From contig OY740786.1 in the NCBI GenBank assembly GCA_963514005.1, positions 87,606,001 through 87,670,000 of the forward strand: a DNA stretch of 64,000 nt. Direction: 5' to 3'. Of the stretch, positions 1 to 64,000 are shown one piece after another. Under the pieces are notes generated by a model. It had not been told where the DNA came from and searched no databases. It saw nothing but the letters and a program-made list of their open reading frames with translations. Within the stretch, counting starts at the first letter, position 1. Each line of letters opens with the position of its first letter. Origin of the DNA: Raja brachyura. Its lineage: Eukaryota. The translations under genes and the position numbers were made by a program.

Positions 1-59
1 ATGGAGTGAAGGAAATAGGCAAAGTTTCGGGCCGAAACCCTTCTTCAGACTGATCAGTC

Positions 60-1025
60 AATTCTGATTAAGTTTTTTGAAGAAGTAACCAAAATGTCAA
101 ATGAGGGCAAAGATGTGAATGTTGTCTATATGGACACCAGCAAGGCATTTGACCAGGTTCCACATAGTAGGCTGCTCTGGAAGGTTATAATTCGGGGAGA
201 TTTGGCTTCGTGGAAGGAAACAGAGTATTATGGTAGAAAGTTGCTTTTTGGATTTGTGGCCTGTGACTAGTGATGTGACTCAGGGTTCGGTGTTGGGGCC
301 ATTGCTGTTTATGCTTTATATCAATAATTAGGATGAGAATGTACAAGGCCTGTTTAGTATGTTTGCAGATGACACTAAAGTGGGTGATGTCACAGAAAAC
401 GAAGATCGGTATCGAAAATTACAGGATCAGTTGAGCAAATCAGGTTCAGTTGAGCAAATGGATTGACGAATCGTTAATGGAGTTTAATGCAGATAAGTGC
501 AAGATTTTGAAATTTGGAAGTCAAAGCAGGGCAGAACCTTCTCAGTGAATGGGAAAGCCCAGAGATCTAGGAGTGCGGGTAAACAGTTCCCTGAAAGTGT
601 CATCACAGGTAGATAGGATGGTCAAGAAGGCTTTTGATACAAAGGTAGACAAAAGTGCTGGAGAAACTCAGCGAATGAGGTAGCATCTAGGGAGCGAAGG
701 AAATAGGCAACGTTTCAGTCCGAAACCCTTCTTCAGACTGATCAGGCAAGATATTGAGTATAAAAAGTTGGGATGTTATGTTGCATTTGTACAAGACATT
801 GGTGAGCCTTCATTTGGAATATTGTTCAATTTTGTTCATCCTGCAATAGGAAGGATGTCAGTAAACTGGAAACAGTACAGAGAAGATTTATGAGGATTTT
901 GCCAAGACTTGAGGACCCGATCTAGGGGGATATGGGCCAAACGCTGGCAGGTGGGACTAGTCTAGACACTGCATGGGTGTGGACTGGAGTGACTGTCTCC
1001 AGTCTAATGGCTCTATGACTCTAAA
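60..1025 (+). mobile_element. decayed CR1 LINE RT/3' fragment
   Basis: Degenerate KAFD, PQGSVLGP and FADDTK coding remnants; CR1-like tail; interrupted by a Penelope-derived unit at ~640-745. Confidence 0.75.
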
Positions 1026-2234
1026 ACTAGAACATAATGACCTAACTTGCTGTATATATTCAATTCCCTGTCTGATGAAGCCCAGTGTGCGATAAGCCTT
1101 CTTCATCACCCTACATACCTGTGACACCATTTTCCAGGAACTATGTATTTGTACAACTAAATTCATGTACTCGCCGCCTACTCCCTTTCCTGGTGACCCA
1201 TCTACTTTCTACCTCTGCCTTGGGAGTGACCACCGCACTATCGCTCCTTTCTATAATGCTCCCATTCTCCTGGTGAATCCTAACATCATCCAACTGTAGT
1301 CTCAGCTCCTTCACAAGGTAAGTCACCTGGACTTAATAGTGTAGTCCTCAGGGACATTGGGAGTTTCCCTAATTTCCCACAATCTGCAGGGCGAGCATAC
1401 CAACCAGTGCCCCAACTGTTATCCCCACTGCTCTAAGACGAAGGAAGAGTTTCAAAACAAAAAACCTTGCTTTAACTATCACCCTATGTTCAGCCTCCTG
1501 GCCGAAGACTCTTGAACCCAAACTTCAGCAGCCTCACACACAGCCCTTTGCCTCTACACAGCCATTCCCAAAATGGCCGCTCCCAAAAGTCCACTCTGCT
1601 CTGCCTTCCTTCCTTTTATACACCAGCAGCAGTCACTCTGGTTCATTAACGGTTACATTCAAAATCTCCCTTGCTGCTCCTCCTCTCAGCTGTTCTCAGT
1701 AAAATGATAAGGGGAAAAAAAAAGTTGCTTTCCTTTGTCCCTTGACTTCAGTAATAATTTATAAGACACTGTCTGATTGCTGCCATGAGTTATAATTTTG
1801 TTGAGGACATTAACTGATGCTTCGATAGTGAGCCGTGCTGGACACCTCCATGCCAGAAACCCTTCTACGAGGTAACGAGGCAGAAGAGGCCGCATGAGGC
1901 ACCAAACTTTCAGAAGCAGAATGTAAGACCCCACTGCCAGGTTTGCCCAAGCAGCCTGTGATAATTCGTTAAAGTGAAAGTTTCTAAATGTCTTTGTTAT
2001 TCAAACATGAGTTTACATATAAAGCACTGGGTGAGAAGCTGAGAGGCTAAAACTAAGCTGCATTAAATAGCACCGTATATTAAGTTATTCAGCCATCTCT
2101 CTTGGCAGTGCCTGATGCTGATACTGGATTTCCAGTCAATGTAAGCAAGCAAGCTTTGAATTGAAAAAAAAAGTTCTATTCACCAGAATAATAACCATCA
2201 ACTTTAATCTTATTTATGACGTGATATCGCATAG

Positions 2235-2388
2235 GTGCGTTACGTAAATGGGTTGAGATAAATCATGATTTGCCGGGCCGCATTGTGGTTTATCGTGATG
2301 GTGTAGGAGATGGGCAACTAATGACACTGGTGGACTATGAAGTGCCCCAAATACTTGACAGCTTCAAGGAAGTTAACTCAGATTACAG
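2235..2388 (+). CDS. piwil4: PIWI-clade Argonaute (PIWIL4-like), internal exon, PIWI domain
   Basis: AG/GT-bounded 154-bp exon encoding [50 protein letters not shown] ([10 protein letters not shown] motif). Upstream exons lie outside the window. Paralog call is from recalled diagnostic residues. Confidence 0.9.
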
Positions 2389-2479
2389 GTAAGGCTGCAT
2401 TACTGCATCTTCTGCAACTACTGCATTACTTGAACAATGAGCTCACTAATTAACAGAAGTCAGTCACTGAAAGAAAATG

Positions 2480-3310
2480 ATCAGGTTCGTAAGCAGTAAT
2501 AAAGGCAGATGGTATGTTGCCCATCATAACAAAGGAATTAGAGTACAGGAGCTAGAATGTGTTGCGAAGACCACACCTGGGGTATTTTGTGACGTTTTGG
2601 GCTTGTCCAAGGATAAACCTGGCAGGTAACTGAATCATCCTACCACACCCAGAGACCAGTGCTGAACTACTATCTACCACTTTGAAGACCCTCGGGCTAT
2701 CCTTGATTGGACTTTCTGGCTGTACCTTGCACTAAACGTTAGCAATGTATCTATACACTGTAAAAGGATTGATTGTAATCATGTATTGCATTTCTGCTGA
2801 CTTGTTAGCACGCAACAAAAAGCTTTTCATTGTACCTCGGTACAGGTGACAATTAACTAAACTCTACCGAACTGAGAATGAGTGTAGCAGAGGCTCGTCT
2901 AAATGGTTTCTTATCATGACAGAACTATATAAGTAAAGATTAGGTCAATTAGGTTTGTACTCACTGGAATTAAGAAAAATGAGTGAGGCTCTAATTGAAG
3001 CTTCCAAAATTCTGACAGGATTAGGCAGGCTGGGTGTGGGGAGAGTGTTCTGCTTGGGCCCACAGATTACAGGGCAAGAGTTTTAAGACTGAGATGAGGA
3101 TACATTTCTTAATTCAGAGGATGTGAATCTGTGATTTAAAAAAATATATTATTGCAGAGGCCAAGTGACTAAATCTCTTTAAGAACGAGATAGATAAATT
3201 TCAGATGCCAAAGGTATTAACGAGAGGAGAGTGTGGGAATATTGTGAGATGCCTCTCAGCCATGATTATACTGAATGGCAGAAGGCCTGAATGGCCCAAT
3301 GCTCCATTTT
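2480..3310 (+). mobile_element. decayed CR1 3' fragment with an inserted LINE 3' tail (~2615-2865), intronic
   Basis: aaggcagatggtatgttg..., gactgagatgagga and ggcctgaatggcc resemble the intact CR1 copies later in the window. Confidence 0.65.
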
Positions 3311-3521
3311 TTCTAAACCTGTGTTTATGCACACGTAACACATCATAAGTTCAGTGCACATTTGAGTGGTGCACATTTTTAATTTCCAATAAAATAATAA
3401 TTTGTCACTCTGTTCATGTCATTTGATTTCTAAGTATTTCCAGCATTCTGTGTTTTTAATTCATATTTCCAACATCTGCTGTACTTTGGGTGTGTTTTAA
3501 TGGAAGTCTTGATCTTTTTAG

Positions 3522-3647
3522 CCCCAAAGTTACCATCATTGTAGTTCGGAAGAAAGGGACCTGTCGATTCTTTGCTGACACGAATGGAATGCTTCAAAAT
3601 CCACCAGTCGGAACCCTGATTGACAGTGAAGTGACTCGTCCTGAATG
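3522..3647 (+). CDS. piwil4: PIWIL4-like internal exon
   Basis: AG/GT-bounded 126-bp exon, phase-compatible: PKVTIIVVRKKGTCRFFADTNGMLQNPPVGTLIDSEVTRPEW. Confidence 0.9.
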
Positions 3648-4169
3648 GTTTGTGAGAGTATAAATGAGCGGAGTCATTTCCACATCACATTGGCATTAAT
3701 TGAAAAGTGCTGGAGGCAATCACCCTGGCTGAGTCACTAAAGTCTGACTTGGCTGCAGTTTTTGAGAGGTTTGGTTGGAAGCACAGGCCAGCCAGGGATC
3801 AGTGCTCTGCAGATACAAATCCATGCAGGCCTGCAGCTGTAGTTTGGGGGGGACTTCCCACAAATTGTAATACCCAGTTCCCTCTCCCTGAGCAACTAAT
3901 CTGCTTCATCCCTCTCTCTATAATCTACAACCTTGCCCCTTTGTGCTTCCAGCCTCTAATAATGGCCATCTTGAGTGACTGAACCAGATTTTTTACCATA
4001 TGCAGATGGAAATCTCTTTGCTGTCATGACCTTGTCAGAGGCCAATGGAAGTTTTGGCCCTTTTACGCTGAATGTTACCTCTAAAGCCAATAAGGTATCC
4101 TCGTATATTAATAGCCGACTGATCACGATATAATGAGATTGACTTTATTTTGTTTGGTGATATTCATAG

Positions 4170-4317
4170 GTATGACTTTTTCCTAATCAGTCAGTGTGCA
4201 CGTCAAGGTACAGTTTCCCCCACGTACTACAATGTCGTTTACGACAACAGTCGCATGAAGCCAGATCACACACAACGGTTGACGTACAAGTTGTGTCACC
4301 TTTATTACAATTGGCCT
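4170..4317 (+). CDS. piwil4: PIWIL4-like penultimate exon
   Basis: 148-bp exon ending before gtaagt: [49 protein letters not shown]. Confidence 0.92.
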
Positions 4318-5755
4318 GTAAGTCAAAATTTTCATCACAATGATTTTTAGTTTAGAGCTGGTTTTGTCACCTCTTCAACATCAATAAAATAATTCAATAA
4401 TTGTTTTTTGTTAAACTTACCATTGTCTCGCTTTTCAGAGGTGGAATCAGTTGGCCGGTGTAAATTAATCGGCTGTGTGATGCACTCTTCGTGAAAAGAA
4501 GCTAATCAAAAGAGAACTTGATGCTAGAGTTGAACTTAAAATAGAAAGCAGTATTTGAATTTGAATTTCTAAACATTTTACTATCTTCAACTGCTCATTT
4601 AACTAAATTTGAATTTAGGGAATAATGCTTTATGTGTTGTGCCAGTTTAATATAATTTAGACTTTGAGCAGATTCACTTGCTTCCTCAGAAGAAATTTAT
4701 TTTTTATAAATATAGTGAAAAATTCAAGTTATATTAAAATATTGTTGTCAGTTTTAATCTAGATGCTCCATTTGATCATTGTTGAATATACATCCATAAT
4801 TCATTAATATTACAACATTTGGTAGCCATGTCCCATTTTTCCTTGATAAATAATTTGATAGTTTATAAATTCATACATTTAGAAGCTGTTTCTAACAATT
4901 CTTTATATGGAATTTTCGGCAATCATAAACATTTGTGGATTGAAAATATTATCTTTCTCTCCTTCCAAAAATGACTCAACTAAAAATAGTAAAAGTGAGA
5001 AATGCATGTTAAATAATGATTAATCCTGCACTATTAATTACAAAGTTTACAAAGTCCTGGCTGAGCCGCTGACATCTTCCATGAGGTGCACCAGCGAGCC
5101 CTTCTTCACCAGTAGCTGCACCATCCTGTTGATGCGGCAGTTGTTGCGGCTCACATTGTAGTCCCTGACCCACAGTGCTTTCTTCTTCGACATCTAGTTT
5201 TCAAGTGATCCTGACTTGCGTACGATCTGACTTACGCAAGGGTTTACTAAATGTAATCTTTACGCAAGTCGGGGAGCCTCTGCATTTTCTTCTGTAAAAT
5301 GCCACGGTGAGAAAGGATTTCTGTGGATTTAGTCTTATTTCTATCAATGTGTAATAAACACTTTTTAGTTAATAACAGAAATCATCTATGACATTGAAAA
5401 CTAAAACAGATGGGATTTTATTTTTATAGCACAAAAAATGGCATCCCATTTAATTTCATGAAAAGTAGGATCTTGTGACGTGCATGTGCTGCAACTTATC
5501 TTTCTTCAATATTGAATAGAATGTCCCTTCTGTGCCTTATTAGAAAACTCCATCTGCCAGTTGTACAGTTGCTACCATCTTGTGACCCTTATAATGAAAC
5601 TATCTTGAACAGTGTATGATTACCATGAAGTCATCAAGTGCTCAACTCGCTTCTCACTAAAATTCATGTAATTGACTTAATTTATGTTCTCAGTAGGTAA
5701 TTTTGGAAATACAATGATATTCAGGAATACCTATATTTGTATTGCCTTGTTGCAG

Positions 5756-5872
5756 GGTGTGATACGTGTTCCTGCTCCATGTCAATATGCGTGCAAGCTG
5801 ACAAGATTGGTGGCTGAAAACATTCACAGAGAACCCGACCTCGAGTTGGCTGATCGCCTCTTCTTCCTGTGA
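5756..5872 (+). CDS. piwil4: PIWIL4-like last coding exon
   Basis: tgcag acceptor, then [38 protein letters not shown]-stop, the typical PIWI C-terminus. Confidence 0.92.
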
Positions 5873-6145
5873 ATCCGGAAACCAGGCAGTTGGTGAACTT
5901 TCTTTCTGAAAAAAACAAAAATGTTATGCGTGTTCAGTTGTTTTTGACATCCGCAATAATCTCTGCTTTAGGAAGTCTCCAAGTAAACTATATTAGTGAT
6001 TTTAGATTTGCTCTAAAAGCATAATTTACATTTACATGAAAAATATTCCTGTTACGCGTTTGTTGGTCTTTCTATAGATCTTTGAGAAAAGAAAGTTATA
6101 TTTCTTAGTGTGGCAATGGTCAGCCTTAAACATTGCCTAAAAGAT

Positions 6146-6151
6146 AATAAA
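6146..6151 (+). terminator. candidate polyadenylation signal of the PIWI gene
   Basis: First AATAAA ~270 bp after the stop codon, with T/GT-rich sequence downstream. Confidence 0.4.
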
Positions 6152-7049
6152 TAAGCACACAAGAATGTGCTGTAATTTAGGTTGCATTTTTTATTCAGGT
6201 GGATTGTTCTGTACATCTTTTCTAAAAGCAAAATAATATTTTGAATACTTTGTATTGTTGCTTTTGAATACCTTAATCTAAAATTATAATAATTTGATAA
6301 TTATGTTATAATCAGTAAACTAATCGTAAGGCTGGTGAAAGTACAGAACTCTCATTAGAGTATTAATCTGTTACAGTAGATTATTCCTTAGTCCTTTCAT
6401 TTCCAAACTGTTTAGTTAACTTGATTTGTACTTTTTGATGGGTTTTTCATATTGCATATTTTACAATTATTGCTCAGAAATTATATTTCATATCTAAGTC
6501 CACTATTCAAAGGTATTAAAAAGCTGATACATTATGTTAATTAAAGGATTACTTTACAAGTATGTGCATTTTTGGTGATGGGTCATTTTTTCCATAAACT
6601 AGACCTACCGTAATTCAGTGTTATGTTGACTGAATTGTCGTGCTCCTTGAGGCAAGATGTTGAGCTCTGTACTACCAAAGGCCTCTAAACAAATGACAGT
6701 ATCAGGTAAGATTTCACCTATCAAAGGAGCCACACAAAAAGGGGACCTGTAAATTAAACACAAGCAAGAATGCAGGGGAGACTGGTGGAAGAATCTCGTT
6801 AACCTCAAAGTACATCAAGTTTTTACACTCTTTAGATACAAAGATAATAGCAGGTGATTAAGTACATCTCTATAGTTAAAATTGCACTGTTTATTTGAAT
6901 GAATTTTTTCACAGAATTAGACATTTGCAACAGGAGTACATCTTAACTGTTAGGACCAACTCTGAATATTCAAAAACAAGTTGACTCAATGTATTTCACA
7001 TTGCTTTTTGAATAGCTTCTGAGGACAATCTTTTTCTATTTTCTACTAT

Positions 7050-10000
7050 CTTTTAAAAAAAAAATTTAAAAAATTATGTTTTTATTAGAAGCAGTGCACA
7101 AAAGTATAAACCGCAGCATATGACATAGTACATTTATTGTTCAGCTTCCATTTTAATTTTAGCAAAGATTAAATAGAAAAAGAGAGAAGAAAGAAAGTGG
7201 AAGAGAAAGTGAATCTGCAAGAATAGAACCCCTAAACTACCAAATGAGTCTAGTCAAAGAGTGATTAAGTAAAAACTTAAAGAAATAAAAAGACAAAAAC
7301 GGAAAAAAGAAAAAGAAAAAAAAAAACGAAAATGTTGACATACCTGCTTCATTTCTCTCCCCACCCATCACCCAGTCTGTAAATCATTTTAATTCCAAAA
7401 TTGTGTTGCACCATACTATCCTTGTAATGAATCAATGGGGTGCGGCTTTTTTCTGTCGTATTCCCCGTCTTCATCTTTGTCTGCACCGAGGCCTAATGGC
7501 GGAGCTGGCGGCCTTGGGCTGTGGCACCGTTCCAGCGCCATCGGAAGCGGCGACCCGACTCGGCCCTGGAGCTGTGGCAGCATTCCAGCTGCAGCGGTGA
7601 CCTGACTCGGCCCTCGAGCTGTGGCGGCAGCAGCGGCGGCAGTGGGAGCGGCGGCAGTGGCAGCAGCGACCCGACTCGGCCTCGGAGCTGTAGCGGCGGC
7701 AGCGGCGACCCGACTAGGCCCAGGAGCTGTAGCGACAGCAGCGGCAGTGGCGACCCGACTAGGCCCAGGAACTGTGCCGGCGGCAGCGGCGGCAGTGGCA
7801 GCAGCAACCCGACCCGGCCTCGGAGCTGTGGCGGCAGCAGCGGCCCGACCGCGACCTCGGCTGCGGGCCCGGTGGACTCAGCCGCAGGTCCAGTGGATGA
7901 CAACGTCAGGAGCTCGCAGGTCACAGGTTGGTGACCTGTTTTTCTGGAGCTCCCGCAACAACAGCTTCGTCCACCAGTCTGGAGGGCGGCAGCTTCCCCA
8001 GCTTCGAGCACCCCGGGCCGCGGAGTTTGAACCGGCCTGTTCGCGGAGCACGGTTGAGCTGCGGGACTTACTTACCATCACCCGGTGGGGTCACAACATC
8101 TGAAGCCTGGATCACCTCGGCGCAGAGGGAAACAAAGAGGGAAGAGACAGAGACTTTAAGACTTTGCCTTCCATCACAGTGAGGAGGTGTTTGATGAACT
8201 CACTGTGGTGGATGTTAAATTTGTGTTTATTGTGTGTTACTGTCATTTCAATTCGAAAGGAATCCATATCTTTGGAAATTGCTCTGATTTTCCTGCTAAG
8301 CCGAGTCTCATATCTTCAAGATGTAGCATCTACTATGCAAGAGTAGTATTTTTCCAAAATTTAAGTATGTTTTTTTGCCATTATCAGGCCATAATTGAGG
8401 AAATGTCTTCGAAATATTGATAGTTCTGGGCAGGCTTCTTCTGTTCCGAAAATAATCAGTTCCGTGTGGGGGGTCCAGTTTTTTTTTTCAATGTTTTTGA
8501 GAAAATTTCAAAGATTCCTTTCCAAAAGTTATGTAGTTTTATGCAAGAGGCAAAGGAGTGTGTTATAGTTGCTTCTTGGAGGAGACATTTGTCACAAATA
8601 GGGGATACATTTGAAAAACTCAGTTTAGTCTTTGAGTAGTATAGTCTGTGCAGTATTTTGTATTGGATTAAAATGTGTCTAACATTAATCGAACAATTAT
8701 GTATATATAAAAGATATTTTTGCCATCTGTCTTTGGAAATCTTTAGGACTAGTTCCTCTTCCCAGTCTCTTCTAATTGTGACTGATGATGGAATTTCTAT
8801 ATTTAGAAGGATATTATACAAGTGTGATGTTAGATTGTTTGACTCTGAGTCTCTATTCATACCTTCGTCTAATTTATCTGGCAGCAGAGTTTGATAATCA
8901 TGGGTATATGTTGATTTTACTTGTCCCTAAATTCGCAAAGTGCTGTGAATAATCGGATTTTTATCAAACATTGTGTTCTTCAACTTTATTGGGGAGAGAA
9001 GAATCGCACCTATATTAAAAGGCGATCCTCTTTCTCCATTGATAACCAGTCGACCTGTTGGCATGCATTATCTAGCCAGTAAATTACATTTTTAGTATTC
9101 GTTGCCCAGTAGTAGTGTAAGAAATTGGGGAGCGCCAATCCGCCCATTTCTTTGGGTTTACATAGATGTCGTTTATGAATTCTACGTGATTTATAGTTTC
9201 AGATGTAATCCGGGAATGAAGATTAAAAAAAAAAAAATTGCTAGGTATATTGATTGAAATAAATAGAGAATTTGTGGGAGGAAGATCATTTTTATGGCAT
9301 TTATTCTGCCTATTAGAGACATCGTAAGTGTTTTCCAGAATCGAATAAGAGCGTTTAATTTAGTAACTAAAGGCGGGAAGTTTGCATTGAATAAAGAAGT
9401 ATATTTTCTGGTTACTTGGACATCCAAATATTTACATTTTTCTGTGGCGATTCCGAAAGGAAATTTTAAAAGGTGTGTCGGCTCTTGAGGTTTTATTGCC
9501 ATAATTTCACTTTTGTTCCAGTTTAATCTGTATCCTGAGAAGGAACCGGATTCCTCTATAAGATTTACTATATTTGGAATACTAACTTGAGAATTGGTGA
9601 TATATAATAATACATCATGTGCATATAATGATATTTTATTATTGGAGTGTTTAGTATTATAGCCGTAAATGTTCGGATGTACTCTTATACTTTCCACTAA
9701 GGGTTCAATCGCAAGGGCAAATAACAGGGGTGATAATGCACAAGCCTGTCTATTGCCCCTGGATAGTTGAAATTTCGGAGAAAGTATGTGGTTGGTCAGT
9801 ATCCTGGCATTTGCCTATCATATAGTAATTTTATCCATGAAATAAAATTCTCTCCCATCTGAAATGTTTGCAATACTGTGAAAAGGTATTTCAATTCTAC
9901 TTGGTCAAATGCTTTTCTGCATCTAATGAAATAATTATTAAGTCTTCTTCTTTAATTCTGTGTGAGTGCATTATGTTAAAAAGGCGTCTCAAATTATTAA

Positions 10001-10930
10001 ATGAATGTCTCTTGGGTATGAACCCCGTTTGATCCGAATGTATTAATTTATTGACGTAGTTACTTAATCTTCTTACCAAAGTTGTCGCTAATATTTTCTG
10101 ATCTGTATTTAGAAAGGCAATTGCTCTGTATGAACTGGGGTCTTCTAGATCTTTATCTTTTTTGGGTATGTGTGAAAGTTTTCAGCTAGTGTTTGTGGTA
10201 ATGTCTGTTCTTTAAATGCATATGTATAAAGCTTGTGTAAACGTGGTGAAATTACCTCATGAAATCTTTAATAACATTCGTTACTAAACCCGTTTGGTCC
10301 AGATGTTTTACCGTTCTTCAGTGAATTAATTGTCTCTTCTATTTCTTTGATTGAAATCTGTACTAATTCCTCTTGTTCCAGCGGATTAAGTGTTGGAAGA
10401 TTACAGTTGTCCAGAAAGTTTATAATTTTTCTGCATTCTGTTGATGTTTTGGATGTGTATACATTTTGATAAAATTGGGCAAATCTTTCGTTAATGTCTT
10501 TGGGAAGCATTAACAATTCACCTTTACCTGATTTGATTTTTAGAATAGTCTGGTCCTTTTCAACTTTTCTCAGCTGACGTGCCAAAAGTTTGTGTGGCTT
10601 GTTGCCAAATTCAAAATTTTCCTGTTTTGTAATTTGAAATAATCTAATAACTCTTGCAGATAAAATTTGGTTTAGTTTAAATTTCAATATTGATATCTTG
10701 TTGTGTTTATCTCTAGTTGGATCTTTCGCGTTTTCTAAATCAAGTTGTCTAATCTGTTCTTCTAGTTGCAATTGTTCCGTCCTATTCTTTTTATTTTGAT
10801 AGGCTTGGTATGAAATGATAGAACCTCTAATAAACGCCTTAAAAGATACCCATAATAGGGAGGTCGAGATGTCTGGGGTATCATTGGTCTAAAACAAAAG
10901 TTCCATCTGTTGTTTTAAATTTTCTACAGA
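7050..10930 (-). mobile_element. 5'-truncated, decayed L1-clade LINE (ORF2 RT and C-terminus)
   Basis: Minus ORFs 10268-10771, 9897-10079 (LIHSDQTGF, SLDAEK), 9191-9697 (SLYAHDVL) and 8456-8860 (CxxC...H...C); A-rich 3' end near 7050. Confidence 0.9.
7440..8240 (+). mobile_element. GC-rich non-coding insertion with internal tandem repeats and a 3' stem-loop, inside the L1 3' end
   Basis: Repeated cgacccgact[c/a]ggcc..ggagctgt..ggcagc units; ccatcacagtgag...ctcactgtggtgg tail shared with ~14740, ~30165 and ~39690. Confidence 0.65.
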
Positions 10931-11130
10931 TTGTGAGTGGGGTCTTTTTGGATACATGAGCACTCTGAGTACACTGTCCAATGCTGTCTTATGTTGTAGG
11001 AAATATAAAAAATTGATATAGTTGTATATACTTATATATAGTTATCCTCTAAGAATATGTGAAAATAATTTGAATATAACATTGATAGTGCAGTGTTTCT
11101 TTGCAGGTGTTTGGGTACATCCTAGTGTCA

Positions 11131-11950
11131 AGGGCCTGTCCCACTTAGGCGACTTTTTAGGCGTGTGCAGGAGATTCTGCGCTTGCCACATGATCGCCAC
11201 ATGTTCGTTGGTGGTCTCTGGTGAGTTTCCTTCATGGTCACGAGGAGTTCCCGTGTTCTGGGAACCAGTCGCGGCCTCAGTATGGTCGCCGCAAATTTTT
11301 CAACATGTTGAAACATTTTCTGCGACCAAAAATTGGTCGCCATGGAGAAAATCAATAATCCTGTAGTCATAGGTACAGTTGTGGTGGGGTCGCCATGTAG
11401 TTATGGGTAGTCAAGGTAGTCGTAGGTAGTTTTAGTTAATCGCCTTTTGTTTGCTGACCGGACATTTTCATTGGCTCATTGGGGGAAAAAAACGTAGGCA
11501 CGAGTTTTCAAAACCAAGGATAATCGACCGGTAATGTTGAATGCCCATCAAACTTCACAGCTGTGTATCTCTGGCTTATTAAAAGTTGTCTGGCTTCTTA
11601 AAAGTCTCTCCATTCCTTCTCCCCCCCCCCCCCCCCCCACTCTTTTAAAGAATGTGCCGTACACTGTGATAGCTGTCTTAACCTTCCTGTTCATCGAGTG
11701 TGTGTCTGTATCACCTTGGCCTTGCACCGTGTGAATTTCAGACAGCGCTCCCCCGCTTTCCCTGGCCCCTGCCTTTGCTTTGTGTGTGTGTGTGTGTGTT
11801 CGTGTGTGTGTGTGTTCGTGTGTGTGTGTGTGTTCGTGTTCGTGTTCCACTCTGACAGTCGCTATTCCAGTTCCTGGTTTTTCAGGCGAGTGCCGCAAAC
11901 TTGACAGTTGCTGGCAGTCGCTGAAAAATTGCCTAAGTGCTACATGCCCT
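11131..11950. mobile_element. PIF/Harbinger-type MITE
   Basis: Imperfect TIRs (agggcctgtcccacttaggc / gcctaagtgctacatgccct), 3-bp TSD TCA on both sides, no transposase. Confidence 0.8.
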
Positions 11951-12170
11951 TCATGACTCTGAACTCTTCTAGATCACCTTCCTGAATAAGAGTCACATTT
12001 CCCGTCATTTCAGCCACCCTGTATTTTAGGGCATGGACTAACCTTGCTGTTGTATTGAGGAGGTAGCTGTGCCATTCACAGTATTTAGCTGTCTTTCACA
12101 CTGACCTGTTGTGGCCTGCATTGCATCCTGGTCTCCTTCATTCTTATCTTCACCCTTTTGGTCCCAGGGC

Positions 12171-12317
12171 GGGGTGGAAGATTGCAACCTTCACGTGGTC
12201 CGCCCTGTTTCAACAAATGCAATCAACCTGGCGTGCACAATCAAATAAGATCAAATAGAACCAGTTGTCCTACAGCTTTAGGCTGTGCACGCCATACAGA
12301 AGAAGAAGAAGAAGAAC
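12171..12317 (+). mobile_element. short non-LTR retroelement 3' end with (GAA)n tail
   Basis: 9-bp TSD tcccagggc (12162-12170 and 12318-12326); inverted repeat ggcgtgcaca...tgtgcacgcc; GAA tail. Confidence 0.7.
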
Positions 12318-12939
12318 TCCCAGGGCCACTTTGGGAGACCATCAGCTATGACTGAGAGTGGTTATGATATGAACAAGGAGCACCAGCAGGCTATCTTAAC
12401 TAGTGTCAGGTTGAGGATCACAGGCACTTGTTTATGTTCTTATGGTGTAATAATAGCAGCATTGTGTAATCACACCCTGGTCTATATGCTAGTTATTGGA
12501 AGCACAAATTAATGGAATGCATTACACCAACAAAGAGATTGTGTTATATCCATTCACTGTCACTTGCAATCCTACTCTTTGGTCTGATTTGTCTGATATC
12601 ACACTTAGTTTACAATCGCTCTGAATTGCCACAGTTAGTTCTCGTAGTTTGAGTTCTTTCCTGTCACCATGGAGTTTTTGTAAAGTCTTTGTCACTCTTT
12701 GCCCTGGAAAGGGTTTTAATGTCACCTCTATCTCACCCAATCTCAATTCCTACCAGTTTAGTTGTGTAAAAAAAAATGTGTTTATGCAAAACATTTGATA
12801 TTAAGTGAATATTACTTCAGCTTATGCCAGACCTTTCATTTTAGGCTTTTGATACTATGAGCAACTATAAAAAAGCAATAATGTGCAGAATTGCAATGAG
12901 CTATAAGAAATAATCAACAATTAACCTCCAGCAAGCATT

Positions 12940-13430
12940 TAAGAGGGCACATGGTGTATTAGAAGATAGACCCCCAAAGTTGAAGTAACTCAGCGGGTCA
13001 GGCAGCATCTCTGGTGAAAGGGAATAGGTGACGCTTAAGGTCGCAACCCTTCTTCAGGTATATTAGTCTTCATAGCAAGAACCAAGTACAGGAGCAAGAA
13101 TGTCTTGCTACAATTATGCACGGTCCTGGTGAGACCACGCTAGGTGTGCCATTTTGGTCTCCTTACCCAAGAATGGATATAGACAGCATAGAGGAAGTGC
13201 AATGAGAGTATATTTCTGGACAGCTCCTTGAATTACAATCGGGTAGATTGGGTTTGTATTCACCGGATTTTAGAAAAATGAGAGAGGATCTATTAAAACT
13301 TGTAAAATTCTGTCAAGACTGAATAGAGTGGATACCCTGGTTGGAGTATCAAAATGAGGGGTCTCAGGTTACAGGGTACCAGTTTTAGGACTGAAATGAG
13401 GAAACATTTCCGCACTCAGAGGAGAGTGAA
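12940..13430 (+). mobile_element. decayed CR1 3' fragment with a Penelope-derived unit (~12960-13060)
   Basis: ctggtgagaccac and ggactgaaatgaggaaac resemble the CR1 RT C-terminus. Confidence 0.6.
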
Positions 13431-14007
13431 ATTTGCTGCACCAATCTGCTGTAGATGAATTTCTGACACTATTCTGTCAGCTGCAGGCATAATTCATACC
13501 AGTTACTGACAACCAAGTCAGATCTGAATCAACTTGAAACAAGACTTGCCATGATCTGAATTCAGTCTCTTGTTGACTCGTCTTCGAACTGTCAAGCATG
13601 GAATGGGAACATGATCCATTCCCCCACAAAAGCATTCTGTCATCTTGTCTGGAATCATTCTGTATCTAAGCCACCCATACCCTCATTAATAACCCCATCA
13701 ATAAAGGTGCATTTACATGGTTCCCTAAGTGTAATAAATCAGCCAAATGCTGTCAAATTTTGAATGAGCTCAATTTTTCAGAGGCTGGAATACGGAAGAC
13801 TTGCAGCTTCCAAATAGCCGTGCCTGGAGGGAAGAGATGGGTGAATGATTTCATTTTCCACAGGCAGACATTACAAGGATGGAGAAGTGAGCAATTGCAG
13901 AGGTGATGGAGAATAAATGGTTTGAAACTTAAGAGTCAAGAGTGTTTTATTGTCATATGTCCAAGATAGGACAATGAAATTCTTGCTTGCTGTAGCACAA
14001 CAGATCA

Positions 14008-14795
14008 GTGGCTCGGTGGGGGCGCTGCGAGCCGGCAGCCCTACCAGAAGCGTGTCAGTTTTTTTCTACTTTTTTTGTTTTTTTAGTGTGTTTAAATATG
14101 TTTTTAATTTTTCTCTGTGTGCCTTGTGTGGGGGGGGGTAAGGGGGAAACAGCTTAGGTCGCCTCCTCCATGAAGAGGTGACTTTTTCCATGTCGCCTCC
14201 CCCTTGGCCTAACATCGAGGATCGGTGCGGCCTTTCCCGGAGGCGCGCCCGGGGATTCAGCACCGGGCGCAGCGTGGACTCTCGTCGCGGAGCGGGCGAG
14301 TTCTCGCCGGGGCTCTCCAGAGGGGAACACTCCATTCGCTGGCCCGCGGCAGCCTGAAGCTGGGGTCTGCAGAGCTCCAGTCGGCGTAGCGTCCTGGGCC
14401 TGGGGTCCCTCATTGGAGACCCGGGAAAAGAAGAGATCCGGCCGCCGGCCCGCGGCCAACTTCTACCGTGGGCACGGCGGGGACTTACCATCCTGGGCAG
14501 GGTCCCTAGCCGGGAATCCCTGGAGGGGAGCTTCGAACGCGGCCTGAACTTTAAATCTTCGACCGCCGGCCTGTGGCCTACACCAGCCTGAAGCCGCAGT
14601 CTCTGGTGGGGAGGCACCGATTCAGGATTTACCTGGACTTTTACCTTGTCTACTCATCTGGACGCCCGCAGCGGCGGCTGCGGAGGGTTGAGGTCCCTAC
14701 CATGGGGGAAAATGGAGGAGGACTGACCACATTTTGTGTCTTCCACCACAGTGATGAATGCTGTGGTGGATGTTCGTGTTAAATTTTTATTGTGT
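14008..14795 (+). mobile_element. GC-rich non-coding repeat with the shared 3' stem-loop tail
   Basis: CpG-rich body ending ttccaccacagtgatgaatgctgtggtggatgtt, related to the 7440-8240 tail. Confidence 0.6.
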
Positions 14796-15482
14796 GGCCT
14801 TCCAGTGTCTCTATGCTGGAGTAAGCCTTGCGCCAGCTAGCTCCGTGGAAAAATGAAAAAAAAGGGAGAAAAAACGGGACCGCTGAAAACTTACCAGCAG
14901 CTTGTGTCGAAGGGTGCGTGACGTTATCAGACCGCGACGGCGGTTGTTTAATGTTGACCCAAAGAACTCCCCGAAAGTACAGGCAAGGAAAACCCGGGTT
15001 AAACAAGAAGTAGGCTCGAGCAAAGCCTCAACCTCAATTTCAGCGTCGTCCCAAGAAGAAATTTCTAAACAGGGTCAGAAGGTAAGACCTAAAAAAACGG
15101 AATGGACGAGTTATTTCAGAAGAAATATCTGTCATAAGGGAAGAACTGAACATTTTTAAAGAAGAAACATCAGATTCATTTCAGACTGTCCATACTAATA
15201 TCCTCGAAGAATTGTCTCCCTGGAAGGACGAAGTAAGTGGAAAAATAAACCGACATATGGAAGAGGTAAATGCTAAATTTAATAAATTGGAATCCAAGCT
15301 TAACTCTAAGTTGGATCCAGTTATTATTATAGTAAATCAGCATACTACAGCTATAACTGAATTAGAGTCAATTGCTCAGACAGGTGCTGACACTATGAAA
15401 AGGGTCTTAACTGAGACCAAGCATTTATCAGAATTATTGAATAACATTTCTGAAAAATGTATCGATTTGGAGGGATGCTCGA

Positions 15483-15643
15483 TGTAGTGTATTTGGGTGC
15501 TTGGAACTGACTTGAAAGAACACTCAGATACAGGAGTAAACTAACAAGCTTCTTTATTCCAGGACGCCACCTTGAGTCTCCCCCAGCGCATGCGTCCCCT
15601 CACACAAGACATAACATATGCTAATTATATCACATACATCACA
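15483..15643 (-). repeat. 3' LTR
   Basis: Direct repeat of 26120-26280; AATAAA on the minus strand; preceded on minus by PPT aaagggggagcag. Confidence 0.95.
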
Positions 15644-15657
15644 CTGCTCCCCCTTTA
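15644..15657 (-). promoter_or_regulatory. polypurine tract
   Basis: Minus strand taaagggggagcag directly abuts the 3' LTR. Confidence 0.85.
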
Positions 15658-15884
15658 ACTTGGAGGCCGGTAACACCATTTACATTATATACATGACACT
15701 GCTACCCCTTTAACTTGGAGGCGAATAACACCATTTCTATTACATTAAATATAATTGATTAACACACTGTTGCAAAATTATATTATTACAGTCATCTTAC
15801 ATTGCATCCTCACAACTGTAATAATCATATCTAAACTTAGCACATAATTTTTTCATTCCACTAAACGACATATATTACCCCTTG

Positions 15885-16400
15885 CTTTATGTGTTATCCT
15901 TTTCCGTTCCCTTCTGTGTAAAGTGTGCGCTCTTTCTAATCACTCTAGCCCTACCTGTAACTCTGCCTCTTCCCTTTTTAAATGTCCTAATCTAATTTGC
16001 AGATTTCTTCCTGTTCCTGATATTCAGCTAAAGTTAACATTTCCTCTGTTTCTGTTCCTTATTTGTAGGTGGGATCTGACACATGACTGCAGGTTTTCGT
16101 TTTCTAGCAGCTTCTTCTGTCGCTCAATTTCCTGGCGCTGCGTGTTTATCTGCTCTTGCTGTACAATAACATTCTGCAATGCATAACCATTTGTCCATTG
16201 CTCAGTGAAGGAGGCTCCATGCTGGACTATAGTGAAGTGTCCTAATCGCAATCGGTCCTGCATACTTTTGTCTTGACCGACAAGCCTCTCTTCTTTAGAC
16301 TTTTCTATTAACAGCTTTTTGCTCATCGTCACACATTTATTTAACCATTCTTTGTATCGTTTAAGCCTTTTCTGTTGTTCATCTATTTGTCTTAAATCAC
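15885..16400 (-). pseudogene. tlk2: captured intronless TLK2-like coiled-coil region (no kinase domain), frameshifted
   Basis: [61 protein letters not shown]; after frameshifts [22 protein letters not shown] and RLGHLKREEAE. Confidence 0.9.
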
Positions 16401-16409
16401 CTTTCTGGT

Positions 16410-17470
16410 TCTTCATCAAGAAGTAGGATCTGTATTGTCTTTACAATACAACAGTGGCTTTGATTTGTGCTCTGTATAGTTTTCTTACTACATAAGCACG
16501 GTAGTGAGACTGCACTACAACTGCTGTATAAATCAGTTTGAGGAAGTCTTTCGTATATCGTTTAAGCCTTTTGTATCATTTCAGCCTTTTCTGTTGTGCA
16601 TTTATTTTTCTTCTTAAGACGTTCCTATACCAACTCATACGGAGTACTGACTGCACTTTTACAGAGGCCCTCCTTTGCTTAACCCACTGCCTAACCACCA
16701 TACCCTTGTAGGCAGCTTGAATGGTAATAGTTGCATACCTCATTGACTGATATTGCACAAACTGGGAATGCCCTATTTTGCATGCTTTGTACCATCTCTG
16801 TATCGAAATGACTGCGTGTCGCATAGCTCTGTAGCGTACCCTTGGTATGCACGGTATGCAGCTTGCAGAGTGACTAGAGCCGCCTTTTGCATCAAGAAAT
16901 GTTTTCTTGTAATGCACACCATTATGACTGACTTAATATGGCGTGCTGCCTTGATTTTCTCAACCAATTCTCTGGCTTTAAACCTGCAGTAGAAGGGCTG
17001 AATACAAACCACTGCTTTTCTCAAACTATTATAATGTCTCACTTGGACATCTCTTATCTGGCAAGCTCTGTATCGTTGCTGTACCGCAATGGCAGACCAA
17101 CGTAGTTTCTTGAAATACTGATGCTGTTTATGCATCTGATAATAAATCTGTATAACCTTGGCAGATTTGTGCATGCCCCGCAATTGCTTTCGAACAAGGA
17201 TTCCTCGGTAGGCAGCCTGAAGCAGTACAACGCTGCTGTGTACCTTCATGTAAGTCTTGCGATCACTTTCCATTTGAAGGTGTGCCCTATAATGGGTTTG
17301 TACTATTATAGCTGCCAATCTCATTGCCCTGTATGGACGGTATACTCTGTGCCTTCTAAATACTGTTTGTATTACCGTTGCTGCCTTCTGTTTGTTCCGG
17401 ATCTCTCTCCGTATCTTCATACCCCTGAATGCAGCTTGAATAGTTAGGGTTGCCCTCTGGTTGGCAATGT
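16410..17470 (-). pseudogene. aspm: captured ASPM-like IQ-repeat region
   Basis: More than 12 tandem IQ motifs (IQAAFRG, LQAAYRG, VQQRYRA, IQRWYKA, IQAAYKG) at ~23/27-aa spacing, as in the large ASPM IQ exon; ORFs 16773-17777 and 16576-16917. Confidence 0.85.
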
Positions 17471-17689
17471 CCCTTTGCATTTGACTTTTGTTCCTTTGCC
17501 TTTGACCGTTGACTTGACCTTGACCTTTGTCACTTTGCCCTTGACCTTTGTCACTTTGCCTATTACCTTTGGCCTTTTTCACTTGACCTTCGTCACTTTG
17601 CCCTTGACTTTTGTCACTTTGCCCTTGACTTTTGTCCTTTGAGGGACTCCCTGCCCTCTTTAGTTCAGGCTCCTTGCCTCTGGATGCCC

Positions 17690-20600
17690 TTGGAGGTTTT
17701 GGCGAGAAATGAGCCATTAATGCCTGCTTACACTCCTCGTACATTTTGTCTGTGGGCTTTGCTGGCTGCAGTAACATACGTAAGGTCTGATAAACCTCTC
17801 TTCCTTTTTTAAATTAAAAAAAAAAAATCTTTATTTATTAGAGGTACCATAAGTTACATCAGTGTACATCCCATGTATATTATTGCAATCATTGTACCCC
17901 TTAATTTTTTAAGGCTTTAGAAAAAAAGAAAGAAGAAAGAAATATCAACAGAGAAAGTAGAGAAAGTGAAAAAGAATTGTGAAAGTGAAAAAGCGTGCCA
18001 GAGGGAAAGGGAACCCTTGGGCGAAGAGTTAGAGAAAGGAGATTAAGAGATAGATCCTGGAGAGGAGAAAAAAAAGGGAAAGAGAGAGAAGGAAAAAAGA
18101 AAAGCCAGTTACTTTATTATAAACATCGCGCAAAAGGAATCTACCAACTCAACAGTTTTTCTTCCCCCTTTACCTGACACCGGTACTTTTTTGAGGTATT
18201 CTTGCTCCTTATCCTTGTAGTAGATTTATAAATGCAGACCACATCTTATAGAAACAGTCTGATTTTCCTGCCAGTCTCATATCTTCCAAATGTAGTGTTT
18301 CAAACATAGTTGAAATCCACATATTAACTGTTGGTATAGGAGTATTTTTCCAGAATTTTAAGATTAGCTTTTTTCCTGTTATTAAGCTGTATTCAAATAG
18401 ATTATTTTGAAACACATTTAATTCAGGGCTATCGTCCGTTGTTCCAAAGATAATCCAGTCTGCTTTTGGAGTCAGTTTTATTTTAAATACTTTTGTGAAA
18501 ATTTCAAAAATGTCAGTCCAAAATTTTTGAATTTTTGCCCAAAATGAGTGCGCTATATTAGTTTCTTGACATTGACATTTATCACAAATAGGTGAGACAT
18601 TGGGAAAAAGTTTATTTTAGTTTTTGAATAGTATAATCTGTGTAAGATTTTAAATTGTATTAAAGTGTGTCTTACGTTAATTGAATATTTATGCACATTT
18701 AATAAATATTCTTCCCACCTTTTTTGGAAATTTTTATACTTAATTCTTTTTCCCAGTCTCTTCTGATACCTTCTGTTGTTGGTATTTCTGCGTTTAGAAT
18801 AATATATATATGATATTAGGTTTGTTGATTCAGCCTTTGTATTCATTACTTCTTCCAGTAAGTCTGGAGGCATAGTGTGATAATCTTGTGCGTATTTTTC
18901 CAGATAGTCACAAATTTGGAAATATTTAAAATACTGATTGTTTCCCAAATTGTATTTTAGTTGTAATTGTTTAAATGATAATAGTTTTCCCGTTTCATAC
19001 AAATCCCCGAAGGTTTTAATTCTGGCTCTTTCCATTGTATAAATGCTTTATCTATAATTGAAGGTTTAAACAAAGGGTTTTTACCAATAGGCGATAAGAG
19101 AGAAACATTTCTTAATTTTAAGTTGTGTTTTATTTGTTTCCAAATTCTAATTGTACTGTGTATAATTGGATTTTTGTTGTAATTTGTATTATTCATCGTC
19201 ATTGGTGAAAGAAGGATCGCTCCAATATTGCAAGGAGAGCAGTCCTCTTTCTCCATAATAATCCAATCCGGTTGCTGGGGAGAGTTATCCAGCAATTGGA
19301 TCATATTTCTAATATTTACAGACCAGTAGTAATACATGAAATTGAGGAGTGCTAATCCCCCTACTACTTAGGGTTTATTCAGATGAGCTCTTTGTATTCT
19401 GTGAGATTTATAATCCCAAATAAAATTTGTGATATCTAAGTCCAGTTTTTTAAAAAACGTTTTGGGTAGGTATATTGGAATTGATTGGAACAGATATATA
19501 ATTTGTGGTAGAAAAATCATTTTTATGGTGTTTATTTGGCCTATTAAGGCCATCGGAAGCGTTTTCCAAAATTTAATAAAGTTATATAGTTTCTTAAGTA
19601 GAGGGTTACAATTTGCGTCAAACATGCCTTGATATCTTCTAGTGATTTCGATACCCAAGTATTTAATTTTTTCCAAAGCTATTTTAAAAGGAAACTGTAA
19701 AAGATGTGTAGAATCTTTCAGTTTTATTGACATGATTTCACGTTTATTCCAATTTAGTCTATATCCTGAACATGATCCAAAGTCCTCTATTAAGTTTAAA
19801 ATATTTGGTATAGTAATATGAGGTTTTGTGATGTACAATAGTACATCATCTTGTATAATGATATTTTATTGTTGGAATATTTTGTTTTATATCCATGGAT
19901 ATTCGGATGAGTTCTAATTATTTCTGCCAGGGGTTCAATTATGAGAGCAAATAACAGCGGTGATAGTGAACATCCTTGTCTATTACCCCTTGACAATTGA
20001 AATTTCGTAGATAAATTATTGTTAGTTAATATTCTGCCCGTTGGCTTATTATATAATAATTTAATCCATAGAATGAAATTCTCTCCCAGTTGAAATTTTT
20101 GCAATACCTTGACCATATAATCCCATTCAACCTGATCGAATGCTTTCTCTGCATCCAACGATATAATTGATAGTTTTTGATCTTCAGTTTGGTGTGAATG
20201 CATTATATTGAGCAGACGTCTCAAATTATTAAATGATTGTCTCTTAGGGATAAACCTCGTTTGATCCGGATGTATTAATTTACTGGCATATTTACTTAGA
20301 ATTCCAGCTAGTATTTTCGCTAATATTTTTTGATCTGTGTTTAACAACGCAATAGCTCTATATGATCCGGGTTCTTCCACATCTTTATCTTTCTTAAGTA
20401 GTAATGTGATCGTGGATTCTGCTAGTGTTTCAGGTAGTATTTGTTCTTTGAAGGCATAAGTATACATTTTCTGTAGGCGAGGTGTAAATATGTCATAAAA
20501 ACTTTTTATATATGACTTTTATAAAATTCATTACTCAATCCGTCGGGACCTGGTGTTTTTTCATTTTTTAATGAGATTATTGTTTCTTCTATTTCCTTAT

Positions 20601-23600
20601 TTAAGATTTGTGTTCCCAATTCCTCTTGTTCCTGCAACTCTAGTTTAGGAAGGTTACAATTATCCAAGAACTCTGTAACTTTGTTGGTGTCCGTTGTCGT
20701 TTTAGATGTAAATTTAGATTGTAAATTCTTGTAAAATTATGCAAATCTTTTATTAATATCACTCGGCAAGGTCAATACTTCCCCTTTGTCTGATTTGATC
20801 TTTGAAATTGTGTGATCCTTTTCTCGTTTTTTTAACTGACGTGCTAGAGGTTTATGGGGCTTATCCCCAAATTCCAAATGTTCCTGTCCTATAATTTATA
20901 ATAATCTAATGACTTTCTCTGATAATAATTTATTTAATTTAAATTTCAGTATTATTATTCTATTATGTTTATCCGTAGTGGGGTCTTTAGCGTTTTCTAT
21001 GTCCAGTTGTCTAATTTGTTCTTCTAACAGTCTTTGTTCGTTCTTATTTTTCTTATTTTGAAAAGCTTGGTATGAAATTATAACGCCTCGAATAAATGCT
21101 TTAAAAGATTCCCATAATAGTGTAGGTGATATGTCAGGCGTATCGTTTATTTCGAAAAAAAGATCCATTTGCTGTTCTTAGTCATTCCTTCCATTTTTAG
21201 AAAAAAAGTTAGTGGGGAGTGATCTGAAATCGCATTTGAGTGGTATTTTGGTTTAGAAGTATGGGGTACTAATTTTGTATCCACCAGGAAATAATCTATA
21301 CGTGAATATGTCTTGTGTACCATTGAATAGAATGAGTAATCCCTGCCGGTCAGATTTGCAATCCTCCAGACATCTGTTATATTTGTGTTTTTTATATATG
21401 TGTTTAGAAGTTTGCTAGTTTTGGATTTCGTAATACCCCTCTGTTTTTGATTGGATTCATCTAAGTAAGGGTTTAAAACACAATTAAAGCCGATTATGAC
21501 ATTCTGGTAATTATATTCTGCAATTATATTCAAGATTTTATTGAAAAAATGCGGATTGTCAAAGTTGGGCGCATATATATTTACCAAGGTAATTGGGGTA
21601 GCATGGATCTCCCCGGTAACTATCAAATATCTCCCGTCATTATCTGTTAAGGTAGTTTTGGGTTTAAATGGAATGCCTTTGCGAACAATAATAGACGTTC
21701 CTCTAGATTTCGACGTGTATGACGAGTGAAAAGTTTGCCCTATCCAGTTCGCCCTCAATCTAGCTTGATCTTGAAGATTAAGGCATTTCTTGTAAGAAAG
21801 CAATATCTGTGTTTCAGCTGAGCTAGAGCTCATCTTTCAGCTGAGCTAGAATCTTACCCCTTTTAATGCGTTCGTTAACACCCCTAACGTTACAACTACA
21901 AAATGAGATTCGTCACTGTTTATTTTGGTTATTGTCTTGCATTTTGAATAGATTTAATACCTATGTATCTTGCGGCGCATCCGTACCTCAGGTCTTAAAT
22001 ATTGGGGGATCATTTACCCTACAAAGTTCAAATTAGTAGATTCCCTTTGCGATTGTCCTTAAATAGAAAAAACACACATGTGAATAAATGTGATAATAAT
22101 TTTTTAAAAACTAATACAAGTGAAAATACAGTGTTCGAACTTGTCGGCACTGTAACAAGTGACCCACCTGTTGGTGGGAGAAAATATTTTATCGACTTCC
22201 GTTGTCGATATAAAACAAACAAATAGCTCCTCTAGACGTTCCTCTAGATTTCGACGTGTATGACGAGTGAAAAGTTACTCATTACTCTATTACTCATAAC
22301 ATACTGGAGCGGGACCGGTTTACAGTATATATATCCATTTCATCAATATTCCCGGATATAACTAACATTTTTATCTACTATATGTGAAGCGTATATTTTA
22401 ACCTCGGAAATCATCAACTGTTGGTTGAAGGGGTTAACCTGTTACTGGCTCCTGGAACTGAGCCAGGAGCCCGCCTCTGCCCCTCATGCCCCAGTTATAA
22501 ATCTACTTGAGATTTATTAAGTTAAATTATAAATATTAATTTGTAAATCACCCTTTCTACATTTCTGATTAACATTCATACTATTTCTATGTTAGTATTC
22601 TATGTTAATATTGTTACAAATGTTAATTCTATACCATTTAGGTTATCATTAAATCTCATATACAACAGTAATTGCTAAGCCCACAGTCTGTTGTTGAGCT
22701 CTTCATTTCGGTGGTTATCTTTTTTTCCGGTTCCCTTGGGACAGAGTTAGCATTCCACCAATAAGACGTCTAGACAAAGTTCCTTCTTCTGGCAGCACGC
22801 CACCATTCAGGGTGAAATGGTAAAAAGAGAGAGTATCCATACTGTCCGACCTTTCCAGCTAGTCCTTGTGTTCCACGATGGTTAGAGCATATTTGTATGC
22901 CTCCTCGGGATTTGTGAACGATTTTTGCTGTTCCTTGGAGATACGCATTTTAGCTGGGTAGTAAACAGCACATCAAACCTCCTTATTTCCTTGGAGAGCC
23001 TGCTTTGCCTTAGAGAACTGATTTCGCTTTTGCATAATTTCATAGGGATAGTCCCTGAAAATTTTAAAAGTTGTTGCACCATACTTCAGAGGCACTCCAT
23101 ATTTGATATTACTCATAACCTCTTCCACATCAGAAATGTCCCGGAATTTCACAATAATCTGTCATGTATGTTCTGAACCAGTATGAGATTTGGATTTAAA
23201 TCTAGGAACTCGGTGTGCCACTTCAATTTTCGGTAGGTTAGGGAGCTTAATAGCTTCTTTAATTAAGCCCGCAGCGAACTCGCGAATGTTATCTCTCTCA
23301 GCTCCCTCTGGTATGCCAACTAATCTTAGATGTTGGCGTCTCGAAACGAGCTTCCAGATCCAGGCTTTTTTTTTGTCTGAAACTTTAGGCAGCTGAGTCG
23401 CCATCCGTCGTGGAGCAAGGTCTTGTTCTGACCTCACATTCTTCATCTCCTCCACCATTCTTGCCATCTCTTCCTCCATCTCGTGCATTGATGACATACA
23501 GGTTGAGACAGTGTCCAGCACATCACCGAGCTTCTTCGTGGTGTCTTCTTCACCCTTATCAATTCTCTCCGATAGTTCATCTCTCACATCGTCAATTCAT

Positions 23601-24293
23601 TTATTTATAGTGCGAATCGAATCCTTCACAGACTCAATAATTTTCTGTTTACCAGCAGTCATATTCAGCGTCAGCTTTTCTATCTTTTCCATCATCACTC
23701 CCATCATCTGTTCCATCTTTTTTCCATCCACCTTTACATCTATCAGTTCACTTACCGAAAGCTTTAATTCTTCAAATTCTTTGTCCTTGGCCAAATCTGT
23801 CTTAGATCTTGTAGCCATGTCGGAAATCACCTTTTCTTCAGAAGCCACTTCAAAAATAAGTTCTTCAGGCTTCGTCTGGCTTCCCCAGGAGTGTTTTGTA
23901 ACTGTTCTCTGAGTGCTCTTACCAGGAGAAGAATTTTTCATTTAAAGTGTTTTAAGCCTCCGTTAAAATCACAGCGCTTACTGATGACGTCATCAGTGCG
24001 ACGTCCAGAGGCTCCGGTAAGTTTTTTAAATTGGTCCCGACCAGTAGACCCGATTTTAACGCGAAGAATCGTGAATTTTATGGAGCGGTGCTATGTGCAG
24101 CATCTGTTATTGTAACATGGCTCCACCGGAAGTCATAACCCTCTCTTCCTAAGCCTAATATGAACCATGCTCTCTTCTTTTCCTCTGCAGCGATATCATT
24201 GGAAATGAAACAAGCCTCCAGGACTTCGGTCCATTTCTCAAAATTACACCCAGAATCTAACTGGGGCACGTTTCCTACAATTTGAAAAGCCAT
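17690..24293 (-). pseudogene. Mag-clade-like gag N-terminus split by the L1 (24293-24140 joined to 17794-17690)
   Basis: Rejoined: MAFQIVGNVPQLDSGCNFEKWTEVLEACFISNDIAAEEKKRAWFILGLGREVYQTLRMLLQPAKPTDKMYEECKQALMAHFSPKP, matching the recalled W..Y.ERL..F..N.I...KK...L...Y..L..L..P.KP....Y..L...L..HF.PK pattern. Confidence 0.8.
17806..24139 (-). mobile_element. full-length (~6.3 kb) but frameshifted L1-clade LINE nested in the gag
   Basis: 11-bp TSD cctctcttcct (17795-17805, 24140-24150); 5' end gacttccggt; ORF1 (SRRQHLRLVGIPEG, IEVAHR); inter-ORF region; APE (21147-21833), RT (19796-20467, RQGCSLSP) and C-terminal fragments; A-rich tail. Confidence 0.93.
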
Positions 24294-26099
24294 GCTACCT
24301 GTTGCTATTCAGGTGCACTATATTCTGTTCTCTCACGGCGTTTCCTGCACTGGACGTAATCCTTTTACACACTAAGAAGTGATCCAGTCCACTGACTATT
24401 ACCAATTCATATAATAATAGATTTATACTATTAACCAACATTTAATGTCAATAGCCATTAAGAACATTTTAAACCATATTCCTTCTATGCACACAGATTT
24501 ACTATTAACAGTGACCAATGCATTACATTCAAACAGTCCTGCTTTTACTGTGGTCATGCATTACATTCACAGAGGGCTTTTATTATGAAGTATTTCACAG
24601 CTCCAGCTTGTGGCCTGTGGCCTGGTGCATCCTCGACCTCTCGAGCTATCCCCACTGGTACCTTTGCTGATGGCCTCATTGGACCTCCACTTTTGCTGCT
24701 TTTGTTGGTTCCCGCGGGCTTCACCGTTACTTTTGCTGCCGCTGGCTCGCTGCCAAGTCGACTCCTGCTGCTCTGCTGACTTGCCTGCTGTCTCCCTTGG
24801 ACGCCCTGCGGAAGGTAAGTCGCTGCTGCTGGTCCCACTGCTCAGCTCATCGCTGGCTCACCGTCACGCCTGGCTGCTCAGCTCATCAGGTCTGTGCCCC
24901 GCTGTCGGTGGCTGGGTAAGCATTGTGTCCCACTTCTCTCACACAGACCCTCTTCTCTCTCTCTGGCGGCTTTCTCTCGCGACTGGGCTGAAGTGCTTGA
25001 GTGCTGTATGCTGCTTCTCTTGTGTGGACCCAGTCTTCGCTCGGGGCCGGATTTCCTCTCATGTCCGGGCTTTCCCCGCTCTCGGCCGTCTCTTGCGACC
25101 GTGCGCTGTGTCCCGCTTATCTCGTGAGGCCTGGTCCACTTCTCTCTCGCGGTCAGCTTTCCCACTCGGTCGGTCCACTTCTCCTGCATGGACGGACCCT
25201 CTTTTCTGCTCACGGTCGGGCTGACTCTGCTCCCGACCTGGCTTCCTCTGCTCGCGGTCGTCTCCTGCGACCGGGCTTTCTCTCATGACCGGGCTGTCTC
25301 TGCTCCCGGCCTGGTTGACTCCATTTTTGTCGGTGGCTTCTCCGGACCTGTCCGTGGCCCTCACTCGACGTTGGTGGCGGCACCTGGGCCTGGCTGTGGG
25401 CTTCACAGCCCTGGAAAATGTTCAAAGTCGGTGGCGGTCTCCTGGGCCTCTTCTGCCCCTTTGCCATGGCTGCACGGCCCTGGAAAGCGTTCCAGGTAAG
25501 TTGACACCATCGCTGTCCTGCTGGTTAGGCTTCCAGCTTTCGGCTGTGTTCTTCGGTGACACTTACTTACTGCCCCACTTGTTTTCCTTGCTTCCTGTTC
25601 CGATCTTTCTTTTCTTTGGCGCCAATTCAAAACCATTTGGCGCCAAATCTTTTTGCTTAGTGCCGTTCCACTTTGTTTCCAAACACAACCTCTTTTTAAC
25701 TTTTTTTTCTCTTGACAGCCTATTTTCTTTGTTCTTTTCTGTTCTTTTATCCTCGTTGCATCGTTGTCCTTGTTGTGTGTTTTGGTGTAACAATTCACCT
25801 AAAACATAGCTGTACAAAGATTATTCAGCTTGAGGAATTCGACAAAAAAAACTCAGTCTAAAATGTGTAACAATCCGAAGGACGACGTCTTGCCACATAG
25901 ACACAACATAGAGATAGCCTGACAAACTCGCCGAATTGTACAGCTGATGTTTTAAACTACAGTCCCATGCTTAGAGGGATCTGCAGGCCTCTCATGTCCA
26001 TCTCGCAAACAACTGCGACACAACTCCGTATCTACTGTTTGAACTGTTAAACAATCCTGCGTGTTGCAAAACAGTCCTGCGGGTGAGTTCACAAACTCC

Positions 26100-26117
26100 A
26101 TCCCATCCTCGTCGCCA
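26100..26117 (-). promoter_or_regulatory. primer-binding site, tRNA-Ser(GCT)
   Basis: Minus strand TGGCGACGAGGATGGGAT, 2 nt after the 5' LTR; complementary to the recalled vertebrate tRNA-Ser(GCT) 3' end ATCCCATCCTCGTCG-CCA. Confidence 0.85.
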
Positions 26118-26119
26118 AT

Positions 26120-26280
26120 TGTAGTGTATTTGGGTGCTTGGAACTGACTTAAAAGAACACTCAGATACAGGAGTAAACTAACAAGCTTCTTTATTCTAGG
26201 ACGCCACCTTGAGTCTCCCCCAGCGCATGCGTCCCCTCGCACAAGAAATAACATATGCTAATTATATCATATACATCACA
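26120..26280 (-). repeat. 5' LTR
   Basis: Direct repeat of 15483-15643, followed on minus by the PBS. Confidence 0.95.
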
Positions 26281-29200
26281 CTCGAAACGTCAGAACCTGA
26301 GAATTGTGGGAATCAAAGAGGGCAGAGGGAAATAAAAACCCTCATGAATTTGCTGGCGATCTTCTACAAAAGGTTTTAAATTTAGATACAAAGACTCTAC
26401 TGGATCGTGCACATAGGGCATTGAGATCACGTCAGAACAATGCCCCCCCCCCCCCCCCCCCCCCCCCCGAGACATTTGATATTGAAGGTGCATTATGACC
26501 ACGATTTGGAAAACATCTTGACGAAAATTGCGGCAACAGTAACCTATCATTTGAAGGGTAACAATATTCGTATTTTCAGAGACTATCCCGCAGAGGTTGT
26601 CAAGAGAAGAGCGCTTTTCAACGAGACAAGAGGAATTCTCAAGAAGATTTCAAACCTATGATTTGGACTGTTGTATCTGCAAAACTCCTACATGCATAAG
26701 GAACACTTCTTTACCGATCATAAGAAAGCATTTGAGTTCGCCCAGGACATTGAGAAATCAGCGGAATGATGAACAACATCTCCACAGGGTCATCACTTGG
26801 CGGAGAACAAATGGAACTGTAAGTTGTTATACTTAAATGATAGTTGAGCAGTTATCTTGCTATTAATTTACAACTACTATTATTATTTAGTAGTAAATAT
26901 TAATAATTATTACTAACTATTATTAATTTATACTAGTAAGATAAGAGTTAGTTACAAATAAGAAATGTAATTAATACCTAATGCAGGGATTTCATTTTAT
27001 TCTAATTTTTAATTTTTTTTTTGAATAATTAACTAATATTGGACTAATATTTTTTAACTAATATTTCTGACTAATAAAAAATTCCCCGTCACTGAATTAA
27101 AAATCCATCAGACCTAATTCTCTCTTCTTTTCCCCCTCCCTTTTACAAATTGTTATTACTGAGATTTCTTTGTCTTTTAAAACACGGAACTAGTACTATT
27201 TTTTAAAAACAAGGCTACAGAAGCCCTTAGAATTTTAGCCACGCTAGTGTGGCTATCACTAACTACACTTACTGTAGTTGTAGTTTTTCTATCTTTTTTG
27301 CACCCTACTAACTTTTTATCTTCCTATCTTAGCTTTAATTATATAAATATTAAATTTAATTATAAGATTTTTTTAATGAGATATGTTTGAGATGAAGATT
27401 TATCAAATTTAAAATTCACCAATCCTGTGTTCGGGTGGAATACCAGATTCAAGGTGTTGAACCATTTGCTTCTTTACAGGCCACCCTATCTATATGATGC
27501 AAGATGTTAAAATGAAAATTGGGGGTGAAGGAATTACATTTTGTTGTTGGAATGTCAAGGGTATTAATGAACCAATCAAGAGAGGTAAAGTATTAGCACA
27601 TTTAAAATCACTCAAAGCTGATATAATATTCCTTCAAGAAATTCATCTTAAAAATGAAGCACAACATAGACTGAAAGCAAAATGTATTGTTAAAACATAT
27701 CATTCCTCATTCTCCCATAAGTCTACAGGGGTTGCAATTTTAATCCGTAAGGGTATACCTTTTAAACATGTGTCAACTATTGCGGATATTGATGGTAGAT
27801 ATATTATATTGGTGGGTGAATTATATTCAGAAAAAGTAATCTTCCTTAATGTTTATGGTCCAGATTTTGATAACCCACTGTTTTTTAATAAAACACTTAA
27901 TACTATTCTGGGACTTACACAATACAAGTTGATAATTGGTGGTGACTTAAATTGCACATTAGACCCTTATTTAGATAGATCATCAAGGCAAAGGAAAATA
28001 AAATCCAAGTCAAGTGAATTATTAAATTCATATATTAATACTACCAATATCAAAGATGTCTGGAGAATAGAAAACCCTACTGGATGAGAATATTCATTTT
28101 ACTCACCAGTACATAAAGCCTATTCAAGAATCGACTATTTTTTAGTGGACTCCAAACTTATCCCATATACATACAATTCAAAATATGAAAATATTATAAT
28201 TTTGGTTCATGCACCTTTAACATTCATGGTTAAATTAAAAGGTATAGATGAGAAGCAGGTACACTGGAGACTTAATCAAATTCTAAATGATAAAGCGTGC
28301 TGTGAATACCTCACAACACAGATTAATATGTTCATTCAGATGAAGGATCTCCCAGAAACCCCTGTCTCCCTTCTGTGGGAAACATTTAAAGCATTTGTAC
28401 GAGGAGCGCTTATCTCCTCCCAAGCCTTTCACAATAAAAAGAGCCGAGCTAAACAGCATGAACTAGAAATGGAAATAAGGCAACTAGATATTGAAAACGC
28501 GATAGCACGCTCTATGATAAAACACAACAAAATTGCTGCACTTAAATATGTTAAATCACATATATTCAGACCAAATTATAATACTTTATCAACATACTAA
28601 ACAATTTCAATTTGAATTTGGTGATAAACCACAAAAGTTGCTAGCTCCTCAACTTCGCAAGTTAGATCAGGAAAAAACAATTCATAAAATCAAATCACAT
28701 ATGGGAGAAACACTATCATTGCCCAAGGACATCAATGACAGATTTTTGAAATATTCTCAGACACTCTACTCATCCAAAAAAGCAGACTGTTCTATGAGAA
28801 TGGAAATTCTTAAAGAAATTTAATCTTTCAGGATTAGATCTGAGAGAGAGCGAATTATTAGGTGCTGAAATTTCAATGAAAGAAATTGAAGAGACCATTA
28901 GATCCTTGAAAAATGGAAAGGCTGCGGGCCCTGATGGTCTAAATTCTAAATTTTATAAACAATTTAATGATTTGATCTCCCCATGCCTACAGACATTATA
29001 TAATTATGCTTTCACACAGCAGGTACTGCCAGAAACTTTAAATGAATCAACAATAACACTTATACCAAAAATTGATAAAGATCTTGACCCTGGCTCAAAT
29101 AGAGCAATAGCTCTTTTAAATACCGATCAGAATATATTAACAAAACTCTTAGCCCACAGATTAAGTTTAATAATTCACAAATTAATACATCCTGATCAAA

Positions 29201-29451
29201 CAGGTTTTATCCCAAAATGCTATTCATTTTATAATTTGAGACGTATATTGTTTAATATAATATACTCAAATAGAGTAGCTAATGTAGATTTAGCAGTCAT
29301 CTTGTTAGATGCTGAAAAAGCATTTGATCAGGTAGAATGGCCCCATCTCTTTTCTGTGATGGAAACATTTCAATTGGGTGAGACATGGGTTAAACTCCTA
29401 TATACTAATCCATCAGGTAGAATATTGACAAATCAAATGTTATCACCCAAA

Positions 29452-30030
29452 TGCAGTGATGCCTGCTGCCACCAACATGAGGACCCGCTAAAACTGGATT
29501 TCCTGTCCATGCATCGTTGCACTCATTTGTGCCCATACAGCAGAGTTCACGGTGGACACTTTGAGCGATGCACAATTAACAGGTGTTTTATATCTCGTGG
29601 CCGTCTCTTCCATAATCGTATCCTGGAGCTGGTGAGAAGCCATGTAATTAACATTGGCGGCCAGGTTTTATTCCATGGCCTCACCAGTCCCTTCCGGAAT
29701 AGTGAAGTTTCTCGCTACATCCGGGACACCTAGAGCATGACTCATGTGCTCTGGTGTGTGCACCAATGCAGTGACACCAGCTTCAGGGTCAGCCTCCTCC
29801 TGCCCTGGCTCTCCCGAGTCATGCTCCAGGGAGGTCTCTTCCAGCCCTAAACAAGGTGCTGGAGAGGGTGATTCACACTGGTATCCATAAGCGGTGTATT
29901 CTTCTTCGCTGTATGGACCTCTGCGAGAGGCTGTGTGGGGAATCCTAGGGGCATTCGACCCCAATTTAAATTTTACATGGCTCATTAAGTTTGGAGCATT
30001 TTTCCATTTGTTTGAGCCATCCCCATACCT
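29452..30030 (-). mobile_element. DIRS-like (tyrosine-recombinase retroelement) gag/ORF1 fragment
   Basis: Reading through the stop of ORF 29668-29985 gives YKTPVNCASLKVSTVNSAVWAQMS...IQF*RVLMLVAAGITAF, resembling the recalled DIRS gag motif Y..P.NC..L.V..VN..IW. Confidence 0.55.
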
Positions 30031-30039
30031 TTATATTAA

Positions 30040-30355
30040 AAGGACGGGAATCTTCCACATCATCAGACCCATCAGATAATATGGGCCTGAGATTACTTTG
30101 TTTTGGCCTTCCTCGAGGCCCATGACCGAGGAAGAACTAAGGGAAGGACTTGAACTTTATTTCGCCTTTCATCACAGTGAGGAATGTGTAGGAGTCACTT
30201 TGGTGGATGTTCATGCTAAAATGTGTTTTTGAAGTGATCTGTTACTTTTATTTGTATGACTGACCTGGCCAATGAAATTCCTTGTCTGTTGCAAAACATA
30301 CTTATGTTGCAAAACATACTTGGCGAATAAAGTGTGCTTCTGATTCTGATTCTGA
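30040..30355 (+). mobile_element. 3' end of the stem-loop-tailed repeat family
   Basis: catcacagtgagg...cactttggtggatg, then gttgcaaaacatacttggcgaataaa and a (GATTCT)n tail; reverse copy at ~39555-39730. Confidence 0.65.
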
Positions 30356-30826
30356 AAAGGACTTCAGGCCCTTTGTGGGTGGCAGGACCTCAGGACCTGG
30401 GGCCCAATTCCTATTCACCAGTCACACACTACCTTGCTTCATAATGGCAATGGTAACAAGATCTTAGTGATCATGCCACTTACATTAGGTGTAGCAATGG
30501 GAAATGAGTGGGCAGCAAATTGGATCAAATGCGAGCCCTTGTGATGAATGGATGGCCAAAGGCTCGACACTTGGGAATTTGATCATAAAGGAACCAGCAT
30601 GAGATTTTCTTCCAGATAAGAGAAGATATGAGACTGTAAGAGGAAAGAAAAATGATGGAGGGATCACATCTGGGGGTGTGATCAGAAATGACCTTAGCCG
30701 AAAACAAGATGAAAATCAAAGCATTAGAAAAACCACAAATACAGAATATTGTGGGAATCAATTTTGGAAAGGACTTGAGGCAGCCGAATATAGGCAGATG
30801 ATGCCAAAGAAACTACTGGTGAGCAG

Positions 30827-31413
30827 TGTTACGACTCCCGAAGGCAGGTACCTCAGAGCCGCATAACATAATCAAAAACCAGGTTAAAGTTTAAGAAAAT
30901 AGTCTTTAATTTAGTTGAGAGAAGACAAAAACCCGAACCTGATTTAAACAACACAGACAGGGACAAGAATCGACTAACAAATAAATATAACAGTGCTCCA
31001 GCCAGCCTTGCAATGGACCGTCAAACCAGAGTATCTAACCTGCCTAAATAGAAATAACCCTGAAACAAAATACACGAAAACCCTCAGGTCAGCCCTTATC
31101 CGTCTCAATACAACATTAAATGACAAATATAGGAAACAATACACAAAGTGCTATGCCATGTGGCCAGGCCTCCTGCAACTCACACCAGCAGCCTATTCAC
31201 TAGTCAGGGTCGACGAAAAAGAGACAGAATTCCGGGAAATCCTGGTATTTAAGCTTCCGATGAGTCATTCGTCACCTGATGCAGCTTGGCCAATCGGGTA
31301 CAGGAGTCCTTAACCCCTTGATTCCTGACTCCCAGCCACGGGGCCTGCATTCAGGAGAGACTCAGAAAAGGTAAGTACATATCATTCACCGGGTGGGGGG
31401 AAAGCGCCTAACA
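30827..31413 (-). mobile_element. solo LTR
   Basis: Termini TGTTA...TAACA and 5-bp TSD AGCAG (30822-30826, 31414-31418); on minus, a TATA-like motif (~31250) precedes ATTAAA (~30908). Confidence 0.75.
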
Positions 31414-32439
31414 AGCAGTGAATGCATTTTGTTGTACACCACATTACTCTCACACTGCCAACAACTTTTTTTTTAATTATGTTTTTGTACTGACATCTTG
31501 TCCATGTTTCATAAAGTGCCCACAATGTCAACTTAACTTCTTTGAAGTTGTGACTTGTTAAGTTCTGCATCCCACGTGAGAAAACCGACCGACCTTTGGT
31601 TCATCATTTCATCCAAATAAAGGCACATATTTTAACATGGCAGCACCCCCTCAATTCTACATCCAAATGTCAGCCTAGAAAATTGTGCTCAAGTCATTGG
31701 AATGGGTCTTGAAGTCAAAAGTGCTTTGAAATGTGAAGATATGTTGCAAATGGTTTTAGTTTAATGATATTGTGAAGTAATGTCAGAGTAACAAATTGGA
31801 ATCATACAGATTTTAGATTGTTTTTAGCCACCAAAGTGTAAGCTATGGAGTGTAAAGGAAAGCCAAAGGGTTGGTCCTCAGTGAGAATGATGAAGAGACG
31901 ACCAAGGACACCGTTTATAGGAATACTGTGGCGTCAGCCACTTAAGCTCGAACCCTCGTCAGGAGAGGGCGGGCACACGACGTCATGGGCAGAGGGAGTG
32001 TCCTGGTACATAAGCTCTCTCACCACGAGATCCACCAGGAGTTTCTACCGGTAGCTGAGCCCGAGGGCACAACCTCGCTCAGCTACAACAACTCTACATA
32101 TAGTTAGCGCACCCACTATATGTGTGACAACAGAATAAAGAACCAGTTGCACCAACCTGATGTCTCCTCTTTATTCGCCACGTATGGTGCTGCTACATTG
32201 GTGACCCCCGACTGTCCAAATTTAAATTTGGGCTCACCTGAAGAAGCAGCCTCGGGAGACCTGATGTCTGCAGCCGGCTGCCCAGCCCTGCAGAACTACG
32301 CTGCCGTCAACCAGGCCCTGCAGTGAGGTATGTCGCCGCCTACCCACCAGCTGCTGCAGGAGCTGCGAGCATTGCAGTCTCCTGCCCACGGCAGCCCCGA
32401 CCCACGTCTCCAGGCCCCAGCACCGGTCCAGGCCTCACT

Positions 32440-32710
32440 GGGTCTCCAGGCCCAGCACGGCTCCAGGCCTCACCGCGGCTCCAGCCCCTGCACCGGACCC
32501 GGCTCCAGGCCTCACCGCGTCCCCAGGCCCTGCACCGGACCCGGCTCCAGGCCTCACCGCGTCCCCAGGCCCAGCACCGGACCCGGCTCCAGGCCTCACC
32601 GCGTCCCCAGGCCCTGCACCGGACCCGGCTCCAGGCCTCACCACGTCTCCAGGCCCAGCACCGGACCCGGCTCCAGGCCTCACCATGTCTCCAGGCCCTG
32701 CACCACGCCT
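32440..32710 (+). repeat. 42-bp tandem repeat, ~6 copies
   Basis: Unit ggctccaggcctcaccgcgtccccaggccctgcaccggaccc. Confidence 0.9.
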
Positions 32711-33294
32711 GGCCCCGCCGACCGCTGCACCTGAAAAAGTGGGCTTACCTGAGGCGGCCGCCGAAACCGCCCTTCAGCTCCTCGCCGGCCTCCAGTCACC
32801 AGGTGATTCCTCTTCACCCGGCCGGCAAAATGGCCGCGGCGCCATCTTGAAACGGGCGGCTTCCGACTACAAACATGGCTGCCGCCGGCCGGAAGTGCAC
32901 TACGAACTTACCTGGCCGCCGTCTACAGCGCCACCTTCTGGCCGGATGCCGTCCCTGCAGCTTCACTGCCAGCAACAGCGCCACCGTCAGTTCGGCTGCT
33001 GTCACTGCAGTCTCACCGTCATCCACAGCGCCACCTTCCGGCCGGATGCCGTCACTGCAGCCTCACCACTGTCCACAGCGCCACCTTCCAGCTGGATGTT
33101 GTGGCTGCACGATGAACAATGGACAATTTGAAATTTAGACACTGGACACTAATTGTTTTTTTTTCACTGTTCATGTTTGTGTGCACTGCAATTGGTTTGT
33201 ATATTGTATTTGGTTTACCCCCCATCGTTTTTGGGGGCCGTGTGTCACAGGACACTCTCCCTTAGCTGGTCAAGGAGATGCAACCGTGTTTCTT

Positions 33295-33650
33295 CAGTCT
33301 CGTCGCACCCCTCGGTACATCGGGATCTCACACGCAGAGCGTCAACTGCGCCCGTGTAGAGCACCGTCCCGACCCACGCCCGGGGTGTCCCAGACCTCTT
33401 CTGTCCGGCGGCTTCTACATCCGTCTCCTCGCACCACTCGGTACATCGGGATCACCCACGCAGAGCGTCAACTGCGCCCGTGGAGCCCTCCGTCCCGACC
33501 CACGCCCGGGGTGTCCCAGACCTCTTCTGTCCGGCGGCTTCTGCATCGGTCTCCTCGCACCCCTCGGTACATCGGGATCGCCCACGCAGAGCGTCAACTG
33601 CGCCCGTGGAGCCCTCCGTCCCGACCCACGTCCGGGGTGTCCCAGACCTA
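33295..33650 (+). repeat. 126-bp tandem repeat, ~2.8 copies
   Basis: cggtacatcgggatc recurs at 33313, 33439 and 33565. Confidence 0.9.
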
Positions 33651-34184
33651 CATGCAGGAGCTTCCCTTGACCAAGCTATTCCTTCCTCCTGTTCTGGGGG
33701 GGGTCCTGTGGCGTCAGCCACTTAAGCTCGAACCCTCGTTAGGAGAGGGCGGGCACACGACGTCATGGGCAGAGGGAGTGTCCTGGTACATAAGCTCTCT
33801 CACCACGAGATCCACCAGGAGTTTCTACTGGTAGCTGAGCCCGAGGGCACAACCTCGCTCAGCTACAACAACTCTACATATAGTTAGCGCACCCACTATA
33901 TGTGTGACAACAGAATAAAGAACCAGTTGCACCAACCTGATGTCTCCTCTTTATTCGCCACGTATGGTGCTGCTACAATACGGACTATGTGTTGTATAAT
34001 ATCTACATTCTACATACAAGGCATATTAATCCCATGGGTGTGTTGTACACAACAGTTCATGCTGAAGGTAGCCTGTCAACAAAATTCCATTTATATGCAA
34101 GACTGAAGGGATCATGTGTGAAACGACCTGCTATTCCACGTTTCTTTGTTCAAAAGTCTCACCATTCTGCTTTACACTTTACAT

Positions 34185-34435
34185 TTTAGAGCTACAGTGT
34201 GGAAACAGACCCTTCGGCTCACCCAGTCTCCGCCAACCTCAGGATCCTAGCAGTACCCTACACACTAGAAACAATTTACAAATTCCAGAATCCAATTAAC
34301 TTACAAACCCGTGGGGGGGTGAAACTGGAGAGAATGCCTGTGGTCACAGGGGCAACGTGCAAACTCCATTCAGGCAGTACCCTGGTATCTGGCACTATAA
34401 GGCAGCAACTGTACCATTGCGTCACTGTGCTGCGC
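34185..34435 (-). mobile_element. HE1/V-SINE-like, degenerate
   Basis: Reverse-complement similarity to the SINE at 35500-35795. Confidence 0.7.
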
Positions 34436-35499
34436 TGATGGCGAGCTTTCTCTGAGCCTGTGAATGAAGTTGATTGCGTTTGTGTTGATTCACTCACCAC
34501 CTGACACAGAACCAGCCTGGCAGGCCGGTCACCATGAGATCAGCCAGAGCTGGTGTTATTGAGCCATTTTTGGTAGTAAAAATCGAAATCTGCACTCAGA
34601 GTACATACTGCGCCTTTGCTACCTGTAGTGCCTCTTGTACAGGAGCACTGATTTATCAGGTAAAGGAGTGACTTAGCTGAGAAACAGTGGGAGGTATCCT
34701 TGCCATTGTCTGGCCCCTTACTATGGTTAGGATAGATCTGGAGCATTCACTGTGCCATTCAGTCTCACCTGTAAACCCCTTTACTGCCAACTTAAGATGG
34801 TCTGCCATTGGAAAGGATTTACCCAAAGATTGTGAGAGAGGAGTCTAGCACATTGATTAAGAAGTTGGATTCTGTGAGGATAACATTATCAGGATGACAC
34901 TTGACCAGTCTGTCAGACTGAAATGTAGTTGTGGTAACCATTTCAAAATGAAAATGTTTTCAACATGTTGAAAACCCAGCGGCGACCAGAAAGACGCTAC
35001 AACTCTTTGGGCGACTGAGGAGACAACGCACGACCGTACAGGCGACACCCAGTGACAGGCCCTTTACTGTCCCTTTTCCATAACTGTCATCCTTAAGGGG
35101 CCCTCTGCCGGGCAAGCACTTTTGAAGACTTTCTAGCTTGCCAATTCACTAGTTTACACTGCCTGCTCTAAATTAAAATTTGCATGTACCTCCTTTTATA
35201 CATAATTTGATCTTCATGGAAATCAGAATTAAATAAATCATGGTGAATATGGTAGGACATTGGTGAATGGGAGGAACGAGTCAAGCATGTTAAGTTCTGG
35301 CATTAGCTATTCTGGGTTAATGATAATCAAGCAAATGTTTTTAGACTGGGATAAAGGCAATTATTAATCAGTGGGAAAACAAACATAATCTCTTTTCAAA
35401 CAGTATCAATGTACCGAAATAGCTAAGTCAGTGGAAAGCCATGGGATGCAACTGAAACAAGCTCTGAGGGTATGAAACAAATTGGAGAAACTTGAAGGA

Positions 35500-35795
35500 A
35501 AACGGTGCCATGGTAGAGTTTCAGTGCCAGAGACCCAGGTTCGATTCTGACCTCGGGTGCTGTCTGCACAGAGTTTGTACGTTCTCCCCATGACCTGCGT
35601 GGGTTTCCTCCAGGTGCTCCTGTTTCTTCCCACACTCCAAAGATGCACAGGTTTGTAGGCTAATTGGCTTTGGTAAAGGTTGCAAATTGTCCCTAGTGTG
35701 TAGGATAGTGCTACTGTATGGTGATCAATGGCTGACGCGGACTAGGTGGACCAAAGGGCCTGTTTCCTCGCTGTATCTCTAAACTAAACTAAAAT
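35500..35795 (+). mobile_element. HE1/V-SINE-like tRNA-derived SINE
   Basis: B-box-like ggttcgattc, V-domain core gagtttgtacgttctcccc...gggtttcctcc, CR1-like tail and (taaac)n end. Confidence 0.85.
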
Positions 35796-37039
35796 CGAAG
35801 AGCAAATGTTTAATCAGCGTTCAAAAACATGAGGATTGCAGTATGTGAGAGAGAAACATGAAACACAGTTCCCAAAATTAGAACTGGGTTTGGTTTGGCC
35901 AGTGCGGGAAGTCAAAGACAGAAATGTCAAAGTGGGAATGTGAGGGGGAGTTGAACTAACGGATTGCAGGAAGGTCAGAATCTTTCTTACGGGCAGGATG
36001 CAAATACTTGGCAAAGATATCAACCGATAAACGTTCCCCAGTTAAAGGAGCTTACAATGTGAGAGGTGAAGATATTGGTTAGCTTGCAAGGAATATAACC
36101 AAATAATTTCCACATACTTAATTACTTAATTATGATGACATTGAGACAAAGCATTTGGCCCATCACCTTCCATCAGTCCCATTCTCTCTATTTCCCTGCA
36201 GCTTGCAACCTATTCTCTCCCACATGCCTTTTGTCACTTCCTTAAGGGCCTGTCCTATGCTATTTTTAGAACTATTCAAAATATAAATGTTTTTATACCT
36301 GCCCATCCCCTTGCTCCTTCACTGTTTCCCCGGTCCTGCTTTCCTGTTGAACTCCTGGCTGGGCATTTTTTAGCAGGCAAGAGGTAGAGGAGACGCTACT
36401 CTGAGGTTCCCACTGACAACCTCAGAGAGATAGCACCATGCTTTCTTAGGACAGCATGATGGTGCAGCGGTTAGTGCTGCTGCCCCACATCTCCTGGAAC
36501 CCGGGTTCAATCCTGACCTCAGGAGCCATTCGCACACAATTTTCACCATCATTTCATGGCAAATGTGTTTTCTTCCAGATACTCCCAAAATGTGTTTGGA
36601 GGTAAACTGGTTTCTAAACATTCCCCTTTTGTGCAGAGAAGTGGCAAAAAGAAGTAAAGGCGGAGTTGATGGACATATGGGTGAGAACAGGTCACTGAGA
36701 TATAGGAGAGGGGGAAAGGACTAACGGTATTGCTCATGAGCCAGCATTAACTTGATAGGCCAAACAGACTCCTCTTGTATCATTAAAAGGAGATAAGTTG
36801 TTTCACATACAGTATAGGAGCAAGCTCTCTCTTTTAAAATATAAGAGCTGCTTAGCTCTCTTTTAAATTATAAAATCATAAACTATTATTTAATTATTTA
36901 AATCATAAACATTTTCTCAATGCACTGTCTGGAATGGTGTGAAGCGCAGACCACTGTTTCGTCATTTTTAACAATTATTGACTTCCTGCATCATATCAGA
37001 GTCAAAGGTGAAGCTTACAGTCTGTATGTAATTGTCATC

Positions 37040-37735
37040 ATAGAAACATAGAAACATAGAAAATAGGTGCAGGAGTAGGCCATTCGGCCCTTCGAGCCTG
37101 CACCGCCAGTGAATATGACCATGGCTGATCATCCAACTCAGTATCCTGTACCTGCCTTCTCTCCATAGCCCCTGATCCCTTTAGCCACAAGGGCCACATC
37201 TAACTCTTAAATATAGCCAATGAACTGGCCTCAACTACCTTCTGTGGCAGAGAATTCCACAGATTCACCACTCTGTGTGAAAAATGTTTTTCTCATCTCG
37301 GTCCTAAAAGACTTCCCCCTTATCCTTAAACTGTGACCCCTTGTTCTGGACTTCCCCAACATCGGGAACAATCTTCCTGCATCTAGCCTGTCCAACCCCT
37401 TAAAAATTTTGTACTTTTCTATAAGATCGCCCCTCAATCTTCTAAATTCTAGCCTTCTCTGTACTCCCTCTATGGCAAGAATGTCTTTCCTCAGATTAGG
37501 AGACCAAAACTGTACGCAATACTCCAGGTGTGGTCTCACCAAGACCCTGTACAACTGCAGTGGAACCTCCCTGCTCCTATACTCAAATCCTTTTGCTATG
37601 AATGCTAATGTACCATTCGCTTTCTTCATTGCCTGCTGCACCTGCATGCCTACTTTCAATGACTGGTGTACCATGACACCCAGGTCTCGTTGCATCTCCC
37701 CTTTTCCTAATCGGCCACCATTCAGATAATAGTCT
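37040..37735 (-). mobile_element. CR1 LINE 3' fragment with an internal deletion
   Basis: ORF 37231-37887 contains RDLGV, RPHLEYCVQFWSP and RTRGH; (ttctatgt)n tail at ~37040. Confidence 0.92.
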
Positions 37736-37924
37736 ATAGATAATAGTCTATAGATTGCACAGCCCCCATCATGATGGCTGTGCAATTCTAATTCCCAAAC
37801 TTTTGTATATGATGCCTCTTGCTCCTTTTGGGTGAAGAACCATGATGTGACATATATCTTCTCCGATCTTACTCCTGACTCAATCACTGAGTCACATTTT
37901 GTTCTGTAGCAAGCTAATGTTCAA

Positions 37925-38240
37925 TTTAGTTTTTTGTTTAGTTTAGAGATACAGCGTGGAAACAAGCCCTTAGGCCGACCGAGTCCGCACTGACCAGCGA
38001 TCCTCGCACATTAACACTATCCGACACACACTAGGGACAATTTACATTTATACCAAGCCAATTAATCTAAAAACCTGTAAGTCTTTGGAATATGAGAGGA
38101 AACCAAACATCTCGGAGAAAATACATGCGGTCACGGGGAGAATGTTCAAACTCCATACAGACAGCGCCTGTAGTCAGGATCGTACCCGGATCTCCGGTGC
38201 TGCAAGCGCTGTATGGCAGCAACTCTACCGCTTCGCCCTG
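37925..38240 (-). mobile_element. HE1/V-SINE-like SINE
   Basis: Near-complete reverse copy of the same SINE consensus. Confidence 0.85.
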
Positions 38241-39529
38241 ATGTGACAGTGAGTAACTGTTGGAAAGGTGAGTGGAATTGTGTGTGATTTGTGCATATGT
38301 AGCCTGTGCACTGGGGGGGAAATGCAACAGGGAATATCATGAGAGAAGCCATAAATGTAAAGCCAAGTGTGTGAAACGTGAGATGGGAAGAAATGCTAAC
38401 GTGTTCGCTAAAGTGTTAGGGTGTAAGGAAAGACTTGAGGACAACTGAAGAAAATATGAATATGTTAGGAATGAGAATGAGAGGTGCCACCTTGCGATTG
38501 GTAAAGTTGAATGCGATAAAGGGAATTGTGCTGTGTGTGACACAGGAAAAGAGAGTTGTCAGATGTTATTTAGTGAGATGAAATGCTGTACTCAGCTATT
38601 GAGATTAAGGTCAATAACCAATAGTGCTTGAGATCAATAAACTTTCTCTTGAATTGAGAGGTCAAGTTGCAGTTGGGAGGTCATGTGGCAGTTGTATAAG
38701 ACATTGGTGAGGCTGCAGTTAGAGTATTGTGTTCAGTTCTGGGCATCTAGGATCTGCTGGTATTGGTCCTATGCACCAATCTGCATGTTGAAAGGGAGTA
38801 TTGGGGCTCGGCGTGGGGGATCTGGGGGGGGGGGGGAGGGCTGGGGACAAAAGGAGGAGCCGGTGTGTTTTGTAACTTTGTCAGCGATATTGGCTGCTAT
38901 TTGTATACATTGGGTAGTCAAGCAAAGAATGTCACTGGGCCTAGTCACATGTGACTATAAAGTATTCCATTCCATTTCCTTCTTTGCCTTGACATTCTCC
39001 AGTACTTCTCAGGAAGCAGCAAGAAACCCAGGAGCAGCACACAACCTACACGGTTATTCTTCCAACAGTGCAAGAAGCTTCAGCACAATCAGAGAATCGG
39101 AGAGAGACACAAAATGCTGCAGTAACTCAGCATCTCTGGAGTGGGTGATGTTTCGGTAGAGACTCTTCTTCAAACTGATGATCAAAGAAGTGGAACAAAA
39201 AATCTAAGTAGCTGAGACTGGAAGCTGACATCTCTCTTGTGAACTGAACTGAGAACTCCAAATCAATTACTCAGTCTACATGGGTAGGCTATTAAAAGCC
39301 TCATGATAAATTTAAAATATTGTTCCTTCACTAATTGTAAGATATGTTGTATAATTCTGACCGGCTACGTAGAAAGCTCACATACCAACTCACATTGTGA
39401 ACAGTCAAAAATAACGCTGTTGTGAAAATGAAAACAGCTGCAGGTGCTGGAAATTTGAAATGGAAAGGAAAACAGTGGCAGAACTCGACAGCTCAGACCA
39501 CATCTGCATAAAGACAAAAGTGAGGTGTT

Positions 39530-40175
39530 AGAAGAATGGAGGGTGGCTAAGGTTTAATCACAATCACAATCACAATCATACTTTATCAGCCAAGTATGTT
39601 TTGCAACATTCGAGCAATTTCATTTGCCAAGTCTGTCATACAAATAAAAAGCAACAGAACACACAAAATACATTTTAACATAAACATCCACCACAGTGCC
39701 TCCTCCGCATTCCTCACTGTGATGTAAGGCGAAAAGTCAATCTTAGAAGAGCTGCAAGGAAAAGCCTGAGAACTATAGACCAGTGCGCCTACTATCTGTG
39801 ATGAGGATTTTGAAGGTTAAAATATATGTGCATTCGGAGAGACAGGGGCTAATTAAGGATAGTCAGCATGATTATGTATGTGGGAGAATGTATCTTACAA
39901 ATCTGATTAAGTTTTTTTGAAGAAGTAACCAAAGAAGCAATGGCAAACCCATAGATGTTGTCTGCATGGACTTCAACAAGGCATTTAATAGGGATCTGCA
40001 TGGTAGGCTGCTCTGTAGGATTAGATCACAGGGAAAGCAAGCTGACCGGAGAAAACGCATGCTGTCACAGGGAGAACATACAAACTCCGTACAGACATCA
40101 TCCATAGTCAAGATCGAACCTGGGTCTCTGGCACTGTAAGGCAGTAACTGTACCGCTGCGCCACTGTGCCACCTC
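39530..40175. mobile_element. cluster of a decayed CR1 RT fragment (+), a stem-loop tail repeat (-) and a partial V-SINE (-)
   Basis: aactatagaccagt, cagcatg and gacttcaacaaggcatttaa CR1 remnants; SINE 5' half at ~40045-40175. Confidence 0.65.
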
Positions 40176-40397
40176 ACCTATTGAAGGTTGCCCACTTTAC
40201 ACATTTAATGGGTTTTTTTGCCAATCATTGTTTGCCTCTCACAGTGTACAAAAAGAGCAGGTGGTAAATTTGTGGCTTGGGCCACCTTGACCCAAATTTC
40301 ACCCATCTAATTCTCCCACCTTGCTATCGGGTGGGGGGGGGGGGGGGGGGGGTTACTCTTTGACATCAATGCCTATTTTGCAACCATATGGAGAATG

Positions 40398-43300
40398 CAG
40401 GAATCAGTCTGGTGAACCTTGGCTGCACTCCCTCTATGGCAATAATGTCTTCCTCAGATTTGGAGACCAGAACTGTACGCAGTACTCCAGGTGTGGCCTC
40501 ACCAAGACCCTGTACAACTGCAGTAGAACCTCCCTGCTCTTGTACTCAAATCCTTTTGCTATGAACGCCAACATACCATTCGCTTTCTTCACTGCCTGCT
40601 GCACCAGCATGCCTACTTTCAATGACTGGTGTACCATGACACCCAGGTCTCGTTGCATCTCCCCTTTTCCTAATCGGTCACCATTCAGATAATAGTCTAC
40701 CCTTCTGTTTTTGCCACCAAAGTGGATAACCTCACATTTATCCACATTATACTGCATTTGCCATGCATTTGCCCACTCACCCAACCTATCACCTTGCAGC
40801 CTCCTAGCATCCTCCTCACAGCTAACACTGCCCCCCCCCAGCTTCATGTCATCTGTAAACTTGGAGATGTTGCATTCAATTCCCTCATCCAGATCATTAA
40901 TATATATTGTAAATAGCTGGGGTTCCAGCACTGAGCCTTGCGGTACCCCACTTGTCACTGCCTGCCATTCTGAAAATGACCCGTTTACTCCTACTCTTTG
41001 CTTCCTGTCTGCCAGCCAGTTCTCTGTCCACATGAATACTGAACCACCAATACCGTGTGCTTTACGTTTGTATACGAATCTCTTATGAGGGACCTTGTCG
41101 AAAGCCTTCTGAAAGTCCAGATATAACACATCCACAGGTTCTCCCTTATCCACTCTACTAGTTACATCCTCGAAAAATTCTATAAGATTCGTCAGACATG
41201 ATTTACCTTTCATAAATCCATGCTGGCTTTGTCCAATGATTTCACCACTTTCCAAATGTGCTGCTATCCCAACTTTAATAACTGACTCTAGCATTTTCCC
41301 CACTACCGATGTTAGACTAACTGGTCTGTAATTCCCCGTTTTCTCTCTCCCTCCCTTTTTAAAAAGTATGGTTACATTAGCTACCTCCAATCCTCAGGAA
41401 CTACTCCAGAATCTAAAGAGTTTTGAAAAATTATCACTAATGCATCCACTATTTCTGGGGCTACTTCCTTAAGTACTCTGGGATGCGGCCTATCTGGCCC
41501 TGGGGATTTATCGGCCTTTAATCCATTCAATTTACCTAACACCACTTCCCGGCTAACCTGGATTTCACTCAATTCCTCCATCTCGTTTGACCCACGGTCC
41601 CCTGCTATTTCTCCTTTATTTATGTCTTCCTTTGTGAAGACAGAACCAAAGTAGTTATTCAATTGGTCTGCCATGTCCTTGTTCCCCATGATCAATTCAC
41701 CAGTTTCTGACTGCAAGGGACCTACATTTGTTTTAACTAACCTTTTTCTCTTTACATATCTATAAAAACTTTTGCAGTCAATTTTTATGTTCCCTGCCAG
41801 TTTTCTTTCATAATCTATTTTCCCTTTCCTAATTAAGCCCTTTGTCCTCCTCTGCTGGACTCTGAATTTCTCCCAGTCCTCTGGTAGGCTGCTTTTTCTG
41901 GCTAATTTGTATGCTTCATCTTTAGTTTTGATACTATCCCTGATTTCCATTGTTATCCACGGATGCACTACCTTCCCTGATTTATTATTCTGCCAAACTG
42001 GGATGAACAATTGTTGTAGTTCATCCATGCAGTCTTTAAATGCCTTCCATTGCATATCCACCGTCAACCCTTTAAGAATCACTTGCCAGTCTATCTTGGC
42101 CAATTCACGTCTCATACCCTCAAAGTTACCTTTCTTTAAGTTCAGAACCCTTGTTTCTGAATTAGCAATGTCACTCTCCATCCTAATGAAGAACTCAACA
42201 ATATTATGGTCACTCTTGTCCAAGGGGCCACGCACAACAAGACTGCTAACTAACCCTTCCTCATTACTCAATACCCAGTCTAGAATAGCCTGCTCTCTCG
42301 TTGGTTCCTCTACATGTTGGTTTAGAAAACTATCCCGCATACATTCCAAGAAATCCTCTTCCTCAGCACTGCTGCCAATTTGATTCACCCAATCTATATG
42401 TAGATTGAAGTCACCCATTATAACTGTTTTACCTTTGTTGCATGCATTTCTAATTTCCTGTTTGATGCCATCCCCAACTCCACTACTACTGTTAGGTGGC
42501 CTGTACATAACTCCCACTAGCGTTTTCTGCCCCTTAGAGTTTCGCAGCTCTACCCATACCATTCCACATCCTCCAAGCTAATGTCCTTCCTTTCTATTGC
42601 GTTAATCTCCTCTCTAACCAGCAACGCTACTCCACCTCCTTTTCCTTTCTGTCTATCCCTCCTGAATATTGAATATCCCTGGATGTTCAGCTCCCAGCCT
42701 TGGTCACCCTGGAGCCATGTCTCTATGATCCCAATTATATCATATACATTAATAACTATCTGCACATTCAACTCATCCACCTTATTACGAATGCTCCTTG
42801 CATTGAGACACAAAGCCTTCAGGCTTGTTTTTACAACACTCTTAACCCTTATACAATTATGTTGAAAAGTGGCCCTTTTTGATTTTTGCCCTCGATTTTT
42901 CTGCCTGCCACTTACTTTGTACCTTGCTACCAATTGCTTCTACCCTCATTTTACATCCCTCTGTCTCTCTTCTCATGCTCCCATCCCTCTGCCGCATTAG
43001 TTTAAATCCTCCCTGACAGCACTAGCAAACACTCCCCCAAGGACATTGGTTCCCTTCCAGCCCAGGTGCAGACCGTCCTGTTTGTATTGGTCCCACCTCC
43101 CCTAGAACTGATTCCAATGCTCTAGAAATTTGAATCCCTCCCCCTTGCACCATTTTTCAAGCCACGTATTCATCTGCAATATCCTCCTATTTCTACTCTG
43201 ACTAGCACGTGGCACTGGTAGTAGTCCAGATATTATTACCTTTGAGGTCCTACTTTTAAGTTTATCTCCTAGCTCCCTAAATTCACCTTGTAGGACCTCA

Positions 43301-45400
43301 TCCCTTTTTTTACCTATATCGTTGGTACCAATATGCACCACGACATCTGGCTGTTCACCCCCCCCCTCCAGAATGTTCTGGAGCCGTTCAGTGACATTCC
43401 TGACCCTTGCACCAGGGAGGCAACATACCATCCTGGAGTCTCGTTTGCGGCCGCAGAAACGCCTACCTATTCCCCTTACAATTGAATCCCCTATTACTAT
43501 AGCCCTTCCACTCTTTTTTCTCCCCTCCTGTGCCGCAGAGCCACCCATGGTGCCATGAACTTTGCTGCTGCTGCCTTCCCCTGATGAGCCAACTCCCCCA
43601 ACACTATCCAAAATTGTATATCTGTTTAGGAGGGAGAGGACCGCAGGGGGCTCCTGCACTACCTGCCTACTGCTACGCTGGCTAATGGCCACCCGTTCCC
43701 ATTCTGTCCGCTTAACTTTTACCTGCGGTGTGGCCAACTCACTGTACGTGCTATTCACGAGTTTCTCAGCATCGTGGATGCTCCAATATGAATCCAACTG
43801 CAGCTCCAATCGTTCAATGCGGTCTGCCAGGAGCTGCAGCTGGACACACTTCCTGCAAACGTAGTCACCAGGGACACCAACCATATCCCTGATCTCCCAC
43901 ATGTTGCAGGATGAGCAAACCATGGGGCCGATCTCAAATGACATGGCTTGCCCCCAAATTAAATCAACTCACTCACACTATAAAAATCGTAATCCTTTAA
44001 ACCAACCTTTACTAAAAAGCACTGTACCCTTTGCTCACTGTACCCTTTGCTCACTGTACCCTTTGCTCACTGTACCCTTTGCTCACTGTACCCTTTGCGC
44101 ACTGTACCCTTTGCTGACTGTACCCTTTGCTGACTGTACCCTTTGCTGACTGTACCCTTTGCTCACTGTACCCTTTGCTCACTGAACCCTTTGCTGACTG
44201 TACCCTTTGCTGACTGTACCCTTTGCTGACTGTACCCTTTGCTCACTGTACCCTTTGCTCACTGTACTCTTTGCTCACTGTACCCTTTGCTCACTGTACC
44301 CTTTGCTGACTGTACCCTTTGCTCACTGTACCCTTTGCTCACTGAACCCTTTGCTGACTGTACCCTTTGCTGACTGTACCCTTTGCTCACTGTACCCTTT
44401 GCTCACTGTACCCTTTGCTCACTGTACCCTTTGCTCACTATACTCTTTGCTCACTGTACTCTTTGCTCACTGTACCCTTTGCTCACTGTACCCTTTGCTC
44501 ACTGTACTCTTTGCTCACTGTACTCTTTGCTCACTGAACCCTTTGCTGACTGTACCCTTTGCTCACTGTACCCTTTGCTCACTGTACCCTTTGCTCACTG
44601 TACCCTTTGCTCACTGTACCCTTTGCTCACTATACTCTTTGCTCACTGTACTCTTTGCTCACTGTACTCTTTGCTCACTGTACCCTTTGCTCACTGTACC
44701 CTTTGCTCACTGTACCCTTTGCTCACTGTACCCTTTGCTCACTGTACCCTTTGCTCACTGTACCCTTTGCTCACTGTACCCTTTGCTCACTGTACCCTTT
44801 GCTCACTATACTCTTTGCTCACTGTACCCTTTGCTCACTGTACCCTTTGCTCACTATACTCTTTGCTCACTGTACCCTTTGCTCACTGTACCCTTTGCTC
44901 ACTGTACCCTTTGCTGACTGTACCCTTTGCTGACTGTACCCTTTGCTCACTGTACTCTTTGCTCACTGTACTCTTTGCTCACTGTACCCTTTGCTCACTG
45001 TACCCTTTGCTCACTGTACCCTTTGCTCACTGTACCCTTTGCTGACTGTACCCTTTGCTGACTGTACCCTTTGCTGACTGTACCCTTTGCTCACTGTACT
45101 CTTTGCTCACTGTACTCTTTGCTCACTGTACCCTTTGCTCACTGTACCCTTTGCTCACTGTACCCTTTGCTCACTGTACCCTTTGCTCACTGTACCCTTT
45201 GCTCACTGTACCCTTTGCTCACTGTACCCTTTGCTCACTGTACCCTTTGCTCACTGTACCCTTTGCTCACTGTACCCTTTGCTCACTGTACCCTTTGCTC
45301 ACTGTACCTTTAACTCACTGTACCCTTAATGCAAACCAGGGTTGCACCCAATCAGCTGCTTCCTCCAGTCCGCTTCCACCAATCAGTGGCTTCCACTAGA
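40398..45400 (-). mobile_element. CR1 LINE with intact 5' end, missing its 3' terminus
   Basis: ORF1 43102-43944 (CxxC-CxxC, leucine zipper, SGNH esterase GDS/GTND); ORF2 APE (42550-42933, 41381-42562) and RT (40434-41390), each broken by frameshifts. Confidence 0.93.
44020..45325. repeat. 16-bp minisatellite (ctgtaccctttgctca)n, ~80 copies, upstream of CR1 ORF1
   Basis: Directly visible, with a few single-base variants. Confidence 0.97.
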
Positions 45401-45687
45401 ACACTTGTGTGGAACGTTACAGGTTTGGGTTCCTTCTCCTCTTGCTCCAACGGCTCCTGGGCCTCTGTGGAACAAAGCTACGCGCTCGATTTTTAAACTC
45501 ACCACCCGGAGACTCCTCCTCTTGCTCCAACAGCTCCTGGGCCTCTCTGATGCTTTGTTCTTCTTTGAGGAATTTGCATATTAATTTAGAATTGATTAAT
45601 ATAATTATTTATTGCCAGGCCTGATTGGTCTTTTCTCGCTGCCAGCTCTTCACCACCACCCACTCTCCCCCCACCTGCACCCCCAAA

Positions 45688-46488
45688 GTCAAGTCAAGAG
45701 AGTGTATTGCCATGTGTCCCAGATAGGACAATGAGATTCTTGCATTGCTGCAGCACAAAAAGAATGTTGTAGGCATAAATACTTATCAGATCAGTGTGTC
45801 CATATACCATAGAATATATACACACACACACATAAATAAACAGATAAAGTGCAATAGGCTGTTATAGTTCAGAGTTTGTTTGAAGTTGTGTTTAATAGTC
45901 TGATGGTTGTGGGGAAGAAGCTGTCCCTGAACCTGGATGTTTCAGATTTTAGGCGCCTGTACCTTCTACCTGATGGCAGCGGAGAGATGAGTGTGTGGCC
46001 AGGATGGTGTGGGTCCTTGATGATGCTGGCAGCCTTTTTGAAGCAGCTTCTTCGATAGATCTCCTCGATGGTAGGGAGTTCAGAGCCGATGATGGACTGA
46101 GCAGTGTTTACAACTTTTTGCAGCCTTTTCTGCTCTTAGACGCTCAGGTTGCCATACCAAGCCACGATGCAACCGGTCGGCAAGCTCTCTACTGTGCACC
46201 TATAGAAGTTCGAGAGAGCCCTCCTTGACTTTCCGACTCTCCGTAATCTTCTCATGAAGTAGAGGCGCTGATGTTCTTTTTTTATGATTGCATCAGTGTT
46301 CTGGGACCAGGAGAGATCTTCGGAAATATGCACGCCAAGGAATTTGAAGTTCTTGACCCTTTCCACCATCGACCCGTTGATATAAACGGGACTGTGCGTC
46401 CGCATCTTACCCCTTCTGAGGTCCACAATCAGTTCCTTGGTTTTGCTGGTGTTGAGGGCCAGGTTATTGTGCTGGCACCATTTGGCCA
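45688..46488 (-). mobile_element. Rex1/Babar-type LINE 3' fragment
   Basis: WCQHNNLALNTSKTKELIVD..FKFLGVHISEDLSW..QRLYF..FYRCTVES..AWYGN; (cttga)n tail. Confidence 0.85.
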
Positions 46489-46556
46489 AGAAGGGTCTTG
46501 ACCCAAGACGTCACCTATCCTCTTTCTGCAGAGATGCTGCCTGACCCGATGAGTAA

Positions 46557-47133
46557 AGGGCCTGTCCCACCAGCATGCAACTCTATGCGATGAACGCAAT
46601 CAAACTAGAAGCGGGGGCCGCGCGGAGGTCGGTTGATCCCCCGTAAGGGCCGTTCCCACCAGCATGCGCCTGCATGCGGCAAGCGCAACCAAACCGGCAG
46701 TAGGGGCCGCGCGGAGGTCGGGTGAGTGGCGCAACGCGGCGCAAAGTGAGGCGAACTTGGAGCGAAGTCCAAGGTAAGTTCACCAGGACAGAGAGGGGCA
46801 CACAGAGAGGGGCACCGAGGCACACACACACACAGGGCCACAGAGCCACACACATAGAGGGTCGCGGAGGCACTTACAAATAGGTTCACGGAGGCACAAT
46901 GTCGGGGCTGTGTGTAAATGTCGAGGCGACTGCGAGCCGACAAGCCGTTGCCGCGCGGAATTTTTGGACATAGTCGGTTTTTCGGAGCCCCGCGCGGTCT
47001 CGGGACGAACTCCGCACAATTCCGCACGGCTCCGGCGATCGAAGTGGGACCGGCCACGCGACACCGGACGGCTCAAGCGACCACGTTAGGTCGCGCTAAT
47101 CGCATAGAGTTGCATGCTGGTGGGACAGGCCCT
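46557..47133. mobile_element. PIF/Harbinger-type MITE inserted in a Penelope-derived unit
   Basis: Perfect 35-bp TIRs agggcctgtcccaccagcatgcaactctatgcgat; TAA/TTA flanks. Confidence 0.85.
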
Positions 47134-49749
47134 TTACTCCTTTACTTTGTGTCTATCTTCCATACCAATTTGAAAGGAAAACAATCCCCTTTTCTTCCAG
47201 GTTGCTGTGGCAATGTCATCTGAATTGAAAAATGATATCTTATTGATAGGAAGGCAACTTCAATTCAAAATGATATAAGGCTGCATGCTACTTGGCAATG
47301 AGATATTACAGGGAAGTCCTGAAGGTCCAATTACCACTTAAACCATTATTAGAATTAAAAATGACAGATATGAATATATAATTGCTGGTAAGTACTGTAC
47401 TGCAGTAACCTATGTAAATAAATCATTGGTTGGTGCTTCCAGTTTGAACCACCTATTTTATCAGAATCACTCTACATGTTCAGACACATGCAAGTGAAGG
47501 GAACTGTAGCTCATGACACCAACATTTCAATTCAGACATCAAAAAATATTTTTTTATGCTTACATCTGTGCTTTTATTAAAATAACTACTTTGCATCAAA
47601 TAACAGAAGACCAAAGTATAGTTTTTGTTTTAAAAGCCTGTTTTCAAGGTAAGTTTCCATACTCAGCTTCATGCATCATACGATCCATTCATCACTTGAA
47701 AGAATGTGTTTAGCAATCTAATCATCAGTGTAAGCTTGCTGTAACGCTTCCAGCTAAAGACAAGTTCCACCAACGCACCTGACAGACACAAGTCCAGACA
47801 TAGCTGCATTCCTCTATCAGAAGAAACTGCTAAAAGTTGACTCATAATGTTCTCCAAGCTGTGAGTTCGATGCTTTGAAACAAAGTGGATTACTTAGCAA
47901 ATGCTGTAAAACTCTTAGCACGAAAGGCTTTACATTTTTCTTTTACAAGGTAAGAAACTGAAAATGGAACTTGTACTCAGATATACCAAACAATATTTGA
48001 ATGTTTAATGATGATAAGAGTTCTTGTTGCTCCATGATTTGCGAACAAAGACAATTCTGAACGTGTGAAACGTGACCACTGCTTGTGAAACAAGCACCAT
48101 TGTCTTTATTTCCCAGAGATCATTATTGATTATGGTTCAAATGTTTGAGGAGTTAAGCGTGAGATTTTTTAAAACTTATTTCTTACGGAATGTGGTGTTA
48201 CTAAACATACACTTCGTGGGATCTGGTTCTCGGGTATGGAACTGCAGTGTGCAACTGTTTAGCACTGTGTTGCAATCACTGTTCACGGCTCATTTTTAAC
48301 ATGGCTGCTCCTGCAGGGGAATATAATGGTAATAATGGTAATAATAATAAAAAAATAATCAATGCATGCTTGCATGTTTGAATAATTTTTTTGTGATAAT
48401 TTTACAGAGTTCTTTTCATATAAAATTGGAATTCCATGTAAGCTTATTGAGTTACAGTAATATGATCCACTTAATTGTCCAATATTCTGAAAGCATTCTA
48501 TCAGCCTTGTGATACATATTATATGTACAGTCTTATTGTTTATTAATCATAACTTTTATTCCAACTGGGTATTGTGGGAATTCCATGGTTTGTTTATTTT
48601 TGATTTAATAGTTTAACTTGGCTCTCAACAAAGCATTATACCTCAAATGCCTGTTCAATGCTTATATGGTGGATAATTCTTTTCATTAAAAAGCATGCAA
48701 AAAAAATGTTTTTTTAAAAGTTGATTTCGCTAACATTCTGTTGAAAACTGGCCAGCAAATAGTGTTATAAGCATTTAACAAACATTTGGCTAGGGGGACG
48801 TGTGCGATTTGCTCAGTGCAAAAGTGGGGCTAAATAATTTTATTATCTGTTTAGTTTATAAATATACATTGTGTGAATCAGTTGGCTAGGAAGAAATTCG
48901 ACTGCATTTGTTTTCTCTGCTTTAAGGTATCCTTGCAGTAAGCCCCGTGTGCAATATGGTCTCCTGCGATGCTGACACAACCAACCAGCCAAAACCTATT
49001 CTCTTAGTTGGTGCATGAAGGGTAGATATCCTAAAAAAATAATTGTGGCATCAGTGGAAATGAATCACAACCAATTTATTTATCTGCTGTTAAAGCTGTA
49101 TGTATAGCAACTCCAGGTAAAACTACATGAATGGGCCCAATTTTCTTACAAACCTTATTGTACTGGGAAAGTAAATTAAGTACAATGTATTGGTAAGCAG
49201 GGAATTAGACTGGAGTTGTAGATAAAACAACTCTGCCAACATGACCCTCCCCCCCCCCCCCCCCCCCTCCACTCACTAATTAAGGACATGCACAAAGGTA
49301 ACTTTGTGTATGCCATGTGTCTGAAGTATTCAGGAATGCTCAGTCTCAAATTCCTGAGCATACTACCATTGCTAAGTGCAGTCTTTTCAGCAAACATACA
49401 CAATCATAATTATGAAACAAAGCAGCAACAGGACTCATTTGGAATCATACTGAATGCCATGTAAGAAAAGACAGGGCTGTATATTTATGTTATATTAAAG
49501 CCTTACAAAAAGAACAACACATTTCTGGTCTATGAAAGTCAATACATAGCAATGAACTACATTAAGCTTTAAAGGACCTCAGGGTACTGAATATAGCATT
49601 GGGCTGCAGTATTGGGATTTCAAAGTTTCATACCCTGCTTCATACAAACAGCAGACGGAAAAATAGTTATCAGAGACTCATTGCAAAGGTAGGGTATTTT
49701 TTCATTAAATATTACAGATTGCAAATCAGTGTGATAAAAGTGTTGCCCT

Positions 49750-50370
49750 CTAGTTTTCGACTCCGCTAGCCTGGGAAATAAAGAATGTGACCATCCATCT
49801 GAACCATGCTGCTCATGATTTTATGAACCGCCACAAGGTCACGGCTCAGCCTCATTTGCTCATGGGAAAATAGTCCCTCCTTATTACAGTCCAGTCCCTC
49901 CTTATTACCCAAGCCCTCCAATTCCAGCAGCACCCTTGTGAATCTGTTCAGCACCCTCCCTAGCTTAATCACATCCGTCCTAAAGAATGGTGACCACAAC
50001 TGCACACAATATTCCAGGTGCGGTCTCACCATTGACTTGTAAACCTGTAAAATAATGTCCCGACTTTAGTTGCCATTCAGAGATACAAGGAATTGCAGAT
50101 GCTGTTTTCCAAAAATGACACAATGTTCAGGAGTAATTCAGCAGATCAGGCAACAGCTCTGCAGAACATGGATAGGTGATGTTTTGGATCAGGACCCATT
50201 TGATTACTTCAATCACTCCTTATTCTTAGCTACCTGTGTCGCCACATTCAGGGAACTATGAGCTTTATCCCCTAAGTCCCTCTGTTCTACGACACTCCCC
50301 AGGACCCTGTCATTTAGTGTGTATGTCTTGCCCAAGGTCATCTTCTCAAAATCCATCACTTCACACTCAT
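49750..50370 (-). mobile_element. decayed CR1 fragment
   Basis: ORFs with VRPHLEYCVQLWSP and VEQRDLG. Confidence 0.8.
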
Positions 50371-50824
50371 CGAAGATAGATTCCAAAATCCCAAGGGTGC
50401 TCGGAAGGTACAGGAATAAGAACATAAAATGTAACCAGTATAATTGATCTTATGATCTTCCGGATAATTGTTCTCATTTATTGTTCTGTCCAATGCTGTA
50501 TTCTTTTTATATTTTTACTGTGAGAAAGTCCTTTTTTTGGGAAAGGTATACAGTTAAGCAGGTAAATTATTGCTTCAAATTTGATACCTAATCTACTGGA
50601 GAGATTTTTTAAAACAATGCTGAAAGATGCAGATAAATTGAGGCAAATATGTTATTTTGGTACAATTATAAATTCTGCAATCAGTTGTGGACTAAAAGTC
50701 AAATGTTAAATAGTGGAGCAGACAGTCTAGAGTTAACTATATTAAACAAAGGAGATGTTGGAAATATAAAATATAAATAAATTTAAGAAGGAACCTGATA
50801 GGACTTTTTTTTTAAATAACAAAT

Positions 50825-51585
50825 GGGCGGCACAGTGGTGCAGCAGTAGAGTTGCTGCCTTACAGTGCCAGAGACCCGGGTTCCATCCCGACTGCGGGTG
50901 CCGTCTGAACGTTGTTTATACGTTCTCCTTGTGACCATGTGGGTTTTCTCCAAGTGCTCCGGTTTCCCCCACACTCCAAAGACATACAGGTTTACCGCCT
51001 GAACCAACCTGATCTCCCGGTTGCTGGACACTTTAATTCTCTTTCCCATTCGGTCTCCTCCATTGTCAAATTGAGGCTAAACACAAATTGGAGGAACAGC
51101 ATCTCATATTTTGCTTGGGCAGCTTACAGCCCAGTGGTATGAATATTGATTTCTCTCACTAGGTCGCCCTGGCATTCCCTCTCTCTCTATCCCTCCCCCA
51201 CCTAAGTCACACTAGCTTCTCATTTTCACCCTACAAACAGCTTACAAAGGCCTGTTTCCTTTATCATCGTTATATTTTTGCATATCTTTCATTCATTGTT
51301 TAATTCTCCACATCATCGTCTATATCTCTTGTTTCCCTTATCCCTACCCTAACCAGTCTGAACCGAAAGGTTACCCATTCCTTCTCTCCAGAGATGCTGC
51401 CTGTCCCACTGAGTTACTCCGGCTTTTTGTGTCGATCTTTGATTTATAGGTTAGTTGGCTTTGCTAAAAAAAAACGTTATCCCTACTGTGTAGGATAGTA
51501 TTAGCGTACAGGGTGATCATTGGTCGGCGTGGAGTTGGCAGGCTGAGGGATTTGTTTCAATGCTGTCTGTCTAAAGTCTAAAGTG
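50825..51585 (+). mobile_element. V-SINE (50825-50992 plus 51445-51585) split by a Penelope-like element 3' end (50993-51440)
   Basis: The insert encodes PDLPVAGHFNS..KLEEQHLIFCLGSLQPSGMNIDFS (GIY-YIG C-terminus of Penelope-like elements) and ends in the gagatgctgcctg..ctgagttactcc unit. Confidence 0.8.
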
Positions 51586-51639
51586 CAAGTGAAGAATTTT
51601 AAAAATATAGAATATGGGCATAGAGAAATATGTGTATAA

Positions 51640-52100
51640 CCATATACCCATATAACAATTACAGCACGGAAACATGCCTTCTCGGCCCTTCCAGTCCGTG
51701 CCGACCATTTATTTTCCCCTAGTCCTATCTGCCTGCACTTAGACCATACCCCTCCATTCCCTTCCCGTCCATATACCTATCCACTTTACTTTTAAATGTT
51801 AAAATCGATCCTGCCTCCACCACTTCTGCTGGAAGCTCATTCCACACAGCCACCACTCTCTGAGTAAAGAAGTTCACCCTCATGTTACCCCTAAACTTCT
51901 GTCCCTTAATTCTCATGTCATGCCCTCTTGTTTGAATCATCCCTACCCTCAATGGGAAAAGATTATCCACGTGAACTCTGTCTATCCCTTTCATCATTTT
52001 AAAGACCTCAATCAAGTCCCCCCTTAACCTTCTGCGCTCCAAAGAATAAAGACCTAACTTGTTCAACCTTTCTCTGTAACTTCAACCTTTCTCTGTAAGG
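51640..52100 (-). mobile_element. CR1 3' fragment
   Basis: LGLYSLERRRLRGDLIEVFK..TRGH..FFTQRVV. Confidence 0.88.
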
Positions 52101-52899
52101 TATGCTTATATCATCTTTGAGAAAAGATAGTGAAAATACAAAAGGCGCCAAATGAGTCAGATTCCTATTTCCCACGGCTGCCCACTTGGAATTGCACAAC
52201 TTTGGGAATCTTTGCCAATGAAATCCGCACATCAATAAAGCAATTAAGAAGAAAAAGATCCAGTCATAGAATGAGGCATTTGTAAAATATCTAAATTGCC
52301 CTCAAACCTGTTTGCTGTGTATGGACAGGATCATCTGAAGCAATACCAAAAATGCTGGAAACATTTCTGAAGAAGGGTATGGCATATCCTTCACCAGAAC
52401 TGTCTTTGACCTGAAATGTGAAACTCCGTTTCTCAACCCACGCTGCTGCTTGATCTGATGAGTGCTTTGTATTTCAGTTTTCCAACACCTGTGGAATATT
52501 TGCTCCCATTAAACAGTCTGTTTCACCGGCACTTAGTAGAGATACCAAAATCAAATATCTTGATCAAAGTCCAAAGCAAATGCCTGCCTTTTGTTCATTC
52601 TCACCATTAGATATGCCAATGTAAAAATAACCACTTATTTTCCAGCATTTTCATCAGTTACAAGATGAAACAAGCATGTAAATTCCAGCTCGGTTTTCAA
52701 TTTATTTAGCTCCTAAATGATAATTTGTTTTAATTTAATTTGAGACAGCTCAACTTTGTACCAAAGAATATAATTTAAAACATTGTAATCAAAAGTAAAG
52801 AATGGGCTGGTTATTGGTCTTGGAAAACGCTTTGAGCGAGTTACTTTATTACTACATTTGTTCTTGTTAAGACTGAATTGGAATCTTTTCCTCGACATT

Positions 52900-55800
52900 G
52901 ATGGCGGGGGTGGGGGGGGGAGGGGGTGGGTGACAAATTGGGAGTATAAAGATGGAGTTGAAGGGGAAGTGAGTACAGGAAAAGTTACAAAAGACTCCCA
53001 AATTAATGGGAAGGAAAGTTCGAGAAGGGATAACAGAGTAAGGTCAGGGCCAATAGTGACCGGTGTGAGAGGGGAGGTGAATACCGAGGTCAAAGTGTTG
53101 TATATGAATGCACGAAGTATAATAAATAAAGTGGATGAGCATGAGGCTCAGTTAGAAATCGGCAAGTATGATGTTGTAGGAATTACAGAGACATGGCTGC
53201 AAGAGGACCAGGGCTGGGAACTGAATATTCAGGGGTATACCTCCTATTGAAAAGACAGACAGGTGGGCAGAGGTGGTGGTGTAGCTCTGTTGGTGAGGAA
53301 TGAAATTCAATCCCTTGCAAGGGGTGACATAGAATCAGGAGATGTAGAGTCAGTATGGATCGAACTAAGGAATTGTAAGGGTAAAAAGACCATAATTGGA
53401 CTTATCTACAGGCCCCCAAATAGTAGCCTGGATATAGGGTGTAAGTTGAATAGATTGCAACATGCAGGTAGAATGGGAAAATCAGGTTGGTTCTGGACCA
53501 CAAGAAAGCGAGTTTGTGGAGTGCCTCCGAGATGGATTCTTAGAGCAGCTTGTATTGGAGCCTACCAGGGAGAAGGCAATTCTGGATTTAGTGTTGTGTA
53601 ATGAACCAGATTTTATAAGGGAACTCAAGATAAAGGAGTCATTAGGAGGTAGTGACTTCCTATATGATAAGTTTTAATCTACAATCTGAGGGAGAAGGGA
53701 AAATCGGAAGTGTCAGTATTATAGTTGAGCAAAGGGGACTATGGTGGCATGAGTAAGAAGCTGGCCAAAGTTGACTGGAAAGAGACCCTAGCAGGGATGA
53801 CAGTGGAACAACAATGGCAGGTATTTCTGGGAACAATACAGAAGGTGCAGGATTAGTTCATCCCAAAGAGGAAGAAAGATTCTAAGGGAAGCAAGAGGCG
53901 ACCATGGCTGACAAGGGAAGTTAAGGACAGTGTAAAAATAAACGACAAGAAGTATAACATAGCAAAGATGAGCAGGAAGCCAGAGGATGAGGAAACTTTT
54001 AGAGAAACAGAAGATAACTAAAAAGGCAATACGGGGAGAAAAGATGAGGTATGAAGGTAAGCTAGCCAAGAATATAAAAGAGGATAGTAAAAGCTTCTTT
54101 AGGTATGTGATAAGGAAAAAAATAGTAAAGACAAATGTGGGTTCCATGAAGACAGAAACAGGTTAAATTATTATGGGGAACAAGGAAATGGCAGACGAGT
54201 TGAACAGGTACTTTGGATCTGTCTTCACTAAGGAAGACACAAACAATCTCCCAGATGTAATAGTGGCCAGAGGACCTAGGGTGACAGAGGAACTGAGGTA
54301 AATCCACATTAGGCAGGAAATGGTGTTGGGTAGACTGATGGGACTGAAGGTTGATAAATTCCCAGGGCCTGATGGTCTGCATCCCAGGGTACTTAAGGAC
54401 GTGGCTCTAGAAATCGTGGATGCATTGGTGATCATTTTCCAATGTTCTATAGATTCAGGATCAGTTCCTGTTGATTGGAGGGTAGCTAATGTTATCCCAC
54501 TTTTTAAGAAAGGTGGAAGAGAGAAAACAGGGAATTATAGACCAGTTAGCCTGACATTGGTGGTGGGGAAGATGCTGGAGTCAATTATAAAATATGAAAT
54601 AATGGATTCATTTGGATAGCAGTAACAGGAGCAGTCTGAGTCAGCATGGATTTATGAAGGGGAAATCGTGATTGACTAATCTTCTGGAATATTTTGAGGA
54701 TGTAACTAGGAAAATGGACAAGGGAAAGCCAGTGGATGTAGTGTACCTGGACTTTCAGAAAGCATTTGATAAAGTCCCACATAGGAGATTAGTGAGCATA
54801 ATTGTGGCACATGTTATTGGGGGTGGGGTACTGACAGAGAGAGAAAATTGGTTGGCAGACAGGAAACAATGAGTAGGGATTAACGGGTCCTTTTCAGAAT
54901 GGCAGGCAGTGACTAGTGGGGTACTGCAAGGCTCGGTACTGGTGCCGCAGCTATTTATTACATACATTAATGATTTAGATGAAAGGATTAAAAGTAACAT
55001 TAGCAAATTTGCAGATGATACAAAGCTGGGTGGCAGTGTGAAGTATGAGGAGGATGCTATGAGAATGCAGGGTGACTTGGGCAGGTTAGATGAGGGGGCA
55101 GATGCATGGCAGATGCAGTTTAATGTGGATAAATGTGAGGTTATCCACTTTGGTGGCAGAAACAGGAAGGCAGATTATTATCTGAATTGTGTCAAGTTGG
55201 GAAAAGGGAAAGTACAACGAGATCTGGGGGTCCTTGTTCATCTGTCACTGAAAGTAAGCATGCAGGTACACAGGCAGTGAAGAAAGCTAATGGCATGTTG
55301 GCCTTCATAACAAGGGCAGTTGAGTATAGGAGCAAAGAGGTCCTTCTGCAGTTGTACAGGGCGCTAGTGAGACCACACCTGGAGTATTGTGTGCAGTTTT
55401 GGTGGAAAGACATTCTTGCTATTGAGGTAGTGCAGCGTAGGTTCACAAGGTTAATTCCCGGGATGGCGGGACTGTCATATGTTGATAGAATGGAGCGGCT
55501 GGGCTTATATACTCTGGAATTTAGAAGGATGAGAGGGGATCTTATTGAAACATATAAGATTATTAAGGGATTGGACACGCTAGAGGCAGGAAACATGTTC
55601 CCGATGTTGGGGGAATCCAGAACCAGGGGCCACAGATTAAGAATTAGGGGTAGGCCATTTAGAACGGAGATGAGGAAAACCTTTTCAACCAGAGTGTTGA
55701 ATCTATGGAATTCTCTGCCTCAGATGGCAGTGCTGGCCAATTCTCTGGATGCTTTCAAGGGAGAGTTAGTTAGCGGAGTCAGGGGATATGGTGAGACGGC

Positions 55801-55900
55801 AGGAACGGGGTACTGATTGTGCATGATCAGCCATGATCATATTGAATGGCGGTGCTGGCTTGAAGGGCCGAATGGCCTACTCCTGCACCTATTGTCTATT
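52900..55900 (+). mobile_element. CR1 LINE ORF2 (APE and RT), many stops and frameshifts
   Basis: NARSI, GITETW, GPDGLHPRVLK, YLDFQKAFDKVPH, FADDTK, RPHLEYC; tail at ~55890. Confidence 0.93.
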
Positions 55901-56239
55901 GATAAAGTGTTAAATAGGAATGATCAATTCCAATCAAATATTTCCACTTGTTTCCAATCTCTTTAAACTGTGTTTCGTGTTGGTTAATTCAACTATGCCA
56001 TGGACAATAAAGTTAGACAAAATAGTGCAGGAGGCAAAATAGCTCTCTTAAGAAAAGGAACTACTATAGAAATGTTTTACAGCTCTGCAATTGAAAATAA
56101 TGGCAGAGACAGACAAACAATAAAGGGTAAAATGTTCACTTCCAAAATTGAATTGGTTTTGTTTGGATCTAAGGTGAAATTATATTAAATCTCAAACTGA
56201 CCCCAGACGCTCTTGAACACATTCCCTGATCTTATCAGA

Positions 56240-56425
56240 GTTTAGTTTAGTTGAGCGATACAGCACAGAAACAGGCCTTTCGGCCCATTTCTGCTGACCA
56301 TGCTGACCAGCAATCCCCACACAATAACACTATCCTACACACACATGGGGCAATTTACAATTTTGCCAAGTCAATTATCCTACAAATCTGTATGTCTTTG
56401 GAGTGTGGGAGGATACTGGAGCACT
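56240..56425 (-). mobile_element. V-SINE 3' part
   Basis: Reverse copy of the SINE tail. Confidence 0.7.
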
Positions 56426-56429
56426 CCCC

Positions 56430-57470
56430 GCTGCTAATCTAATTTAAACCCATCTGTGAGGCACTAGCAAACTTGCCTGCCAGGATATTTGTGAATCAGT
56501 CTGAAGAAGGGTCTCGACCCGAAACGTCGCCTATCTCCTTCGCTCCTTAGATGCTGCTGCACCCGCTGAGTTTCTCCAGCTTTTTGTGTAACCCCCTGCC
56601 AGGATATTTGTTCCTTTCCAGTTCAGGTGCAATCCATCCCTCTTGTACAGGTCACCTCTGCCCCAGAAGGGATCCCAACGGTCCAAAAAAATACAGTCCC
56701 TGCCCCTTGCACCAACTCCTTGGCCATGCATTCATCTGTCCTATCTTCCTGTGGCACCAGGAGTAATTCCTCCATGTGGTACCAGGGGTAATCCAGAGGT
56801 CACTACCTGGGAAGTTCTGCTTTCCACCCTTTTGGCTAACTCCCAATATTCATTTGCAGAACATCATCCCTTTTCCTACCAATGTCATTTACGCCAACAT
56901 GCACAATGACTTCTTTGTTGCTCACCTCCTCTTTGTGAATGCCTCCGATACATCCTGGACTATAGCACCAGGGAGGTAGCGCACCATCATGGCGTATCAG
57001 TTGCTGCCACTGAACCTCCTGACTGCCTCCTTAACTATTGAGTCTCCTACCACTGTTGCTCTGCCTGACATTACCCTTCCCCACTATGTCTCAGAGCCCG
57101 TCTCATTACCACAGACCCAACTGCTACTGCTTCTCAGCCCTAACGGGTCATCCCTTTCAAGACTATCTGAAAGGGTATACCTGTTTTTGAAGCAGAATGT
57201 CCAGAGGGATCACCTGAACTCTCTGCCTACTCCCATTCCTCGTGGTCACCCACCTACTCTCTTCCTATACTTTAGATACGACCATGGTCTAACTTAGTTC
57301 TATGGAGCTCTCATTCTCCTGGACAATCCTGAGGTTGTCCAGCCACAGCTCCTGTTCCCCGATGAGGCCTGTAAAGAGCTACATCTGTACACAATCTCCA
57401 CAAGTTTAGTCAACAGGAACACCAACAGTTTCCCTAAATTCCCACATCCTGCAGGAGGAACATTGCACAA
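56430..57470 (-). mobile_element. old CR1 ORF1 (esterase) fragment
   Basis: WDPFWGRGDLYKRDGLHLNWKGTNILAG (SGNH DGLH motif); collinear with 42990-43900. Confidence 0.75.
56493..56594 (+). ncRNA. ~100-bp Penelope-derived unit with a minimal hammerhead-ribozyme core
   Basis: CTGAAGA (56501), stem II gggtc/gaccc, GAAAC GTC (56521-56528); flanked by a 17-bp direct repeat. Confidence 0.6.
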
Positions 57471-57599
57471 TTTTACCTGTCATCTCTGCTGCACTAAAAC
57501 CAACAGAAAATAAAGTCAAACAGTCCTAATCATAGTTCCTAATCATATCCTAGCTTCAGTTTCTAATCATATCCTATAAGTGCAGTAGGTTAATTTGGT

Positions 57600-58195
57600 T
57601 TCCGTAGAATCGAGTCATACAGCATGGAAACAGGCCATTCAGCCCATCTTGCCTATGCCGACCAAGGCGCCCCAACTACATTAGTCCCACTTGCCCATGT
57701 TTGACCCATATCTCTCTAAACCTTAGATACACAAAAAACCAGAGTAAGTCAACGGGACAGGCAGCATCTCTGGATTGAAGGAATGGATGATGTTTCGGGT
57801 CGAGACCCTTCTTCAGAATGCACTGCGAAATCTCACCCTACACACATTATCTCTAAACCTTTTCTATCCATGTACCTGTTCAAATGTCTTTTAAATGCTG
57901 TTATGGTTTCTGCCTCAATTACCTCCTCTGGCAACTCATTCCATATACCCACCACCTCTGTGTGAAAAATGTTCTCCTCAGATTCCCATTAATTCTTTAG
58001 TAATTCACCTTAAACCTATGTCCTCTGGTTCTTGATTCCCCTACTCTGGGTGAAAACTCTGTGCATCTACCCTATCTATTCCCCTCATTATCTTATACAC
58101 CTCTATAAGATCACCTCTCATCCCCCTACACTCTAAGGAGTACAGTCCTAGCCTGCCCAACCCCTCTCTGGAGCTCAGGCCCTCAAGTCCTGGCA
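57600..58195 (-). mobile_element. CR1 3' fragment with a Penelope-derived unit (~57725-57817)
   Basis: LGLYSLECRGMRGDLIEVYKIMRGIDRV and CR1 tail. Confidence 0.8.
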
Positions 58196-59049
58196 ACTGC
58201 GATTTACCCCTTGCTATGAAAAACAGGAGGAGGCTGTGGTTAATAATCAAGTGGGAGAGAATATGGAACTAGAAATAAGCGGGAGAATGGGATTGACCTA
58301 GGCTAGCAGAAACAACACACCAAATTGTAGGGAAATGAGAAATGGGTCAATATCAAGGCTCAAGAACCAATGGCCCGGGGCCTGGAAGCATCTTCTCTGA
58401 TAATCAAAGAAGGAATCAAGTATGATTGATCACCAATCATTTTCCATGCTTGTGAACCATTTTCCATGCTTGTGATGCCTCTGCATAAAATACATTAGTT
58501 AATAAACAAATTATGTTTTGAAATATAGAGAAAGGAGACGTTGTTTTCTCAAGTTCTTACCCTAGGCTTGCCTGATGCTGTTACTGCAAGTTATGAAAGA
58601 GTGAAGTTTTTGAACATGCAATAATGCTGGTCATTGTACATAGCTTTCATAACAAATACATAATGCCAACTCTGAGCTATTTCATTTCTCTACCCGGTGA
58701 CATATATTTAACCTAACGAGAGGCTAGGAGTGGACAAAGAAAAATCCAAAATCAGATGGTCTTAGCGGAGAGTTCATGTTGGAACTTTGGGAGTCAGGGT
58801 CATGCCCAGTATGCAGGTTCATCATAAGGTGATTGAGTGGGGGAAGACTGAGATGGCAACCACCAGAGTTGTCTGCCCAATATGGTTTCCATCATCCTCA
58901 TATCCTTATGAACAAGATCCACAGTACATTACCATGACATCTTTTTTTTGGTTTTGCATAACTTCTGTGGCCATATAATTCAAAGAGTTGTTGCATGAGG
59001 TACAGCACTTAATGACTAAAGGCATGGTGTCCTTAAGCCATGGGTTGCA

Positions 59050-59350
59050 TCCAGCTTCACTGCATCCCTCAGCCTATAATCCCGGACCTAGGAACATGCA
59101 TGTGAAAAACAGCATGTTTCAGGCAGAACGAAAGGTGCCTTTCACTGAATTGATCATCTTCCAACAGCAGTTGTTCTTTGTCTCAGTCTTGTGGCCCTGG
59201 GGAAAACCCCACTGAGCAGAGAGTTCAGTCTCACCCAACTGTTCAGGATAATCCTCCACCAGAACCTGCTTGCACATCTCTTTGGCAAAGGTTTTTCTTT
59301 CACTTACTATGTACCCAAAACTAAAGCCAGTTTCCAGCATCATACCTCAG
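59050..59350 (-). mobile_element. old Tx1-like LINE C-terminal remnant
   Basis: FAKEM..HKTETKNNCCWKMINSVK...SA resembles the recalled elasmobranch Tx1 ORF2 end. Confidence 0.45.
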
Positions 59351-59439
59351 CTACTGGGAATGACACAGGCATCTCCCTTTAAGTTATACAATAGTAGCCC
59401 CACTGCCTTCACCCCACTCCTTATAGGAGGTTATCAAAG

Positions 59440-59760
59440 TAGCGCTACTGTCTTGCAGCTCCAGAGAACCAAGTTCAAGCATGTACTTTGGTGCTGCCTA
59501 TGTGACGTTTGTGCACAGTCCCTGGTCCACATGGGCTTCCTCCCATGTTGCAAAGGTGTGTGGGTTGTTAGGTTAATTGGCCTAACTAAGTTGCCCCTTG
59601 TGCGTGGGTGAGTGGTAGAATCTGGGGAAGAGCAGAAGAGAATGTGGGGAGAAGAAGAAAATGGAGTTAATGTAGGATTAATGTAAAATGGGTGCTTGAT
59701 GGTTGGTGTGAACTCAATGGTCCGAAGAGCCCACTGCCACGCTGTATTTCTCTATGACTT
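59440..59760 (+). mobile_element. diverged V-SINE
   Basis: gggcttcctccc, ggttaattggc, gttgcccctt and a CR1-like tail tctctatgac. Confidence 0.6.
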
Positions 59761-61554
59761 TAAGCTGTGGATTAGAATTGTGAATCCACCGCTAATGACA
59801 CTTGGCTCGGGTTCTAGCTGTTAGGTCTGTACGAAGTCCATCCCACCAAGGATGGGAGTGACCCAGTGGAGGTTGCCCTAACACCAAGAGTCAGTTTTGT
59901 TATTTGGAATCACATATATGGAAAAACATACGTGGAGTGATTCAGTTACCTTTCTTTAAAAATATTGGTAAACCACAGCTTTAAAAAAAAAAACAGCTTC
60001 AATAATGTTTGGCTGGATACTAAATGACAAATTAATTTATTAAATTGATTTTCATGACTGACTATGATGGAGCAAAACCACCAGAGTTGTCTGCCCAATA
60101 TGGTTTCCATCACCCTCATATCTTTGAAGTTCTGCCATCATGCAATTACCCTGCTGCAGCTGAATTCTGCTGCCTCAAACGCAAGAAGAATAATCAACAG
60201 GAGAATTATTGATATTTCCAAGATTTCTCACTAGAAGCAGTAAGCTTTCCTAATCATGAATGTGGTAAGTCAGATCATTTTGTAAAGTAATTACATTTTG
60301 GGAAAGTAATCTTCAATGAGTCATCACCTTGGATATTGCTGTATGAAGTCTTTATATCTGAACATCACATTGATTATGATGTTAACTGTGATGAATGCCT
60401 CATTGTTTCTTAAATAGGATAAAATGCAGTGAAAGTAAGGGGCTACATTATTATGCAGAGCTAATACTCATTTATCTTAAATTAGTATCTCAAGATGCTG
60501 GAATTATTCCCCAGATATGAGCAATCCGAGAGTGACACTTCATCCATTATGAAGTAGTAGCTCTTGTTCCTAAGGAATAATTCCCATCTAATTTAGTACC
60601 TATTAATGTAGTGTGTCAGCAATGAAGACCTGACCTTATGATCTCTACCTCTCAAAACAAATTGTCAGGACTTCATAAATTGCATCTTTTATGTCTGCAA
60701 AGTTATAATTGGTGTCAACCATGTTGGGAGTAACAGAAGTCATTCAGAAATTCAATAAGCATCTATTATAACAAAGGAAGCAATAGAAGAATAATATAGT
60801 CCAATAAAAAATACACTTGACGCATTATTTGCAGGAAAAATAAAAATAAGATATATTAATTGACAAAGGAATACAGCCTGACCATTCGATTACAGAGTGT
60901 TAATGACAGTATGTATTAATATTGTGTTGCAGTGCGGGTTTAACTCTTTAACGGTATGGATCCCTGTGAAAACTGGGCTTCTGCAGCTTTGACCAACTGG
61001 TTAACACACATTGGAATCAATCACATTGCTGATATGGTGAAAAGTGAAGGTAAATAAATATTTAAATCATCAAGATTTCCAAATAAACATGATTTGTTAT
61101 TTTAGTAGAGTTAATACAGTGCATGTAAAGACTCAGTTGTATTCGATTATTATTCATTCAATGGTTGTATATTTATTTAAAGCTTCAAGAGGTTGCTACT
61201 TTATTTAAATCAGAATCACATACAAACAGTTCTTTGGTTATATATTTTTATACATGTGTGTAAATTAGTAAACCCTATGATTGTAATTATCATCTATTAC
61301 AATAAGTTATTTAACGTTACTCCTAAAATAGTTATTTTTCCTAATTCTTGCATTGTTACAAAGCAACTATACTTTGACCTGCTCAGTTGGCAAGTGCTCT
61401 ACTTAATATGAATTATCCCATACACACCTGAAAGTTCAAAGGTTTCAAAGGTCTTTTATTGTCATGTGAACCAATTAAGGTACAGTGATATACGTATTAC
61501 CATACAGCCATACCAAAAAAAGCATCAAGACACACAACTACATAAAAGTTAACA

Positions 61555-64000
61555 TAAACATAGAAACATAGAAATTAGGTGCAGGAGTAGGCCATTTGGC
61601 CCTTCGAGCCTGCACCGCCATTCAATATGATCATGGCTGATCATCCAACTCAGTATCCCGTACCTGCCTTCTCTCCATACCCTCTGATCCCATTAGCCAC
61701 AAGGGCCACATCTAACTCCCTCTTAAATATAGCCAATGAACTGGCCTCAACTACCCTCTGTGGCAGAGAGTTCCAGAGACCCACCACTCTCTGTGTGAAA
61801 AAATTCCTTCTCATCTCGGTCCTAAAGGATTTCCCCCTTATCCTTAAGCTGTGACCCCTTGTCCTGGACCTCCCCAACATCGGGAACAATCTTCCTGCAT
61901 CTAGCCTGTCCAACCCCTTAAGAATCTTGTAAGTTTCTATAAGATCCCCTCTCAATCTCCTAAATTCTAGAAAGTATAAACCGAGTCTATGCAGTCTTTG
62001 TTCATAAGACAGTCCTGACATCCCAGGAATCAGTCTGGTGAACCTTCGCTGCACTCCCTCTATGGCAATAATGTCCTTCCTCAGATTTGGAGACCAGAAC
62101 TGTACGCAATACTCCAGGTGTGGCCTCACCAAGACCCTATACAACTGAAGTAGAACCTCCCTGCTCCTATACTCAAATCCTTTTGCTATGAAAGCTAACA
62201 TACCATTTGCTTTCTTCACCGCCTGCTGTACCTGCATGCCTACTTTCAATGACTGGTGTACCATGACACCCAGGTCGTGCTGCATGTCCCCTTTTCCTAA
62301 TCGGCCACCATTTAGATAGTAGTCGGTTTTCCTATTTTTGCCACCAAAGTGGATAACCTCACATTTATCCACATTATACTGCATCTGCCAAACATTTGCC
62401 CACTCACCCAGCCTATCCAAGTCACCTTGTATTATCCTAGCATCCTCCTCACAGCTAACACTGCCCCCCAGCTTAGTGTCATCCGCAAACTTGGAGATAT
62501 TGCCTTCAATTCCCTCATCCAGATCATTTATGTATATTGTAAATAGCTGGGGTCCCAGCACTGAGCCTTGCGGTACCCCACTAGTCACTGCCTGCCATTG
62601 TGAAAACGACCCGTTTACTCCTACTCTTTGCTTCCTGTTTGCCAGCCAGTTCTCTATCCACATCAATACTGAACCCCCAATGCCATATGCTTTAAGCTTA
62701 TATACTAATCGCTTATGTGGGACCTTGTCGAAAGCCTTCTGGAAGTCCAGATACACCACATCCACTGGTTCTCCACCATCCACGCTACTAGTTACATCCT
62801 TGAAAAATTCCACAAGATTTGTCAGACATGATTTACCTTTCGTAAATCCATGCTGACTTTGTCCAATGATTTCACCACTTTCCAAATGTGCTGCTATCCC
62901 ATCTTTAATAACTGACTCTAGCAGTTTCCCCACTACCGATGTTAGACTAACTGGTCTGTAATTCCCCGTTTTCTCTCTCCCCCCCCTTCTTAAAAAGAGG
63001 AGTTACGTTTGCTACCCGCCAATCCTCAGGAACTACTCCAGAATCTAAAGAGTTTTGAAAGATTATCACTAATGCATCCACTATTTCCGGAGCTACTTCC
63101 TTAAGTACTCTGGGATGCAGCCTATCTGGCCCTGGGGATTTATCGGCCTTTAATCCATTCAATTTACCCAACACCACTTCCCGACTAACCTGGATTTCAC
63201 TCAAGTACTCCTTTGGCCTGTGGTCCCCTGCTATTTCCGGCAGATTATTTATGTCTTCCTTAGTGAAGACGGAACCAAAGTGGTTATTCAATTGGTCCGC
63301 CATATCTTTCTTCCCCATGATCAACTCACCTGTTTCTGACTGCAAGGGACCTACATTTGTTTTAACTAATCTATTTCTCTTCACATATCTATAAAAACTT
63401 TTGCAGTCAGTTTTTATGTTCCCTGCCAGTTTTCTTTCATAATCTATTTTTCCTTTCCTAATCAAGCCCTTTGTCCTTCTCTGCTGGTCTCTGAATTTCT
63501 CCCAGTCCTCTGGTATGCTGCTTTTTCTGGCTACTTTGTACGCATCATCCTTTGCTTTGATACTATCCCCAATTTCCCTTGTTATCCACGGATGCACTAC
63601 CTTCCCTGATCTATTCTTTTGCCAAATTGGGATGACCAATTTTTGTAGTTCATCCATGCAGTCTTTAAATGTCTTCCATTGCGTATCCACCGTCAACCCT
63701 TTTAGAATTGATTGCCAGTCAATCTTGGCCAATTCACGTCTCATACCCTCAAAGTTACCTTTCCTTAAGTTCAGAACCATTGTTTCTGAATTAACAATGT
63801 CACTCTCCATCCTAATGAAGAACTCGACCATATTATGGTCACTCTTGCGCAAGGGGGCACGCACAATAAGACTGCTAACTAACCCTTCCTCATTACTCAA
63901 TACCCAGTCTAAAATAGCCTGCTCTCTCGTTGGTTCCTCTACATGTTGATTTAGATAACTATCCCTCATACTTTCCAAAAAATCCTCTTCCTCAGCGCCC
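61555..64000 (-). mobile_element. young CR1 LINE, ORF2 RT and 3' end, running off the window
   Basis: ORFs 62947-63978 and 61650-62933, separated by one frameshift at a C-run (~62980); complete RT motifs; (ttctatgt)n tail. Confidence 0.95.

Follow-up and report, generated by a model that had tools for sequence, protein, structure and literature searches.

A Mag-like, non-autonomous Gypsy family of skates carries pieces of aspm and tlk2 behind the start of gag

The 64,000-nucleotide stretch of Raja brachyura contig OY740786.1 analyzed here (the window) holds one decayed member of a large non-autonomous family of Gypsy, Mag-like long terminal repeat (LTR) elements, 4,453 bp long once a nested L1 is removed (Table 1). 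Its two LTRs run from TG to CA and differ at 5 of 161 positions, and the CTCGA target-site duplication (TSD) sits within ORF1 of an older L1. ARAGORN called the tRNA-Ser(GCT) complementary to the primer binding site (PBS) at all three loci fetched, out of 24 genome matches. An earlier note on this DNA had described complete cis signals (LTRs, TSD, tRNA-Ser PBS, and polypurine tract [PPT]) and an element of about 4.5 kb without its L1, and both descriptions hold. The whole internal region can be assigned to leader, gag, cargo, and 3′ untranslated region; pol is absent. The relative to which the leader is compared, L136, bears gag and protease. Stops, frameshifts, and the nested L1 disrupt the reading frame of this copy, and the L1 is absent at the same site in 29 other cargo loci. 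An Rfam search of window positions 14000 to 36000 gave no matches.

Table 1. Parts of the element in the window, from its 5′ to its 3′ end
Feature	Position	Strand	Evidence or remark
5′ LTR, 161 bp	26120..26280	-	LTR comparison; genome search
PBS, 18 nt, tRNA-Ser(GCT)	26100..26117	-	Complementary to host tRNA-Ser(GCT) 3′ end
Long 5′ leader, degenerate repeats, element-native	24294..26099	-	Patches 69-79% to L136
gag N-terminal domain, first part, ATG at 24293	24135..24293	-	78-79% to parent gag; DUF7041 weak
Nested L1, inserted later into gag; poly(A); 16-nt TSD with one mismatch	17806..24134	-	RVT_1 E 2e-27; endonuclease weak
gag N-terminal domain, second part	17697..17805	-	Comparison with parent gag
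Downstream basic gag piece	17632..17696	-	75-82% to parent gag
21-nt tandem repeat (7 codons)	17468..17641	-	Grown from first ASPM codons
aspm piece a, IQ repeats, 3′ part of giant exon	16616..17490	-	87.8% over 879 nt to host aspm; Pfam IQ; ASPM protein matches
Short tlk2 piece and 18-nt duplication	16558..16618	-	Remnant of internal tandem duplication
aspm piece b	16395..16557	-	89.6% over 163 nt to host aspm
Spliced tlk2 mRNA, five exons, coiled-coil region	15890..16400	-	About residues 195-373 of skate TLK2
3′ untranslated region of element	15660..15889	-	219/246 nt match parent-type locus
PPT	15644..15659	-	Near-same tract in parent L137
3′ LTR, 161 bp	15483..15643	-	LTR comparison
TSD, 5 bp, CTCGA	15478..15482 and 26281..26285	+	Flanks of both LTRs

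The cargo (15890 to 17490) is a four-piece mosaic of ASPM, 49 nt of TLK2, ASPM, and TLK2. It runs in the sense orientation of the element, as had been proposed for ASPM-like IQ repeats and a TLK2-like coiled coil, and both donors are borne out: the ASPM part is 88 to 90% identical to the host aspm exon, and the TLK2 part 87 to 93% identical to five consecutive host tlk2 exons, compared with only 75 to 77% to tlk1. At the protein level, the TLK2 part matches elasmobranch TLK2 at 82% (E 4e-42). Introns are missing at all four tlk2 exon junctions; the aspm piece is uninformative in this respect because it lies within one exon. Neither the kinase domain of TLK2 nor the CH domains of ASPM were captured, and the fused frame stops at 16024 to 16026, after a family-wide frameshift in the third tlk2 exon. 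As the earlier note had seen, the cargo has no poly(A) or TSD of its own; it adjoins element sequence directly, with shared words of 4 to 8 nt at the gag deletion, the gag-aspm joint, and both aspm-tlk2 joints. Intron loss, microsimilarity at the joints, and the lack of poly(A) and own TSD are those of an LTR-mediated retrocopy.

A Gag N-terminus does precede the cargo, as first described, though not immediately: a second gag piece, joined in frame past an internal gag deletion of about 350 nt, and the 21-nt repeat lie between. The length of the repeat array differs among copies. A third host gene was considered as the source of this linker and ruled out, the linker being gag and ASPM-derived repeat. 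Two zinc knuckles are found in Gag of the parent family and of the oldest cargo copies and are missing from later copies. The first knuckle has a 3-residue spacer.

Searching the genome for the LTR gave 644 first-look candidates, of which 40 were scored (96 to 100% identity); the LTR-PBS junction gave 53 matches at ≤1 mismatch (control, 0), and the aspm-tlk2 junction gave 224 candidates, with the junction spanned in 40 of the 40 scored. Perfect 5-bp TSDs flank 10 of 26 fetched loci and comprise nine different sequences, so that the search for independent copies suggested earlier succeeded. Segmental duplication was ruled out as a general source of copies; one pair (L046/L048 = L086/L087) has identical flanks, and one of its members was left out of counts. 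Delivery of the cargo by the L1, or as a one-off insertion after integration, was likewise ruled out, since there are copies that have the cargo but lack that L1 and are flanked by different TSDs. None of the three outcomes that would have told against the earlier reading (no ASPM or TLK match, a TSD or poly(A) of the cargo's own, cargo missing elsewhere) was found. The suggested tree against tlk1 and tlk2 placed all 43 copies in a single clade beside tlk2 (support 100), implying one origin; each of the 43 is nearer tlk2, ruling out tlk1 as donor.

LTR pairs of cargo copies differ by a median of 4.3%, and none of 46 well-aligned copies has an intact frame. Older copies preserve a stepwise history of the family, each step in frame. 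There are at least two sub-lineages, among which LTRs and leader have changed strongly (75 to 96%), and the copies are recombinant mosaics. Identity of TLK2 to the host is 92.5% in the oldest copies and 89% in later ones, in which twelve non-synonymous differences from the host are near-fixed. Some copies with deleted cargo spread or persisted. In the little skate, RefSeq protein XP_055489032.1, named ASPM, is another copy of the family, a 290-aa model annotated as a protein-coding isoform; it was the only chimeric protein found among 338 candidates and among the best 150 of 635 matches. Of four sequencing runs inspected, two are probably DNA, a third is of unclear type, and the fourth was guessed to be RNA; in the fourth, element pieces occurred at low depth in 21 of 30 bins, and no piece spanned the element.

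About 30 places in the genome hold members of a parent family that has pol and shares the tRNA-Ser PBS. Its member L137 carries gag, protease, reverse transcriptase (RT), RNase H, and integrase (Pfam matches) in the Ty3/Gypsy order PR-RT-RH-IN. The family is a candidate for the partner called for earlier: PBS and PPT are the same, with LTRs only 71 to 76% alike (71 to 74% for L137; those of young cargo copies differ by 25 to 29% from parent LTRs). The L137 LTR pair, 95% alike, is within the range of cargo copies. All parents seen are broken, with no open frame above 571 aa among 38 integrase rows, and in L137, the one parent locus covered in full, about 340 nt separate the last pol frame from the 3′ LTR and there is no env-sized frame. 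The tRNA-Ser PBS, 5-bp TSD, and LTR below 200 bp agree with the Mag-lineage entries tabulated in PMC3286476, and two Gag zinc knuckles, the Mag criterion of PMC2577118, are present in the parent and in the oldest cargo copies; the likeness comes from PBS, TSD, LTR, knuckles, and domain order. Unlike Mag-lineage elements, the cargo family has host sequence in place of pol and has lost the knuckles in later copies. Its paired LTRs, PBS, PPT, TSD, lack of pol, and dispersed copies with their own TSDs are those of a non-autonomous LTR retrotransposon. What had been called a transducing, helper-dependent Gypsy family is therefore multicopy, pol-less, and independently inserted, and it has a pol-bearing relative that may act in trans as its helper.

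That leaves the comparison with other gene-capturing elements. Acutely transforming retroviruses carry gag-onc fusions, in which a Gag N-terminus is in frame with spliced host sequence, and depend on helpers. The analogy drawn from them earlier is unsupported for the oncogene: the skate family lacks env, any catalytic domain such as a kinase, and the ASPM CH domains, the parent shows no env-sized frame, nothing ties the cargo to proliferation, and the family is inherited through the germline over the long term with no sign of transformation. Closer are the metazoan LTR-mediated retrocopies of Tan et al. 2016 (PMC5131818), who describe retroposition of a single mRNA or of several, and their re-retroposition, in animals including zebrafish and chicken; in the parts of that paper drawn on here, partial spliced mRNAs from two parental genes lie in sense orientation within a discontinuous LTR element, with microsimilarity at the joints, no poly(A) or TSD, and non-autonomous re-retroposition. 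Those cases are young, few-copy loci, whereas the skate family has hundreds of candidates, several master generations, and several species, and differs from the cases in those parts by its Gag fusion and by a frame held open across replicating lineages. Maize Bs1, as excerpted from PMC5131818 and PMC13317346, is also an LTR element with several host-gene pieces, a chimeric frame (translated in Bs1), and switch points common to all copies; it is a plant element of one to five copies with three donors, read as a host gene, whereas the skate family is a vertebrate parasite of high copy number, every sampled copy being broken. The telomeric retroelements of Drosophila that capture genes, in the portion of PMC13534243 consulted, have host pieces about 90% identical in every family copy and outnumber non-capturing relatives, but are non-LTR and capture piRNA genes, acting via small RNAs, unlike an LTR family with an in-frame Gag fusion. 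The earlier view that the family was undescribed holds for this specific aspm-tlk2 family, on which no paper was found in the openly accessible literature searched; capture by template switching itself is already known in animals and maize, and what is new is the scale, persistence, and frame retention.

Phase is retained at five successive joints in 31/41, 38/41, 38/39, 38/40, and 40/40 copies and at the sixth in 1/24; at the gag-aspm joint it is retained in seven of eight older copies. Private changes comprise 138 stops or frameshifts per 889 substitutions, the frameshifts possibly including assembly errors. Among changes shared by 15 to 85% of copies, from gag to mid-TLK2, there are 0 breaks per 63, with 9.8 expected (P = 6e-5); on stops alone the test is marginal (P = 0.04). 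Shared frameshifts are confined to the last 200 nt of the cargo, and later rearrangements and repeat-length changes likewise preserve phase. That the fused frame was kept open while the family spread to hundreds of places suggests that the captured pieces mattered for the spread.

Constraint across copies, also proposed for testing, was seen for TLK2 and not significantly for ASPM or Gag. In the in-frame TLK2 piece (97 codons), dN/dS is 0.41 to 0.50 on internal branches versus 1.08 to 1.18 at the tips (p = 0.009, 0.014, and 0.032), values that become borderline on correction because four regions were tested, in trees weakened by the mosaic nature of the copies. Beyond the shared frameshift, it is 1.18 on internal branches versus 0.99 at the tips. 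Non-synonymous to synonymous (N:S) counts in TLK2 are 3:8 at mid-frequency versus 140:36 for private changes with all CpG masked (p = 0.0005; unmasked, p = 0.03). A later renewal of the sequence in one sub-lineage by host tlk2 mRNA is disfavored as the cause of this synonymous excess, with near-fixed amino-acid differences interspersed in both later sub-lineages. For ASPM there is a trend only (internal dN/dS 0.65 to 0.73, p = 0.07 to 0.12), with the mid-frequency N:S of 32:11 equal to the private 560:168, and no amino-acid constraint was seen in the Gag N-terminus (internal dN/dS 0.92 to 0.93). Tips overall give 0.97 to 1.18; summed branch length is 0.25 internally and 1.84 at the tips. L049, a near-twin of L041, was left out of the codon models.

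We lean slightly toward a family selected for translation, in which cargo captured by template switching was copied in trans and kept as an open frame, mainly as translatable filler. We imagine that the capsid gene of a Mag-like Gypsy element was partly lost and that pol was replaced when the element's RT, at short shared words, switched template to copackaged mRNAs of aspm and tlk2; the junctions are observed, and the mechanism is carried over from the cases in PMC5131818 cited above. The product, retaining LTRs, PBS, PPT, and leader, would have been copied by the parent family, which it outgrew roughly 7- to 9-fold. Older copies show that successive master generations duplicated the aspm-tlk2 junction, underwent a deletion, lost the zinc knuckles, expanded the repeat, and acquired a late frameshift near the 3′ end. 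The statistics argue that replicating masters were selected for one long open frame that starts at the gag ATG and reaches almost to the 3′ LTR. Most likely, RNA stability and entry into particles would require translation along most of the RNA, so that the cargo would be mainly filler behind Gag. Extra, weaker selection may have acted on TLK2 coiled-coil residues, and copies would decay neutrally once inserted. Filler only would leave the TLK2 dN/dS of 0.41 to 0.50 unexplained.

It is possible, though we consider it doubtful, that the fusion protein itself is functional, the coiled coil serving as a new oligomerization module for a capsid-less Gag or as a kinase-less decoy that binds host TLK1/2 and loosens germline repeat silencing, with the IQ array as spacer or calmodulin sponge. 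The lowered internal dN/dS, confined to the in-frame part of TLK2, and the masked N:S shift fit such a role; the short stretch of codons, the borderline corrected p value, the unmasked p of 0.03, the twelve near-fixed differences from the host, the unconstrained Gag part, and a captured piece that presumably begins partway into the first coiled coil do not. According to parts of PMC6023931, TLK2 dimerization and TLK1 binding need CC1, and in results taken from PMC7408502, human cells depleted of TLK had more RNA from satellites and from some ERVs. In a bolder and equally tentative form, selection on the element would have maintained a protein of Gag, IQ array, and coiled coil, with the TLK2 part either binding the Tousled-like kinases of the host or promoting assembly, so that a captured fragment of a chromatin regulator would serve to counter silencing or to assemble; half of the capsid and all of pol would have been replaced by host modules in a parasite outnumbering its helper nearly tenfold across skate species.

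The equal N:S ratios in ASPM, the short internal branches, and the spread or persistence of deleted-cargo copies would all be expected of a neutral passenger, filler of convenient length whose joints are in frame since shared coding words tend to share phase, with few master generations and little time for breaks; this is improbable given the missing shared breaks, the in-phase later changes, and frameshifts found only near the end of the cargo. An RNA-level conflict, with host-like sequence as camouflage (an idea raised in part of PMC13317346) or as a source of small RNAs against tlk2 and aspm, would resemble the piwi, aub, and nxf2 pieces of Drosophila telomeric elements, and the host identity of near 88 to 92% is close to the median of about 90% for such captures, which go with higher copy numbers in the portion of PMC13534243 used. 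We regard it as very unlikely, as it predicts neither frame retention nor synonymous excess, and host identity drops over time. A host-kept chimeric retrogene whose transcript was re-copied repeatedly, with selection on the fish and not the element, would account for the open frame and TLK2 constraint and for the annotated little-skate isoform; with no intact copy among 46, turnover of LTRs and leader, at least two mosaic sub-lineages, and such a short little-skate model, we give it hardly any credence.

The family indicates that a multigene retrocopy need not remain a one-off: it can found a vertebrate transposon family that is long-lived and of high copy number, with datable intermediates. 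Its hundreds of copies, the parent for comparison, and the control before and after the frameshift make it possible to test directly if an element gains fitness from captured host sequence. Should the TLK2 piece work as a protein, a transposon would be using a chromatin-regulator domain taken from its host, which is rare in animals. Of practical note, the copies contaminate both the annotation of aspm and tlk2 and the mapping of reads in skates, as in the little-skate entry named ASPM.

The Gag-aspm-tlk2 family is real, and the genome searched (2.70 Gb, 1,647 contigs) carries the window, with its copy of the family, on contig C6. The earlier note had claimed an LTR element with complete cis signals, and the LTR pair, a CTCGA TSD, and an 18-nt PBS matching host tRNA-Ser(GCT) (24 genome matches; 3/3 fetched loci called so) were all seen. 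The element proper, on the minus strand, measures 4,453 bp, in agreement with the ~4.5 kb claimed once the nested L1 is removed.

Features of the window and their positions
Feature	Position	Strand	Description
LTRs, 161 bp each	15483-15643, 26120-26280	minus	TG..CA ends, 5 differences between the pair
Second, nested L1	17806-24134		poly(A), 16-nt TSD; later insertion splitting gag
Three nesting levels	15086-28087		older L1; LTR element inserted in its ORF1; further L1 in gag
aspm piece	16616-17490		87.8% to 3' end of giant aspm exon on contig C10
aspm piece	16395-16557		89.6% to 3' end of giant aspm exon on contig C10
tlk2 piece	15890-16400		87-93% to five consecutive tlk2 exons on contig C34, introns absent
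Second, small LTR-type element	31928-33978		GC-rich tandem repeats between two 272-nt repeats (99% identity; TG..CA); 4-bp TSD; ends resembling a PBS and a purine tract
16-nt tandem array	44020-45327		~82 copies, 96% matches

The identities to the host genes bear out the claim of ASPM-like and TLK2-like cargo, and the capture was a spliced one. A 49-nt tlk2 piece lies between the two aspm pieces of the window copy. Host tlk2 has 88-100% protein identity to skate TLK2 over most exons, which marks the animal as skate-like. The tree comparison that had been proposed places 43/43 copies nearer tlk2, and tlk1, which matches the tlk2-type cargo at only 75-77%, is ruled out as donor. The giant exon (locus L072, C10) holds internal 657-nt duplications, 90-96% alike, and several of these units match the cargo's 5' portion, which leaves the exact aspm donor unit uncertain. 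The cargo joints have 4-8 letters common to both sides, and neither poly(A) nor TSD was seen around them, just as had been claimed. Template switching inside particles would be the capture route, and mobilisation would proceed in trans with outside help.

The cargo has spread in many copies. First-look candidates, which are lower bounds rather than copy numbers, came to at least 644 for the LTR, at least 327 for the cargo, at least 351 for Gag and at least 224 for the aspm-tlk2 joint; 40/40 scored places span that joint at 93-100%. Two LTRs are present in 21 of 26 fetched loci. A perfect 5-bp TSD flanks 10 of the 26 (9 different sequences, the independent insertions that the earlier note had asked about), with one mismatch in 3 more. 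Nine further two-LTR cargo loci gave a perfect TSD in 1, a near match in 2-3, and LTR-sharing tandems in 3. LTR-sharing tandem copies (flank = PPT or PBS) were noted at loci L125, L139, L127, L069 and L083. Across the 11 perfect-TSD copies, LTR-pair divergence is 0.6-8.7% (median, 4.3%). Among 20 Gag matches, mostly picked for long open frames from 150 scored, 17 carry ASPM, 2 are of parent type and the remaining one continues into a long repeat array; 8 low-identity Gag matches divide into 4 with cargo and 4 of parent type. Beyond this genome, the same family includes a Gag-linker-ASPM fusion in Leucoraja erinacea, RefSeq protein XP_055489032.1, which is annotated as ASPM homolog isoform X1. 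Public runs under six organism labels contain 0.32-0.42 of the cargo words, some in 20/23 rows from 11 studies; the label F sequencing run covers 27/30 bins of a full copy.

A single capture history fits all copies. In the oldest, the zinc knuckles are retained and Gag, shortened by an internal deletion that keeps the frame, is joined directly to ASPM; among these, L150, L151 and L160 have a single aspm-to-tlk2 passage. Other copies, at loci L149 and L155, show a tandem duplication of this joint. In later copies the zinc knuckles and one aspm repeat of the duplication are gone, a 21-nt repeat has expanded, and the third tlk2 exon carries a frameshift; these later copies form one clade (support 98), and the knuckle-keeping copies are the first branches, nearest host sequence. 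The linker's 21-nt repeat has, at locus L134 (C109), become an array of >6 kb downstream of gag; this minisatellite arose within the element.

An autonomous partner had been sought, and a pol-bearing parent was found at locus L137, with frames in Gypsy order (gag, protease, RT, RNase H, integrase). Compared with a young cargo copy, its PBS is identical, its PPT similar and its LTRs 71-74% alike; L137 itself is broken and holds another insertion. A search with its integrase scored 119 rows, of which 38, from about 30 places, match at 69-100%; none of these 38 contains an open frame >571 aa. The L137 LTR gave 72 genome candidates. Judged by sequence, the Ser PBS, 5-bp TSD, short LTR and two knuckles fit the Mag lineage as portrayed in PMC3286476 and PMC2577118. 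At C55:14.8-15.7 Mb, parent-type LTR matches with equal scores and ~20-kb spacing suggest a tandem segmental array.

The reading frame was retained during this spread. The gag-aspm phase is kept in 31/41 copies, across distances ranging from 111 to 658 nt, and phase at the next four joints in 38/41, 38/39, 38/40 and 40/40; past the shared frameshift, present in 35/41 copies, it is kept in only 1/24. Upstream of that frameshift, no stop or frameshift reaches 15% frequency outside CpG sites (50 copies), and the commonest stop is at a CpG codon (9/48 copies). Private changes, those in single copies, include 138 breaks (stops or frameshifts) per 889 substitutions, and 9.8 breaks are therefore expected among the 63 shared changes (15-85% frequency); the deficit of shared breaks has P 6e-5, or P 0.04 with stops alone.

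We lean slightly toward the RNA having to be translated in cis as the reason that the frame stayed open: most residues drift within a frame that holds, and only near the 3' end has a frameshift been tolerated. Transcripts carrying a long untranslated tail would be prone to decay. That the fusion protein itself had a function seems unlikely. Against present-day function, no copy among 46 (≥300 aligned codons each) is free of breaks (median, 4), and the copies are mosaics. What speaks for protein function is the in-frame TLK2 signal, with a codon-model dN/dS of 0.41 on internal branches and 1.18 on tips (p 0.009), or 0.45-0.50 and 1.1 with older copies added (p 0.014-0.032). With CpG sites masked this TLK2 excess holds up (p 0.0005); unmasked, it is weak (p 0.03). 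The corresponding internal/tip values are 1.18/0.99 for TLK2 past the frameshift, 0.65/0.97 (p 0.07) for ASPM and 0.92/1.11 for Gag, the last two becoming 0.73/1.00 and 0.93/1.03 with older copies added. At 43 ASPM codons where copies departed from host, stingray ASPM agrees with host in 15, with the copies in 16 and with neither in 12. TLK biology also speaks for a functional protein: CC1 is required for TLK dimers and TLK1 binding (PMC6023931), and TLK loss raises repeat RNA and some ERV RNA (PMC7408502).

Our searches of the openly accessible literature returned no account of a Gag-aspm-tlk2 family, and a term search of supplementary files of PMC3597677 found neither ASPM nor TLK. The analogy to gag-onc capture is not supported; the TLK2 kinase domain is absent from the window cargo, and the element is not a transforming retrovirus. 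It works like the LTR-mediated retrocopies described in PMC5131818 and like Bs1, and its sequence has the features by which both are recognized; Bs1 is given in that paper as present in 1-5 copies.

What the first reader, a model, noticed from the sequence alone, without database searches (positions are those of the whole stretch)
15885..16400. TLK2-like cargo is intronless and stops just short of the kinase domain
Seen: ~515 bp of continuous similarity from [10 protein letters not shown] to roughly RKRI, with no introns. Established: this part of vertebrate TLK genes spans several exons and holds the dimerisation coiled coils. Inference: capture was from spliced mRNA, and an intact ancestor would encode a kinase-less dimerisation module that could act as a dominant negative. 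This copy has frameshifts and a stop.
Basis: partly seen in the sequence, partly recalled or inferred. Interest (0 to 1): 0.7.

Follow-up and report, generated by a model that had tools for sequence, protein, structure and literature searches.

The report
Skate retrotransposon carrying two host mRNAs
A retrotransposon in a skate genome picked up spliced pieces of two cell-division genes (ASPM and TLK2) and spread to many copies, and it seems to have kept one long readable frame while letting the captured protein sequence drift, which suggests the cargo served as translatable filler rather than as a blocker of TLK2.

Summary
Window 16400-15896 (minus strand) is 90.9% identical to host tlk2 mRNA, crosses four exactly spliced exon junctions and ends 17 residues before the kinase domain. 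It lies in a 4.5-kb non-autonomous Gypsy LTR element in which spliced ASPM and TLK2 pieces replace most of gag and all of pol. The 3' end matches a short look-alike at the parent's pol stop, so template switching explains it. One basal copy keeps a longer capture with seven TLK2 junctions and one ASPM junction. The dominant-negative idea is weak: 67 of 68 sampled copies lack the front of the first coiled coil, the window's frameshifts are inherited (52, 49 and 23 of 68 copies), and inherited amino-acid changes are near neutral (omega about 0.7, p=0.15). Unexpectedly, inherited indels are in frame or cancel out in every main subfamily, and inherited non-CpG stops are absent (0 of 58 against 63 of 949 private, p=0.045). 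Best reading (0.6): selection kept a Gag-led frame open for use in cis, as in mouse IAP 1Δ1. The closest known case is maize Bs1.

The parts
26120..26280 (-). 5' LTR, 161 bp, TG...CA
   Evidence: 96.9% identical to the 3' LTR; target-site duplication CTCGA at 26281-26285 and 15478-15482
26104..26119 (-). primer-binding site for tRNA-Ser(GCT)
   Evidence: the complementary sequence ends host tRNA-Ser(GCT) genes (21 matches; 3 of 3 loci scanned are tRNA-Ser(gct))
24294..26103 (-). non-coding leader, shared with the parent Gypsy family
   Evidence: 73-80% to parent loci
24135..24293 (-). gag start (MAFQIVGNVPQLD...), first half
   Evidence: 58-66% to parent Gag
17805..24134 (-). later L1/Tx1-type LINE inserted into gag; not part of the element
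   Evidence: 15-bp duplication at 17790-17804 and 24135-24149; endonuclease and RT Pfam hits
17641..17804 (-). rest of Gag N-terminus plus an in-frame jump from parent Gag residue about 92 to about 210 (capsid C-terminal part, zinc knuckles and pol absent)
17468..17641 (-). 21-nt tandem repeats (7 codons), in frame in this copy
16616..17490 (-). ASPM IQ-repeat cargo (host C10:10604427-10603549)
   Evidence: 87.8%; Pfam IQ
16395..16615 (-). remnant of a 222-nt duplication of the ASPM/TLK2 junction, then the last 163 nt of ASPM cargo
15890..16400 (-). TLK2 cargo: five exons (first and last partial), four spliced junctions, residues about 194-373
15662..15889 (-). 3' untranslated region of the parent element, starting at its pol stop
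   Evidence: L034 versus L142, 92% over 250 nt; junction
15644..15661 (-). polypurine tract
15483..15643 (-). 3' LTR

Best explanation
SHOWN: a Gypsy (Ty3) LTR retrotransposon switched templates onto spliced ASPM and TLK2 mRNAs during reverse transcription. The host pieces replaced most of gag and all of pol, giving a non-autonomous element. An in-frame internal deletion then produced the short form, which spread in successive subfamilies (A, then C, then B and D). INFERRED: the copies that kept replicating were those whose RNA carried one long open frame, running from the gag start through ASPM and TLK2 to near the 3' UTR. The frame was kept; the captured amino-acid sequence was not. The likely use is in cis: translation protects the RNA from nonsense-mediated decay, or the Gag-N-led product brings its own RNA into helper particles, as reported for mouse IAP 1Δ1. 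The cargo is then translatable filler. Ending before the kinase domain is a by-product of where the template switch could happen.
For: Structure. Parent family with the same LTR, leader, Gag N-terminus and 3' UTR, plus protease, RNase H and integrase. Microsimilarity at all three host-related switch points: ASPM/TLK2 long form ACAAG, short form TGTG, TLK2/pol end about 11 of 13 nt. Series and order. In-frame inherited events: gag deletion, gag-repeat-ASPM join, short ASPM/TLK2 join, +222 duplication and its reduction to +72, -15 and -27 in TLK2; only 59 of 189 private indels are multiples of three. Frameshifting indels cancel in each main subfamily: commonest net +3, -3, -24, -30. In subfamily B a host off-frame stop on the read path is absent in 15 of 17 copies, while four off-path stops are kept. 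Subfamily-inherited non-CpG substitutions: 0 stops of 58, against 63 of 949 private (p=0.045). Inherited frameshifting indels in gag+ASPM: 0 against 51 private; non-coding parts 27 against 311 (p=0.035). Amino-acid level: 38 N / 20 S against 42.1 N expected (p=0.15, omega about 0.7). IAP precedent: passages in PMC6466679 and PMC7411935.
Against: Each statistical test is modest (p 0.035-0.045), and the in-frame events were picked out after seeing them. A CpG-type stop 16 codons before the cargo end is inherited by B and D (16 of 17, 25 of 26), trimming about 35 of roughly 700 codons. Some copies with uncompensated frames inserted too (A2 grade, several A and B copies). The long form's junction is out of frame in its one surviving copy. 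One off-path stop was also lost in B and D, and two on-path stops were already gone in A, so they are not compensations. The repeat tract is in frame in only 23 of 41 copies. The TLK2 front part leans towards conservation (7 N / 7 S against 9.9 N expected, p=0.09). The sample is the best-scoring 68 copies, not a census. Translation and a cis effect were not tested.
Confidence: 0.6

Rival explanations
1. Neutral passenger: the cargo and its frame do nothing; only the LTRs, primer site, leader and polypurine tract matter, and the in-frame pattern is chance.
For: Near-neutral amino-acid change; inherited stop in B and D; copies with broken frames exist; all sampled copies are decayed.
Against: About seven in-frame inherited events at a background rate of 0.31 each (joint about 3e-4 if independent); cancelling indel sets in A, B and C; deficits of inherited stops and frameshifts.
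Confidence: 0.15
2. RNA-level anti-silencing: element-derived piRNAs or siRNAs matching tlk2 (and aspm) lower host TLK2, loosen heterochromatin and help the element, as TART does with nxf2.
For: TLK loss raises transcription of repetitive elements (PMC7408502, abstract). Captured fragments about 90% identical yield host-targeting piRNAs in Drosophila (PMC13534243, passages); this cargo is 88-94% identical.
Against: It does not predict an open frame. Poly(A) reads are mostly of the element's sense strand if the library is of the usual stranded type (53). No small-RNA data were seen.
Confidence: 0.12
3. One reading: the product is a kinase-less TLK2 coiled-coil module that binds and inhibits host TLK1/2. 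A variant is that the long form did so and later lineages shed it.
For: The long copy holds residues about 108-373 with all coiled-coil regions. The oldest short subfamily keeps the TLK2 frame almost throughout. Slight lean to conservation in the front TLK2 part (p=0.09).
Against: The long form is one copy (48, 50) with an out-of-frame junction. The short form starts at C194, inside a helix modelled at 166-238 (low-confidence model). In B, C and D about 45 codons are read in other frames, and B and D end inside the last coil. A 'coiled-coil domain' construct is listed among non-interacting mutants in PMC11879137 (passage).
Confidence: 0.1
4. Domesticated host gene: one copy now serves the skate.
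For: RefSeq lists a 290-aa Gag-repeat-IQ protein in Leucoraja erinacea (XP_055489032.1). Family transcripts are seen.
Against: That protein is a one-member cluster ending early in ASPM. No sampled copy has an unusually short branch except a twin pair (67). The window copy is split by a LINE.
Confidence: 0.03

Closest known systems
Maize Bs1 LTR retroelement (described in PMC5131818 and PMC13317346, passages; the primary papers were not held)
   Same: LTR element holding pieces of several unlinked host mRNAs in one chimeric frame; all copies share switch points; secondary retroposition.
   Different: Bs1 has one to five copies in a plant. This family has at least 68 distinct copies sampled and probably hundreds, in a vertebrate, with ordered subfamilies, a surviving long precursor and a surviving parent family.
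LTR-mediated retrocopies in animals (Tan et al. 2016, PMC5131818; abstract, introduction and passages)
   Same: Intron loss, flanking LTR-element sequence, microsimilarity at switch points, two-gene chimeras, sense orientation.
   Different: Those are young retrocopies. Here the chimera became a transposon family of its own, with signs of selection on the frame.
Mouse IAP 1Δ1 (passages in PMC6466679 and PMC7411935; Saito 2008 not held)
   Same: Non-autonomous, internally deleted element with a Gag-led fusion frame.
   Different: The 1Δ1 fusion is Gag-Pol and its cis effect was shown by experiment. Here the filler is host sequence and the cis effect is inferred.
Acutely transforming retroviruses such as E26, Gag-Myb-Ets (recalled, no call)
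   Same: Gag fused in frame to two spliced host genes; helper-dependent.
   Different: No env seen, Gypsy rather than retrovirus, germ-line spread, and no sign of selection on the host protein's function.
Drosophila TART and nxf2, piwi, aub captures (PMC13534243, passages)
   Same: Host chromatin-related gene piece at about 90% identity carried by a multi-copy element.
   Different: Those pieces are 140-235 bp and act through piRNAs. This cargo is about 1.6 kb and sits in the Gag frame.

Membership tests
Ty3/Gypsy LTR retrotransposon | Paired LTRs, TG...CA | tested here: met
Ty3/Gypsy LTR retrotransposon | Short target-site duplication | tested here: met
   5 bp; exact in 11 of 25 LTR pairs read by eye; window
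Ty3/Gypsy LTR retrotransposon | tRNA primer site and polypurine tract | tested here: met
Ty3/Gypsy LTR retrotransposon | Gag homology | tested here: met
   48% over 87 aa to P0215, which hits Retrotrans_gag and zf-CCHC; 58-66% to parent Gag
Ty3/Gypsy LTR retrotransposon | pol order protease-RT-RNase H-integrase in the parent family | tested here: inconclusive
   Protease, RNase H and integrase hit Pfam in separate decayed copies, with integrase after the RNase H end; the RT piece gave no Pfam hit
Autonomous Gypsy element | Own pol | tested here: not met
   Cargo runs from gag to the parent's pol stop; the element is non-autonomous
Mag clade of Gypsy (features recalled) | Placement on an RT tree | not tested
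   5-bp duplication, tRNA-Ser primer and two CCHC knuckles are only suggestive
LTR-mediated retrocopy | Exact intron loss | tested here: met
   Clean junctions in 67, 68, 55 and 63 of 68 copies; the rest have small nearby indels or lack coverage
LTR-mediated retrocopy | Microsimilarity at switch points | tested here: met
   the gag/ASPM switch was not resolved
L1-made processed pseudogene | 3' poly(A) tail and intact mRNA 3' end | tested here: not met
   Ends mid-exon and joins the Gypsy 3' UTR
Bs1-like chimeric gene | Transcribed across the chimera | tested here: inconclusive
   Reads in 30 of 30 bins but uneven, from an unnamed organism, summed over copies
Bs1-like chimeric gene | Translated | not testable with these tools
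   needs ribosome profiling or proteomics
IAP 1Δ1-like cis-acting fusion | Fusion frame needed in cis for transposition | not testable with these tools
   only the evolutionary signature was tested
Dominant-negative TLK fragment | Intact CC1 | tested here: not met
   Short form starts at C194; upstream exons found in 1 of 68 copies. Published CC1 limits lie in figures that were not seen.
Dominant-negative TLK fragment | Binds and inhibits TLK1/2 | not tested
   no binding test was run

The most novel reading that the evidence does not exclude
A vertebrate retrotransposon used captured host mRNAs as the body of a Gag-led fusion that it needed in cis, and the genome preserves the whole series. 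It first took the full TLK2 coiled-coil region, part of a kinase that keeps repeats silent. The lineages that spread then deleted or scrambled that module step by step while repeatedly re-closing the reading frame. This would be a natural record of selection for translation without selection for protein sequence, and possibly of the removal of a costly anti-TLK activity.
Probability: 0.3. Interest if true: 0.8.

Novelty: new variant of a known kind. Interest (0 to 1): 0.57.

Why it matters
Capture of mRNA by LTR elements is known, but the cases seen in the papers read are young retrocopies or have few copies (Bs1: one to five). This family gives precursor, parent and ordered subfamilies in one vertebrate genome. 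That makes it possible to ask whether captured genes help an element through their protein, their RNA, or merely by being translatable. The data point to the last, which parallels IAP 1Δ1 and cautions against reading function into captured domains. There is also a practical point: copies swamp TLK2 searches in this genome (the 64 scored hits to full-length TLK2 included no host exon), and one is annotated in RefSeq as an ASPM homolog.

Tried and rejected
Single-exon origin: rejected. tlk1 as donor: rejected. L1-made pseudogene: rejected. An intronless kinase-domain copy: none among 41 matches; the TLK-level ones are host exons. A looser tally (shared by 3 or more copies) gave 0 of 145 shared ASPM stops, and p about 1e-4 with the fixed class added. 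It was set aside for the stricter subfamily test, because recurrent hits inflate the shared class and sites differing in all copies include host-lineage changes. The binomial p for net indels (46 of 66 copies) is not used because copies are not independent. The raw N/S contrast (p=0.035) fell to p=0.15 after matching transitions and transversions. A search for long Gag-Pol relatives found nothing. Pfam gave no family for the TLK piece. No RNA holder was listed on record for the window stretch; runs X1, X5 and X11 are contigs of uncertain type and say nothing on expression. The single-sequence fold of TLK2 is poor (mean pLDDT 44) and is used only for rough helix limits. No complex prediction was run. 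Literature: TLK2+ASPM+retrotransposon gave 0 papers; skate/LTR/gene-capture searches gave no description of this family (listings only). Saito 2008 and Elrouby and Bureau 2010 were not held. Repbase and Dfam could not be searched, so the family may be catalogued there. Earlier findings of this scan: nothing.

Full report
Observation. The minus strand of 16392-15895 matches residues 199-374 of a ray TLK2, and the closest proteins are shark, skate and ray TLK2. Host exon translations carry residues seen in the skate protein P0004, so the genome is skate-like. Host tlk2 and tlk1 were located with the kinase domain. The cargo is 87-93% identical to tlk2 exons and 75-77% to tlk1. Against GT-AG-checked exons, window 16400-15896 covers mRNA nt 8-545 and crosses four junctions exactly, skipping 9.6 kb of intron. 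It ends at I373; the kinase begins at Y391. This copy has deletions of 3, 1, 28 and 1 nt and two stops.

The element. The cargo lies between 161-bp LTRs at 26120-26280 and 15483-15643 (96.9% alike), with a 5-bp target duplication, a tRNA-Ser(GCT) primer site and a polypurine tract. The order is leader, Gag N-terminus, 21-nt repeats, ASPM IQ repeats (87.8% to host aspm), TLK2, 3' UTR. A later LINE splits gag in this copy; uninterrupted copies are mostly 4.3-4.9 kb. Decayed members of the parent family share LTR, leader, Gag start and 3' UTR, and carry protease, RNase H and integrase. The cargo replaces most of gag and all of pol.

Copy number and age. First-look candidates numbered 325, 848, 2094 and 246 in four searches; only 40-64 were scored each time, so there is no census. 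From 86 fetched loci, chosen as best hits, 68 distinct copies were analysed. 64 of 68 start at mRNA nt 4-13 and 51 of 68 end at nt 546, so they descend from one capture. LTR pairs could be measured in 25 of 47 long loci: medians 10.5% (A, n=5), 4.3% (B, 7), 5.6% (C, 2) and 5.1% (D, 11), minimum 1.2%. Terminal branches are 5.1, 4.1, 3.6 and 3.4% for A, C, B and D. No young copy was seen. A Gag-repeat-IQ protein is annotated in Leucoraja erinacea as an ASPM homolog. Runs under six coded organism labels hold 5-41% of the window's words; one was laid as contigs covering 30 of 30 bins (X11).

History. One copy (C2:90.63 Mb) keeps a longer capture: TLK2 from residue about 108, over seven junctions, and ASPM spliced into its next exon. 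Both cargoes therefore came from mRNA. Searches with its extra parts found only it and the host exons (2 of 2 and 4 of 4 matches). It is sister to all other copies (support 0.80), followed by an A grade and then a C+B+D clade (0.997). Its ASPM/TLK2 switch lies at a shared 5-mer and is out of frame in this decayed copy; one copy cannot show the original state. The short form arose by an in-frame deletion at a shared TGTG. The 3' switch lies where TLK2 resembles the parent's pol end over about 13 nt. This accounts for 'just short of the kinase' without any need for selection, though it does not exclude it.

The dominant-negative idea. Dimerisation needs CC1 (PMC6023931, section 6 and passages; PMC11879137, passages). 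The residue limits of CC1 are in figures and supplements that were not seen. A weak model puts the first helix at 166-238 and a weak coiled-coil hit at 179-210. The short form starts at 194 and lacks the LC8-site equivalent at 155-162. The window's frameshifts are inherited: 52, 49 and 23 of 68 copies. Its second stop is shared by 16 of 17 B and 25 of 26 D copies, 0 of 7 C and 3 of 13 A; its first stop is nearly private (2 of 62). Subfamily-inherited non-CpG changes are 38 N and 20 S against 42.1 N expected (p=0.15). The front TLK2 part alone gives 7 and 7 (p=0.09). Strong protein-level constraint is not seen; weak constraint is not excluded.

What was kept. The inherited gag deletion, the gag-repeat-ASPM join, the short junction, the +222 duplication and its reduction to +72, and the -15 and -27 deletions are all in frame, against 59 of 189 private indels. 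Frameshifting indels cancel within each main subfamily: commonest net +3 (5 of 14 A), -3 (6 of 17 B), -24 (4 of 7 C), -30 (20 of 26 D). B lacks one host off-frame stop on its read path (15 of 17), C has deleted two, and four off-path stops persist. Inherited non-CpG stops are 0 of 58 against 63 of 949 private (p=0.045). With one reference copy and 20 others, inherited frameshifting indels are 0 against 51 private in gag+ASPM and 27 against 311 in non-coding parts (p=0.035); with two other references the apparent shared gag/ASPM frameshifts looked like lesions of the reference itself. No gag stop is shared among 21 copies. Against this stand the inherited late stop in B and D, copies with uncompensated frames, one off-path stop lost, two on-path stops already absent in A, and a repeat tract in frame in 23 of 41 measurable copies. 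Only 3 of 65 anchorable copies now read through the TLK2 piece without a stop.

Expression. In one poly(A) run from an unnamed organism, 787 of 7,335,232 reads lay on a D copy at 86% or better, in 30 of 30 bins. Most had the first mate on the strand that in usual stranded libraries marks element-sense RNA, and depth peaked over the 3' UTR and TLK2. 34 reads cross the TLK2/UTR border as a deletion variant, so they are element-derived. Host mRNA can add to cargo bins, ASPM depth is low, and a full-length transcript is not shown.

Mechanism and comparison. Capture by template switching is shown and matches Tan et al. 2016 and maize Bs1. The signal of an open frame with little sequence constraint is best explained by a need for translation in cis, as reported for IAP 1Δ1 (passages; primary paper not held). 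Whether through RNA stability or co-assembly is inference; the role of nonsense-mediated decay is recalled. Rivals are a neutral passenger (0.15), RNA-level anti-silencing of tlk2 (0.12), a dominant-negative protein (0.10) and domestication (0.03). No paper describing this family turned up; repeat databases were not searchable. Verdict: a real, new variant of a known kind; interest 0.57.

Noticed in passing
window 15086-15482 and 26281-29733: The LTR element itself sits inside ORF1 of an older plus-strand LINE: the frame resumes after the 5' LTR (SKRQNLRIVGIKEG). Three nested layers: LINE, LTR element, LINE.
   Followed up: partly
window 17468-17641: The 21-nt repeat tract between Gag and ASPM varies from about 42 to over 300 nt among copies and encodes a Q/K/D/G-rich heptad; its origin was not found in the parent Gag.
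   Followed up: partly
XP_055489032.1 (P0121): A copy of this element is annotated in RefSeq as an ASPM homolog 'isoform X1' in Leucoraja erinacea; its first 85 residues are Gypsy Gag.
   Followed up: partly
L020 and L024 (C25:19.30 Mb and C25:20.85 Mb): Two near-identical copies in opposite orientation sharing private lesions; probably a segmental duplication. L024 was left out of the tallies and of the net-indel count in 89.
   Followed up: partly
L063, G000:C10:10609226-10603230: The large host aspm exon holds four near-identical repeats at 657-nt spacing; the cargo matches the last one best.
   Followed up: no
L031, about 4200-4470: This copy's 3' end after the TLK2 piece is replaced by unrelated sequence, with an inverted LTR fragment nearby.
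   Followed up: no
window 44020-45327: A 16-bp unit repeated about 82 times at 96% match.
   Followed up: no
window 32402-33649: GC-rich tandem arrays with periods 42, 50/100 and 126 bp.
   Followed up: no
window 8300-11000, 40434-43968, 52789-55816, 61650-63949: Further LINE remnants with endonuclease- and RT-like frames; the 8.3-11 kb one is about 70% like the LINE inside the element.
   Followed up: no

Follow-up and report, generated by a model that had tools for sequence, protein, structure and literature searches.

LTR-mediated retrocopies of animals, as described in PMC5131818, are partial, intron-less sense pieces of mRNA within an LTR element, with microsimilarity at the junctions, two parental genes per chimera and possible further rounds of retroposition; the cases reported there, from fly, mosquito, zebrafish, chicken and mammals, are for the most part loci that are young or in decay. 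The maize LTR element Bs1 carries pieces of several host genes in one hybrid frame; according to published descriptions, this chimeric gene is both transcribed and translated (PMC13317346, PMC7264820, PMC5131818).

The gag-onc fusions of acutely transforming retroviruses join a truncated gag in frame with captured, spliced host mRNA in a helper-dependent genome. TR-GAG, LARD and TRIM elements keep their LTRs, primer binding site (PBS) and polypurine tract, have lost pol and are mobilised in trans. Arc, PNMA and PEG10 are domesticated Gypsy capsid genes, each a single locus under purifying selection.

Here we analyse a window of 64,000 nt from Raja brachyura (assembly GCA_963514005.1, contig OY740786.1, positions 87,606,001 to 87,670,000; coordinates below count from its first letter). 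Unlike the LTR-mediated retrocopies, the chimera found there belongs to a family of more than 100 dispersed copies, in which subfamilies succeeded one another and protection of the reading frame can be measured. Compared with Bs1 it is a vertebrate Gypsy element, with no sampled copy intact and residues near neutral. Set against the gag-onc retroviruses, no env is seen, the relatives are of Gypsy gag-pol type, the captured parts lack catalytic domains and protein-level conservation is absent. Its Gag, in contrast to that of TR-GAG, LARD and TRIM elements, is reduced to the capsid N-lobe and its frame is mostly host-derived, and it is dispersed and decayed where Arc, PNMA and PEG10, of the same capsid family, are not. 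We regard the family as LTR-mediated gene capture of the maize Bs1 type, in a form for which we found no earlier description. In the literature outside subscription journals and Repbase/Dfam, we found no relevant paper linking ASPM or TLK2 with LTR elements or sharks, and no earlier account of an LTR element mobilised in trans in which translation per se was selected.

Results

Structure of the element and its family

The locus holds a dead element of a non-autonomous Ty3/Gypsy LTR family in which pol and the capsid C-lobe have been lost; the internal region consists of leader, gag remnant, ASPM and TLK2 (Table 1). A PBS query gave 21 genomic matches to the tRNA end against 0 in the control, and the PBS-matching tRNAs checked (2/2) are both tRNA-Ser(gct). 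We take the serine PBS and the 5-nt target site duplication (TSD) to fit the Mag clade of Ty3/Gypsy, which makes that placement a possible one.

Table 1. Features of the element and of its L1-like insert, in the order of the element's own strand
Feature	Position	Strand	Remarks
5-nt TSD	26281..26285, partner 15478-15482	(-)	exact 5/5 match
5' LTR, TGT...ACA	26120..26280	(-)	161 nt; 158/163 identical to 3' LTR
PBS	26100..26117	(-)	complementary to tRNA-Ser(GCT) 3' end
Leader, purine-rich, 1.8 kb	24294..26099	(-)	partly common to pol-bearing relatives; 29 ATGs
gag codons 1-51, first part of capsid N-lobe	24141..24293	(-)	72-85% nt identity in 18/20 pol-bearing loci
15-nt target duplication of L1-like insert	24135..24149 and 17790-17804	(-)	one mismatch between copies
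L1-like non-LTR element, 6,330 nt	17805..24134	(-)	ORF1 and ORF2 broken; private to this copy
gag codons 53-86	17691..17792	(-)	ends at boundary of capsid N- and C-lobes
gag remnant (from behind capsid) and tandem-repeat linker, 21-nt (7-codon) unit	17491..17690	(-)	
Host ASPM IQ exon piece, ~residues 1601-1941 of 1,999-codon exon frame	16395..17490	(-)	88% nt identity to host ASPM; ASPM homologues
In-frame 72-nt insert	16554..16625	(-)	common to younger subfamilies; remnant of duplicated ASPM/TLK2 junction
TLK2 mRNA piece, five exons without introns, ~residues 209-387	15901..16391	(-)	in frame with ASPM piece
Polypurine tract	15647..15656	(-)	before 3' LTR
3' LTR	15483..15643	(-)	partner of 161-nt 5' LTR

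The N-terminus, for which the preliminary description had proposed a Gag origin, is indeed Gag: it shares 60% identity with residues 1-85 of P0027, a gag-pol protein of the Gypsy type with PNMA/Retrotrans_gag, knuckle, protease and Integrase_H2C2 domains. Twenty copies compared with P0027 match its gag parts only. The deletion in gag sits exactly at the border of the two capsid lobes (the helices run to 81 and the C-lobe spans 85-180). This C-lobe matches the C-terminal domain of PEG10 CA by structure (Z 10.8, rmsd 3.7, 90 aligned), and matches to PF14893 and PDB 7lga support the same capsid family as Arc, PNMA and PEG10. A PDB sequence search with P0027 gave no capsid match, and the Foldseek output was dominated by proteases.

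The family has at least ~115 copies; 305 candidates were collected by DNA, 117 were scored by protein and 76 were read from the gag start. It has spread by true retrotransposition, with TSDs that match at 4-5 of 5 nt in 21 of 28 copies. Of 20 loci chosen by gag alone, 19 carry ASPM. Pol-bearing relatives have the LTR (70-82%) and gag in common with it and lack ASPM. A search of 20 pol-bearing loci for a helper with near-identical LTRs found none, the best LTR being 82%.

No intact copy exists among the 76 read from the gag start or the 117 scored. From the gag start the longest frame is 276 codons, so that 0/76 copies are open for at least 391 codons, and outside host ASPM no frame of any kind is longer than 533 codons (117 scored). 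The single, locus-specific protein envisaged earlier is not supported, given this dispersal and the lack of an intact copy among those sampled. Sampling is partial (76 copies from the gag start among several hundred candidates), which would leave room for one copy having become a host gene of the Arc, PNMA or PEG10 type, with the present locus as its decayed paralogue. The frame lengths just given and the neutral private changes (omega 1.16-1.29) speak against such domestication, to which we give hardly any credence; neither an intact frame at a fixed locus nor purifying selection on residues, both traits of a domesticated Gag, appears in the sampled copies.

Captured host sequence

Spliced pieces of ASPM and TLK2 mRNA were captured at short common sequences, of ~7 nt (one mismatch) at the gag/ASPM junction and ~5 nt at ASPM/TLK2. 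The five TLK2 exons are joined at AG/GT borders, with the introns absent. Removed introns and fusion-point microsimilarity are also among the marks of the LTR retrocopies of Tan et al. 2016. One copy, L149, has longer captured pieces that include an ASPM exon junction, and a search for further copies of its kind found only L149 itself and host exons. The 21-nt unit of the linker is similar to ASPM sequence at the capture junction. At the present locus a 4-nt gap near 16845 and a stop at 16443 interrupt the ASPM piece; the TLK2 piece has three family indels (net 30 nt) and stops early at 16024.

The preliminary description recognised the IQ motifs and missed ASPM as their source and TLK2 as a second captured gene. 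Its count of about nine needs degenerate motifs, as PF00612 is above cut-off in three stretches of the fusion frame and a simple pattern finds six in this piece. Only myosin V and IQCG were returned by a PDB sequence search with the IQ part.

ASPM and TLK2 are essential cell-cycle genes, and the family's copies have 86-90% identity to host ASPM. Carrying parts of such germ-line genes might make small-RNA silencing costly to the host, in which case the family would owe its success to camouflage, without translation; the idea is discussed for plant elements in PMC13317346. It predicts that nucleotide identity to the host is conserved, rather than the frame, and we consider it very improbable as the cause, while camouflage may act on top of the requirement for translation that we favour below.

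The L1-like insert

An L1-like element separates the two ends of the frame that the preliminary description had joined. The join is free of stops, as claimed: 24293-24141 (51 codons), one further codon and 17792-16773 (339 codons plus stop) make 391. Copies free of the insert, which it had suggested looking for, occur throughout the genome. The join is not due to chance, because in 26 of 29 other loci the insert is absent and the gag start runs directly into the downstream piece, and because contigs from 3/4 public runs (probably DNA) skip exactly 6,345 nt at the insert site. The junction is thus real, but the residue claimed there derives from the 3' TSD copy and differs from that of uninterrupted copies. 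The frame ends at 16773 only through the 4-nt gap near 16845, private to this copy when compared with host ASPM. The length of 391 codons does not hold for the family, whose frame of ~670 codons continues through more ASPM into TLK2.

The insert matches PF03372 at E = 4e-4 (weak, below cut-off) and PF00078 at E = 2e-27, and has a poly(A) signal and a T/A tail. Several L1 clade traits are present: an ORF2 with endonuclease and RT, a 3' tail and a long (15-nt) TSD. Its three broken ORF1 pieces gave no L1 ORF1 Pfam match; their motifs, presumably, resemble the L1 type. The L1 arrived later, in this copy alone, and is irrelevant to the family.

Reading frame

Capsid N-lobe, repeat linker, ASPM and TLK2 lie in a single family frame. 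At clade level, a heuristic category in a tree that resolves the young clade poorly, no frameshifting indel falls in the 1,560 nt made up of gag, ASPM and codons 1-99 of the TLK2 part, whereas 11 of 11 indels are non-triplet in 928 nt of non-coding sequence (leader, LTR, 3' UTR), and there are 0 stops against 4.2 expected (P = 0.015). Two different sets of indels compensate the only shared frameshift, at TLK2 nt 298, and at nt 437-449 the frame is restored in 40 of 59 copies. One off-frame stop has been deleted in 13/13 copies of the clade that reads that frame and kept in 28/28 of the non-reading clade; a second is lost in 27/28 copies of the clade reading it and kept in 12/13 of the other. 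Nine shared rearrangements are all in frame (P = 0.002 even with a 50% prior for each). Statistically, these counts show that the source elements, as they multiplied, held one frame open from the gag ATG to ~100-300 nt before the 3' LTR. The earlier proposal that the fusion frame was translatable before the L1 landed is supported in so far as the frame was open in the source elements by then.

Some observations speak against the explanation favoured below. The repeat linker is off-frame in 27/55, above the rate implied by flanking private indels, and a few copies with a common 7-nt linker slip may derive from an off-frame template. Both junctions peculiar to L149 are off-frame. Within the old subfamily, 3/6 copies read in frame across the gag-deletion junction and 5/7 from knuckle to ASPM. 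A near-uniform net frame from ATG to ASPM (23/21/16) resolved, segment by segment, into private indels plus the linker. A stop common to 46 copies was an artefact of two changes in one codon and vanished with real codons. Free decay after a new stop was considered for the shared indels behind TLK2 nt 298 and rejected, as alignment and per-copy reading show compensation.

The pieces might instead be neutral passengers, captured by template switching, with junctions in frame through coding microhomology and IQ periodicity and no selection at all. Junctions at shared codons and an omega of ~1 fit this account, the mechanism that produced the 21-nt unit and the 72/222-nt changes could itself yield triplets, and most young LTR retrocopies are in frame with their parents (Tan et al., PMC5131818). 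It leaves unexplained the 0 versus 11 small clade-level frameshifts, the lack of clade-level stops, the two separate compensations, the clade-specific loss of off-frame stops and the nine in-frame rearrangements. Neutral passage is already disfavoured, and we think it improbable.

Residue-level conservation

Statistically, residues are shown not to have been conserved while the family multiplied. Clade-level N:S is 14:5 in gag, 32:8 in ASPM and 56:24 pooled, and the old-to-young diagnostic changes stand at 24:8. Omega is near 1 overall; a pooled value of <=0.5 is rejected (P = 0.015), as are, on the source branches, <=0.3 for gag (P = 0.01) and <=0.5 for ASPM (P = 0.005). The zinc knuckle, kept in the old subfamily, was later lost, and 46 TLK2 codons are read off-frame, and so scrambled, in the subfamilies with most sampled copies. 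A low pN/pS of shared changes proved to be an artefact of transition bias and vanished with transition/transversion stratification. The look at ORF integrity and dN/dS in other copies that had been suggested thus has a divided outcome: no sampled copy is intact and omega is ~1, yet at subfamily level the frame is guarded.

Some protein-level constraint is possible. Omega is 0.38 (10:11) in the first 99 TLK2 codons (P = 0.016, uncorrected), and IQ core positions took 5 of 63 shared changes, slightly below expectation (P = 0.053). Together with the conserved frame, a gag deletion placed precisely between the capsid lobes and a knuckle kept in the old subfamily, these values would suit a fusion protein needed in cis. 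Its N-lobe would dock on helper particles and its ASPM IQ/TLK2 coiled-coil tail would bind calmodulin or spindle/chromatin partners, aiding its own RNA into particles or the germ-line nucleus. The low omegas rejected on the source branches, the lost knuckle and the scrambled TLK2 codons count against such a protein, as does the fact that capsid assembly of the ordinary kind is unlikely without a C-lobe, and we judge it unlikely. The capsid-associated calmodulin binder of the preliminary description is poorly supported, with omega ~1 in gag and IQ, the C-lobe deleted and the zinc knuckle lost.

Discussion

The frame was kept while the residues were free. This suggests that being translated mattered more than what was made. 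We favour, as somewhat probable, an explanation in which translation of the source elements had to proceed almost as far as the 3' LTR, with the host pieces acting as open-frame filler. The family would be mobilised in trans by pol-bearing relatives, and selection in cis would be for the passage of ribosomes along the genomic RNA. An early stop would leave as much as 2 kb of 3' UTR and make the RNA liable to nonsense-mediated decay (NMD); alternatively, it would break a translation-linked packaging step. Only derivatives with open-frame internal filler would then have multiplied, a role that in-frame pieces of host coding sequence could serve.

The need for translation would probably reflect escape from NMD. 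Premature stops in RSV gag lead to Upf1-dependent decay of unspliced RNA, as reported in PMC2925335. The 29 ATGs of the leader fit a simple NMD model badly.

It is tempting to speculate that the success of this vertebrate family rested on a chimeric protein of capsid N-lobe, ASPM IQ repeats and TLK2 coiled coil, which brought its own RNA to helper particles or to spindle/chromatin of the germ line. Failing this, the family may preserve a natural trace of selection for translation per se, with frame and stop position kept, residues free and frameshifts compensated twice, in an LTR element mobilised in trans. We hold this two-part proposal tentatively and think it rather doubtful.

Non-autonomous LTR elements are usually viewed as non-coding passengers. 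When a mobile element has a long chimeric frame in which domains can be recognised, this alone is no evidence for a functional protein, and annotation and read mapping can be misled by the many ASPM and TLK2 look-alikes in the genome (445 and 837 candidates at first look). Across dozens of copies that can be compared, the family would record a need to keep a 2-kb frame open without needing its own protein, and its two host donor genes are built-in references for the changes in the copies. A standing question may thereby become testable, namely whether the deletion derivatives and gene captures that multiply are chosen by RNA surveillance or by packaging linked to translation.

Results

The frame lies in a minus-strand LTR element with a 5-nt target duplication, a tRNA-Ser(GCT) primer site and a polypurine tract, its two LTRs being identical at 158/163 positions. 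The preliminary description held that excising an inner L1 restores a 391-codon frame, and this is borne out: 51 codons precede the break, one falls at it, and 339 codons and a stop follow, with no internal stop in either piece. The insert carries a tail and is flanked by a target duplication of 15 nt whose copies differ at one base. The L1-free copies sought by that description exist, the gag start being fused straight to the downstream piece in 26/29 other genomic loci, and contigs of 3/4 public runs (three studies) skip exactly the insert; it is therefore private to the window copy. The length of 391 codons stands for this copy alone, where a private 4-nt gap near 16845 ends the frame. The family frame runs gag, linker, ASPM, TLK2 for ~670 codons (sum of parts). 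Around it, the window holds three nested layers, L1, LTR element and L1, and a second, short LTR-like element that looks very young.

Features of the window
Feature	Position	Strand	Remarks
5' LTR	26280-26120	minus	
Leader	24294-26099		1.8 kb, purine-rich, very variable among copies
Frame, first piece	24293-24141	minus	
Inner non-LTR element	between the two frame pieces		6,330 nt; endonuclease (weak) and RT matches, tail
Frame, second piece	17792-16773	minus	
Linker	17468-17641		21-nt unit made of 7-nt sub-repeats
3' LTR	15643-15483	minus	
Older L1-like element	14700-15482, 26281-29700	plus	LTR element inserted in its ORF1
L1-like ORF2 remnant	8255-10914	minus	kin to inner insert
LTR-like element	31926-33977		direct repeats of 272 nt (99% identity) separated by 1,780 nt; GC-rich tandem arrays inside (units 42, 50, 126 nt)
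LINE	40434-43968 (minus), 44020-45327		GDSL-esterase-type first ORF, then endonuclease and RT; preceded by 82-copy 16-nt array
Copy related to this LINE	61650-63949	minus	21.6 kb off

In the 2.7-Gb host genome, a DNA search gave 305 family candidates, of which 40 were scored, and a protein search 117 scored places, nearly all family copies. We retrieved 88 other copies, using the IQ part to choose 48, gag for 20 and TLK2 for a further 20; ASPM was present in 19/20 of those chosen by gag. Target duplications agree at 4-5/5 positions in 21/28 copies having both LTR ends; the copies therefore arose by retrotransposition. Raw LTR pair divergence, not clock-converted, has a median of 5% (n = 30) and is 3% for the window pair. 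At G000:C1:42701210-42714870 in the host assembly, three copies of equal score lie 6.4 kb apart, as a tandem triplication or an assembly repeat. The family (window 15400-26400) was also found in runs X1, X2, X10 and X11, labelled as three organisms (A, D and E), and may be older than their split.

The Gag N-terminus claimed previously is confirmed by an uninterrupted natural copy that shares 60% identity, across 85 residues, with the beginning of P0027, a Gypsy gag-pol protein with PNMA/Retrotrans_gag, zinc-knuckle, protease and integrase domains. Among 20 P0027-related loci in this genome, our pol-bearing comparison set, the gag 5' end recurs in most (72-85%), 13/20 share the LTR (70-82%) and none (0/20) carries ASPM. 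The family itself lacks pol; the element tracks its relatives' gag for ~250 nt and then skips ~350 nt. In an AlphaFold prediction for P0027, made from 63 sequences, a set of three helices ends at residue 81, and residues 85-180 can be superposed on the C-terminal domain of the PEG10 capsid (Z 10.8, rmsd 3.7, 90 aligned). The element thus lost the capsid C-lobe, which is the lobe the fold match concerns, and kept the N-lobe.

The IQ part matches ASPM proteins, the window piece being 88% identical to the last internal repeat of the host ASPM exon and the unique part after it. That exon (locus L043, G000:C10:10603230-10609226), a frame of 1,999 codons, contains four tandem ~657-nt repeats, 91-95% identical, apparently a recent expansion or homogenisation. 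The stretch behind the ASPM piece, left uninterpreted in the preliminary description, has 82% identity to TLK2 residues 212-307 and consists of five host exons fused at AG/GT borders; the host's own TLK2 piece matches a shark protein at 186/187 residues, which points to an elasmobranch host. One copy, locus L149, crosses an ASPM exon junction. Since introns are gone at the TLK2 borders and at this junction, both pieces were captured from spliced RNA. Capture junctions fall at short shared sequences, as described for template switching in a passage of PMC5131818. The 21-nt linker unit looks like amplified ASPM sequence from the capture junction, and the whole linker segment varies in length from 93 to 429 nt between copies.

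In a phylogeny of 83 copies, with the host genes as root (copies with <700 aligned nt excluded; young clade poorly resolved), the old subfamily contains N-lobe, zinc knuckle, ASPM and TLK2. In later subfamilies the ASPM/TLK2 junction was duplicated (+222 nt) and then cut to +72, the zinc knuckle is gone and the 21-nt repeat linker was gained. L149 (G000:C2:90628800-90635000) is basal, a single copy with its own junctions, both off-frame, a longer ASPM piece that extends into the following exon, and a TLK2 piece starting at residue 119. It implies a longer precursor, which was not found in a search for further copies.

Individual copies decay neutrally after insertion. On ORF integrity and dN/dS, the checks named in the preliminary description, the outcome was unfavourable: 0/76 copies stay open for at least 391 codons when read from the gag start, 276 being the longest, and private changes have an omega (N/S selection ratio) of 1.16-1.29. 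The longest frame outside host ASPM among the 117 scored places is 533 codons. Among the copies sampled, the family has neither the intact frame nor the purifying selection on residues by which a domesticated Gag gene is tested.

In the source elements, the reading frame is guarded. We split clade-shared changes from private and recurrent ones across heuristic class boundaries, excluding CpG sites and the near-identical duplicates L138 and L072. There are 0 clade-level frameshifting indels in 1,560 nt (gag, ASPM and the first 99 TLK2 codons); in the 928 nt of non-coding sequence (leader, LTR, 3' UTR) there are 11 clade-level indels, all non-triplet. Clade-level stops number 0 against 4.2 expected (P = 0.015). 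The sole shared frameshift, at nt 298 of the TLK2 piece (52/67 copies), was compensated twice: in the middle clade the net change is 24 nt, in the young clade 3 or 30 nt. The TLK2 frame is regained at nt 437-449 in 40/59 copies and at nt 470-520 in 34/59. One off-frame stop is deleted in 13/13 middle-clade copies, whose frame reads through there, and retained in 28/28 young and 11/11 old copies, which read another frame; a second is lost from 27/28 young copies, which read its frame, and retained in 12/13 middle ones. Reading from TLK2 codon 90 comes to within 55 nt of the piece end or passes it in 25/59 copies, ending 100-320 nt upstream of the 3' LTR where measured.

We regard it as highly improbable that the captured pieces are neutral passengers. 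Several observations do speak against our reading of the data: the linker is off-frame in 27/55 copies (20/55 fit the 21-nt ladder exactly, and 8 deviate from it by 7-8 nt, slips that may be inherited), L149 is off-frame, the leader holds 29 ATGs, old-subfamily junctions are in frame in 3/6 and 5/7 copies, and ASPM-to-TLK2 spacing is in frame in 34/65. The remaining off-frame junctions and spacings look like private indels, which may include assembly errors, with clade-level counts unaffected.

The residues were not guarded, having evolved near-neutrally in the source elements. For gag, the N:S ratio at clade level is 14:5 where neutrality predicts 13.1:4.9; for ASPM it is 32:8 (28.2:9.6 predicted), and young-versus-old diagnostic changes are 24:8, without a stop. 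The first 99 TLK2 codons (10:11 against 14.0:5.9, P = 0.016 uncorrected) and the IQ cores (5/63 shared changes fall at core positions, P = 0.053) suggest that there may be some constraint on the protein. Omega <=0.3 is rejected for gag and <=0.5 for ASPM and for the pool, and the best-sampled subfamilies dropped the zinc knuckle and read 46 TLK2 codons off-frame; we find it doubtful that the chimeric protein itself was needed.

Discussion

The element belongs to the non-autonomous Ty3/Gypsy elements and LTR-mediated retrocopies, its closest single analogue, as far as part of the published account goes, being maize Bs1. A literature search linking ASPM or TLK2 to sharks or to LTR elements returned nothing relevant, repeat libraries and subscription journals lying outside its scope.

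We propose a model where the family is mobilised in trans by pol-bearing relatives and selection would favour ribosomes travelling almost as far as the 3' LTR. A need for translation to that point is, in our judgement, the probable reason why the frame was kept, with nonsense-mediated decay and translation-linked packaging as candidate causes. Nonsense-mediated decay would be the simplest; translation-linked packaging would be an alternative within the same reading. In Rous sarcoma virus, according to an excerpt of PMC2925335, premature gag stops destabilise unspliced RNA via Upf1 and the natural stop is shielded by a special element.

What is new here is the vertebrate scale, the fusion of two donors into a single frame that follows a capsid lobe, and the evidence that selection acted on the frame, not the protein. 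A derivative without pol would survive best with open-frame filler, and in-frame host coding pieces may supply it.
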